From Octopus vulgaris (lineage: Eukaryota), in the NCBI GenBank assembly GCA_951406725.2, contig OX597832.1, positions 40,238,001 to 40,302,000 of the forward strand: DNA of 64,000 nucleotides, in the 5' to 3' direction. The notes under the pieces are model-generated. The model was not told where the DNA came from and searched no databases. It was given only the letters and a program-made list of their open reading frames with translations. This document shows, piece by piece, positions 1 through 64,000 of this stretch. The position numbers were made by a program, and so were the translations under genes. Numbering within the stretch: the first letter of the stretch is position 1; each line of letters starts with the position of its first letter.

Positions 1-12
1 TATATATATATA

Positions 13-401
13 TACTCTTTACTCTTTTACTTGTTTCAGTCATTTGACTGCGGCCATGCTGGAGCACTGCCTTTAGTCGAGCAACTCGACCCCGGGACTT
101 ATTCTTTTTGTAAGCCCAGTACTTATTCTATCGGTCTCTTTTTGCCGAACCGCTAAGTGATGGGGACGTAAACACACCAGCATCGGTTGTCAAGCAATGC
201 TAGGGGGACAAACACAGACACACACACATACATATATACGACAGGCTTCTTTCAGTTTCCGTCTACCAAATCTACTCACAAGGCATTGGTTGGCCCGGGG
301 CTATAGCAGAAGACACTTGCCCAAGATGCCACGCAGTGGGACTGAACCCGGAACCATGTGGTTGGTTAGCAAGCTGCTTACCACACAGCGACACTCCTGC
401 G

Positions 402-403
<2 letters not shown>
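13..403 (-). mobile_element. tRNA-derived SINE family A, full length
   Basis: Head GGCGCAGGAGTG...GGTTCAGTCCCACTGCG (A/B-box-like), tail GCATGGCCGCAGTCAAATGACTGAAACAAG(TAAAAGAG)n; many further copies in the window. Confidence 0.85.
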
Positions 404-444
<41 letters not shown>

Positions 445-1187
445 ATATGTTTGTGTGTCTGTGTTTGCTTCCCAACGGCATGCTTCTGAGGTTCGGTGCC
501 ACTGCATGGCACCTTGTGCTAGTGTCTTCTACTCTAGGTTCAGGTTGACCAAAGCTTTGTGAGTGGATTTGGTGGATGGAAACTGAAAGAAGCCCATCAT
601 GTGTTTGTGTTTGTATGTCTTTGTGTCTATGTTTGTCCCCCCCCCCCACCATCGTTTGACAACTGGTGTTGATGTGTTTATGTCCTTGTAACTTAGTGGT
701 TCAGCAAAAGAGGTTGATAGAATAAGTACCAGGCTTTAATAAATGTACTGGGGTCAATTCATTCAGCTAAAAATTCTTCAAGGCAGTGCCCCAGCATGGC
801 CACAGTCTAGTGACTGAAACAAGTGAAAAATATAGATGAGGAGATGTGGAAAGGAGGTGTACAACTAAGTCATTTCCATATAAGGACATAAACATCATCT
901 TAATTAATCTGCAAATGTGTTCAGCTTGTCCATCGTGTTACGTGAGTCTCTTAAGTAGATCTTTCTTAAAGCAACAGCCTTGAAGTCGTGAAGAGTGGCT
1001 TGAGAAAGTAATGCAATGACATGATTGTTTTAAACAAACACACTGCTTATAACACCATCACCGTCTCCAACGACAACAACAACAAAATTGATAGGTACCT
1101 TATTACATGACTGGGTACCAACCAGAGTCAGTTAGACTTATTAGGTTTCTTGTCTTGTTTTCCTTTTTGTTTTTTAGAGTAATTTAT

Positions 1188-1422
1188 TACCTATTTCTTT
1201 ACTACCCACAAGAAGCTAAACACAGAGAGGACAAACAAGGACAGACATAGGTATTAAGTCGATTACATCGACCCCAGTGCGTAACTGGTACTTTATTTAT
1301 CGAACCCGAAAGGATGAAAGGCAAAGTTGACCTCAGCGGAATTTGAACTCACAATGTAACGGCAGACGAAATACCGCAAAGCATTTCGCCCGGCGTGCTA
1401 ACGTTTCTGCCAGCTCGCCGCC
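1188..1422 (-). mobile_element. tRNA-derived SINE family B
   Basis: Reverse complement of GGCGGCGAGCTGGCAGAAACGTTAGC...GAGTTCAAATTCCGC...GTGGGTAGTAAAGAAATAG. Confidence 0.85.
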
Positions 1423-1895
1423 TTACTATTTATTACTATGACAATGATGATGATGGTGATGATGATGATAGTGGTTGTGGTGGCAGAAATGAAGAGATCA
1501 GCTATGTTGTCGTTCTTATGCTGACTCCCACACACACACACACACTACTATTACCACTGCTACTAGCACCAGTCCAAATTCTGTGAAAGACCTTTATTCA
1601 AAAGTTCCAACTAATAAAAACATGCTGGGATGAAATGGTGTCCTGCCTTTGAGACACAAGGAACAGCATTTCAGGTTGGATATAAACAGATGGATTATGA
1701 CAACCACTGACTTATGATGTACAAATACCAGGTGATTTACTCTCACTGCGTGGTACCTTGGGCAAGTGTCTTCTACTATAGCCTCAGACTGACCAAAGCC
1801 TTGTGAGTGGGTTTGGTAGACGGAAACTGAAAGAAGCCCATTATATATATATATATATATATATATACTTTATTTTAAGCAGCAGAAAATTCAAC

Positions 1896-1943
1896 AAAAT
1901 CTGTTACTCTGAGTTTCTCGTTGCCGTTCATCAGACAGTTTTT
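1896..1943 (-). ncRNA. Minimal type I hammerhead ribozyme motif (left arm of palindrome)
   Basis: Reverse complement gives CTGT-CTGATGA-acggcaacga-GAAA-CTCAGAG-TA-ACAG. Confidence 0.62.
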
Positions 1944-1949
1944 GCTAGC

Positions 1950-1997
1950 AAAAACTGTCTGATGAACGGCAACGAGAAACTCAAAGTAACAGATTTT
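1950..1997 (+). ncRNA. Minimal type I hammerhead ribozyme motif (right arm of palindrome)
   Basis: CTGT-CTGATGA-aCG gcaa CGa-GAAA-CTcaaAG-TA-ACAG; canonical core, very short stem II. Confidence 0.62.
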
Positions 1998-3534
1998 GTT
2001 GAATTTTCTGCTGCTTAAAATAAAGCATATTACTCTACCACTGGTATTTGAGTACTCTTTTTTCCACCTTGTTTCACATTTATGTGTTTACTCCGGTATA
2101 TATATATATATATATATGTATGCTTATGTATGAGTCTTTGTGTCTGTGTTTGTCCACCACCCCCACCATCACCTGTTAGCTGGTGTTGGTGTGTTTATGT
2201 CCCCATAACTTAGCAGTTCAGGAAAAGAGATCGATAGAATAAGTACCAGGCTTACAAAGAATAAGTCCTGAGGTTGATTACTTCAACTTAAAGGTGGTGC
2301 TCCAGCATGACCACGGTCAAAATGACAAACAAGTAAAAGAATAAAAGAATAAGAGATTGTAAGGGTCATATAATCTAATTGGACCTAATTCAAGGTTTTA
2401 GTTTGTTGTGTCAAGAATTTAGTGATTACAAGATCAATTGGTTTCAGTATTAGTTTGGTATTTACCTTATCATTGGATCTGTCACACACACACACACACA
2501 CATTTATTACCTGTTAAGCTGAACACATCAGATAAGATTTCCCTGCTTTGAAGTGGTCTAAATCAACACCTTCCATTAAAATTTCATGTCAGTTTGTGTT
2601 TCAAAGACCAGCTTATGCAGAGTTATTTTTTTTACTAAATCCTTAATTAATTTCAGAATTAACCCAAATGCAGTGTATTTCAACAGAAATATGGTAACAA
2701 AAGGGTTAATTTCGAATTTTCATTTTTTTTTTTTTTTTTTTTGCAAATCAGAATTTAGGATATATAACTTTATTGTATTTTTCCTCATTAACCTCTCAGA
2801 AGCTGTGGGTGAGAAATGTAGGAGTTTTCTATTTATTTATTCCATGCCATTCTTTAAAAAAAAAAAAAAATTCTCTTGTGTTATTTAATCCTTCTACTTT
2901 TAACTAATTGAGCGAGGAAGAATTTGCACAAATTTACATATGGTTTGGCCCTTGGATGTAAAAATGTTTAACGCTCCATGTGTGCACGTGATTTGTGTTT
3001 TGTGAGAGCTGCGTATGTTTTATGGCTTCCGAATGCATTTTACTACAATATGATATTTGCTTCCTTTACTTTGTTTTCCTCTGTTCCATGTTTCTGATTC
3101 ACCACCAGCCCCACCATCCCCTTAGACGCTTCTTCAACACTCTATGGTTCCCTACATTGATTTTGATTAAAACTTTCTCCCTTATCCTTACATCTAATCA
3201 GTTACTGCTAAGTTAAGGAGCCAACAACTGCAGCGGCGGCAGCAGCAGCAGAAGCGGTAAATAGGACATTAGTCATTGGAAGGGAACAGCAGTTTGGTTC
3301 CTTATTTAATGTTCAGATATTCAAACAAGGTTTCAGAAAAGAAAAAAGGCTGCAGTAAAGAGGAGGAGGAGGTGGGGGGTACCTTTTCCCCCCATTTAAC
3401 AGCCCCCCACCCCCCAAATCGAAACTACTTCGGAGATGTTCTTGATGTTGGAATTAACCTAATAAAACAGTTTTAAGCTATGAAATTTAATTTTTCTCAG
3501 GATTTCGTTGAATTTCTTTCCCCACTCCTACTTG

Positions 3535-3772
3535 CGTGTGTGTGTGTGTGCATGTGTGTATGTGTGTGTATGTGTGCATGTGTGTGTATGCATGTGTGAG
3601 TATGCATGTGTATGTGTGTGTGCATGTGTGTGTATGCATGTGTGTGTGCATGCATGTGTGTGTGCATGTGTGTGTGTGTGTGTATGTGTGTGTGTGCATG
3701 TGTGTGCGTGCACACGCATGTGTGTGCGTGCACACGCATGTGTGTGTGTGTGTGCGTCCATGTGTGTGTGTG
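3535..3772. repeat. (TG)n/(TGCA) microsatellite
   Basis: Direct inspection; another at 4360-4500. Confidence 0.97.
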
Positions 3773-4356
3773 GTTTCTTCACTGTTTCTCCTTCACATGC
3801 TCCCTTTGAAGGGTTCACTCCCATTCATTAATTTCTGCAAAGGAATTGATTAAAGAGAAACAAAGGGGGTTTATACTCTCTGCTCTGTTCTACCCTGTTA
3901 AATAATTATTGATCTTGCCACAAACTAACCCCTCCGTGCCGCCTCCCGTCTTCTCGCAGCATCCACTGACAGCTGTTGGTTCTCCCCTCATAACCTGCAG
4001 AGGGAGCACAGCATAGCACAACACAAGCCTCTCTTGCTTTTTTCAGTCTTCAATTTCATTTTCACCCGTGCAGAGCTTCATCACTTTTGGAAACCCTTCA
4101 CGTAACACCAACAGTGGATAATTCATCCACAACAGTATCTTCCTCTTTCTCTCTCTCTCTTTCTGAGCTATTGTTGGTAGTAGTGTTTATGCTGTACTTA
4201 ACCACTTCTGCATTAGTCTAACATCCTGTACAGTTTTTATTATAAACACTAAATTCAAACTCTCCCTCGCCACCACCGCTACCACATTCCCAGATTTTAA
4301 AAATATTTTTTGAATATTTTCAGTGTGATTATTTACAAGCTATTTTGTTATGTGAA

Positions 4357-4414
<58 letters not shown>

Positions 4415-5747
4415 GGGGGGAGAGAGAGAGAGAACATGTGTTTATGTGAATGTGCATGTCTGTATGTGAGCTTATGTGTGTGTGTGTGTGTGTGTGCATG
4501 CATGTGAATGTATGTATGTGCATGTAAGCCTCTGTGTGTGTATGCATATGTTTGTGGTTGATGTGTAAGCATGTATGTTTGCAAATTTATGAACATCTAT
4601 GTCTCTGATTGGGGGGGGGGGAAAGATAACCAGTATTTTGTGAGTGAATTTGGAAGAGGGAAACTATGTGGAAGCTCATCATATCGTGTTTGTCTTTGTC
4701 CCCCCACGACCACCACCACCACTGCTTGACAACCAGTGTTAGTTTGTTTACATTCCTGTAACTTAACAGTTCAGCAAAAGAGGATGATAGAATAAGTTTC
4801 AGGCTTAAAAACAAGCACTGGGGTCAATTTGTTTGACTTAAACCCTTCGAAGCAGTACTCCAGCATGGTCACAGTCCAATGATTGGAACAAATATAATGC
4901 AAATGGTCTTCACCCTCACTTGCAGTATTCATTCCAGCTCCCTAATCTTTTGGAGTTCAAATCCTGCTGAGCTCTGCTTCTCCTTTCATTCTTTCAGGAT
5001 TGATAAAAAGGGACCAATCCATGGTTGTTGCAAGTTACTGGTTTGCAAAAATCACAGGGACCAAATTAGTGAATTGGTTAGACAGGCAGCAGTTGACAAA
5101 AGCAATCATCAATGCAGGGCAACTGGGTCAAAATCTAAAACATTTGGCAAAAAGCTAGCAGCAGAAAGAAATAGAGAGGTTGCTCCACAATAACCTCCGC
5201 TTTGTGCAATTCATCACAGAGTGGATTGGGAACGAAGCTGGCTTCACTGGGACCCTGGTCAATTTGGAAGCCATTCCAAAAGCCATCTCAGACAGATTTT
5301 AGGTGGTTGCTTCGTTCATTCGAGGGCACTACAACACTTGCTCGGTGGTCAAAGTAAATAGTCAGCTTCCAGAACTATTCCACGTCATATGTCCCATCCC
5401 ACTAAGTTACCCTCTTCTCACTTCTTCTGTACATTGCTGGTTCTTGAGTCGTTACTGAAGACCATGGAACTTTTCAACTGGGTGAACCAAGAGGGCTTTT
5501 GAAGTGGAGACAATCAGCACCATTCTAAAGAAATAGGAGCCAAGGGTTATGGCTATGATCTACCTAACCAAGTTGGTGGGCTTGCATCCCTTGTATCCTC
5601 ATCATCAGCTACCCCAGTGGCAATTAAAGGGATCATTATCATCAACGTTTAATTCAATGTTTTCAATAGTCTCAGGTGATGTTTTGTCTCTATGCTGCGG
5701 GTTTTGTTTTGTAAGAATTTTTTTTTTCTGGTGTTATTGTGTCAAAA

Positions 5748-5980
5748 GGCGGTGAGCTGGCAGAAGCGTTAACACACCGGGTGAAATGCTTAGCGGTATT
5801 TCGTCTGTCTTCACGTTCTGAGTTCAAATTCTGCCGAGGTCAACTTTACCTTTCATCCTTTCGGGGTCGATTAAATAAGTACCAGTTACGCACTGGGGTT
5901 GATATAATCAACTCAATCCTTTTGTCTGTCCTTGTTTGTCGCTTCTGTGTTTAGCCCCTTGTGGGTAGTAAAGAAATAGG
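5748..5980 (+). mobile_element. tRNA-derived SINE family B
   Basis: A box TGGCAGAAGCGTTAAC, B box GTTCAAATTC; homologous to 56151-56381. Confidence 0.85.
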
Positions 5981-6401
5981 TATGTTGTGTCAGCTTGTAA
6001 TATAGAACGTTTGCTGTGTGAGCTGAACACTTTTTTTTGTTGTTGTTTTTCTATCATTAGGTGATACTTTTTACATATTTATTGTGAATTGTGTTTTAGT
6101 TATCCATTAGGTGACGATTGTGTAGAATGTGTGGTGTTGGTCGTGGTGTAGAACTGTGGTGCATAAACGTTGCTTTAACCAAGGAGTTGAATCTTTCACA
6201 TTTACTGTGCTCCATTCTTGGCAATTCAAGACTGTTAATTATCTTCTTCAGACCTTTCATTAAGTAACTTTTTTGTAGAACTAGTAGAGTGAAATGTGGT
6301 GGAATAAAACGTGACAGTGATGAGGGGGCCTCCCCCCCCCCCACACACACACACATACAACACGCAAGCACGCGCGCACGCACACTGAATTTTGACGAAA
6401 G

Positions 6402-6409
6402 TGACGTCA
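6402..6409. promoter_or_regulatory. Full CRE palindrome TGACGTCA
   Basis: Motif match within a CpG-retaining stretch upstream of the PAK CRIB exon. Confidence 0.3.
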
Positions 6410-9389
6410 ATTAAAATTAAACTAACAGTAAATGGTTTAAAAAAATAAAAGTGTCTTCAACACTGCTCGGTTTAATAAGTTAACTAAACGATAGTGTTGA
6501 GAAATGAAAACAGTCATCTGCAATAATTACCTAATCTATAATAATGGGCTATTTTTAAACATTCGTTTGAGTCATTTTAGGTTACACAAGTTATTTTTGT
6601 ACTTTCCCTTCATTATTGTTAGTTTCATTTTAATTGACGCCGCTTTAGTTAATGATTACCTTACGTGTGTGTGTGTGTTTATTTAGTTTTATTTCGATGT
6701 TACCGTCACGTCTCTTCACAAACTAACCATTGCTGTTCGTCTTCTTTTTCTTTTTCGAAGCTGTTTCTGATGCCTGGGGATTCCATATCTGTTCTGCTAT
6801 TACCTCTGTGGAAGGAGATAAAATCTATTTTTTGTCATTATCTTATTTATTTATTCTTGGTTTCTCATTTTTCCCGTTGTCATTGTCATTTAATATTTTT
6901 AGAATGTGTATGGGTGGGCGGCTTAATTATTTCATCAGAAAACAATGAGTTAAAAGTTTATCTGCCTCATCTATAAAGACATCATGGTTTGCTTCTATAC
7001 ATATACACACACCAACAGTCAAAACTCCCTCGAATCACACAGCTACCGACTTACACCAGGAAATGAGACATTACACCATGCAGTCTGTCATAATACGGCA
7101 TGGTCACATATGGAATGTCTCTTCTGTCAGAGTGAACGACCTGAGCTAAGAAAAAAAAAATACGATAGAGGTGTTCGTGGTGTTTTAGACATGACATATG
7201 TCTCAGTAATAGTAATAATGTGTGTGCTGAATAAATAGTCGAATATAAATTGTGTTTGAATAGTTGTTGTTGTTCATGTTAGATAAAGACCAATTACTTC
7301 CCGGTCTCGGTCCCTTTTAATCCCCGCGCTCTCTCATCAAATATGGTAGTGAGGAAATACGTCGGTACTGTTCTGACTACTAGGGGACATTGCTGGTCAA
7401 TTTACATCGACTTTAGTTCTCAACTGGTACTTATTTTATCGACCCCCGAAAGGATGAAAGGACATGGTCGACTGGCGGAAATTGAACTCAGAACGTAAAG
7501 CCGGAAGAAATGCCATTAAGCATTTTATTCGATGCGCTAACGATCCTACGAACTCGAATGATAAGTTACAAAACTTGTATTAAGAAAAGTTCCCTCTTTT
7601 AGTATTTTAAATCAAAATCGGACAAGGGAGATAACCCTCGTAAAATCAGTTGATAGAAATTTGTTTTAAACACTACAAAATTTAAGGACATCTAAAGCCA
7701 GTTCGACCTCTTTCAGTCTTATTAGACCTCATTTAAGAAACATAATTTCAACAATATAGATAAAGGAGAAAGTTCCTTAGCTGCGTGTTCTACACGCTGA
7801 GTACAAATATAGTTTTAAACATAAGTTTAATGGATTTAGTTATCTGCCTTATTAGCTGTAATGAATTGGTTTGCATTTACAGTTATGGTCCATTCCACGG
7901 GCTTCCAAACAGATACCATTTATTCAAATTCACCCGTAATGCTTTGATCGACACACGATAATCGTACAGGATATATGCTTAATATTCCAGACAATGAGAT
8001 AGAATCTGGGACCTCATAATTGCGAAACAAACTTCTTCTCAGCCATATATTATCTATATATGCGTGTACATTACATGTCTTATGTTTTAAGGGACCAATG
8101 GTTTTAACGCAGTAATCTACAACGTAGTCCAACTGAACCATCAAAAACCCCTATCAATGTTTTGATGATCTACAGCAAATTTCTTAAGTCTGTGGAAGTC
8201 GCGAATTTTTCACAAAACAATTTAAAATTTAAATCAATTAAGAGTAAATTGACATGTATCTTTTATCGCTTCCGTCTTAACACTGCAGCCATGCTGGAGC
8301 ACTGCCTTTAAGAACTTTTGTCGAACTTATCGACCCCCAGTACTATTTTTGTAAAGCTTGTTACTTATTCTATCTGTCTCTTATACCGAATCGCTAAGTT
8401 ATGGGGACATAAACACTCATGCACTCAATGTGTGTCTTATACAATGCATAAATAAATTTCTTAATTTTAAATATTTACACCGTTTTGTTCCATTAAGTTT
8501 TTCTAATGAGTTTTGCAGATTATCTGCTGAAAACAGTTGTGTATCACTGGTTTAGAGTTTATGTTCGGCACTTCTGAACAAAGAATGTTTCACCCTTAAT
8601 TTAGCATTGTTAACGGCACAGAACATCGAAAAGTTCATTAAATATAATGATAATGGTTCTACAAAATGCTATCGGTCAGTATTTTTTGCAGTTCTTGTGT
8701 CCGGAAATATATTTAGAACTTTGCTGAGCTGAACAGAGGAATTAGATAGGTTACAGGAAACCAAACAGGAATGTTGGCGATGGACTGAATTGCTTGAAGC
8801 CAGCCATCTCTGCCTGTAAAGTGCAAAAAATAGCATATCTTCAGATGACTACGGATATACATTCTGACCTATTGACACATCTTTCACCTTCTGTTCTTCT
8901 CCCTCATTTCTCTACTATTTTCACAGCCATTAACCCACATCTCTTCCTCAGTTCTTTCTTAGACCCGGTTTGCTCCGACCAATTCCCGTGTGTCGTCATT
9001 TGTCGGTAGACTTTGTTACCGCCACCCGTTATCAACCTATCTATTTTGGGCTTGTCTGATATTTTGTTTTGTTGGTCTAATGTTTACATCTGTCATTATC
9101 AGATGATATAGTAAGTTACCTTGTTGTGATAAGAAACCTATATTGAAAGCTAATCCTAACTGGCTGATTCGACATTAAGTATTTCTTTTGGCTCTCGTCT
9201 TATGGATCTCTTCCAGGACTTCTTTGCAGTCAATCTCCTTTGTTTCAGATTCCCTATAAATAGTAAATTTGTTTCCTACTTGAGTATATAATCATCATAT
9301 TGCCTTTATATCTCGTTATTTTGTTATATGTTTAATGGCTATTTGAGATCATTATATTCATATATGTGTATACACTTTTTATTTTTCAG

Positions 9390-9499
9390 GCAACAAGATA
9401 GCCAAAATCAAGGAAAATGAAAAACCAGTTATATCACACCCCTCGAACTTCGAGCACACCGTTCATGTCGGCTTCGACCCTCACACAGGAGAATTTACT
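9390..9499 (+). CDS. PAK1: Group I PAK kinase, CRIB/PBD exon (first securely identified coding exon; needs an upstream phase-1 exon)
   Basis: ttttcag|G...ACT|gtatgt; translates [36 protein letters not shown] (CRIB motif). Confidence 0.95.
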
Positions 9500-9644
9500 G
9501 TATGTACTTTATATACGCACACACGTTTAAACACGATTATCGCTGATTATCAATCATATACATAACACTAGTTTGAATTTGAAAGCAAAATATAAACCCT
9601 GCTCTTTCATGATACGTTGTTTTGACCTTTTTAAATGTCCCTCT

Positions 9645-9877
9645 GGCGATCCTTCGGTATAGGTACCGGGAATGGCTTTGTTTATATTTCTGAGGATAAC
9701 AGAAACCTTTTTCTCTCACCCCTAATACAAACCCTAACCCCCCATATATATATATATATATGTTTGTTTGTACTCCACCTGCCTTCGTCTTATGTTTATT
9801 TTCGTAAGCTTCCCGTTATATATATATATATAAACCCTTTCTTGAAATGTATCCGGTACCTATACCGAAGTTATGCC
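9645..9877. mobile_element. MITE with GG termini and 9-bp TSD (Merlin- or MULE-like)
   Basis: TIR core CTTCGGTATAGGTACCGG / CCGGTACCTATACCGAAG; TSD TGTCCCTCT at 9636-9644 and 9878-9886. Confidence 0.85.
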
Positions 9878-11482
9878 TGTCCCTCTTAATAAAGTGCTGG
9901 AATAGCTGTCCTCCAAAACCCTTTACCTCATGGGGAAAGTATATGGAAATAGGAGACGAATCTTTTTTTATTATTGAAATTTTACCCTTTTCCTTCCCCA
10001 TAAGGTATGGAAATTCGAAGGACAATCTATTTCAAAGCTCCAACAGAGAGCCTTAAATAATGTAATCGTATGATGTAAAAGCAGACCGTTATAAATGTTC
10101 CTCTTTTATTTGACATGTATATTCAGTCCTGGGCCCAAAGAGTGGGAAATTTCAAACTTAACCTTGTTTGGTATTTTATTTTGTCGCCACTGATATCATC
10201 CTCAACTCGTCCTTATTAATTAGCAAACAAATTTTTTAAAATCTCCCTGAACGAGATTCTTGTTTCAAACATGATTCAATTTCTAGATGTCATCACTGTG
10301 CCAGGTTCATGCGGAAGTCTCTTTATTTACACATATCTTTGAAAGATACATGTGAATTTACGAATGTGTGGAGGATAAATATAATATGCGTACGCGCGTG
10401 TATAGACGTACATACATATAATATAATGAAATTATTGTATACAGTGCTCAGGTGCCCCACAACATATACATACACTCAGCACATTTTTGCTTTGGATTTT
10501 CCCTTTATCTAACAAGAGGCACCGTTTACTCATAACCTTTTAATTATACATATCCTCTGTCACTCAGTTCCCGTTTTCGGGACACATGTCGTGTATTTTA
10601 CAAAATGTTTTACTTTCACTAATTGATAGCAAAGAGTTTGGGGGGAATTTATGAAAATGTATTCAGTTCTCTGTTACTGGAGTGGACAACGTATTTTCTA
10701 TATTGTACACGTTGCTAAGGACTTCTTAGGTAGATATAGGACTGAGTGGGAGTGAAGTATAACAGAAAGGTTTGGTTAATATTGTAACTATAGTTTTCAT
10801 CGCACGTTTAATGTCAGTAAATGTTGGAAAAAGAATTTATAAGAATTTCCATTTTACGATTTTTCGTACATAATCGCTAGAGACTGAGAATTTCTTGACA
10901 AGGGAGATAATATTTGCCTGGCGCAGTGGTTCACGCAAGCAAAATGGTATCTTGGGGGGGGGGGGGTCCACAGTAGTTTTTTTTTTTTTTTAAGGGTTCA
11001 TGAATGTGTGAAAAACAAAATACAAACTTTGAAAGAAATATCTGTAAAACTAGTTCTTAAATATCCAATGGCGATGGGGTCCACCCAGGTAAAATAGTAA
11101 TCAGAGGGGTCCATAGGTAAAATATAAAATAATAATAATAATGAAATTATTGTATACAGTGCTCAGGTGCCCCACAACTTGTCAGAAGTGCGTATAAAGC
11201 ATATGCAGTAATGTACAAATGTCTGGGAAGTGAACAGTGTATGAGTCAGATACATGCTTGCGTGTGTATGGAGGGGAGAAAATCAGGTGTAGTGTTGGCG
11301 AATCTCAGGAAGCATGGAAGTTTTTAAGTTTAGTTGAAAACCACTAGAGATAGTGTCTTTTTATACCGTATTAAAATTGAAACTCCCTGAGTAATAAAAG
11401 CACGAAAGTTGATGCTTGAATTAAATTAATTTTTAATAATTGTTATTAATTTGTTGTTGTCTTTTTTTTTTCTTTTGTCTAG

Positions 11483-11645
11483 GGCATGCCAGAATCCTGG
11501 GCGAAGTTATTACAAAACTCCAATATATCTAAACTGGAACAGAAGAAAAACCCACAGGCTGTCCTCGATGTACTTAACTACTACGATAACTCTACAAAAG
11601 AGAAAAAAGAATCCAAATATATGCATATTAAACAGTCGAGTAGTA
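11483..11645 (+). CDS. PAK1: PAK autoinhibitory-domain exon
   Basis: tctag|GGC...A|gtaagt; [35 protein letters not shown]...SKYM; in frame with the previous exon. Confidence 0.95.
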
Positions 11646-12913
11646 GTAAGTATCTAATGTGTGTGGATACATATAGGGGGTACCCCACCCGGAATATATA
11701 ATGGGTAATACATCAGAAACGACTATAGGGAAGTCACTTATTGGATCAAAGGCCCCCCCATTTATCTCATAAGACTATGATGGATCTGCAACTAGAAAGA
11801 CTAGAAAGTTCCTCTGCAAGGTGCAGGTTTTTATGCACACAAGCCTATTCTCTCTCTGTTATTGATGTCATCCAAGGGGAATGGCAGGGTTGGATACGAC
11901 TTGAGATCAGTGTTATCATAAGTATTGTTGTCAGAATGCAAAAAGCCGGAACAAATATTGCAAGGCACCTTGCCTGATCCTTTAACAATTTCACCAATCT
12001 TCCTCCTTTGGCTGGTACATTCACCCCGGAAATATGAACAGCAAATTTCCCCAACGTGAGATTTGAACTCAGAACACATGGAGCTAAAACACATACCACA
12101 AGACATGTTATGCCACATTCTAACAACTCTGCCTTTTTGGGATATCATGTCTTAGATATATATATATATATATATATATATAGATAGATAGATATAGGGA
12201 TATCATATCTTGGATAAACATTGCTGTACAATACCTTGGATACATCATGATACTGAAAATATTGGAGAGCTTGCCTTTATGACTGACTTTTTGGTCAGCC
12301 TGAGGTTATGGCAGAAGTCACTTGCCCAAAGTGTCACACAATGGTGAACTTCTCTCTTTACCTTCTTTATAGTTAGACTCCATAACATTTCTGTGGATGT
12401 TTTGTTCACTAAGGAGAGCGGTTTTGTCACGGTCATCTTTGTATTGTGCATGTTTGGTCACTGAGAGTAAAAACTTTCTAAAGGGGAGGTAGTTCAGTTG
12501 TCTTCTCTTAGCTTCTATCTTTTTTTTTTTCTTTAAGATTTTGTCAAGGGAAGGAAGGTAGTGTCCATGACCCTTTTCAGGACCCATGACTAGTGGAAGG
12601 AAAGGAGGAACTTATCCTCATCCTAGACACTCGAGGTCCTGGTGGTGGTCTTAAACCAAACAATGGAAAATATCTCAGTCCTTGTGGTTCCTAATTGCCC
12701 CTAATTGTCTTTGTAGCCTTCTCTGCCACCTTGATCCATATGGTCCTAGCTACACTGCCCGTGTGGTCTTAGCTGTCCATTCCATCCGTATAGTCCTAAC
12801 TATCCCTGATCCTTGTGGTCCAAGCTGATCCAAAGCTCCAGGGTTGGATTTCTAATCATCCAGTTGTGAACTAAGCATATTTATGATTTTATTTACTTCT
12901 TTTGCATCCTCAG

Positions 12914-12978
12914 GTTCAAGCTCAAGCTCTGTTCGACCAAGCTTCTCAGACAAATTTGGAACCACTCATGTGATATGT
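12914..12978 (+). CDS. PAK1: PAK Ser-rich linker exon
   Basis: cctcag|GT...TGT|gtaagt; phase 1 in and phase 0 out, exactly bridging the neighbouring exons; SSSSSVRPSFSDKFGTTHVIC. Confidence 0.8.
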
Positions 12979-14395
12979 GTAAGTAACTATATGTATATGT
13001 ATGTATGTATCTATTTGTAGGTGTTGGGGCATATCTATTTTTGCTTCAGTTATTCAAGAACAACTTTCATTTTTAATATTATCCTTAAGCCTATTTATTG
13101 TTAATAATTCCTGACACTTCAAGTGTTATACTCTTATAGTAAGAATACCACAAGATTTGAAATTCAGTGTTTATATATGTATAAGGTAAAGTTGAGGTGA
13201 ATGGCATTCATCTATTCAATACTTATCAAAATACCACAGAATACTTTGGTTTAGGGAGGCAATTCCAGAGTGCATTGACCAGTATTGACCAGTCAAAAAA
13301 TATTCACTCTCATCTCCCCTACACATATAAGACATAAAGTAAGCATTTCATATACACTCTGGTGAATTCAAAACAAACACAACTGGTCTTGTAAGTGCCA
13401 TCATCTAAATGAACACACCTGCACACACACGTATAATTTTGTACACGTGCAAGTGTGGCTGTGTGATGGAAGTTTGCTTCCCAACCACATGGTTCTGGGT
13501 TCAATCCCACTGCATGGCACTTTCAGCAAGTGTCTTCTACTGTAGCTCCCACCTGACCAAAGCTCTGTGAAAGAAGCCCATCAATGCATAAAGCCTGGTA
13601 CTTATTCTAATCAGTCTCTTTTATGAAACTGCTAAGTTACAGGGACGTATACACACCAATGCCAGTTGACAAGCAATGGTGAAGGACAGACACTCACACA
13701 CATATGTATGGATAGATAGATATATATGACAGGTTTTCAGCGTCTGTCTAACAAATCCACTCACAAGGCTTTGGTTAGCCTTTGGTTGATGCTGATGAAC
13801 AACTGTTGAAGGATCACTGTTTAGTTCTTCTGTGACTTATCATTATTTTACATGAACCCATTTCTATAATAGCCTTTAATTGGTCGTTAATTGTAGAAGA
13901 TTGTCCACAAGGCTTTGGTTGATTCTGATGACTTTTGTCATCCTGTGATGGGTTGTTTTAATCCACTTATGGAACGAATCACTATATCACTCTATTGACA
14001 TGATTCATCAGTGTTTGTCGGGTGGGGAAGCCCTTATCTAATTCTGTTTGGGTGTGTGTCAAAATAACCAGGGTAGTTTTCCTGTATTGTATCAGTAATC
14101 TTAAAGGAAACTCTGACTGCCTTTATTCTCCTTATTGAAAAACTTGTTATAAACTCCTACGGCTTCTTGAAGGTCCCTTCATTACAATAACTTATGCCCA
14201 GTGACATCTTTTTGTCTTTCCTCCCCTCCCTTATTATCAGTTTTCTAGTATCTCATAACCTCTCAAGGCAACTTTCCAACGTAGTATTCCTCTCCTGTTC
14301 TCCCATTTATATTAGACATTTCTACTTATCTACACGTTAATGTTTAATGCAAGAGTGCTCACTGCTTCTTTCTTTTTGTACGTGTGTTTTTGTAG

Positions 14396-14500
14396 CCTAA
14401 AACTGAAAACTCAGCTCCCACTACTCCTGAGGAGGAAGAAGAGGAAGAGGAAGAGGTACCTCCTCCAATTACTACCAGACCTGATAAAACAAAATCTATT
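14396..14500 (+). CDS. PAK1: PAK acidic tract plus PIX/Cool SH3-binding motif exon
   Basis: tgtag|CCT...ATT|gtaagt; PKTENSAPTTPEEEEEEEEEVPPPITTRPDKTKSI resembles PAK1 PPPVIAPRPEHTKSV. Confidence 0.92.
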
Positions 14501-14739
14501 GTAAGTATTACCCGGGTGGCTTGTATACTTTTGATGATATGAAACAGAGATGGTGTAAAGCAGTGCTATGCAACCAGTATGCTGTGGCACACTGGTGTGC
14601 CACAACACAATCCTACATGTGACTTATCATTATTCTACATGAACCCATTTCTATAATAGCCTTTAATTGGTCGTTAATTGTAGAAGATTGTCCACAACCT
14701 TCCTCAGTTCTCACTATGAAATTTTTACAACTTAGCATC

Positions 14740-15456
14740 AAGCAGTATGGTCATCACAGATCCTCCTCCATGTTTAACAGTTGGAAGAAGGCAGTCTGGA
14801 TCAAATGCTTCTTTTGGCTGTCTCCACACGTATATTCGGCCAGTGGTCGGAAGTAAAACAAAGGATGACTCATTCAAGAAAATAACATTCTTCCACTGCT
14901 CTAGGGACCAATTCTGTAGGTTTTTACTCCACTCTAAACACTTTGCAACGTTTGATTTTGAAAGTAGTGGTTTTCTGATTGCAGCCCTCTCATGAAATCC
15001 AGCTTTGTGCAGCTCCCAGTGAACAGTTTTTGTGGAAACTGGGTTCTCGAGGTGGTCATTAAGCTCTGCAGTAATTTTGGGAGCTGTAGTTTTGTGATCC
15101 TTTCTAACAATTCACATAAGAGTCTGATAGTCCCTATCTGAAAGTTTTTGGGAGGGTTCTATGAGGAGGTTTTTTCCTTTTTCTCAAAGGCTGTCATTAC
15201 TTTCAAGACAGTACTTCTTGATGCACCAAAAATTTCAGCTGCTTTCGTTATACTAGCGCCTGCCATATGAGCACAAACTATTTGACCTATTTGAATGTCC
15301 AACAGATCTGTCATTTTAATGAATTTTAATTACCTTTCTCTGATGATATCTGAAAAGCAACAGCAATTTTAGCAAAACATATTAAGCAACGCTAATAATA
15401 AACGAAAAAACATAAATTATGATGCTAAGTGTTTCCGTTATTTTGTCCAACCCCTG
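14740..15456 (-). mobile_element. Tc1-like transposon, 5' half, decayed
   Basis: Terminus CAGGGGTTGGACAAAATAACGGAAAC at 15456; MTDLLDIQIGQIVCAHMAGASITKAAEIFGASRSTVLKV from 15314; WKNVIF..ESSF and PTVKHGGGSVM remnants; stops present. Confidence 0.85.
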
Positions 15457-15488
15457 CATATAAATATATGTATGTATATCCTTTCCAG

Positions 15489-15664
15489 TATACTAAACCA
15501 ATTGAGCCTGAAGACAAGACCAATGGTGCTACACAAGGTGGTCAGAAGGAGAAGCCGAAGAAGAAGAAGATGAGTGATGAAGAAATTGTAGAAAAACTGC
15601 GGACCATAGTAACTATAGGAGACCCAAATAGGAAATATACAAAAATGGAAAAAATTGGTCAAGG
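15489..15664 (+). CDS. PAK1: PAK exon, pre-kinase region and start of Gly-rich loop
   Basis: ttccag|TAT...GG|gtaagt; [35 protein letters not shown]. Confidence 0.96.
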
Positions 15665-16911
15665 GTAAGTTCTATCTGCCGCCACCACATCAATTTCAGC
15701 ACCTTCATTATAGTTAAGAGTGTCGTGTTTATAAACACTATCATAACATCATCATCATCATCACCATTGTAGCCAAAACATCTTAGTTGGTGGTGACTTC
15801 TCTGAGTTAATAAGGTCAAAATAATATTGAAATATGTCCAGTGTTGTCTTCCATACTTATCAGGAAAATTAAAACAATATTCATCCTTGATTAATATTGT
15901 TTCCCCACCCCTCACTGATATAATTCATAATACTCATTGTCATCTCCATTTGACATCCTCTTCTCCATGCTTGCATGGGTCAGATGGAATTTGTTGAGGC
16001 AGCTATTTTTATAGTTGGGTGCCCTTCCTGTTGCCAACCTTCACTCGTTTTTGAAGCAAGGTAATACTTCCCTACAGTCAGGTGTGTTTTTCATGGATGA
16101 CTAGAAATTAACAACACTACTTACAACCATCACATGATGTCTTGGCAAGGGAACACACAAACATGTACCTTATACATATACTTAAATGCATACTTACACA
16201 CACACACACAATGGGTTTCTTTCAGGTGCCATGTAGTGGGATTATTAAACCCAAGACCAAATGGTTAGGAAGCAAGCATCTAAACCTCACAACCACACCT
16301 GTGCTCTCAAGGTGTTATTCTATTTGCTGCTGCCCTCAGCACCACATCACTAATAGTCAACACCTCCATTATAATAGTGACGTGTTTGTAAATGCTACCA
16401 TGTCACCATCATGATCATCATCATGTTTTATTTTTCATACTCTCTGTATTGAATAGTTTGGCTCTAACTAACCTTTGAAATATAGCAATGGTAGAATATG
16501 TACCAGTAATATACTGTAGTCAGTGTCAACATCTATATCTCTTATGTTGGTTTCAATTTAATAGCAATTTAATGATCATAGACCCTGCCTACTCTCTGGC
16601 ATTCTAATTGTTGTATCCTCTGTTTCTCAAATGCAAAAGTGTCTCATTTTAAAGAGTCCATATTTTAATTAAAACCTTTGGTTATAGCTTTAAAAACACT
16701 TTATTAGTTTTGTAAAAAGATTTCATTAGTTCATGTTACAAAGACTGTAGGAAAGTCATTTTACTAAATTTTTTAACATTTTCAATTATTTCCAAAATTA
16801 ATTAAAACATTCTATAGAACTATTGACAATGAAAGTATTAAAGTTATTTAAATTTCTAAAATTATTTTTTCATGTTGCTGTATTATTATTTTTATTTCGT
16901 TTTACTTTCAG

Positions 16912-17098
16912 TGCGTCAGGAACTGTTTTTATTGCTATAGAAATTGCAACTGGTCGGGAAGTTGCTATTAAAACAATGAATCTTTCTCAGCAGCCGAAAA
17001 AAGAACTTATTATCAATGAAATCCTCGTTATGAGGGAAAACCAAAATCCAAATATTGTAAACTATTTGGATAGCTATTTGGTTGGTGAAGAGTTGTGG
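16912..17098 (+). CDS. PAK1: PAK kinase exon (VAIK lysine, helix C)
   Basis: tttcag|T...TGG|gtaagt; [62 protein letters not shown]. Confidence 0.97.
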
Positions 17099-17227
17099 GT
17101 AAGTTATTTCGTTTTATGGAACTATGTCTGTTGTTTATACGTCCCTGTATTACTTTTCTATACAAAGTAAATTGTGTCTTGAGACACCTGTACTAAGCTG
17201 TTACCAAATGATTCTTTATATCCACAG

Positions 17228-17320
17228 GTGGTGATGGAATATCTTGCTGGGGGTTCATTAACAGACGTTGTCACAGAAACCTGTATGGACGAAGGTCAAA
17301 TAGCAGCTGTCGGACGAGAG
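17228..17320 (+). CDS. PAK1: PAK kinase exon (hinge)
   Basis: ccacag|GTG...GAG|gtaagt; [31 protein letters not shown]. Confidence 0.97.
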
Positions 17321-17752
17321 GTAAGTAGTCAAGAGTTCACTGACTGTTTTGCTTTATTACTTATACACTATAGATCTTCATGCACACACTAACAATATAC
17401 ACCACTGTTGTTTATCATTTTATGGGATTCATATTCTGTGTCTCTGTCTTTCACACCATCACATACACAGTCTCTCTCTCACCTTTACTGTATATGTCTG
17501 TGTAATGTTACAGAATATATGTATTTCGTTTGTCTACTCATTCGTGTATATATACACACACACACACACACATAATCATCAGCAGCATTTAATGTCTGTT
17601 TTCCATGCTGGCATGGGTTGGGCAGCTTGACAAAGAACTGGCAAGGCCAGGGCCCACACCTATTGTTTGATAATTGCCAATGCACAAAACTCTCAGCCCT
17701 TTGTCAGTCAGTTGTTTCTATTAAATATTAATAAAAAATATACATCTACATA

Positions 17753-18133
17753 GGCGCAGGAGTGGCTGTGTGGTAAGTGGGTTCAGTCCCACTGCGTGGC
17801 ACCATTGGGCAAGTATCTTCTACTATAGCCTCAGGCCGACCAAAGCCTTGTGAGTGGATTTGGTAGACGGAAACTGAAAGAAGCCCGTCGTATATATGTA
17901 TATATATATGTCTGTATGTGTTTGTATGTGTCCTCCTAGCATTGCTTGATAACCGATGCTGGTGTGTTTATGTCCCCGTCACTTAGCGGTTCGGCAAAAG
18001 AGACCGATAAAATAAGTACTGGGCTTACAAAGAATAAGTCCCGGGGTCGATTTGCTCGACTAAAGGCGGTGCTCCAGCATGGCCGCAGTCAACTGACTGA
18101 AACAAGTAAAAGAGTAAAAGAAAGAGTAAAGAG
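17753..18133 (+). mobile_element. tRNA-derived SINE family A, near full length
   Basis: Same head, internal (TA/TG) tract and GTAAAAGA tail as 13-403. Confidence 0.85.
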
Positions 18134-18298
18134 TATATACTCATATTTAGAGTTCTAGTCTTCCTGTCTGCATCACCATACCCATAAGACACACACTATG
18201 TTTGCTTGTGTATAAGTCATTGTATTTTATGCTGAATTTTAAATGAAATTAAGAAGAACATAATTATCCTATAATTGCCATTTTCTCTTCATTTCTAG

Positions 18299-18475
<177 letters not shown>

Positions 18476-19493
18476 TGATGAAGGAATTCGTTGATAACCT
18501 AATTTATATTTTGATCATTTTCATTGACATTAGCTATATTGTCTTGGAAAATATATATCTCTTGTTATTCTACTTGCACTGAGCAAAAAAATGTTGAGAA
18601 ACAGTGATCTAGAAGTTAGTAGCCATAATAAAGAATATACACTAACACAACAGATAACTCCTTTTCCATTTGGCACAAGGCCTGCAATTTTGTGAGGGTG
18701 GGCTCATCAATTACATCATCCCCAGTGCTCAACTGGTGCTTATTTCATCCAAAAAGGATGAAAGACAATCAAAGTACCGCTAGGCATTTTGTCCTGCATG
18801 CTAACAATTCTGCCAGCCTTTATAATAATTAGATCAAGGAATTTTGTTGGTTTCAAATTTTGGCACAAGGCTAGCAGGTTTGGGGAATGGGGCTAAGTCC
18901 ATTACATCAACCCCAGTGTTCCCCTGGTACTTATTTTATCAACACCGATAGGATGAAAAGCAAAGTCAACTGCAGTGGAATTTGAACTCTGAACATAAAG
19001 AAAGATGAAGTGCCTCTCAGCATTTCGTCCAGCACACTAACGATTCTGACCATTCACCTCCTTGTAGGCTAAGAGAGTAAAGAGTAAAGACCCCCTTCGG
19101 TCATGAATGACCATGAGATTGCACCTAGAAAGTTACCCTCTGAGACACAAGTCCAGGGAAGGTTGTTTATGGATAACCCGGCAGTCACCCAGGCATACCA
19201 GCCTCCCTCCTCCATGCCACCAATGTTATCCAAGGGAAAGGCAAAGGGCAATACAGCTTGGCACCAGTGACATCACAATTCATTTCTACAGATGAGTGAA
19301 CTGGAACAATGTGAAATAAAGTGACGTGCTTAAGAACACAACATTCAACTCAGTCTGAGAATCGAACTCACTACTTCATGATTATGAGCCTGACACTCTA
19401 ACCACTGAGCCATGCACCTTCAAACCTTAGTAATAACACTATCAATAAAAACAAATTTGTAAGAACGCAAAATGTTTTGTTTATTTGTACTAA

Positions 19494-19628
<135 letters not shown>

Positions 19629-20795
19629 TGAGTGAAGTCCTTTTTCTTTTTTTCATTTATAATCTCTGTTCTATGAATAGATGAAGTCAATTGTATTTTT
19701 AAACAACACAATAGATAATTCCATGAAAACAGCACAGTTGATTATTATCATTATCATCATCATCATCATCATTCACTGTCCACTTTTTCATGCTTGCTTT
19801 TGGCCAGGCAGAATTTGTTGAGTCAGATTTTTTTCTGTGGCCAGATGCTCTTCCTGTCACCAACACTCACCTCTTTCTTGACAAGGTAATATTTCCCCAC
19901 TACTAGACACGTTTTTCACAGAAGACTGGAAATAAACTACATTGTTTGTAAGATGGTGATGTTAGTTTACAACCATCTTGTGAGGTCCCACAAGGGTACT
20001 CACAAACACAGGCATGCACACACACACACACACATCATCATCATCATCGTCATTTAACGTCCATTGTCCATGCTGGCATGGGTTGGACGGTGTGACCAGA
20101 GCTGGCAAATCAGGGGACTGCATCAGACCCCAGTCGGTTTTTGCATGGGTTTTACAGCTTGAAGCCCTTCCTAACACCAACCACTTCACAGAGTGTGCTG
20201 GATGTTTTTACATGGCACCACCCAGGTGCTTTTACATATCCACTGTACTGTTGGGCAGTGGGGGTCACTGACAGGCTGAATTAACTTACAAGTAAAACCT
20301 ATGAAACAAGTCATCATCATCATCATTTAACGTCCGCTTTCCATGCTAGCATGGGTTGGACGATTTGATTGAAGTCTACCGAACCAGATGGCTGCACCAG
20401 ACTCCAATCATGATTTGGCAGAGCTTCTACAGCTGGATGCCTTTCCTAACACCGACCAGTCCAAGAGTGTAGTGGGTGCTTTTTACGTGCCACCGGCACG
20501 GGGGCCAGTCAGGCGGTACTGTTAACGACCTCGCTCGAATGTTTTTTCATGTGCCAGTAAGGTGACGCTGGTAACGATCACGCTCGAATGGTGCCTTTTA
20601 CATGCCACTGGCACGAAACATTGCACTCATATTAAGCAACTGTATACCTACTTTTGCCTACCCGCTTTGTATATATATATATTTATATCCACACTCATCT
20701 TATGTATATTTAAGCTACATGGACAATTTATTGCTCAAAAATTGATGTGATATCAATGTTTAATAATAATTTTTTTCTTCTTCTTCCTTATCCAG

Positions 20796-20895
20796 AAAAC
20801 AATACGGTCCAAAAGTTGATATTTGGAGTTTAGGGATAATGGCTATTGAAATGATTGAAGGAGAACCACCTTATTTGAATGAAAATCCTTTAAGA
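20796..20895 (+). CDS. PAK1: PAK kinase exon
   Basis: atccag|A...AGA|gtgagt; [33 protein letters not shown]. Confidence 0.97.
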
Positions 20896-21898
20896 GTGAG
20901 TTATTCAGCTATTTATTTGTGTGTATGTTAAGATTGGTATTTACAGGACATAATGATAAAGTTACTGGATTATCATCACATGGGGTCAAGAGTTCAAATT
21001 CTGTTGCAGCTTTATTGTGTGTGTCTGAGTTTTTACATTTCATAACGGCAGTGGCAGATGCTGTTGTTGACAAAATGGTACATGGAAGACCCATTCAGCA
21101 TATATCAATATGAATAAATATACACATTAAAAACATTGATAATGGCGATGGTGGCATTGGTGGTGACACCCAGTAAAATATGTGATGGAAAGTTAATAAC
21201 CAAGGGAGATAATTCAATTTTTTCATCTCTTTTACTCTTTTCAAGTCATTTGACTGTGGCCAGGCTGGAGCACCGCCTTTAGCCACGCAAATCGACCCCA
21301 AGACTTATTCTTTGTAAGCCTAGTACTTATTCTATCAATCTCTTTTGCCAAACCGCTAAGTTACGGGAACGTAAACACACCACCATCGGTTGTCAAGCAT
21401 TTAATGTCCGCTTTCCATGCTAGCATGGGTTGGACGATTTGACTGAGGTCTAGCAAACTAGATGGCTGCACCAGAATCGAATCTGATCTGGCAGAGAATC
21501 TACAGTTGGATGCCCTCCCTAACGCCAACCACTCCGAGAGTGTAGTGGGTGCTTTTACACGCCACCGGCACGAGGGCCAGTCAAGTGGTACTGGCAACGG
21601 CCATGCTCAAATGGTGCTTTTTATGTACCACCTGCACAGGAGCCAGTCCAGCGGCACTGGCAACGACCTCGCTCGAATGTTTTTTCACGTGCCACCAGCA
21701 CAAGTGCCCTGTATGTATAATTGTGTGTGTGTATTTGTAAGTGTATGAATATCTATTCAGCAATGTGTGTATATTTATCAGTGTATGTATATTTATATGC
21801 GTATTTATCAGAGTGCATATTCAATTTATTCCTTTTTCTTTCTACTGTCACTTCTCTGTGTATCCAGCTTAACATTTCTACCGTTGTTCCATTCCCAG

Positions 21899-22036
21899 GC
21901 ACTGTACTTAATAGCAACAAATGGTAAACCAGAAATCAAAGAGAAACACAAGTTGTCACCGGTCTTCCAGGATTTCTTGGACAAATGTTTGGAGGTTGAT
22001 GTTGATAAACGGGCATCAGCATCAGAATTACTTAAG
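21899..22036 (+). CDS. PAK1: PAK kinase exon
   Basis: cccag|GCA...AAG|gtaaca; [46 protein letters not shown]. Confidence 0.96.
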
Positions 22037-22149
22037 GTAACATCACCTTTATCTAATTATTTCCCCCTCACATCACCCCTCCTGACCCTTTTATACCAGC
22101 ACTGCCAGTATGTTCCAGACCTTGTTTATATATATATGTAATCATCAAA

Positions 22150-22375
22150 GGTGGCGAATTGGCAGAAACGTTAGCACACCAGGCGAAATGCGCAGCCGTA
22201 TTTCATCTGCCGTTACGTTGTGAGTTCAAATTCCGCTGAGGTCGACTTTGCATTTCATCCTTTCGGGGTCGATAAATTAAGTACCATTTACGCACTGGGG
22301 TCGATATACTCGACTTAATCCCTTTGTCTGTCCTTGTTTGTCCCCTCTGTTTAGCCCCTTGAGGGTAATAAATAA
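22150..22375 (+). mobile_element. tRNA-derived SINE family B
   Basis: Homologous to 56151-56381; flanked by repeated TATATATGTAATCATCA. Confidence 0.85.
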
Positions 22376-22866
22376 ATATATATGTAATCATCATCATTTA
22401 ACAGCTACTATCCATGTTGACATGGGTTGGATGGCTTGACCAGAGCTGGCAAGGCTAGGGGCTGCACCACGTTCCATAGTCTGTTTTGGGTTTGGTTTCT
22501 ACAGCTGGAGGCCTCTCCTAATGCCAACCACTCCACAGGGTGTACTGGTAAGGCCAGCGGATGCACCAGGCTCCATTGTCTGTTTTGGCATGGTTTCTAT
22601 GGCTTGATGCCTCTCCTAATGCCAACCACTCCACAGGGTGTACTGGGTGCATTTTACGTGGCACCTTGGTTTTAGGATCTCAATTCTGTTGTGGTGGTCA
22701 GCTCTTCTTGCACTACATATCTCAGCCCTCCTTGTTCGACAGGCCTGTGACTAAAATCAACAACAGTAAAAAAAGTTGTTTATGTATACATTTTTTTATC
22801 ATGTTTTTCAATATATTTTGGTATTTCCCTTTTTTCTATCGCCATTCTTTTCCGATTCCGTTGCAG

Positions 22867-22950
22867 CATTCTTTCCTCCGTCTAGCCAAGCCACTGGCTA
22901 GTCTAGTGCCACTAATAATGGCTGCAAAAGAAGCACAGAAAACACATTGA
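22867..22950 (+). CDS. PAK1: PAK last coding exon
   Basis: ttgcag|CAT...TGA; HSFLRLAKPLASLVPLIMAAKEAQKTH* matches the group I PAK C-terminus. Confidence 0.96.
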   Translation, partial: HSFLRLAKPLASLVPLIMAAKEAQKTH

Positions 22951-25900
22951 GAGAACATGTTATAAATTATGGAATTACAATCCAGTGGTAAGTTGGTTTT
23001 ATTTAGTCTTTTGACTGTGGCCATACTGGGGCACCACCTTGAAAGGTTTCATTGACCAAATCAATCCCAGTATTTATTTAAAATTTGTAGTACTTATTCT
23101 GTTGGCCTTCCTTTGCCAAACTGCTAAAGTTACAAGAACACAAACAAACCAGTGTCGGTTGTTAAGCTGTGATAGACAAATACAAAAACAACACATACAT
23201 ACATGTGTGTGTGTGTGTGTATACACACATATAAACATTGGGCTTCCACACAGTTTCCATCTATCAAATTTACTCATAAGGCATTGGTTGACTCAGGGCT
23301 ACATTAGAAGTCATTTGCCCCAAGGTGTTATGCAATAAAACAAACTTGGAACTGCATGGTTGCAAAGAGAACCATGCCTGCACTTCATTATCATCATCCT
23401 CACCATTTAGCTTCTGCTTTCCGTGCTGGCTTAGGTTAGATGGTTTGACTTGAACTGATAAGTTGGGGAGCTGCACCAGGTTCCAGTCTGAGTTGGCATG
23501 GTTTCTACAGCTGGACAACCCTTCCTAACATCAACCACTCCAAGAGTGTAATGGATGCGATTTACATGACACCAGCAACAGCCACAACCATGGTTTCACG
23601 GGTGCCATTTACATGGACGAATCTTCTCAAGCACCATATGTCGCCAAAGGTCTCGACCACTCGTCATCACCTCCATGGGGCCCAACATTCGAAGACCATG
23701 CTACCAGCAATGGCCAGGACTACAATTTCATGGGTGTCATTTACATGACACCAGCAACTGCCACAACTGATTATTTCAAAAATTTTTATATCTGTTAATT
23801 CCACTGCAAACTCCTTATTTAGTATTCATCCGGCAGTATTTTATTCTTCATGACTTACTTCTGTACATTGCTCTTCCTCTGGTGTAACATGACAGTGTCC
23901 TTCTCCATGAGATGAGGTCACTGAGAATTCATTCTTGCAAAAACCAACAGTGAAGCCTGGTGCAGTCTTGCTTGCCAGCTTTGTCAAACCATTCAAGCCA
24001 TACCAGTATGGAAAACTGATGTTAAATGATGGTGGTGGTGGCAGCGGTGGCGGCCATCTATAAGAAAAATTTCATTTTAATTTCAATTGGCTGCGATTGA
24101 GATGCATTTGATCACACTGCACCAGGAATCTGTCTCCTATTATCTATATAGTAGGTTTTCAATTTCATTTTGTATGTCCCTTCCAATAACACATTGTTAT
24201 TGACTGGTCTTCGTCTTGTATTAGGATAAAGAAGACTCCAGAATATATCTTCCAATATGATTTGGTGTTCCACCTGACAGCATGGTCAGGAAATCTTCCT
24301 TGCATTAAATAGTAATAGCAGAGAAATGTAATGTGTTCATAAATCTCCTCTTGTACCATGAGATGTTTCGAGAAAAATGTAAGCTCGGGTCCAGATGTTT
24401 ACTACTGAGTGAACTCCACTAAAAGCCTCAATGTCCTGATAGTACTTTTTTTTTGTAATATTTTTGTTGTTTTTGTAAAATCTCAGAAAATAATTAAAAA
24501 TTCACATTTTTTGTCAAATTATTTAGCTATTTTGTTACATATGGAAATATATTACATGCATGCACATATATCAATACAAGAACATGGTATATTTGTATAT
24601 AAACTAAAAACAGACTTTAACAAGCATACTAAACTGACATGTTTTTTTTTTCGTTTTATACCATTTCATCAGTTTTTTCTTTTTCTTTCTCTCTCATTTT
24701 CCACAGACATGACAGTAAAGGAAATATAACAGAAGACATAGAATGATAAAGTGCGTACCTTTGCTGTGTGCTTGGTTGTTGTGTTCTGGCCACTCCACGG
24801 GACTGTTTTACTCCCCTTCCTCAACACATCACACATACAGCAACACAAAATATGGAGATGTGTTCACTTCAAATGTAACATCTTAGCCACATCTACAATA
24901 TATATGCTGGTATTTGCTTTTGTTCTCTTCCAGTGGAAAGAAGACTACACACACATACACATACATTCTTAACACCTTCATAGATGGCATATACATACAC
25001 ATACAATAAACAATAATTATATAGTGCTACTTCACATTTCTATCTCTTCTTCATCACCTCATGACAGACACAAACACACTCACATGCATACTTTTGAGAG
25101 GAGTTAGAAATATATTTTTTTTCTATACGGTAAACTGAATGACTTGTGACAACAACTCAAGTTTCATGCTCGAGAGAAGATATTTGGTTTGGTTTACACT
25201 AGAGCCTCCCCACCTGCTTCAAAGTCTGAGTTATTGCCCCTGCCACAATATTTTCACTTATTCGCAGATACTGTGTTTTGTGATTTTTTTTTTCTTAAAA
25301 TTACCACCAGCCATTTTGTGGTATGCATTAAGATAAGCTGATGATTGAAGGTGAGCAGGTTCTAGATTAACCCGAACCAAGTAAATTTTTTTCACTTGAA
25401 CATGAAACTTGAGTTGTTTTCAGAACTCACACACACACATACATATATATATATACACACACATTACATATTTATCATACATACATTATATATACATTAG
25501 TATAGTAGTTTTCTTCTATCTTGCTCCTTTGTTTTATTTCTATGTCATTTTTATATTTAGTTATTCATTTTTTTTATTCTTGTCACAAACTCAAATCAAT
25601 TTTAGCAGATAACAAAGTCACATCTGCTGGTCATCTTTATAAGATGTTCTTCTGATCATGCAATTTGAAATCATCTTCACTGACTAGATACCAGGTCTAA
25701 GATAGTTTTCTTCAGTTGTTTTCTTTTTATTTACACTGCCAGGGTTTTTTTTTTTTTTTTTTTTTTTTGAAATTTCACTATTACAATTATTCCTCTCGCG
25801 ATTTCCAATTTCCACTCGAAGAAACGAACAGTCTCAAAACAAAACAATTTAGTGATGCCAAAATTTATTTAAAATACAAATGACACGATAATGTGAATAG

Positions 25901-28570
25901 AGACTGTTTTTTATTTTTTTTTTGAAATTTTTTTTAAAAATCTGCTTTGAATTTGTAGGTTGTGTCTGGCCAAAATATTGTGTGAAATTGTCCTACTTAT
26001 AACCTTGATGATGATGATGATAATGATGATGATAACGACGACGACAATGAAGTATAATCTTTTTTTCCTGTCCCCCACCACCCCTCTTTGGAATCATATT
26101 CACACAAACAGTGAAATTGTCGTATTTCAGAATATACACCAAATCAAAGCCATCAACTGAAATGTAAGAGTTGAGTGGTGGTGGTGGTGGTGGTGGTGGT
26201 GGTGGGGGAGGGGGGCATACAATCTCACTTTCTGGTAGGGAACTTGGTGGGCGTTTCTGTACGAAAGTAAATCGAAATTTCGTAATATTCCTTTGTTTTG
26301 CAGGGAACAAAGCCTTATTACCGAGACTGTCCATAAATTTCTTGAAAAATAAATACAAATAAGCTCCAAAGATAGCTCAATTATCCACGATTGAAAAATT
26401 ACCAAAATTGTTATTTTCTGTGTACAGTGCAAATGGACTCCATTACGAAACAAAAACAAAAAGATAATTGAACAGTTTATTGGACTCAAGCTTTAAGAAT
26501 AAAGAATAAAGCTTGGTGCAGTGATCTGAGATCTCAAACATTTTAACAAAATAAAACAGAAAAAAAAAAGGGGGTCAAGGTTTTAACCTGATGAGAATAA
26601 AAATTATTAACGTTCTAAACAGTGTTCAGAAACGCCACTAAGTTCTTCAATAATTGGGGTATTTTTTCTGCTCTCTTATAAACTGAATCAATTACCAAAA
26701 CCTCAGACATAATCCAGTTTCACCTAACCTAACCTGACCTGACCTAACCTAATTTTCTGACCCCAAATATGTAACATATCTCGCTGTAATATGTTGCTCT
26801 ACTCTGCCCTTAAATGTTTGGGCTATAACCAAAAAGAAACAACAACCCCAAAAGCACAATAAAACAGTCCTTCTTGTGTTGAAGGGTTGACCTAAATTAC
26901 AATATTACAAGCAAGAATCTTCTCTTATTTTGAATGATACTTTAATTTAAATCTGTTTTCTTTGGTTACCCTCCCCACCCCACCCCCCATCCCTGACCCC
27001 TAAGTAGTGCACCTTTTAGTTGAACCTTGTGTAATTTGTCTATACTTGCTGATGTTGCTATACCAACCACCTGCCCTGTACAAAGATGCTTTGCACCTCT
27101 TGTTTTTTTACCTCCTCTTTGATGTCATGAACACCCCCATCCCTGAAAACCTTAGCTGTAGAAACCTACCAATTGCTCCAGCTTGCCTGTCACACGTTAC
27201 CAACACAAACACCACCAGTTTCTCTCACAGTATTTGCCAACATGTTCGTTTGTTATTAATCACTTTAGGTGTGAGTATTGGCTTATTAAAGATGGCAGTG
27301 GTCAACAGTGTTGGTCTGTATTCAACTATTCCTTCGTTTCTACACTTCCATGTAGCTCAGAAACATACTTGTGTCTCTTGTTTACGTATATATATATATA
27401 TATATATGTATACTGTGTGTGTGTGTGTATAATACATTGCGAGTGAGTATTGTATGTGTACAGCCACGTGTGAATTGTATGCAGTTGTAATTTTGATCAT
27501 GATTTTAAATGCTTACACGTTTTTACACACACACACACAAACACAGCCACTTCATCTTCGTTTTTTTCCTAACACTCACCATCCTGTTGAATATTCATTT
27601 CAGAAATTGTATCATGGCCTTTTTTTTTTTTTTTTTTTTTATAAGAAATTTTTTCTATTGAACATTTCCTGTGATTCACTTTTGTCATCGCCTTTTGTGT
27701 CAATGAGCTTGTCTTAGATTTTTTGTTGGCTTCCTTATGTTTTCTGTTTTTTTAAGATGAGAAAGCATTCTCACTCCCCTCCCTACTCCTACTGTTTATG
27801 ACTGAAAAACCACTGGAGCCAGAATGGAACATCAGCGATCATCATTTAAACCTGATTATTTCTCAAAAGAATCAGATATGCTGCTAGTCTCTTAAAATTA
27901 TTGGGACTACTCGTTTCAAGAACTTCGCACAAGTCGATTTAATTTTCTCTCCTCTACTCCCCCAAAATTCTGTCAACAATTCCTTACTTTCATTCTGCCA
28001 TTTATCGTCACAGCTGTGCCATTACCTGTATGCTGGCTTTCTCAGTCACCTGAGCTGTGTTTTATTTAATAGAAATACATCGACGTTCACATCTTAACGA
28101 TCCTGTTCAGGTATATCTTAGCTTGCTTTAATATCACTTCATATATTGTCTTTGTGTTTGTATTGTTGGACTAATTCTTGATAATACTTGCCTCAAAAGT
28201 TGTTTGTTTTTTTATTATGATTGTGTGTGTGTGTGTGTTTTGTTATATAAATGGGAGAAAAAGTACTCCATTAATTTAATCCAGTTTATTTATTCGTTTG
28301 AAGCTTTTGATCACTGTAGCACCATTCTAAGCTTTTTCACGTGTATGCAGCAGTCATTTTATGTGTGTCTGTGTATATAGATATATATTGAGGTCAACAT
28401 TTTCTTAGGTTTTAGCAAATGTCATTTTGAAGGATATATTCTACTAAATTTAATACACCTTTTTTTTTTGCCAACTTCTCAGTTTAGCTATTATATATTT
28501 GAAAGATTAATTAGGGAGTGGTTAAAGTCCAGTTCAATTGCTACTGTTATTATCACCACTACTTGGAGTA

Positions 28571-28700
28571 TGATGACTTTAAACCTTATAATTGCAGTCA
28601 TTTTATTGTTTATTCTGAGCAAAATACATAACTTGTGATGACTTTAAACCTTATAATTGCAGTCATTTTATTGTTTATTCTGAGCAAAATACATAACTTG
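28571..28700. repeat. Perfect 65-bp tandem duplication
   Basis: TGATGACTTTAAACC...CATAACTTG at 28571 and 28636. Confidence 0.95.
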
Positions 28701-30289
28701 TGTCTAGTTGACTAATCTGTACTATTCTTATGTTTGTAAGTTGGCAGTGAAAGGAACATTCGACTGCAACAGAACAAACCTACTTCGTGTCAGTAAATTT
28801 CATCCCAGCCATGCTAACTTATGAAAATAATTGCCAAATAGTAAAAAGATGAGAAAATGAAATCTTTAGAAATATTAGAGGTTGTTAAGATAGCTTCATT
28901 TCTGTATTATAACTTCTTCATTCATAGAAGATCGAATAAGCATGTGTTCTGGGACCAGATTAAATCTACTCCTTTAATAGTTGAATGTCACATGTTATAT
29001 CGTCCCCTGGTGTAATTATAAACTTAGTCGTTTTAGACAAATACTAAAATTCTCATCGCCTGATTTTTCTTTTACTCTTTATTGGACAAAATGCCTTGCA
29101 GTGTTTCTTCTGGCTCTTTACATTCTGAGTTCAAATCCTCCCCAGGTCAACTTTGCCTTTCATCCTTCCGAGGTTGATAAAATAAAGTACCAGTCAAGTT
29201 CTAGGGTTGATGGTATTGTCTAACTCCCTTCCGCCTAATTTTTGTGCCTATGTAAGAAACCTAATTATTTCCTCTGCAGCCTTTTCACAGAACAGTTGGG
29301 CAAATGGTTGCAGGATGTTTTCATCTTTTTTTTTTAATCCCTTCATCTAGGTTGTTGGTTGGGGTTTCTTTTTCTGGTTTTTTTTTTTGGTGGGTGGGTT
29401 TTTGGGGTATGCTTTATTGGTTAATCTGAAGAAGATGTGAGTCAGTGCCCCAAGAGGGGAGGAGGGAATAGAGTAAACTGGTTGATTGCGGTGTGAGGTT
29501 TGTACATAAAAGCAACATAGGGTGTGGCGGAGGGGTGTGTTTACTGTCTATGCACCCTTAACCCCCTTCTTCACCAATCCATCTATGTTGTGTGAATCTG
29601 CTGTATAGTATTGGTCACTTCTTTCTAGTTATGTGGCTGTGTGTTTCGTCAGTCTGTCTGCGAGAGAGAGAGAGAGAGAAGTCTAATGTTGGCATGTTTG
29701 TTTAAACAAATGTTTACTACACTCGGTGCAAATCTAGTTGTTACTATTTTACTAGTTTGTGTGGAGGGGAGGTGGGAGTTATAATATCCCCCACCTACCC
29801 ACCCATTTATCATTCCCTCTAAAAAACAAAAATATGAAACAAACCTATTTTAGGTGTTCTTTGACCTATGAAAAAGTGAACGATACAAAAAAAAATATAT
29901 CATTTAAGCTTGTTCTTCTCCTCCCAGTCCCCTATCATTGTTTGGCAAGTATTGAAACCTAACCTTCCAGTTTATAAGTTGTGATGCAGTATGCCTGGTC
30001 TTTTTTTTTTTGTCTTAAGTGGGAGGGGGGAGAAAACATGTTTTTTTATTTGTTTTATTTTTTATTTTTATTTTGCAAAAATTTTTTTTTTGTATTCTAT
30101 GTAAAGAAAAAATATAAAATGAATAAAAAAAAATAATAATATTCAAAAATGTTTTTAAATTGGAAAAAAAAATTACAAATGAAGACTTTAAACAAACTGA
30201 AACCTAAATAAAATATAAACACCATCATTATCTTTTCTTTTATTTTCTTTTTTTCCATATTTGGAACCAGTCTTGTAAATAAAAGATTA

Positions 30290-31146
30290 AGCATCAACAT
30301 CAAGATACACAACTCCATCATAACAACAGACATCCACTACAAAAAAATCAACACACACCAATATTTGAATTTCTACTCCTGCCACCCATCCCACATACAA
30401 TGAAACATCCCATATAGTATGGCAAGATGCATATGCAGCATAGTAACCGATTCACAAACATGCCTAATAAGACTAGATGAACTTAAAAACTTCCTACTAG
30501 AAGAAAGATACCCACTCAAACTAATAAAAAATGGAATCACAAGAGCAATGAAACTGGACATCACACAACTCAGAACTCCAAAAAACAAAGAAAACATCAT
30601 CCCTTTCATAAACACACACAACCCTGGAGTTACCAACATGTTTCAAATCATACATTCAAACTTACCAATAGTCCTACGAAGCCCCAAAATGGGAAACATA
30701 TTAAACAAATATTGCATAAAAAACAGTAAATGAAAAGACAAAACCTGAAGAAACAACTAACAAGAGCGAAATTCTCATCAGAGACTAAAACCGAATTCTT
30801 TGTAAAAGAGTGTGGAGATGGTAGATGTGGGATCTGCAGTAACCCCACCTACAAATATATAGAGGGAGACAAACAAATAAAATTTAAGAGTGGTCACATA
30901 TTCAAAGTAAATGCAGACATGAATTGCAAGATGCAGAACGTAATATACTGCATAACCTGTCCCACATGCAAGGTGCATTATATAGGCAAAACTGGAAATT
31001 CTTTATGCCGAGGAGCCAGAATTCACCAGCAACATGTCCGACAGGAGGAACTGTGAAAGATTCCACTGCCAAAAAATGACACCTCCTTCTGGAGAAATAT
31101 GGAAAAATACTTCATAACAAAGTTCTCCCCCAAATTGAATGGCTGA
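30290..31146 (+). mobile_element. Penelope-like element, RT thumb plus GIY-YIG endonuclease, decayed
   Basis: TDIHYKKINTHQYLNFYSCHP..IPYSMA; CGDGRCGIC; NVIYCITCPTCKVHYIGKTG; C-terminal EKYFITKFSPKLNG*; in-frame stops. Confidence 0.9.
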
Positions 31147-31747
31147 AAATATTTCTATAATAATTTGTACTAGATGACGGACCCATGCCAGTGACACGTA
31201 AAAAGCACCATTCGAACGTGGTAGTTGCCAGCGTCATATGGCCCCTGTGCCGGTGGCACGTAAAAAGCACCCACAACACTCATGGAATGGTTGGCATTAG
31301 GAAGGGCATCCAGCTGTAGAAACACTGCCAGATCAGACTGGAGCCTGGTGCAGCCTCCTGGCATCCCAGACCCTGGTCAAACCATCCAACCCATGCTAGC
31401 ATGGAAAACGGACGTTAAACGATGATGATGATACACACAGACACATATAAGCACACATACACACACAAACTCATATGCATAGACACATTCAAACACGCAT
31501 CCACAAAGAAGCAGAGGTACACACACAAACACACGCATATATACACAAACAAATAAGCATACACACACACATAAACATATGACTTTGCAGTGGTTGTTAT
31601 TAATGTCATTCAGGGCCGATGTCGGTGCCAGATTGTATGATTTGTTCAGTTCTTTCCTTGGGAATGTGTTGTAATCCTCAATGGTGATGGGGTACATGTT
31701 TCCTGTTTTGTCCAAGAATATGTGTAATTTGGGTAATTACCCAAATT

Positions 31748-32300
31748 CATCATCATCATCATCATTGTTCGACCGTGGTCGAGACAATGGAATTTACCAT
31801 GCTACGCCAGACTTCACGGTCCATCATAGCATTACGGAGGTCCTGTTGCTGGATGCCTGTATCCCTGGAGATTACATCAGGGTAGGAGAGTGTGTGCCCT
31901 CTGGTATTGCGAGTAGATGGCTTCCAGAGGAGAAGAGGAGAAATTACCTCTTTTTCAGCTCTACAACAATGTCCAGCAAACTGGACTCTCCTACCTTTCA
32001 CAAGAGATGTTACAGGTGGTAGTTTCCCATATATTTGCATTTTGGTTGGATCGCGCTTCCACGAGAGATTTTGAGCTCTCATAAAGAGGCGAGTGTAGGT
32101 TCCATCCAACCGCCTCTCAAGCTTCTTTGATAACGTCCAGGTTTCTGAGCCATATAGTAGAATTGGTTCGACTGTGGCTTTGAAGATTTCAAGTTTGAAG
32201 TCTCTACTTAGATTTGATGACCAGATCTTATGCATGTCATTACAGGCTGACCAGGCCATACCCTTTCTAGTTAGAAAGTCTTTTCCAGATGATGATACCC
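31748..32300 (-). mobile_element. RTE-clade LINE 3' fragment
   Basis: KLEIFKATVEPILLYGSETWTL..R..FAGHC..DREVWR followed by a (TGA)n tail. Confidence 0.88.
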
Positions 32301-32636
32301 AAATTACACACATAAACATATGAATACACAGAATACAAACATATACACACACACACAACAAGATCTCAAGCAGATCACAAACATGGCTTCTGTAATAGAC
32401 TAAGTCAATAATCAACAAAAAAGTTACAAGTAGCAACAAAAGAGCTTTGACAAAAAAAACAAGAATCAATCAATCAGTTTCTTGGATATTACTAATTGAC
32501 CAATAATAAAGGAGTGGAACCGATCCAGTGTGTGTGTTAATATTGGCATAATGACCCTCCCTAGATACAACAAAATTTGTTTCAACTCATTAATTCACAT
32601 AAAGTGTCTTGCAAACCAGATACAAAAACGAAGACG

Positions 32637-32642
<6 letters not shown>

Positions 32643-32682
<40 letters not shown>

Positions 32683-33215
32683 CATGTTTGTGTGTGTATA
32701 AATATATGTATATATACATGTGTGTGTGTATAAATATATGTATGTATACATGTCTGTGTGTATAAATATATGTATGTATACATGTGTGTGTGTATAAATA
32801 TATGTATGTATACATATGTGTGTGTGTGTATAAATATATATATATACATGTGTGTGTGTATAAATATATGTATGTATACATATGTGTGTGTGTGTATAAA
32901 TATATATATATACATGTGTGTGTGTATAAATATATATATATATATATATATTGCCAGATTAGACTGGAGTCTGGTGCAGCCTCCTGGCTTCCCAGGCCCC
33001 AGTTGAACCGTCCAACCCATGCTAGCATGGAAAACGGACGTTAAACGATGATGATGATATATATACATATGTGTGTGTATAAATATATATATATATGTGT
33101 GTGTGTGTGTGTATATATATATATGTGTGTATATATATATATGTGTATATATATTTGTGTGTGTGTGTATATATATATATGTTTGTATATTATATATGTA
33201 TATATATATGTATAT
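32643..33215. repeat. (TA)/(TG) microsatellite with an embedded family C fragment
   Basis: Direct inspection. Confidence 0.95.
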
Positions 33216-33440
33216 AATAGAAATATTAAAATTACTAAGTCTCTCTAAAGGAGATTACGGCAGCGTTACTGGATATTAATAGTTATCGCCATATTAATAT
33301 GGCAGTCTTATAAGACTAAAGCTGTCGCTGATTAGCTCCAAGAGGCCATCGCCTCTAGCTAGCTATATGACACACGAACCTGCGTCCATTACAACCTTCG
33401 AACAGGGGAGGTCAGCCGCTTCACCTTGCTAGTCAGACAT

Positions 33441-33481
33441 CTGCAGACATGTTTCAGGGTTGTTGCCCTTTATCAATGCAG
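33441..33481 (-). ncRNA. Minimal type I hammerhead ribozyme (U3-A8 variant, GUC cleavage triplet)
   Basis: Minus strand reads CTGCA-TTGATAA-AGGG caacaa CCCT-GAAA-CATG-TC-TGCAG: 5-bp stem I, 4-bp stem II, palindromic stem III ACATGT. Confidence 0.8.
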
Positions 33482-33535
33482 CGTAGCCAGACTCAGCAGG
33501 TGTCACTTCTGACCATCTGTGCATTGCAAGATAGG

Positions 33536-35408
33536 TGCACTACAAGATAGGACCCCTCCTCCAAAAGGATGGCTCCCTCACAGACAGTCCAACAAAGATC
33601 AGTGAGATGCTGAATGACCAGTTCAAAAGTGTCTTTACCACCCCATTGGAACACAGACAAGTGAACGAACCAGTGGACTTCTTTGTCGCCTCACCTATAA
33701 CCAGCGAGGCGGTTACAATAGAATGTATTGACATTAGCGAAAAAGATGTCCTACTAGCCATAGATGAAGTGGACACAAACTCAGCTGCTGGTCCAGATGG
33801 TTTCCCAGCCATCCTCCTCAAAGCGTGTAAGCATGCCCTGGCAAAACCCCTCAAGATTCTCTTCCAGAGCTTTCTTGTGAATGGTAAACTGCCAAGCAAG
33901 CTGAAGGAGGGAATAATATGCCCAATACATAAAGGGAGAAGTAGAGCAGATGCCAAAAACTATAGGCCTATCTCTCTGACTTCACACATCAGCAAAGTCA
34001 TGGAACGGATAGTCAGAAAGAAACTAATCGCATTCCTTGAGGAAAATAACTTGCTGAGTGATACCCAGCATGGTTTTCGACCAGGTTAGGAGCTGCCTGA
34101 CCCAGCTCTTACAACATTATGACTGGGTGTTGAGGCAGTTACTCAACAAATCAAATGTGGACGTAATCTACCTTGATTTTGCAAAAGCTTTTGACAAGGT
34201 GGATCATGGTATGATATGCCACAAACTGCGTGACCTCGGCATAGCTGGAAAACTTGGAGTGTGGTTACATGACTTCCTGAAAGATAGGAGTCAGGCAGTA
34301 ATGGTTAATGGAGCCACCTCTATGAACACACAAATAGTGAGCGATGTTCCACAGGGCACTGTCTTGGGACCACTGCTTTTTATAGTGGCCCTCTCAGATA
34401 TGCCCGGATAGCCACTCTGGCCAGCTATGCAGACGATACGAAAGTCTCGCAGAAAATACAGAACCCCAGCGATGTTGCACACCTGCAGCAGGAGTTGGAC
34501 TCAATCTACAGATGGGCTGAGGATAATAATATGCAGTTTAATGCTGAAAAATTCCAGGCCCTGTGCTACCAGATCCAAAACTGAATATTAAACTTACAGG
34601 ATACACCGGTCCACAGGGAATTTCAATCCCAGAGCCTATGTCTGTGAGGGACCTGGGTATCGACATGAGTGATGATACCTCTTTCCAAGTGCACATTACC
34701 AGGATGGTGACAAAGTGCAGACGACTGGCTGGGTGGATCCTAAAAACATTCAGAACCAGAGATAAGGAAACCATGATGGTCCTCTGGCGGACATTCGTCC
34801 TCAGCCGCCTGGATTACTGCTCACAGCAATGGTCACCCACCAGCATAAAATTAACAGCGGACCTTGAAGCAATCCAGAGAAGATTCACAAAGAAGATCGT
34901 CTCTTTGCAACAGCTCAGCTACTGGGAAAGGTTGAAACAGCTAAGACTCTACTCCCTGGAGAGAAGACGGGAGAGGTATGCAGTAATATATGTCTGGAAG
35001 ATCCTGGAGGGAATTATGCCAAATTTTGGCATTGTAAGCTACACCAATGCTAGAACGGGACGCCACTGCATAGTGCCAAAGATCCCAGCAATGCCATCAC
35101 ACTTCAGGACCAGTTTCTGCAACAGCCTGGGTTTCAAGGGCCCACAGCTTTTTAATATTCTCCCAAAGAGTCTGAGGAACTTGCACAAAGTAGATGTAGC
35201 GGTTTTTAAATCAAAGCTGGACATCTTCCTGTCAAGAGTCCCAGATGAACCTACCTCACGGCAAGAGGTGCAAATGAGAGTAGCTATATCAAACTCCATT
35301 CTTCACCAAGTGTCACATATTAGACGAGGTTCTTCGTAATAACAGTGTAGCACAAAACGGCGGTGCATCAGCATGGCCGCAGCTCTGAGCTGAAACAAGA
35401 AAAAAAAA
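33536..35408 (+). mobile_element. CR1/L2-group LINE, 5'-truncated ORF2 (RT) with intact 3' end, frameshifted
   Basis: AAGPDGF, NYRPISLTS, QHGFR, YLDFAKAFDKVDH, VPQGTVLGPLLF, YADD, LDYCSQ.WSP, LERRR; 3' tail GGCCGCAGCTCTGAGCTGAAACAAG(A)n. Confidence 0.93.
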
Positions 35409-35413
35409 TATGC

Positions 35414-35469
<56 letters not shown>

Positions 35470-35476
35470 ATATATG

Positions 35477-35507
<31 letters not shown>

Positions 35508-35701
35508 ATATATGTATATATATATATATATATACATGTATGTATATATGTATATATATATATATATAAAATACATGTATGTATATATGTATATATGTAT
35601 ATATATATATATACATGTATGTATATATGTATATATGTATATATATATATATATATATATAATGTATGTATATATGTATATATATATATATATAATTATA
35701 T

Positions 35702-35743
<42 letters not shown>

Positions 35744-35991
35744 TACATGTATGTATATATGTATATATATATATATACATGTATGTATATATGTATATAT
35801 ATATATACATACATGTATGTATATATGTATATATATATATATACATGTATGTATATATATATATATATGTATGTATATATATATATATACATGTATGTAT
35901 ATATGTATATATATATATATATATACATGTATGTATATATATATATATACATGTATGTATATATGTATATATATATATATATACATGTATG

Positions 35992-36031
<40 letters not shown>

Positions 36032-36109
36032 TACATGTATATATATATATATATACATGTATATATATATATATATACATGTATATATATATATATATAT
36101 ATGTATGTA

Positions 36110-36141
<32 letters not shown>

Positions 36142-36168
36142 CATGTGTATATATATATATATATATAC

Positions 36169-36214
<46 letters not shown>

Positions 36215-36270
36215 GTATATATACATATATGTATATATACATATATGTATGTATATATATATATATGTAT
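35409..36270. repeat. Compound (TA)n/(TATG)/(CATG) microsatellite
   Basis: ~860 bp of TA-based repeat; source of the spurious YIYI ORFs. Confidence 0.98.
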
Positions 36271-36322
36271 GAAAAAACAAGTCAAGATAGAAAATGCTAA
36301 AATAACTTTATAAAGAAGATTT

Positions 36323-36359
36323 CAGTACCGGTTTCGGTCATTCGAGACCTTTTCAACTG
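36323..36359 (-). ncRNA. Minimal type I hammerhead ribozyme (U3-A8 variant, GUA triplet)
   Basis: Minus strand reads CAG-TTGAAAA-GGTC tcgaat GACC-GAAA-CCGG-TA-CTG; palindromic stem III ACCGGT. Confidence 0.72.
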
Positions 36360-37149
36360 TAATGATTAAATAATTAAATTTAGAAAAATTAAAAGAAAAG
36401 TTTTTTTAAAGGATTTTGTATAGTGTTGGTTTCTTTGTCCTGTTTTTATTCTTTGTGTACTGTATTTTTTTTGTATTTGTATTTTTATTTGTAATTGTAT
36501 TTTATTTGTATTGCTTTTATATCCTGTTCTTGTCACATTTTTTTTCTTTCCTTGTTTTTACCCCTCTGCAAAGGAATTTTATTTAATTCCTCTGCAGGAA
36601 GGACTGAATCGACGGGTCGTGTTCTGTCCTTACCTTCGAAACACGCTTTGAGTCGATCCAGGGGCAGCTGATGAAGGGGAATTTTCCTTGTATTGTTTGT
36701 CTTCTACTCTGTTTTTTTGTTGTTAAAAAAAGTCCGTTTCCTAGTTGTTTTTATATTTTCGTTTCTCATTGTGTTCTACGTTTATTTGTGGTGTCCTGTA
36801 CTCATATATATATAATATATATATGCATGTATATATACCTGTAGATGTAGGTACGTACATATATGTATGTATGTATGCATATATTTTATTTATTACATTA
36901 TTGTATATATGTGTGTATGTATATATATATGTGTGTGTATGTATATATATATGTGTGTGTGTATATATATGTATATATATATATATGTAAGTATATATAT
37001 ATATATGTATGTATATATATATATGTATGTGTGTGTGTATATATATATGTGTGTGTATATATATATATACAGATGAATATGGTACTTAAGTTAAAGGCAC
37101 CAGAATTTAGTATGGTATTATCCATACAATTTAAAATAAGGTGATTATA

Positions 37150-37334
37150 ATCAGAATAAGCAACAAGGATATCCAGAGGTAATGCAGTACGATCATTTCA
37201 TGCGACTCCATTTAATTGAACAATGTAAACATTACATTTTAAATTGATGTCATGTTTACATTGTTCATTTAAATGGAGTCACATGAAACGATCATACTGC
37301 ATTACCTCTGGATATCCTTGTTGCTTATTTTGAT
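37150..37334. repeat. 185-bp imperfect palindrome just downstream of the PRCP-A stop
   Basis: ATAAGCAACAAGGATATCCAGAGGTAATGCAGTA.. / ..TACTGCATTACCTCTGGATATCCTTGTTGCTTAT; centre near 37242. Confidence 0.9.
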
Positions 37335-37449
37335 ATAGATATATATATATATGATTGCAGAAAATACTTTACTGGTAAAAATCTTACCATGAATGAATAA
37401 AATTTAAAATGTCTATATTTCAAAACAAAATGTCCACATATTTTAGGAT

Positions 37450-37642
37450 TTATTTTGATTTCAGCCATTTCCTTATGTACATCTTCTCTATATTCCTTGC
37501 TTCTATTACAGATGGTGGGTCATGGATATTCTTGGATCTTAGATCCAAATGGTGTGCTGCTTCAGGAATGATGATAGATATTAGGGTGTCAGAAATATTT
37601 TTATGGACTCCAAGGGCTGAATAGGGGTCAAGCAATCCATTG
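37450..37642 (-). CDS. PRCP: PRCP copy A exon 9 (catalytic Asp and His, stop)
   Basis: ttccag|(S)NGLLDPYSALGV...AAHHLDLRSKNIHDPPSVIEARNIEKMYIRKWLKSK*; the 9 exons sum to 1485 nt = 494 aa + stop with no frameshift. Confidence 0.96.
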
Positions 37643-37673
37643 CTGGAATTAAATTTATTTAAATAAATAAATA

Positions 37674-38850
37674 TTGGGTTGGCAACTAAGTTTCCGCTGT
37701 TTTTTCTTAATTTTAGAATTTATTGCGTTTTTAAATTTTGGAATCTATTTTTTTTCGAGAATTCTATTTTGGAATCATTTTGGAATCATTTTTGAATTAT
37801 TTTTGAATCTATTATGTTCTTTTTTCTAGTTAATTTTAGCAAATTTTTGTTTATTTTCAAATCATTAAAATGGAATGTCAAGTTAAGAAAAATGAACATT
37901 TTCGACACCTCCTTCTTTTAGCTTTTAATCAAGGTTCTAAGACTGCAAAAGCTGCTCGCGACATTTGTGCTGAGTATGGAGAGGGTGCCATAGCTGAAGG
38001 AACCACTTGTGATTGGTATGCCAAGTTCAAAAATGGAAATTTTGACCTCAAAGATGCACCTCGTTCTGGCTGTCCAGTTGAGTTAGATGTAGAGCGATTA
38101 AACCAACTTTTGCACAAAAATTCTCGTCAAACGACAAGGGAACTGACAGAGAAAATGGAAAGCTCCCACACTGCTATAGAGAAGCATCTTCACTCGATGG
38201 GAAAGGTTCAGAAGTATGGAGCATGGGTTCCGCATACTTTAAGTGACAACAAAAATCAATGAGCCACAATCTCAACTGGTTTGTTTGCTCATCACCATTC
38301 AACTCATGGACACAAGCAATGATTTCTTTACCGAATCGTTACTGGTGATGAAAAATGGTACCTGTACATCAATATGAAGCAGCGTAAGGAATGGGTTAGC
38401 CCTGGTAAACAAGCGACACCGTGCATGAAACAAGGTCTTCATCCGTGTAAAACAATGTTGTGCGTATGGTGGGACTGGGAAGGGATTAATCCTTACAAAT
38501 TGCTTGAACGGAACCAAACAGTCAACATGGAACCTATGATTAACAGATGGAACGACTCAACATGGCTATTCAAGAGAAAATACCTAATCAGCAGCATAGA
38601 GTTCTGCTGCACGACAACGCTCACCCTCATATTGTCAATATGCATGGAGTTTCATTGAATACTGATGCAGAATTGAGAGCTTGGTTGGATCAATTTTTCA
38701 AGTCGAAATCGAGTGATTTCTACCAACGAGGTACTGAAAATCTAGTTGAAGGTTGGGAAGAAGTTGTAAATTATTGATTAATTAGTTATTTTTTATTAAA
38801 CCTTTAAAAAAATTCAAATTAAAAAAAATGACACAAACTTAGTTGCCAAC

Positions 38851-38854
<4 letters not shown>
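37674..38854 (+). mobile_element. mariner transposon (mellifera-subfamily-like), inactive
   Basis: TIRs TTGGGTTGGCAACTAAGTTT / AAACTTAGTTGCCAACCCAA with TA TSD; ORF from 37870 with WVPH and IVTGDEKW motifs; stops and an internal deletion (no YSPDL). Confidence 0.93.
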
Positions 38855-38880
<26 letters not shown>

Positions 38881-38881
<1 letters not shown>

Positions 38882-40436
38882 CTTATTATAAAAGGCAGAT
38901 TTTATCTGCCTCCCTTTGGGAGTTATACAAATCTACAATATAGGATTTCTTCAATTACAATTTACCTAGCAGTTTTAAGAGTACAATGCATCGCGTCATG
39001 CCAGGTCCAGTTTTTAAAATTTAAACTCCAATTAAGCAAAATTTACAGAAAACTCACATTCTGGTGTGTGTGTCAAATGCTTTTCTTAGTCTGGTTTACA
39101 CCACACGCAAACGCACACACACAGTGGGCAACGAATAAAATGAAAGTAAATAGCGACAGAGTGATTGATTTGAGGAAGACTAAACTGAAAGTGTTTAAAC
39201 CACTACTCAAAAAATAAAAAAACACAGCAAACAGAAACAAATAAATACATAACCATTTAATCCTCACACAACTTCTTCAATTAGAATTTACCTAAGATTT
39301 TTCAAAGTACTCCATTCGCTCATGCCATAATATATTTCTTTCAATTTCACCCCCAATTAAGACAAAATTCGAGAAAACTCAATATTTTAACATATCACTC
39401 CGAAAGCATTGATGTACATGTGTGCCTGCGTGAGTGTGTGTGTGTCATTCCTCACACACACGCATACACATACATATACAACTACATACAACTACATACA
39501 CATACAACTACATACAAACACGTGTGTGTTTGTTATTAGTAAAAAAGGCGCAAAAACACAACTCACTTATCATTCCAACACATTTGCAAAGACACACGGA
39601 GGACAGAAAAGGTAAATTGGTTTTTATTTTACTCTGTATATATTTTATTAGATAATATTATATATAGATATATGTATATATAATTGCAGTATGAAACAGT
39701 GTTTATGTATAAACAGACGACACTTATATATAGTTACCAAGCCGCCCGAATTTACCTATTCATATTTAAATGAGAATATCAGAGCAAATCTCTTTAGTAC
39801 ATTCGTGAAAACACATATTATACTTCGTAAACACTTCAACTACAGTTTTGTACAAAAATCGAAGTGTAATTTTAATTCCGTGAATTATGGGAGATTTTTT
39901 TCCGAAATTTGTTCCTATTGTGTTTTCAAAATTTTTAATTCTGACAAAAAATGGATACGAATTTCATTATATCAAGCAGCGAGTCAGAATTCGAAGGATT
40001 TTCTACTGAAGACCTTCATAAATCTAACTCTATGACTGAAAAAAAAAAAGCATCTTTATATAAGAGTGAAGTTGTGTGTCTGTCTCCTACGATTTAGATT
40101 CCTAACTACTCCCACATTTTGCGGTGCAGTTTAACCAAAAGCGGGTATCTTATAGTCGTGATTCATATCGAGCCCTTCTGGGTATTAGCGTGCGTCTACG
40201 ATGAGTCTACGATTTAAAAAAAATTTACCATCATATTTTTCCATTTTAATGCATTTTCTTCGCTTTTATATAAGGGAAGTAACTCTCTAAAAATATCTAC
40301 GATGTGTCAACGATTTAAAAAATATTTACCTTAATTTTTTTTCAATTTTTAATGCATTTTTTGGCTATAACTCTCTAAAAATGCTTATATAGTTATTTCC
40401 CTTACAAACCCGAGCAACGCCGGGCGATACTGCTAG
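38881..40436 (+). mobile_element. Non-autonomous Helitron, copy 1
   Basis: A|TC 5' end; 3' hairpin CCCGAGCAACGCCGGG then CTAG|T; no TSD. Confidence 0.85.
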
Positions 40437-40800
40437 TATATATATAAATGGCAAACCAATAAATGAAGGTGAGGGTAGGAACAGAAGATGGATACTCAGA
40501 TTTTGAGGGAAATAAAGATGGTAGTAATGAAAACCAAGGATTCCAATGTGCCAACAATGAGGTCACCACATGCTTACTGACCCACGAGAAATAATATTCA
40601 AATATCTTTCAAATTACACCCTATTGTTTCAGAAAAAAAAAGACATTGAATGAAATAGTTGTAGACACAGTATGTCTGAAAAGTAAATAGGTTGACTATG
40701 GTTGTAGCATTTAATTGATCAGGCTGAGCAGGAGCTCAACAACAACAGATCAAAGCAATATGAGATGAAAGAAGAGATGTCACATTGTAACTACTCTGTA

Positions 40801-42352
40801 TCTCTTATTATAAAAGGCAGATTTTATCTGCCTCCCTTTGGGAGTTATAGAAATCTACAATATAGGATTTCTTCAATTACAATTTACCTAGCATTTTTAA
40901 GAGTAGAATGCATCGCGTCATGCCAGGTCCAGTTTTTAAAATTTAAACTCCAATTAAGCAAAATTTACAGAAAACTCACATTCTGGTGTGTGTGTCAAAT
41001 GCTTTTCTTAGTCTGGTTTACACCACACGCAAACGCACACACACAGTGTGCAACGAATAAAATGAAAGTAAATAGCGACAGAGTGATTTGAGGAAGACTA
41101 AACTGAAAGTATTTAAACCACTACTCAAAAAATAAAAAAACACAGCAAACAGAAACAAATAAATACATAACCATTTACTCCTCACACAATTTCTTCAATT
41201 AGAATTTACCTAAGATTTTTCAGAGTACTTCAGTGGGTGATGCCATAAAAAATTTCTTTCAATTTTACCACCAATTAAGACAAAATTCGAGAAAACTCAA
41301 TATTTTAACATATCACTCCGAAAGCATTGATGTACATGTGTGAGTGTGTGTGTGTCATTCCTCACACACACGCATACACATACATATACAACTACATACA
41401 CATACAACTACATACATACACGTGTGTGTTTGTTATTAGTAAAAAAGGCGCCAAAACTCAACTCACTTATCATTCCAACACATTTGCAAAGACACACGGA
41501 CGGACAGAAAAGGTAAATTGGTTTTTATTTTACTCTGTATATATTTTATTATATAATATTATATATAGATATATGTATATATAATTGCAGTATGAAACAG
41601 TGTTTATGTATAAACAGACGACACTTATATATAGTTACCAAGCCGCCCGAATTTACCTATTCATATTTAAATGAGAATATCAGAGCAAATCTCTTTAGTA
41701 CATTCGTGAAAACACGTATTATACTTTGTAAACACTTCAACTACAGTTTTGTACAAAAATCGAAGTGTAATTTTAATTCCGTGAATTATGGGAGATTTTT
41801 TTCCGAAATTTGTTGTTCCTATTGTGTTTTCAAAATTTGTAATTCTGACAAAAAATGGATACGAATTTCATTATATCAAGCAGCGAGTCAGAATTCGAAG
41901 GATTTTCTACTGAAGACCTTCATAAATCTAACTCTATGACTGAAAAAAAAAAAGCATCTTTATATAAGAGTGAAGTTGTGTGTCTGTCTCCTATGATTTA
42001 GATTCCTAACTACTCCCACATTTCGCGGTGCAGTTTAACCAAAAGCGGGTATCTTATAGTCGTGATTCATATCGAGCCCTTCTGGGTATTAGCGTGCGTC
42101 TACGATGAGTCTACGATTTAAAAAAACTTTACCATCATATTTTTCCATTTTAATGCATTTTTTTCGCTTTTATATAAGGGAAGTAACTCTCTAAAAATAT
42201 CTACGATGTGTCAACGATTTAAAAAAAAATTTACCTTCATTTTTTTTCAATTTTTAATGCATTTTTTTGCTATTTTTTGGCTATAACTCTCTAAAAATGC
42301 TTATATAGTTATTTCCCTTACAAACCCGAGCAACGCCGGGCGATACTGCTAG
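40801..42352 (+). mobile_element. Non-autonomous Helitron, copy 2
   Basis: Near-identical to 38881-40436 with the same termini and different flanks. Confidence 0.85.
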
Positions 42353-43029
42353 TAGATTATAAAATTGTTAAAATAAGGTGCAGGAGTGGTTGTATGGTAA
42401 GAAGGTTGCTTTCCAATCACATGGTTCTAGGTTCAGTCCCACTGCATGGAAGCTTGGGCAAGTGTCTTCTACAGTAGCCTCAGACTGACCAAAGCTTTGT
42501 GAGTGGATTTGGTAGACGGAAACTGAAAGAAGCCTGTCGTGTATATATATCAAATGGATGTGTTATAAAACTATTCCACACATACAATAACAGCCATACC
42601 TACAATCCAACATATCTCCATCATCAGCTGCCCCATGGGTATCACTAATTCTCTCACCACTACCAAAAAGCTGGTAATGATCAACTGGAGACAAAACAAT
42701 TTGATTGGCTAAATATTTTAAAATGGCAAGTGTTCTGCTATTATTTAATGACGTAGATCTAACAGAAAATAAAATACTTTGTTTATGAAATTGAAAAATC
42801 TCTCATGTCATTGAAAAAAATGATTTATAGGATAGTCACTTATGACATCCAAATAGTTTAAAAAGTAAAACTGAAAATATGAGGGGAGGTAAATAAAAAT
42901 TATTATTTATACACAAATACATGTACGTACACACACACACACACACACACATACATACATATATATATTAAATAAATAAGTCAACATTCTAATATTCTAA
43001 AGCTGATAAACCAACTAAATTGTTTCTCT

Positions 43030-43108
43030 CATGTTTTTATACATCATATAACTTATATCATATAAAGCTCTAATATATGATATAAGTTATATGATGTATA
43101 AAAACATG
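43030..43108. repeat. Perfect 35-bp-arm AT-rich inverted repeat with 9-nt loop
   Basis: CATGTTTTTATACATCATATAACTTATATCATATA-aagctctaa-TATATGATATAAGTTATATGATGTATAAAAACATG. Confidence 0.92.
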
Positions 43109-43860
43109 TAATATACAAATAAATATCTGTAAACATAAAACCATCCGAATGTCTGAGTACCTCATTTCTTCAAATATAAAATACCTGTACATCATCTCCA
43201 AACCTTATAAGATATATATATATATATATATGGTGTTAAACACAGGTGTTACTCAAATTCTTTTATTTCCAACACATGTTTCGAAGATATCACTGGTATT
43301 ATTCCAGAGGAATAAATGGTGTAAAACAATGTAATCTTCTCTTCAGGGAAGTGAAGAAATAAAACTCATCAATAAGACATTTTAACAGAAAATGATGGAT
43401 ATGTATAGTGATTAACTGAATGCTATTAAGATTGTTTCAAAAAAACGTTACAGGATATAACATCAAAGGTAGCCTATAGAAAGAGGAGAGATAAAGGAAA
43501 GAAAAACCAAATAAATGAGAAGTATATAACTATATGTATATTAAATAAAACCATATAGACTTGGAAAAAGATATATCTAGGGAATGTGAAATGTAAGAAG
43601 TAAATTAATGTTTAAATTATATATAATGATAGATATCATTTATATGAACTAAAGGTGTGTTTCTGCCACTGTTTACATCGGTATGCACACTCTATAACCG
43701 TGTTTACAAAGGGATTTCTAGAAAAAAGAATAAAAAATAGTTCAGAATTACAGAGAAGACTGAATTCCTTGACTTTATCATAAGGGATCGAAATTGAGAG
43801 AATCAACCAATCTAAATTAAATTGTTTTTTGTGGTCGTTTAGATCCCAAATTAATTTACT

Positions 43861-44515
43861 AACCAGCCAGGATCCCTGGCCTGGTGGTACGTAAAAAGCA
43901 CTATCCGACTCGTGGCCGTGGCACGTAAAATACTCCAATGCGACCGTACGACAGGCACCCATGCCAACCCCCTTTGCTTGTGAAGACATGTTGGGGCAAG
44001 CGAAATCGAATTGAACCAGCCAGGATCCCTGGTCTGGTGGTACGTAAAAAGCACTATCCGACTCGTGGCCGTGGCACGTAAAATACTCCAATGCGACCGT
44101 ACGACAGGCACCCTTGCCAACCCCCTTTGCTTGTGAAGACATGTTGGGGCAAGCGAAATCGAAATCGAATTGAACCAGCCAGGATCCCTGGTCTGGTGGT
44201 ACGTAAAAAGCACTATCCGACTCGTGGCCGATGCCAGCACCGCCTCGACTGGCTTCCGTGCCGGTGGCACATAAAATACACCAATCTGACCGTGGCCGTT
44301 GCCAGCCCCGCCTGGCACCTGTGCAGGTGGCACGTAAAAAGCACCCACTACACTCACGGAGTGGTTGGCGTTAGGAAGGGCATCCAGCTGTAGAAACATT
44401 GCCAGATTAGACTGGAGCCTGGTGCAGCCTTCTGGCTTCCCAGAACCCCGGTCGAACCGTCCAACCCATGCTAGCATGGAGAACGGACGTTAAACGACGA
44501 TGATGATGATGATGA
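43861..44515 (+). mobile_element. Repeat family C (GAT-tailed, RTE-type 3' end) with internal ~153-bp tandem amplification
   Basis: Tail CATGCTAGCATGGAGAACGGACGTTAAACGACGATGATGAT; unit restarts at 43861, 44014 and 44173; other copies near 20311-20620, 21395-21710, 31170-31432, 48720-49107, 50615-50875. Confidence 0.75.
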
Positions 44516-46151
44516 AGCCCTGTACTGTTACGTTTATTCCTATCCCTAAATGTAGAGTAATGATTAGAACTGTCTAATTTGTTATTTTCTTGAGAAAACC
44601 TCCATGCTGTCGTTTGCTGACCTAATAGAAATAGCAGTCAAATCTCCCTTAAAATCACACCTACTATCTCAATAAATGGAAAGAGCACATTAAATAATCT
44701 GTTTGTAGTGAATCTTGCTCAGCCTTGCAAGCTCTATTGCACACATGCACATGCATCTCTATTATGCATCTACTGCCTTGTTTTGCAATACGTCTGCGTC
44801 AGCTCAATTCTTCTCCCAACTCAAAGCACGTCGGATGTTCACATGCTCTGCGCTCATGTTTAGACATAATTCCCCCCCCCCCCGTTAGACTCTTGTTTGG
44901 CCATGTAATTAACAGAGAAAATTATCTGTCTTGCGCATCACTCCAGCATACTTACACTGTCGTCCTTGCTATCTCAGCAATTAACCATGACAACAGCACC
45001 AGACGCATTTCACTGTTGAGAAACATTCCAAGGCATTTACCATGCATTTATTTGTTTCCTTCGATCATTCATTTCCTTTCCAGGAAGCTCACTGACAAGG
45101 GGAGTGTATGTAGTGAATCTTGCATGCATGAAGTGGATTCGATCCACCATAGCCAAATTTAAATTAATGCTGCAACAGAACTGTTCCCATGGCGGAACAA
45201 TGGTTTTTCTCTGACGGCAGTTTTACATTTTCCAGATGCCTTTAGCTAGGCCGAAATAATGTTTTCACTACTTGACCCTTTCTAACCTCTTCTACTTCAC
45301 CGAAAACAAGCTAAAATAGAGATAACAAGACCACCAACTAAATCTATTGTTCTCAATGATATATCTATCCTTCTGGACCTTTATATAAGCAAGCACACCC
45401 CAAGCAAAAATCAGTTCGTCACAGTCATGACAACTCAATGGAGTTAGTCACAGTCAGTGACAAGTCAGCGAGGTCTGGCTGATCAACCTTGGTCAGAGGG
45501 AGAAAGCAACTGTGAGACAACACCCTACAGTTCTCTCTAGCTCTAATTCTGCTCTCTTAAAACATCATCCTATCTCTCTCAGCAATTACTACTACTAAAC
45601 AATGAAGAGGACACAAACACAAACTTTACTTTGTATGCTTTTGGATGCATCATTAACCTGCCCGTCGAGGCAAGGTATTGTAGCGTAACGGTAAATAAAT
45701 ACTTTCTTAAAACTTCATGCATTGTTCATCTTTCACATCCTACAGTATGCAACCATAGTAACAAATTTTTATTGTCACACCAGCTGACTTCGATATCATC
45801 ATCATAATGTTTACAAAACACTAGCCGTTACGCGTTTTTAGGCAACCTTAAAAATATAACATGGCTACATTTGGAATGTCTTTGATCAAAAGCCTTCTGG
45901 ATCAAGGTTAGCCTGAGGTTACATAACAACAAATAAGTATAAAAGTAAATAAATAAATCTTCAATAAATAAAATGAAAATGGTGAGCTTGGCAGAGATGT
46001 TAGCACGCTGGGAGAAATGCTTAGTGGAATTTTGTTTGTCATTACGTTCTGAGTTCAAATTCTGCTGAGGTTGACTTTTCCTTATAAAGAAACAAAATGA
46101 ATTATAAAGAAACAAAATCTTTAATAAAATATATAGAATCTAAGGATTTAC

Positions 46152-46339
46152 CTGAAGACAATGTTAGATGCAGCTTTAATGTTTTTACCACCATATTCTG
46201 TTATGATCCAGTTAGGTCCGGGTACAACTTTCCATTGAGCATAACAAGATTCAGAAAACTGGGTGAAATTCCACTTGGTTGGGTAAAACATATCTGCGAT
46301 GCCATCTGCGCAGCTTGGTATTACCATTTCTGTACAAGA
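46152..46339 (-). CDS. PRCP: PRCP copy A exon 8
   Basis: gtcag|SCTEMVIPSCADGIADMFYP...YGGKNIKAASNIVFS|gtaaat. Confidence 0.96.
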
Positions 46340-46904
46340 CTGACAATAATAAAACAAACAATCAAGAGTTTCTTATGTAAACACAGGGAACAATTTTTGA
46401 AAGGGACACAGTTAATCCTAGTCTATTTCTGGAGTTTTATTTACTGGCTCCTCATCCCTTCCTGCTTCCACCACCACTCAGGGAGAATCTGACCACCATT
46501 GTATGTCTTTTACTTGCTGGGTTTGAAGGAAGGGGCAGGGCTAATGAAGGTCCTCTGCAACCATTGAGCTTTGCAGGTCAACACCTGCAGGAAAGACATG
46601 AGCAGGGAGGAAATTTCAGTGGGCCAATAATTTGAGGAGGAAGGACTGGGTATAGGGGGTTAGTGTGGGGTTGGATAAGGGTGGAATTGGATGTAACAAA
46701 GGTGATGAGGAGATGGAGAGATGAGTGGGTTGGAGTGGCTAAATTGAGGAGGTGTCAGAACAGAAGCTGTTATAAGGGCAATAGAAATGACAAACAGAGA
46801 GGAGACAGCCCCCTTGCAAGCCAGAGGCTGGAGTGTGTCTGTCAGTGATATAATACCAATCGAACGTGACCCTTCTCTGAATATAACAGCCTAATCTTCA
46901 TTAA

Positions 46905-47125
46905 CCTTTTAGCATTCGGATTTCTTTGTCAAAAATATTGCATATTTATTCACATTGTTTTGAATAAATCACGCATTATTTTGTATTTTTAAAGATTTCA
47001 ATGGTGTATTTGAATATTTTTAGAATGACATTGTAGGGTAGGTGTGAGAGGTTGGATCTGGTCAGTTTTAACATAAAACAAGAACAACATTTGGGCCAGA
47101 CATGGCTGGATTAAATGCTAAAGGG
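46905..47125. mobile_element. piggyBac-like MITE, old
   Basis: TTAA|CCTTTTAGCATT ... AATGCTAAAGGG|TGAA. Confidence 0.55.
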
Positions 47126-47399
47126 TGAAGTCACACCCTGCCATCTCAAATAAGCCAAGAGCATGACCTCCACAACCAACCGATCAGACTTTCACTCTTC
47201 TGAAGAAACTTATATTAATGATTGCCCACACTGTTGACTTGTCTAAACTACTGACCACATAAGTTCAGAATTTCTAAAAAAAGATATTCCATCACTAATT
47301 GTCACAGTGATGTGTAGAAAGGTCAGGTTCAACAGGCATGTGAACAGGTGGTGTCTAGCATTAATCCTGGAACTGAAACATCAGTCTTGTGATTAATGA

Positions 47400-47740
47400 G
47401 GAAGCCATGACCCCCAATCCCATTGCCAAATGAAATTCTTTATCACTCAACAAATGTCTGAAAAATGTAGTCTTCTCTCTTGCATGTTACATTTGATTCC
47501 TCTTATGCTCAACTTTTCTCTCAATACATTTGTTGTACATGCACTGTGTTGTACATGCACACTGATGTTGCACATCCAACAGAGCATACTGCCTTCATTT
47601 CTCTCCAGTCTGTGCATTCAGGGCCCATGTCTCAGTACCATGGAGTATAGCCATTGGCACACAAGCATCATATAGTCTACCTTTCACTCTGAGAGAGAGT
47701 CCTTTTGTTGCCAATAGATGTGAAGCTCTCTGAACTTCCT
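47400..47740 (-). mobile_element. RTE-clade LINE fragment
   Basis: LLATKGLSLRVKGRLYDACV..ILHGTETWAL. Confidence 0.75.
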
Positions 47741-47917
47741 CCATCCTATACACATACATACAGATATACAAATTCATATGTACATATCAATCTTTTACTG
47801 AAATGCTAAATTACAAGGACATAAACAAACCAGCACTAGTTTTCAGATGGCAATGGCGAGGGACAAACACAAAGATGCACACACACACAAATGAGAGTGC
47901 AAGATAAAGTAACTAAC

Positions 47918-48076
47918 CTGATAGCTCCATCCTAAATCTGCCTCATTATTGATTAAGCTGAAGTTCAAGCATGGAGTGTTACCTGTTGTGTTGTAATAGA
48001 CTTGTAGAGATTTGGCTAGAGCAAAGACGAGGTGTTTACCATCCAGATTAGGGTCATTCAGTGGTGCACAGATTTT
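47918..48076 (-). CDS. PRCP: PRCP copy A exon 7
   Basis: ctcag|KICAPLND...VYYNTTGNTPCLN...LGWSYQ|gttagt. Confidence 0.95.
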
Positions 48077-48422
48077 CTGAGGAGTAAACATTGATCGAGG
48101 GTTTCATGTGGAAGAAGGAAAAATTGGGGAGAGAGAGAGACACATATACACACACAGACAATGTATTCGGTTACTAGGTTGTTGGAGCATTACTGATGTC
48201 ATAATCATTGCGAAAGAATTACAAAAGTGATAAAGCTGGGATGAAATTTCTTCATTCACATCACCTCCACCACCCACCATTCTGCATTTTCTCTAATCCA
48301 ACAGGTGGATTTGAACTCAACACTGTAAGTTAACATAAAGCAAGTTAGTTATGCATTGTTATTGATTATGTGTTTGTATGTCTATGATACAGTAAAATTG
48401 GAACCAACACCTCTTCACTTAC

Positions 48423-48592
48423 GTTCACTGGCCAGGCAGGTAGGGGTTCAACAAAATTGGCTGAGTAAGGATAATTTACAGAGGCCAAATAAGTCCAAGT
48501 TGTACTCAGCCATTTCTTGAAGTCATCAACGTTGGAGCTTTCTAGGCTTGAACACAACTTTAATTCTTCAGACAGAAACTTCAGGCCTTCAC
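48423..48592 (-). CDS. PRCP: PRCP copy A exon 6 (SKS domain)
   Basis: acag|EGLKFLSEELKLCSSL...LASVNYPYSANFVEPLPAWPVN|gtaagt. Confidence 0.95.
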
Positions 48593-49305
48593 CTGTAAAA
48601 ATAGTATTTAGTAAATATCTCATGATATTATATTTCAGATGAGTCAATGACACAAATTTATATAAAACGTATTTACAGCTGGATGTCATCGATGGCCAAT
48701 TCTACCTTCCAATGAATTGTCACTAGTGTCATCGTTACCAGCGTTGCCTTACTAGCACTTGTGCTGGTGGCATGTGAAAAAACATTCGAGTGAGGTCGTT
48801 GCCAGTGCCAACATTCGAGCAAGGTCATTGCCAGTGCCGCTGGACTGGCTCCTGTGCAGGTGGCACATAAAAAGCACCATTTGAGCATGGCCGTTGCCAG
48901 TACCGCCTGACTGGCCCACGTGCCAGTGGCACGTAAAAGCACCTACTACACTCTCAGAATGGTTGGCATTAGGAAGGGCATCCAGCTGTAGAAACTCTGC
49001 CAAATCAAGATTGGAGCCTGGTGCAGCCATCTGGTTCACCAGTCCTCAGTCAAATCATCCAGCCCATGCTAACATAGAAAGCGGATGTTAAACGATGATG
49101 ATGATGTCACACTAAATCCTTTTCTCAACAAATCAATTGGTACCTATTTTGTCAACAGTTAACTCTACCCCCACAAACCAACTACCACAGTCACATATCA
49201 ATACTTTTCTCAACTAATTGACTGATGCTTATTTCTTTAACAGAAGCAGTTTCTATAGTAAAAATCAGTAGCAGTTGCATGTCAGCAATTTCTGAACCAA
49301 TGAGC

Positions 49306-49508
49306 ATATAGCCCAAGTATTTATGTATGAATACCAAGAGTATATAGCCCAAGTATTTATGTATGAATACCAAGAGTATATAGCCCAAGTATTTATGTAT
49401 GAATACCAAGAGTATATAGCCCAAGTATTTATGTATGAATACCAAGAGTATATAGCCCAAGTATTTATGTATGAATACCAAGAGTATATAGCCCAAGTAT
49501 TTATGTAT
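49306..49508. repeat. 36-bp minisatellite, 5.6 perfect copies
   Basis: Unit ATATAGCCCAAGTATTTATGTATGAATACCAAGAGT. Confidence 0.97.
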
Positions 49509-49789
49509 ACGTGTATATTTTCTTTTATTTTAAATTTTCATTTGTTTAAGTCATTAGACTGTGGTCGTAATTGAGGACCACCGTGAAGAATTCTAGTTGT
49601 AAGAATTGACACCAGCACTTATTATCTGTTAAGCTTAGTACTTATTCTATCAGTCTCTTTTGCTGAACCACTAAGTTACAGGGAGATAAACACAACACCG
49701 GTTGTTAAGTGGTATTGGTGTACAAATACATACACGCACACATACACACACAGATATATATAATTATACTCCTGGAAATTATATTGTAT

Positions 49790-50420
49790 GGTTTCATGTA
49801 CCTTATTATGGGCCAATTAATGCTGTACTTCATATTATCCTCCTTCAGTCACCATTCAAAATCTATTAAAGATGTTGAATGTCTTATTGTTATTCTTAAA
49901 GCTGGCAACATGGTTACAATAACGATTCTTAAATGAATCAACCATCTGCCCAATGTAAACGTACATGTGTGCACGGTACATTTATATACAAGATTTGTAC
50001 TCATACAGAGATCCATCAAAGGACATTTTGATTTTTCTCTGCATGAGCATTTATATTTATTTGTATATAAGGCAGTCCTGACTCCATTTACCAGTGTTGT
50101 TACCATGCTAGCTGTATCATAAGTATTTCTACTACTACAAATTGGTTGCAGTTGGTGTTTATCAATGCGGTTTACATCTCCTTGGTTGATATTTAAATGC
50201 AACTGTTCACTAGATCCAATAGATGGGTTATTGAACCTTTGCCACATTTTGCTATTGTTTATGCAATGCATAAGCTGCTCTAAATTAGCAGAGTTGGCAT
50301 AGGATACCTTCACAGTGTGACAATTTAAAATAGCATGATACCGATTAGATTTAAGAAAACACTTGTCCAAAGCAGCAAAAAATTTTCCAATGATCTTCGT
50401 TGAAACATGCAAACCAAAAA
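49790..50420 (-). mobile_element. Penelope-like element remnant (linker Zn motif plus start of GIY-YIG)
   Basis: HAILNCHTVKVSY; CSCREKSKCPLMDLCMSTNLVYKCTV; YIG in shifted frame. Confidence 0.78.
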
Positions 50421-50975
50421 CCAGGTTGTCTAGCTTACAAAAAAAAAAGGGTTTCTAATTCCAAACAGTCTGGTCTTATATATAGTTCCAGGAATAAGAC
50501 ACCTGATGACAATCTGAGATCAAACAGACTGAAAGTTTTGTAGATACTAATATTCCTTCAAATATCCATCTCTAAGGGAGGATTTAATTAACCTAAATAA
50601 TCATAATCTCATAATTTAGCGTCTGCTTTCCATGCTAGCATGGGTTGGACGGTTCAACTGGGGTCTGTGAAGCCAGAAGGCTGCACCAGGCTCCAGTCTG
50701 ATCTGGCAGTGTTTCTACGGCTGGATGCACTTCCTAACGCCAACCACTCCGTGAGTGTAGTGGGTGCTTTTTACGTGCCACTGGCACAGGTGCCAGACGG
50801 AGCTGGCAAACGGCCACAGACAGATGGTGCTTTTTACATGCCACCAGCACAGGGGCCAGGCGAGGCTGGCAAGATCTAATTAATCATAGTGTTATTAACA
50901 ACAGCTTATCTCAGCAGACATTTTGATATTTTAAAAAATATCATTCGAAAATAAAATATAAAAATCTTCACTTAC

Positions 50976-51133
50976 TGTATTTTCCAAGATCATCAATCAC
51001 TTTCCAACTTTTCCGGATGTTTCCTGGACAATGTTCACCTCCAAGTTTAAATGTGTTTGTTGTGACAGTATATATCCCATTGCATTTAGACATCCCAGGA
51101 AATCCCCAAATTGGAGCAGAGGCTGCAATTGAC
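50976..51133 (-). CDS. PRCP: PRCP copy A exon 5
   Basis: acag|(G)SIAASAPIWGFPGMSKCNGIY...CPGNIRKSWKVIDDLGKY|gtaagt; phases match the neighbours. Confidence 0.95.
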
Positions 51134-51345
51134 CTGTAGGTCAACATAACAAAAACAACAGCAATGTAATGTAGTAATGGCTAAATTAGTGTTGACATAG
51201 TTAATAATAAAGTACTAAATAGCTAACGAGAAATAATTATGTGGTGGCATAAATAGACAAACGAATTAGTTTTAACATTTAGTACTTAAAACCCGAAACA
51301 GGAAGAGAGAAAGGACTGTTAGATGGAAACTGAGATGAAGCCCAC

Positions 51346-51382
<37 letters not shown>

Positions 51383-52014
51383 CATCATTAGCATCATTTC
51401 AGATCTATTTTTCATGCTGCTATGGGTTGGGTGGATTGTCAAGGCTGGGATTGGCACAAATTTGAGGCTACTGCTCATCTAGATGGGTCAAGAGGCCTTA
51501 TTTCATTCATTTTTGGTTAGGTTTCTACAGCTGCATGTCCTTCCCAACACCAACCGCTTTACAGTGTACTGGGTGCCTTTTTTTGTGGCCCCAGTACTAG
51601 AAAGGTGCCATGGCCTCAACAAAATTAACAGGTCTTCACAACCTCATGCTTTACAATGTGTACTGGGTGCATTTTTCATGACACCAGCACTAGGGAGGTA
51701 GCCATGTACCCAGCATAACAAAAGAGACTTCAAAACCCCTCATCTCTCTTAATTCCTCAGCTTCTTTACTCTTTATATCTTTATATCATTGTTGCTAAAA
51801 ACAGGATGATTTTGGTTTGACTGTCCCTGATCAAAGACTCCTTTCATTGGTATTGAGCTTGGACTCAGTAACATAAAACCAATGGTGAAGACATCAATAA
51901 TTATGATGACAAGGATGAGGAACAAAAAGGAGAAGAAGAAGAACAACAACAACGACTACAACAACAAAGGGTTAAAATAAAGGGTGGCATTGAAATAAGT
52001 CGGTATTTTCTTAC

Positions 52015-52196
52015 CCAACAATCACTCCAGCATATTTCATTCGAAACCAAGCTGATAACATCCCACCATAGGAACCACCAAAGGCCACAACAGAACTGTT
52101 TTGGGCACCTTTTATGGTGGATTTCATGTGTTGAATCAGTTTGGCATAGTCTTCGAGAGCTTGTTCTGATGTTAAGTAGGACAGCTTTACAGGATC
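52015..52196 (-). CDS. PRCP: PRCP copy A exon 4 (catalytic Ser, GGSYGG)
   Basis: gtag|DPVKLSYLTSEQALEDYA...VVAFGGSYGGMLSAWFRMKYAGVIVG|gtaaga. Confidence 0.97.
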
Positions 52197-52963
52197 CTAC
52201 AAGAAGAAAATAACAAATTATCATCACCATTGTCATCACCACCACCACCACCACCAACACCACCATCATCAAATGTGGACATGGCTGTAAAGTTTGCTTC
52301 TCAGCTCTGTGGTTTCAGGTTTTATCCCACTATGAGGCACTCAGGGCATGTTTTCTACTCAAGCTTTCAGTTGACAGACACTGTACAGAAGCCAGTAATA
52401 TAAATATATATATAGACTTCTTTCAGATGCAGAAACCATTCCTTAAATGACAGCCAACCCTCCAATGGATGTCCTCCTTTTTTTTGTCACATAAAAACGC
52501 TCAAGGATACCACAATCATTGTTGGAATAATGAATGTGAAGTCAAAAGAAATTGCAGGCATAAGTTCAAATAGACGATGGCACATAACCTCTCTACAACT
52601 TGGGTGAGGAAAGCAATATGGCCGGTTAGTTTTGTAAACAAGAAATATCAGCAATGAAACCTTCCAGTAAGCTTTTATATGCACACACAAATTCCTCGAC
52701 CAGTTTAACACCACAGCATGGCTCTTGATATGAACATTTAGACTAGGTCTCTAGTTTAAGGGCAGATACCCTGTTATTTTGAAGCATTGCTTCCTCCAAA
52801 AGTAAACTTAGCAGTCTTAGTTTCTCCCTCCCTCCCTTTTCCCTTGCTAGTCTTTATGGCCCTACAAAAGGGTCACTGTCACCATCTTTTTCTCTTTGAC
52901 CAAACTATGTTAACAGTATGGAAAAAAATGTGGGGTTAATATAACAAAAGTTTAGCGTCCCAC

Positions 52964-53065
52964 CTTATAAGACTCTGTCCCATATGGTAATGACTTGCCA
53001 TAGTAACGATGCTCAGCAAAGACCAACATGGCACCAAATTCTCCAGCAATGTCCATCATGAAACC
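52964..53065 (-). CDS. PRCP: PRCP copy A exon 3
   Basis: gcag|[34 protein letters not shown]|gtggga. Confidence 0.96.
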
Positions 53066-54025
53066 CTGCAGATAAAATGAAACATCTTGAAAGATAATTT
53101 TGGTAGAATTTTTCAGCCAAAGATCAAAGACGAGCAATATTTGTAGAATAAGTTAGGTTTAATTAAGACTAGCAACACATCCCAACGTTGCCAGGTGTTA
53201 TGACCTACATCTGCATTGTATTATTTGCTCCTTTTTTAAGGGCAGAATTGGCACAACTGATATATAATGAACTGGATTACTGGTGTAATCGTGGCAGTTA
53301 TTGTTTGTTTAAAAGTGAAAGTGGGGAGGGTACAGTTTTTCCTTTTTTGTTCATGAAAGTGCTTTCACTTAAGAAGGATCACAAGCTGTACATTGTTTCA
53401 TCGTATAAAAAGGGGTTAATACAATTTTGCCCAGAAATCACATTTTCAAAATTTTTATTTCCCCCTGTCCTCACTGCAATTTCTTAATTTGTAACTTTCT
53501 TTCAAATTTTTTTTTTTTTTATCCAGGTAGAAAAATACAAAGATTACAAATCTGGGAAATATATTTTCTTTTTCAAGTTTAATTTTTCTTAAAGAAACAC
53601 TCAAAGCCCCTTCCCCCACCTCGCACACCCATCATCTACCCACTTTCAAAAAGCGAAAATCTCCCAATGTTTCACTTTCATCTGATGTTTCATGCATGCG
53701 TAGAATTTTACTGAAATAGCAGATGTAAAAAATACCAGACTTCCACCAGAAAACCTGACATGCTAGAAACAACAGGTAAATGACATTATTTCTGAAGAAA
53801 TTTCCCCCCAACACTGCTTGACAACCGATGCTGGTGTGTTTACGTTCCCATAACTTAGCGGTTCGGCAAAAGAGACTGATAGACTAAGTCCTTGGATCGG
53901 TTTGCTCGACTAAAAGGTGGTGCTCCAGCATGGCCGCAGTCAAACAAAGGTAAAGAGTAAAAGAGAAAAATGACAATGATGGTGATGATGATGAATGACA
54001 TGTATAATTATGCAGTTATACTGAC

Positions 54026-54163
54026 CGAGTTTTCTAAAAACCAGACAATATCTCCTTCATTGCCAGTGTAAAAGAATATTGGGCCTCCATTTCCATCCCA
54101 CCACTGAGTGGACACAAGGTATCTTTGCTGGTAGGTGTCTGTGTTCCGGCCAAAGTGGTCAAC
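54026..54163 (-). CDS. PRCP: PRCP copy A exon 2
   Basis: ttag|VDHFGRNTDTYQQRYLVSTQWWDGNGGPIFFYTGNEGDIVWFLENS|gtcagt; S28 motifs DHF and PIFFYTGNEG. Confidence 0.96.
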
Positions 54164-54269
54164 CTAAGAAAGAGTAGATAAAAACAAAAACAATTACCAA
54201 GTTACGTGTCACAGGTGTTATGTATTGCGTTACATGCCACTACTTTGTTATGTTACATGTTACTGATGT

Positions 54270-54609
54270 CTTTTGAACGGCACATGTCAACACAATTTCT
54301 AGTTAACTAAACACTTTTAAACTTCGTATACTGGTAGAATGTGTCAAAATAAAACATTTTTTTCTCTTGGCTTTCTTGAGAAAATTGTAATTTGTAAGAC
54401 GCAGCAGATGATTTTAGCTCAATAGAGGCCATAGGATCGGTTAAAATTCGAAAAATTAAACTACGTTAAACTTACAAATTACAATTTTCTCAAGAAAGCC
54501 AAGAGAAAAAAATGTTTTATTTTGACACATTCTACCAGTATACGAAGTTTAAAAGTGTTTAGTTAACTAGAAATTGCGTTGAAAACTGCCGTTCAAAAGG
54601 AAAAGATCC
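54270..54609. mobile_element. Long-TIR MITE in PRCP-A intron 1 (left terminus clipped)
   Basis: 106-bp perfect inverted arms 54293-54398 / 54471-54576; right end ..GTTCAAAAGGAAAAGATCC related to the 60355-60771 element. Confidence 0.85.
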
Positions 54610-54941
54610 TAGATTGGAGCCTGGTGCAGCTTCCTGGCTCGCCAGTCCTCAGACAAACCGTCCAATCCATGCCAGCATGGAAAGCAGACGTTAAACGATG
54701 ATGATGGTGATGATGATATCTATGATATTGCTATACCATTGAAAGTTTAGGTAAACTTCGTTACTCACTCTCTCTTTCTCTCCCCCACACAAAAATGAAC
54801 AGACCTGCCCTGAGCATACACCTGTAGTTGAAAATATTATCATTATTACTTTTTTACTCAATCTTTCACAAACAGACAAAACCCTTTGTAACCTTTCGTC
54901 TTGTTTTGTCCCTTTATATTTTCCAATCATATTTGTCAGCC

Positions 54942-54987
<46 letters not shown>

Positions 54988-55030
54988 AAGAAGAAGAAGA
55001 AATGATGATGTAAACAAAATATGGGCTTAC

Positions 55031-55225
55031 AGCTTGAGTGAAGTACCGAGTTTCGAACTTGGTATGGAAGTATTCTACAGAGAGAACTGGTTCATAGTAA
55101 GGTGTATACTTCGAAGATGTGGTCAACTGTCTTCTTAGTGGCAGACCATGAAGAAATGCATGAGTGGACAAGATGAAAGCGTAAATAATAAGTAGAGACA
55201 AAGGCAAAAGGGCGTTGCAAGCCAT
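55031..55225 (-). CDS. PRCP: Lysosomal Pro-X carboxypeptidase copy A, exon 1 (signal peptide/propeptide)
   Basis: ATG at 55225; MACNALLPLSLLIIYAFILSTHA hydrophobic signal ...FETRYFTQA|gtaagc. Confidence 0.9.
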
Positions 55226-55719
55226 TACAACAAACTGTAGCAATGAGAACTAAACTAAATGCGCAGGAAGAGTGAGGTGGAAGGTAATATTTTCCTAAGA
55301 GGTCGAATTACATGACAAGGTCTTTTGACAGTCAACGAACGATAAAAGATTGACATTTATTGAAGTGAAACATCGTTCCCAGCGTAGTATAGCACACTGG
55401 GGCTGCATTCCACCACTCTTTGAAAGCTAACGGCAGAGGAAGGCACACGACGACTTTAGCCCAGAGTAATAGCCGGCTTTTCAAAGGTGCTTTTTTATTC
55501 AGTCGCTGTCAAAATGGTTCCCTTTCGCCACTGCTTCGCTTCATCCCATTCAGATCTTGACACTAAACTATCGACAAGTTTGTGGCCCGTCTAGCTTGAC
55601 ACGCTATAGGAGTTCTACCTCGAAATGTATTTCTTTACTGCCCACAAGGGGCTTAACATAGAGGTGACAAACAAGGACAGACAAAGGGATTAAGTCGATT
55701 ACAGCCAAAAACAAAAATA

Positions 55720-56800
55720 GTGTAATAGGTGTAAAACAACTTGCTTTTTTTTTCAGTTGCCATTTTGTGATCGGTGATTTTGCTGCTTGAACACAACCTC
55801 TCTATGCTTTCGCCAGTTCTTCAATCTCTCAGTCCATTCTTGGCCAATACACACAACTTCTCATCAACAAGTTCATTCTTGAAATCCCCCGGGCAACCAG
55901 TGGTGAAATTCTTTTAGTATTCGCTTTTGTAGTGTGGCGGTACTACCACTCTTTCTGCATACATTAGCACATTGTCACAAATTGAAAACAGGTTCGAATT
56001 CGAGTTGTGTTCTGCAAAACGCATATTTTTATTTCTTTTTTCAGCACTCCGATTTTTTTTCATTTTTTAAAAATAAATTCATTATTTTTCGCTTTTAATT
56101 TGATTTCTTCTAGTGTAACTGGTAATTCTCGTATAACATTATATAAAATAGGCGGCGAGCTGGCAGAACCGTTAGCACGCCGGGCAAACTGCTTAGCGGT
56201 ATTTTGTCCGCCCTCACGTTCTGAGTTCAAATTCCGCCGAAGTCGACTTTGCCTTTCATCCTCTCGGGGTCGATAAATTAAGCACCAGTTACGCACTGGG
56301 GACGATGTAATCGACTTAAACCGTTTGTCTCTCCTTGTTTGTCCTCTCTGTGTTTAGCCCCTTGTGGGTAGTAAAGAAATAATTATATAAAATATTTTAA
56401 ATTTCTTTTTCTGCTCACAACGCTGCAGTCACGGTATCCTCAAACGGTTCAGTATTTTTTGGTATCGATCTTGATAAACAATCAGCATGTTCTAATTTCT
56501 TAGATGGCATAAGCTCCATCCTAAAATCGTAACTTAGTAATACAGTACCCCAGTGTTGCAACCTATTAGCAGTAAGGGTAGGGATTCCTTTCTTCGACCC
56601 ATATGTAGATAATAACGGACTCAGTCTGTAGTCGAAAACTTCTTCCGTATAAGAATCTATGACATTTTATGACGAAAATAATCGCTAGAGCCGCTTTTTC
56701 AATTTAGCTGTAATTTTTTTCTGCTGGTAGCAGAGAACGAGATGCGTGGGCCACGGCCTTTGTGTTATAATCCTCGTATTTATGTAGAATTATGTAGCGA
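55720..56800 (-). mobile_element. Ty3/Gypsy pol relic (RNase H plus integrase Zn-binding region)
   Basis: AVAHASRSLLPAEKNYS*IEKAALAII; NRLQHWGTVLLSYDF; HADCLSR; GISRM..MRS.VYWPRMD*EIEEL. Confidence 0.85.
56151..56381 (+). mobile_element. tRNA-derived SINE family B with 13-bp TSD, inserted in the Gypsy relic
   Basis: TSD ATTATATAAAATA at 56138-56150 and 56382-56394; A and B boxes present. Confidence 0.9.
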
Positions 56801-57039
56801 TTATTGTGTCACTATAGAGCAGTTTTAATTCTCCTGTTCAAAAGCGTGATCACCTGTCAACTACCGCCCAGTCAGCCTTACCAGTTGCATAACTAAACTG
56901 ATGGAGTCCTGTGTCAGAGAAACACTGGAAACTCTGGAGCTCTCACAGCCTTATTCGACCCTCGCAATTAACCCTAACTCCAGCTACTGTCGCCAACCCA
57001 TCGAGTTTCTTGATGACATCACCTGAATTACTGATAACG

Positions 57040-58190
57040 GCTCATGGGTGAATATTATCTATCTTGACTTTGCTAAAGCCTTCAGTTCTATGCCACACAA
57101 ACGACTCATGGCAAAACTCTCTGCAACTGGTGTGAAAGAAGATTTCTATAACTGGCTGAAGTCCTTCATTCTCGGTCGAGAAGAGGTAGTCACAGTTTAA
57201 GGACATCATTCTTCACTCTATGAGATGACATCTGGTGTACCACAGGGATCCGTTCTTGAACCTCTACTGATTGTTACATATATTAATGACATAGATGTTA
57301 ACTTGAAGAATCTTACAACGTTGAAATATGCAGATGATATCAAGCTGTACCTTGAGATAAAAAGAACAGATTCTATACGCTATAAATCTTTCCTGCAATC
57401 AAACCTGGACACAATGCAACAATGGATCTCTGACTGGCAACTCAAACTAGCTGTGGACAAATGTGTTACCATGCACTTTGGGAGGAAAAACCCAGCTTTT
57501 ACATACTCCCTCAACAACACCAATCTTAAGAAGTCTGTTAGTGAACGTGACCTGGATATTATTGTAAACAGCGATCTGCGTAGGACAAACCAGATCACTA
57601 AGATTGTCAAGAAGGCTAAGGGTATCTTAACATCACTGAGAAAGACCGTTGTCAGTCGCTCTTCAACTGTGTATGTCTATGGTACATGCACACTTGGAGT
57701 TTGGAACTCCTATCTTGCTCAGCATATCAATCTCCTGGAAAATGTTCAGAGACGTGTAACGAACGAATACTCGCCGTCAGGTTTCTACCATACTCTGAAC
57801 GTCTTGCTTCATTGATGCTCTGACGTTTGGAAACTGACTTGGCAGACACTCACAAGATTATCGACCATCTTCCCAACAACAACAACCCTGGGCACCTTTT
57901 TGAATTGCATATGTCAAACACTTGTGGACATGCTTACTAAACAAAAACCAACAGAACACCCATGACTTTCAGAAACATTTCTTTCACGCTCAGAATTGTT
58001 GAAGCATTGAATAAACTACCCAGTACATCAGTTGTTAGTTGTCGTGTCACCACATCCTTCAAAACTTCTGCGTTTCCTGAAATTCGCCAACTGTACACCT
58101 GATGGCCCCCACCTCTGTTTCCTTTTTTTAAATATATTTATAGTGCATCTGAATACTGTATAGAACTACAATTTCAATTGTGATATATTG
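57040..58190 (+). mobile_element. CR1/L2-group LINE RT relic
   Basis: IIYLDFAKAF, GVPQGSVL.PLL, YINDI, KYADDIKL; its 3' UTR resembles the inverted fragment at 11140-11325. Confidence 0.87.
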
Positions 58191-60123
58191 TACGTACACA
58201 CACACTCATGTGTGAGTTCTTTCCGTCAGTAGTTTATCTATTCTAGGATCTCTCATTCTTAATCATTTTCAGTTACATCAAAGACAGTCATTAACGACCG
58301 CAAAGAAAACATAGACTCATTGATACTCACTTTACTCTCTCTCTCTCTCTTGCTGTTTAAATTTTTTTACAGCATGATACTTCACAACTTCCTATACACA
58401 GTTTTTTAAAAAAATCTTGCAAAAAGGTCATTGCTGTTATTTATTTCGACAAATTTCATCTAATCACCTCTCTCTCTCTCTCTCCAACTATACAACTCTC
58501 AGCGCTGACCTAAAACTGACGATCTCTCAGCGACTGACACAGCACATTGTCTCTCCTTCCCCATCATTACACTTTTATATTATCTGGGGTGTATAAAAAA
58601 AAACAAAAAAACAGTCGTCACTGTTTCCTCAATTACTACAACTTCGACTAAAAGAAGAAAAAAAACACATCTCTTCTCACGTAGACCGACAATTTACACT
58701 CCTCTTCCTCCTCCTCCTCCTTTAACACGAAATAACTTCTAAAATACAAAATTTTGTCAAAAACGTTAAGAGTAAACTGTATTTCTTCGTGACACATTCA
58801 ACCAGAATCCGAAGTTTCAAACTGTCTAGTTTAAAAAAAACAAAAACTAATTAAAATTTGTGACCGAGATTGAAAAGATTCCAACCGGAAAAGATTCCAA
58901 CCATTTCTTTTATAGTACAGAAAATACACAAGATCAACTGCACTAGAAACATAAAAAAAAAAAGAAAGAAAATGCAAACAGTAAAAAAAGAAACTTCTAA
59001 CATTAGACATACTAAAATTTTGTTAGAGAAAACCAGAAAAGTATCTGCTTATAACAGGCTCTTAACGCGAGGTAACGTAATTAACATATTAAATTTTACA
59101 TATAGTGGTGATAATAATGTACATGGTAAAATAAGTAATGGTTATTAAGATAAAATGAGTTGTGGTAGCTGTTGGTGAATGGAAATGTATTTCTTGGGTT
59201 GTTTGAAGAAGTAACTGACAACACTCGCAAACAGAGTTTTCTGAGATGATCTTTCACAAATAATAACAGCAATAATTACATACCAGTGGAGACATGTTAC
59301 CTGAAGTTTGTGACAAGTTTCCTGATATAGCAATCTGGGGCTGACTCATAACAACTGGGAAATAACTGTGCTGTATTCGTGACGACGAAAATTACTATCT
59401 GTCATCTGTCTTAATCAGCTGGATGTGGAAACGAGAATGGAGACATCGTGCGGTTGCTTCAACATTCTGCGATTACCACTAAAAACAGCCTTTATAAGGG
59501 GCACAATGAGAAAGTTCTAGAAAACCATGACGCGATGGCTTAACGCTGATTCGTCACTTAATAGACCGATCGCGTGAAACTACTGGTGTTTGATAGTGAT
59601 GATCGCTCGGTTTCGAATCACTGCTACATATGCATCGCCTAACCAGATTTGAGCGTCAGTTCATCAGCTTCTTGTGAAAGAGATGCGACCCGCTGGTCAG
59701 ACAGTCCTTCCACTGTCAATACCCGGCTTTGATTTTTTTATTTTTTTAATGAATTGATTAAGCCTGATCTCATTAAAAATTAAGACGGGTCAGTACTTGA
59801 TTATTCATACAAAAGTGCATGGTACGCCGTGACTGTTGATGTATAGTCATAAGCAGAGGCTGCAACAGATGCTGAGATTCCTCAACGATGAGAATGGTGG
59901 TCACTTGTATCTTTCCACAGCTTGTCTCTTCGACGGAAAAGCCATTTCGGGTAAAGCAAAGACAAAACTAGGTGCCTGGCACGTGCAATGTTGCCAAGCA
60001 CTCACAGCCCTTGATCAGTCGGGCAACGTAATTGGAAGAACCTCCATGTTAGCAATTTATAGAGAACCAGTGGTAGGGAAGAGTGATAACGCTTTCAGGT
60101 AAACTCTTGACTAACCCCCCGCC

Positions 60124-60197
<74 letters not shown>

Positions 60198-60354
60198 CTG
60201 GCCCCTTGTACTTATGTAAGAAATATTATGATGTTATGTGGTGTCAGTTAAAAGAACTCCAATGAAGTCTTTCATTTCCCATTTTCGACTTGGTAAGTTG
60301 GCCGTTTGGCAAAAGTACAAACACCAGGCTTAAAAAACAAGCACGGCAATTGAG

Positions 60355-60771
60355 GGATCTTTTCGGTTTGAACGGCAGTTTTTCTAGCGGTGTCATATGA
60401 AATTGTCACCCATTATTATGACCCTTGTCATTTCAATCTGTTTTAGGGTTAGGGTTAGAGTTAGGGTTAGGGGTGGGGGAAGGGTATCTTTTTTTCTTCA
60501 CAAATGTAAATAAACCCAATCTGTTTCTTAAACAAGGGACATATTCATACGGCACAGAATGTTTTCACCTCAATAGACGTCATTGATTGGTTGAAATTGC
60601 AGAAATTGAAGAAAAAAAAACAACAAATATCTTACAAACTATAAAATTTTCTCAATAAAGCCGAGAGGAAAAGATGTTTTCTAAACACATTCTACCAGTA
60701 TACGAAGTTTAAAAGTGTTTCGTTACGTGAAAAATTATTTTAAAAAACTGCCGGTCAAACCGAAAAGATCC
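60355..60771. mobile_element. Non-autonomous TIR transposon with 8-bp TSD (Merlin-like) carrying TTAGGG repeats
   Basis: TIRs GGATCTTTTCGGTTTGAACGGCAGTTTTT / AAAAACTGCCGGTCAAACCGAAAAGATCC; TSD CAATTGAG at 60347-60354 and 60772-60779; splits a SINE tail. Confidence 0.88.
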
Positions 60772-61359
60772 CAATTGAGTAGTTCGACTAAACTTTTCAA
60801 AGCGACGCCCCAGGATGGCTGCAGTCCAATGACTGAAACAAGTAAAGGATAAAACTGAGACGAAAGAGTTGACTAACAAGTTTAGGCAAGAAAAGCAAGG
60901 AAGATAACTCCAAGATATTAAAAACTGAACGAGGTGACACAAAGAATGGTCGCATAGGAGCTGTTGTGATTGTCCTGTTCACGGTGTAGGTCGTCCTGCT
61001 GTTGTGATCGTCCTGTTCTCGGTGTAGATGTGTTCCAGGTTAACCTGACACAATCGTTGTCTAACTCAAGTCAGTCCTCATCGAGCAGACCCATGATCAA
61101 AATAAGGACCAATCGCATCCACCAGTCATTTTTGGTTTTTGAAGTAATAGTACATCGACGATCACATTACGATTGCATTCGTTTTCTAAGACAGTGGGTT
61201 TGATTAACGAGATATTTAGCTGCCACTTCCAGCAGATCGGCCGACCACGCAGAGTTTGCTTCTCGGTGTTAAACACTGCATTAGAATTACTCTTGAAGTT
61301 TAGCGTCAATAAATGTCAAGTGTCAATCCTTTATCGCTCGATGACTGTCGGAAAAAGTT

Positions 61360-61368
61360 GTCATGTGA
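61360..61368 (+). promoter_or_regulatory. M-box/CLEAR-like site (GTCATGTGA) upstream of PRCP-B
   Basis: Matches the MITF/TFE-family TCATGTGA motif about 80 bp upstream of the ATG of a lysosomal enzyme gene; motif match only. Confidence 0.45.
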
Positions 61369-61449
61369 TTTGACTGCTTAAAAAAATTTATCTTTCACTT
61401 CATTCTTGCCACACGTTAGCTTTGGTTCCAGCGACTGCAGTTTGTTCTA

Positions 61450-61644
61450 ATGGCTTGCAACAACTTTTTGCCTTTGTCTCTACTTATCATTTACGCTTTC
61501 ATCCTGTCCTCTCATGCATTCCTTCATGGTCGACCATTAAGAAGACAGTTGACCACATCTTCGAAGTATACACCTTACTATGAACCAGTTCTCTCAGCAG
61601 AATACTTCCATACCAATTTCGAAACTCGGTACTTCACTCAAGCT
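61450..61644 (+). CDS. PRCP: PRCP copy B (head-to-head paralog), exon 1
   Basis: Same 195-nt length and gtaagc donor as copy A exon 1; 13 nt differences, 6 aa differences; open frame. Confidence 0.88.
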
Positions 61645-61703
61645 GTAAGCACAGATTTTATTTACATCATCATTTCTTCTTCTACTACTACTACTACTAC
61701 TAC

Positions 61704-61741
<38 letters not shown>

Positions 61742-61759
61742 TTTTCTTACTATAGGCCC

Positions 61760-62215
61760 GAAATTTGGGGGAGGGTGATAGTCAATTACATCGACCTCAG
61801 TACTTGACTGGTATTGATTTATCGACCCAGAAAGAATGAAAGGCAAAGTCGACCTCGGCGGGATTTGAACTCAGAACGTAACGGCAGACGAAATACCTAT
61901 TTCGGCAATGTTTCGTTTTCTTTATTACCCACAAGGGGCTAAACATAGAGGAGACAAACATGGACAGACATAGGGATTAAGTCGATTATATCGACCCCAG
62001 TGCTTAACTGGTACTTAATTTATCGACCCAGAAAGAATGAAAGGCAAAGCCGACCTCGGCGGGATTTGAACTCAGAACGTAACGGCAGACGAAATACCTA
62101 TTTCTTTATTACCCACAAGGGGCTAAACATAGAGGGGACAAACATGGACAGACATAGATATTAAGTCGATTACATCGACCCCAGTGCCGCTAACGGTTCT
62201 CCCGGCTCGCTGCCA
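61760..62215 (-). mobile_element. Tandem partial SINE family B copies in PRCP-B intron 1
   Basis: Repeated block GAAAGAATGAAAGGCAAAG..GGATTTGAACTCAGAACGTAACGGCAGACGAAATACC. Confidence 0.75.
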
Positions 62216-62447
62216 TAATAATAATAATGATAATAATAATAATAAAATTACAATAATACAAAAAAATCTACAGGGAAGTTTTGAATGAGGTTTCATTTTT
62301 TTTTTTTTATCAATATCATTCCTGTCTCGAGTAGAAATGTTAATAAGCTAAGTGGGTTTGATAACTTGATAGACAACAATAGATAAAAGAGATGGAGATA
62401 AATAGGCGATAAATCGTCTGAGTGGTAGATAAATAAACAGACAGAAT

Positions 62448-62488
<41 letters not shown>

Positions 62489-63339
62489 AACAAAGGAAAC
62501 CCTTACCGTTGCTCAATTTGCTAGAAGTAGCAGCCAAATAATCACGAGTTCAGATTCGCATCTCACTTCAGAGTTTCACTTTTCATTTTATACTCAATAA
62601 GTTTTCCTTCGGCACTTTCTTTCGGCCTAAAACACTTCTTTCGGCCTGCAACATACTTAGAGAAGGTCCAAAATTTCTTTAAAACTTTTCGGTTGACTGA
62701 TACTAAAAACAAAGGCAATAACCTCTTCATCCTGTTTTTAATTACTTTAAAAAATATATGAAGGATGAACTGAAATATTACCGAAATAAGTTCTAAATAT
62801 TTATAAAAGAAAGAAAAAAAATTACGCATGCGTACCTGTGTGGAAAGAACTTTGTTTCCCAACCACATGGTTCCGGGTTCAGTCCCGCTGTGCGGCACCT
62901 TGGACATTGTTTTCTACTTCAGCCTCAGATCGCCCAAAGCCTTGTGAGTGGATTTGGTTGACGGAAACTGAAAGAAGCCCACTTATATATATGTGTGTGT
63001 GTGCTTGTATGTGCATCTCTGTGTCAGTGTTTGCCCCCACCCTCACTACCCGCCAACCGGGTGTGGTTTGTTTACGTCCCCGCAGACCGATATGGTAAAC
63101 TGGCAGAATTGAAAAATGCTTAGCAGCATTTCATCCATCTTTATGTTCTGAGTTCAAATTCTATTGAGGTTGACTTTGCTTTTCATTCCATTGGTGGTGG
63201 GGTCAATAAAATAAGTACCAGTTGTGCACTAGAAATTGCTGGCCTTGTGCCAAAATCTGAAACCATTGTTATTATTATTAACATTCATTTGTTTGAAGAA
63301 GTAAAAAGGGTATTATTTTATATATTTTAAAAAATTTTA

Positions 63340-63665
63340 TCTAGTTTCAGCTCACAAGCTGTGGCCATGCTGGGGCACCGCCATTTGGTGTTGCTACATG
63401 ATTTTACTTCACGAATGCTTTTTAGCAACTGCCATTTGGTGCATGAGAGAGTTCGATGCAGCTGCCCTCATCTGCACCTCCTGCCATGAAGTTGGTTCAT
63501 CTGGGACACCTGACAAGAAGAGATCCAGTTTTATTTTAAAGACATCTGCATCCACCCCATGCAGGTCTCTTAGGTTCTTCAGGAGGATATTGAAGAGCTG
63601 TGGGCCTCGGAAGCCCAGGCTATCACAGTATCTCGTCCTACATCTTGATGGCAAATTTGGTATAT
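63340..63665 (-). mobile_element. 3' end of a CR1/L2-group LINE (same family as 33536-35408)
   Basis: DSLGFRGPQLFNIL..FKIKLDLFLSGVPDEPT; same 3' tail. Confidence 0.88.
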
Positions 63666-63900
63666 TACTGTCATATCACCAAATGTCTTTTTATAAAATA
63701 AATTTCATGATTAAACATGATTAATGGGGGAAATTAACATGTAACACAACTCACCAATTATGTGTAACACAAGACTTCAGTAACATGTAACATAACACAG
63801 CAGTGGCATGTAACGCAACATACTTGTAACATTGGAGCACAACACTCTTGTGACTTGTAACTCTGTAATTGTTTTTTTTCTCTTATCTACTCTTTCTTAG

Positions 63901-64000
63901 GTTGACCACTTTGGCCGGAACACAGACACCTACCAACAAAGATACCTTGTGTCCACTCAGTGGTGGGATAGAAATGGAGGCCCAATATTCTTTTACACTG
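63901..64000 (+). CDS. PRCP: PRCP copy B exon 2 (cut by the window edge)
   Basis: tctttcttag|VDHFGRNTDTYQQRYLVSTQWWDRNGGPIFFYT; 2 nt differences from copy A in the visible part. Confidence 0.9.

What the first reader, a model, noticed from the sequence alone, without database searches (positions are those of the whole stretch)
1868..2096. Spacerless 158-bp palindrome that encodes a hammerhead ribozyme on each strand
Seen: 79-bp arms with one mismatch, each reading CTGT-CTGATGA-acggcaacga-GAAA-ctca(a/g)ag-TA-ACAG, inserted in a (TA)n tract inside a SINE upstream of the PAK CRIB exon. Known: Penelope-like elements carry minimal type I hammerheads in their pseudo-LTRs, often in inverted arrangement. 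Inference: any transcript crossing this site contains a sense ribozyme that competes with a long hairpin, giving either self-cleavage or an ADAR/Dicer dsRNA substrate, probably within a PAK intron.
Basis: partly seen in the sequence, partly recalled or inferred. Interest (0 to 1): 0.72.

Follow-up and report, generated by a model that had tools for sequence, protein, structure and literature searches.

The report
Penelope retrotransposon stub pair in intron
This palindrome in an octopus kinase-gene intron is one of many look-alike head-to-head stubs of a young Penelope-type jumping gene, likely made when two DNA copies ran off the front end of the element's RNA; its ribozyme motifs are predicted to be locked in a hairpin and unable to cut, so the site itself is ordinary.

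Summary
Observation confirmed: 79-bp arms, one mismatch, a minimal type I hammerhead motif on each strand, inserted in (TA)n inside a SINE, within a 45-kb PAK intron. It is two head-to-head stubs of the terminal repeat of a young Hydra-clade Penelope-like element (727-codon frame, telomerase-like fold). One arm word has 4,065 exact copies and 138 loci share this exact centre. 41 of 43 sampled pairs have one tail-bearing and one tail-less end. Short arms pile up just inside an initiator-like site 17 nt before the ribozyme core, likely the RNA start; a cap is not shown and 0 of 73 arms stop at the ribozyme cut. An intronic dsRNA substrate is plausible but untested. Inverted PLE ends with hammerheads are published, and this scan already reported the same pattern on other DNA of this and other genomes. 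New family member of a known kind.

The parts
1744..1841 (+). Left part of the host SINE (5'-truncated copy)
   Evidence: 91% to the uninterrupted paralogue at 17787-17909 and 86% to 500-600; other copies continue upstream into a tRNA-like head that this copy lacks (loose ends; tRNA origin inferred by eye)
1842..1867 (.). (TA)13 target microsatellite, left side
   Evidence: 112 of 125 tail-less family ends are followed by TATATA
1868..1946 (-). Tail-less arm: Hydra-clade PLE terminal repeat from about -14 to +66 relative to the hammerhead core C; matches the family norm
   Evidence: 100% to the parent locus L069; 4,065 exact copies of a 35-mer from it
1901..1938 (-). Minimal type I hammerhead motif with self-complementary stem III (family norm); predicted cut between 1905 and 1904
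   Evidence: predicted dimer stem III -7.4 kcal/mol; same stem I, core and stem III layout as Hydra-2_aMil in File S2 of PMC8557442
1945..1948 (.). CTAG shared by both arms: head-to-head junction (4-nt self-complementary microhomology), 3 nt inside the family's 5' boundary at -17
   Evidence: 138 loci share the exact 36-nt centre; overlap of 4 nt in 5 of 43 sampled pairs
1947..2025 (+). Tail-bearing arm: same terminal repeat, PAK-sense strand
   Evidence: 98.7% to L069:4208-4363 together with the tail
1955..1992 (+). Minimal type I hammerhead motif; predicted cut after 1988; rare G>A at 1984 breaks the dimer stem III and leaves a C-A mismatch in the hairpin
   Evidence: 24 exact copies of the A form against 4,065 of the G form
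2026..2096 (+). 71-bp PLE tail: 5' leader between the two fixed element ends; in intact copies it runs on into the ORF
   Evidence: 67 exact tail-to-ORF junctions in the genome
2097..2349 (+). (TA)n target, right side, then the right part of the host SINE
   Evidence: 78% to the paralogue at 17891-18122
9390..9500 (+). PAK CRIB exon: acceptor end of the ~45.5-kb intron that holds the insertion (upstream exon at G000:C19:40201829-40201919)

Best explanation
The feature is a pair of short head-to-head copies of the terminal repeat of a young Hydra-clade Penelope-like retrotransposon, inserted in a (TA)n tract in a PAK intron, likely made when both sides of a cut in the TA repeat primed reverse transcription at two fixed sites on the element's RNA and both copies ran to the RNA's likely 5' end and annealed. 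Shown: the parent element and its clade motifs; thousands of young copies; two fixed outer ends (+66 and +137 from the ribozyme core) joined to (TA)n; one of each end per pair; a pile-up of inner ends just inside -17; a CTAG overlap at this junction; intronic position. Inferred: that the endonuclease cuts both strands, that each end is a priming site, that -17 (the A of CCATTCT, an initiator-like word; consensus recalled) is the transcription start, and that the two cDNAs anneal through CTAG. At this locus the insert has no promoter region or ORF and is a dead by-product. In PAK pre-mRNA it is predicted to fold as a 79-bp hairpin and not as a ribozyme; it would be an incidental ADAR substrate (A1984 opposite C1909) with probably no effect on the gene.
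For: Parent: arms run on into an endonuclease frame in longer copies with the same geometry; intact units of 3,359 bp with a 727-codon frame; fold search ranks telomerase first, top 3 of the listed hits, E 6e-10; RWK, DKT, CxCX5C, CxxC and CxH motifs as defined for Hydra. Copy number: 150 of 150 scored endonuclease hits are 98-100% identical; 4,065 exact arm words; 138 exact centres. Geometry: 41 of 43 pairs have one tail and one tail-less end. Inner ends: 32 of 102 arms end at -12..-20, 5 at -21..-60; genome-wide apparent ends at -16, -17, -18 number 309, 312, 33. Arms are both short (31) or both long (11), mixed 0 of 42, Fisher p 2e-10. In vitro, a PLE protein nicks and extends both strands and starts at two internal sites that bound the tail (PMC11167929). 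Folding.
Against: No RNA data were obtained: transcription start, cap, editing and cleavage are all unobserved. A cap-derived G is not separable from partner-templated letters, and microhomology blurs -15 to -17. 0 of 30 ORF-linked internal repeats end at -12..-20, so long copies need another template (read-through, multimer, circle or a template jump) that I could not identify. The 43-pair sample covers 88 of the first 100 hits on one contig; the 12 left out are all widely spaced, so short copies are over-counted. 22 arms had no partner called; one (L141) is a long tail-less arm ending in an 11-bp tail-less stub, against both the one-tail rule and the no-mixed rule. Arkhipova et al. read head-to-head palindromes as self-priming on an antisense template (PMC3846280).
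Confidence: 0.8

Rival explanations
1. Same element, but the palindrome arose by fold-back: one cDNA snapped back at CTAG (or an antisense RNA self-primed) and copied itself to give the second arm.
For: The centre is a perfect self-complementary word; the arms usually share subfamily markers (26 of 35 short pairs identical at six marker sites); proposed in print for Adineta elements (PMC3846280 passages).
Against: The second arm stops at one fixed family position joined to (TA)n (112 of 125) even in multi-kilobase pairs whose inner ends differ by hundreds of bases; many junctions are asymmetric or carry extra letters; 1 of 35 pairs has arms of two subfamilies (L015, three marker differences). 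The one mismatch here is not shared between the arms, though it could postdate insertion.
Confidence: 0.12
2. One reading: a switch in PAK pre-mRNA between self-cleavage and a dsRNA substrate that affects the gene.
For: The site is intronic and sense-strand for isoforms that use the upstream exons; a single arm can reach the hammerhead fold within 2.7-4.7 kcal/mol; a PLE hammerhead was protein-assisted in vitro (PMC11167929).
Against: Hairpin favoured by 75-80 kcal/mol, stem I probability 0.000, and it forms as the RNA grows; the sense arm has lost its dimer stem III; the insertion is about 99% identical to intact copies and one of at least 138 equals; it lies 7.3 kb from the nearest mapped splice site.
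Confidence: 0.04
3. The short palindromes are a self-propagating non-autonomous family (retrozyme- or MITE-like) copied from one another.
For: 138 loci share an identical centre; animal retrozymes are proposed to be PLE derivatives (bioRxiv 10.64898/2026.07.22.740005, part 1 of 5).
Against: Junctions vary base by base across loci and subfamilies; the same centre recurs in a second subfamily (L096), which fits repeated formation at a microhomology; no tandem monomers; no region upstream of -17.
Confidence: 0.03
4. Assembly or library fold-back artefact.
For: No contig of four DNA runs bridges the site; long reads were not seen.
Against: The arms differ at one base, where the left arm has the family norm; they end at two different family-specific positions; 138 loci share the centre, and the 10 fetched lie at separate places on two contigs; the geometry is that of published PLE insertions.
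Confidence: 0.01

Closest known systems
Hydra clade of C-terminal EN+ Penelope-like elements (Craig et al. 2021, PMC8557442; section 11 read whole, other passages and supplement passages seen), including Hydra-1_Obim and Hydra-2_Amil
   Same: [quoted passage not shown] The hammerhead has the same stem I, core and stem III layout as Hydra-2_aMil.
   Different: A different family from Hydra-1_Obim (different hammerhead; protein clearly related by eye, identity not computed). Unit 3.36 kb against 'generally <3 kb'; tail 71 bp against 30-40 bp; thousands of near-identical copies with many intact frames; stem II only 2 bp with a GNRA loop.
PAc (Poseidon, Anolis) in vitro mechanism (Frangieh et al. 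2024, PMC11167929; parts 1-2 of 4 read)
   Same: Two fixed ends downstream of the hammerhead that bound the tail; AT-rich target; both strands used; no sign that hammerhead cleavage is needed.
   Different: Other clade; here the tail lies before the ORF, not in it; both ends here partly resemble the TA target (CATAT, TCTA), whereas PAc starts were described as not homologous to the target; PAc data do not cover head-to-head joining or run-off at the RNA start.
Minimal type I hammerheads of metazoan PLE repeats (Cervera and de la Pena 2014, PMC4209133; passages read)
   Same: Type I topology, canonical core, short palindromic stem III that implies a dimer.
   Different: Here the two motifs are on opposite strands, so they cannot form the tandem dimer; activity untested.
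Head-to-head inverted pLTRs of Adineta vaga Penelope (Arkhipova et al. 2013, PMC3846280; passages read)
   Same: Palindromic inverted junction, optional tail, TATA/Inr-like words in the repeat.
   Different: Explained there by self-priming on an antisense template; the counts here fit two primers better.
Animal non-LTR retrozymes (PMC7229834 passages; bioRxiv 10.64898/2026.07.22.740005 part 1 of 5)
   Same: Short, non-coding, type I hammerhead, PLE-related.
   Different: Retrozymes are tandem direct repeats of 170-400 nt with mostly canonical ribozymes; this is an inverted pair cut from a coding element.

Membership tests
EN+ Penelope-like element | Single ORF with telomerase-like RT | tested here: met
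   727-codon frame; model pLDDT 88.9; telomerase structures rank 1-3. Pfam and a PDB sequence search found nothing.
EN+ Penelope-like element | C-terminal GIY-YIG endonuclease | tested here: inconclusive
   VVY...YTG motif by eye; Pfam GIY-YIG hit in only 1 of 39 aligned relatives, E 0.014, none in the query; domain not folded separately.
EN+ Penelope-like element | Partial tandems forming pseudo-LTRs, inverted 5'-truncated copy, tail at one end | tested here: met
   (41 of 43 pairs)
Hydra clade | RWK and DKT motifs | tested here: met
   both in P0001, definition
Hydra clade | CxCX5C linker, CxxC and CxH; no CCHH | tested here: met
   read from P0001; no cysteine between the two halves of the GIY-YIG core
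Hydra clade | (TA)n target and hammerhead | tested here: met
   File S2 rows
Hydra clade | Length generally under 3 kb | tested here: not met
   3,359-bp unit; a tendency in the paper, not a strict criterion
Hydra clade | Placement in the clade by RT phylogeny | not tested
   No tree built; likeness to Hydra-1_Obim and Hydra-1/2_Amil judged by eye
Type I hammerhead ribozyme | Core CUGANGA, GAAA, UH with stems I-III | tested here: met
   stem II is 2 bp with an A-A at its base, stem III 3 bp as monomer
Type I hammerhead ribozyme | Match to an Rfam hammerhead model | tested here: not met
   no hit at E<=10 in window 1500-2500; single arms were not scanned apart
Type I hammerhead ribozyme | Conservation or covariation under selection | tested here: inconclusive
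   Family copies are too young to test; loop variants are mostly GNRA; conservation with a coral family is supportive
Type I hammerhead ribozyme | Self-cleavage | not testable with these tools
   Indirect only: 0 of 73 arms and 0 of 30 internal repeats stop at the cut site
Non-LTR retrozyme | Tandem direct monomers each with a hammerhead | tested here: not met
   inverted pair, no tandem repeat here

The most novel reading that the evidence does not exclude
The thousands of young insertions of this family are a base-resolution record of Penelope integration: one complex primes from both sides of a TA cut at two fixed RNA sites; on a linear transcript both copies run off an initiator at -17 and anneal into ribozyme-bearing palindromes, while ORF-bearing copies come from a second template (circle or multimer) that has no such end. 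That would explain the head-to-head repeats and one-sided tail of these elements and make this intact, high-copy family a test system; a side effect would be hundreds of new near-perfect hairpins in the genome, some of them intronic, in an animal known for heavy RNA editing (recalled).
Probability: 0.5. Interest if true: 0.55.

Novelty: new member of a known kind. Interest (0 to 1): 0.3.

Why it matters
For PAK it probably does not matter: a recent, passive intronic insertion whose ribozyme motifs are predicted to be masked. For transposon biology the family matters modestly. Papers read here call the steps that give PLE inverted repeats undefined (PMC8557442), and this family offers many intact frames, a sharp inner boundary and a strict pairing of ends, which make the two-primer model directly testable. 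My seven literature searches found no description of this family or of octopus hammerheads beyond Hydra-1_Obim, and the octopus repeat annotation paper has no mention of hammerhead, ribozyme or Hydra in its main text (its supplements were not seen and may hold the family as a consensus). The same pattern has been reported several times by this scan, which lowers the added value of this instance.

Tried and rejected
1) A systematic G/A asymmetry between tail-less and tail-bearing arms (0 of 29 tail arms with G in the first set), which suggested editing or a replication scar: rejected as ascertainment, because in loci picked by protein 11 of 11 tail arms and 21 of 22 tail-less arms have G and the A form is 24 against 4,065. 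2) Neptune clade, my first guess from the cysteine linker: replaced by Hydra. 3) Copies stopping at the ribozyme cut: 0 of 73 and 0 of 30. 4) Cap-derived G at -18: inconclusive; of 15 G cases among 30 loci, 9 are templated by the partner arm and 6 lie in other extra letters. 5) An upstream RNA hairpin as the cause of the -17 edge: only weak folds, -4.8 to -10.9 kcal/mol, differing between subfamilies; not excluded. 6) Rfam, Pfam and PDB sequence searches: no hammerhead, RT or solved relative. 7) Contigs of four DNA runs: flanks covered, no contig bridges the site, so neither a filled nor an empty allele was seen. 8) No RNA run was laid, so splicing across the site, editing and small RNAs stay open. 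9) Lunse et al. on dimer cleavage was not held; known only through a review passage. 10) The bacterial promoter scan does not apply to this organism.

Full report
1. Observation. The palindrome is real: 1868-2025, two 79-bp arms, no spacer, one mismatch (C1909/A1984). Each strand carries one type I hammerhead motif, the only two in the window by my scan, and the + strand cut site is after 1988. The insert runs 1868-2096 between two (TA)n tracts that split a SINE whose halves are contiguous in a paralogue at 17787-18122. Rfam gives no hammerhead hit here.

2. Parent element. A DNA search of the own genome returned 40 scored loci at 93-100% identity, many with an inverted arm beside them. Longer copies continue into an endonuclease frame and show the same layout on a larger scale. 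All 150 scored endonuclease hits are 98-100% identical and many lie in 727-codon frames. Intact units are 3,359 bp: repeat with hammerhead, 71-bp tail, ORF, about 1 kb of 3' sequence, repeat. The protein folds with pLDDT 88.9 and telomerases rank first in a fold search; Pfam does not recognise it. It carries the motifs that Craig et al. give for the Hydra clade. Their File S2 lists a coral Hydra hammerhead with the same stem I, core and stem III layout, and an octopus family, Hydra-1_Obim, with a different one. No tree was built. The host is an octopus, judged from PAK exons 93-100% identical to an Octopus protein where the alignment stays within an exon.

3. Numbers. A 35-mer of the left arm has 4,065 exact copies, the 36-nt centre 138 loci, the tail-to-ORF junction 67. 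The + strand arm's A at 1984 is rare: 24 copies. An apparent G/A asymmetry between arm types in my first set was ascertainment.

4. Insertion geometry, with positions counted from the C of CUGAUGA. I fetched 88 of the first 100 exact hits on contig C1; the 12 left out are widely spaced, so short copies are over-counted. Among 108 arms there are 43 head-to-head pairs; 41 have one end at +66 and one at +137, and 2 have a partial arm. These ends abut (TA)n: 112 of 125 tail-less ends read TATATA next; of 110 tail ends 74 read TATATA and 13 TCTATA (de-duplication approximate). Of 102 arms with an inner end in view, 34 end at -11..+41, 32 at -12..-20, 5 at -21..-60 and 31 further up. Genome-wide, apparent ends at -16, -17 and -18 number 309, 312 and 33; microhomology blurs the exact base and a cap G is not shown. 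Position -17 is the A of CCATTCT, which fits the initiator consensus (recalled). After dropping one complex locus, 31 pairs are short-short, 11 long-long and none mixed at a cut-off of -50; 22 arms had no partner called, and one of them (L141) is a counter-example. One of 35 short pairs has arms of two subfamilies. None of 73 arms stops at the ribozyme cut. Of 30 (of 67) ORF-linked internal repeats none ends at -12..-20 or at the cut; 24 pass -30.

5. Mechanism. Shown: two fixed outer ends, one of each per pair, a sharp inner boundary and a CTAG overlap at this junction. Inferred: both sides of a cut in (TA)n prime reverse transcription at the two sites, as a PLE protein does in vitro (PMC11167929, parts 1-2 of 4); both copies run to the RNA's 5' end near -17 and anneal through CTAG. 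Long copies read through that point and need another template, a read-through RNA, multimer or circle; this is unresolved. Fold-back or antisense self-priming (PMC3846280 passages) is the main rival. I took the 'front end of the RNA' reading from earlier notes of this scan and tested it on this family.

6. The locus. The upstream PAK coding exon lies at G000:C19:40201829-40201919 with a GT donor in phase with the acceptor before window 9390, so the insert is in a ~45.5-kb intron, on the sense strand for its right arm. One annotated isoform starts at window 9202 and would not include it. On either strand the antisense arm is transcribed first; predicted folds of the growing RNA pair the motif as it appears. 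Forcing the hammerhead costs 75 (+) or 80 (-) kcal/mol, against 2.7-4.7 for a single arm. The G>A change drops the predicted dimer stem III from -7.4 to -0.1 kcal/mol. Metazoan minimal PLE hammerheads are reported inactive as monomers and slow as dimers (PMC4209133 passages). Self-cleavage of PAK pre-mRNA here is therefore unlikely. A 79-bp hairpin with an A-C mismatch is a plausible ADAR substrate (established knowledge, recalled), but I have no RNA data.

7. Comparison and novelty. Hammerheads in PLE repeats, inverted truncated copies, palindromic junctions, one-sided tails and (TA)n targeting are all in print. This family was not found in my searches; supplements of the octopus repeat paper were not seen. 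Papers seen: PMC8557442 (outline, section 11, passages, supplement passages), PMC11167929 (parts 1-2 of 4), PMC13282606 (part 1 of 3 and a word search), bioRxiv 10.64898/2026.07.22.740005 (part 1 of 5), PMC4209133, PMC3846280, PMC2377424, PMC6765202, PMC7229834 (passages).

8. Verdict. Real, explained, and ordinary as a locus; a new family of a known clade whose copies support a testable integration model. Interest 0.3.

Noticed in passing
G000 genome-wide; L065-L084, L167-L196: The family looks recently active: many intact 727-codon frames, arms of one insertion mostly over 99% identical, 67 exact tail-to-ORF junctions.
   Followed up: partly
L016, L020, L022, L025, L026, L029, L096: Older subfamilies carry CCGAUGA or CCGACGA in the core and A-U, A-G or A-C at the base of stem II; the youngest has CUGAUGA with A-A. 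Effects on activity unknown.
   Followed up: partly
window 2021-2030 and 2091-2100; L069:4285-4370: Both fixed ends fall where the element sequence partly resembles the TA target (CATAT, TCTA), and 13 of 110 tail ends keep TC before the repeat, which hints at short primer-template pairing.
   Followed up: partly
L015: Palindrome whose two arms differ at three subfamily marker sites, as if copied from two RNAs.
   Followed up: partly
L096 (G000:C1:4677772-4680806): Two separate short palindromes of different subfamilies with the same CTAG centre, about 730 bp apart.
   Followed up: no
window 1188-1424 and 5746-5982; 228-346 and 1736-1854: Inverted SINE pairs (87% and 84%) in the same PAK intron, further possible dsRNA.
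   Followed up: no
window 9390-22950, 9202-9267; L034:4083-4118; G000:C19:40138203, 40201829: Group I PAK gene over about 123 kb with alternative first exons.
   Followed up: partly
window 14725-15158 (-): Frames resembling a Tc1/mariner transposase remnant, judged by eye.
   Followed up: no
window 43861-44230, 49296-49508, 28571-28702: Tandem repeats with periods 153, 36 and 65 at 96-100% identity.
   Followed up: no
P0002-P0121: 1,760 relatives of the element protein at E<=1e-20, the listed ones 43-58% identical and nearly all unnamed: the Hydra clade is far larger than the published set.
   Followed up: no
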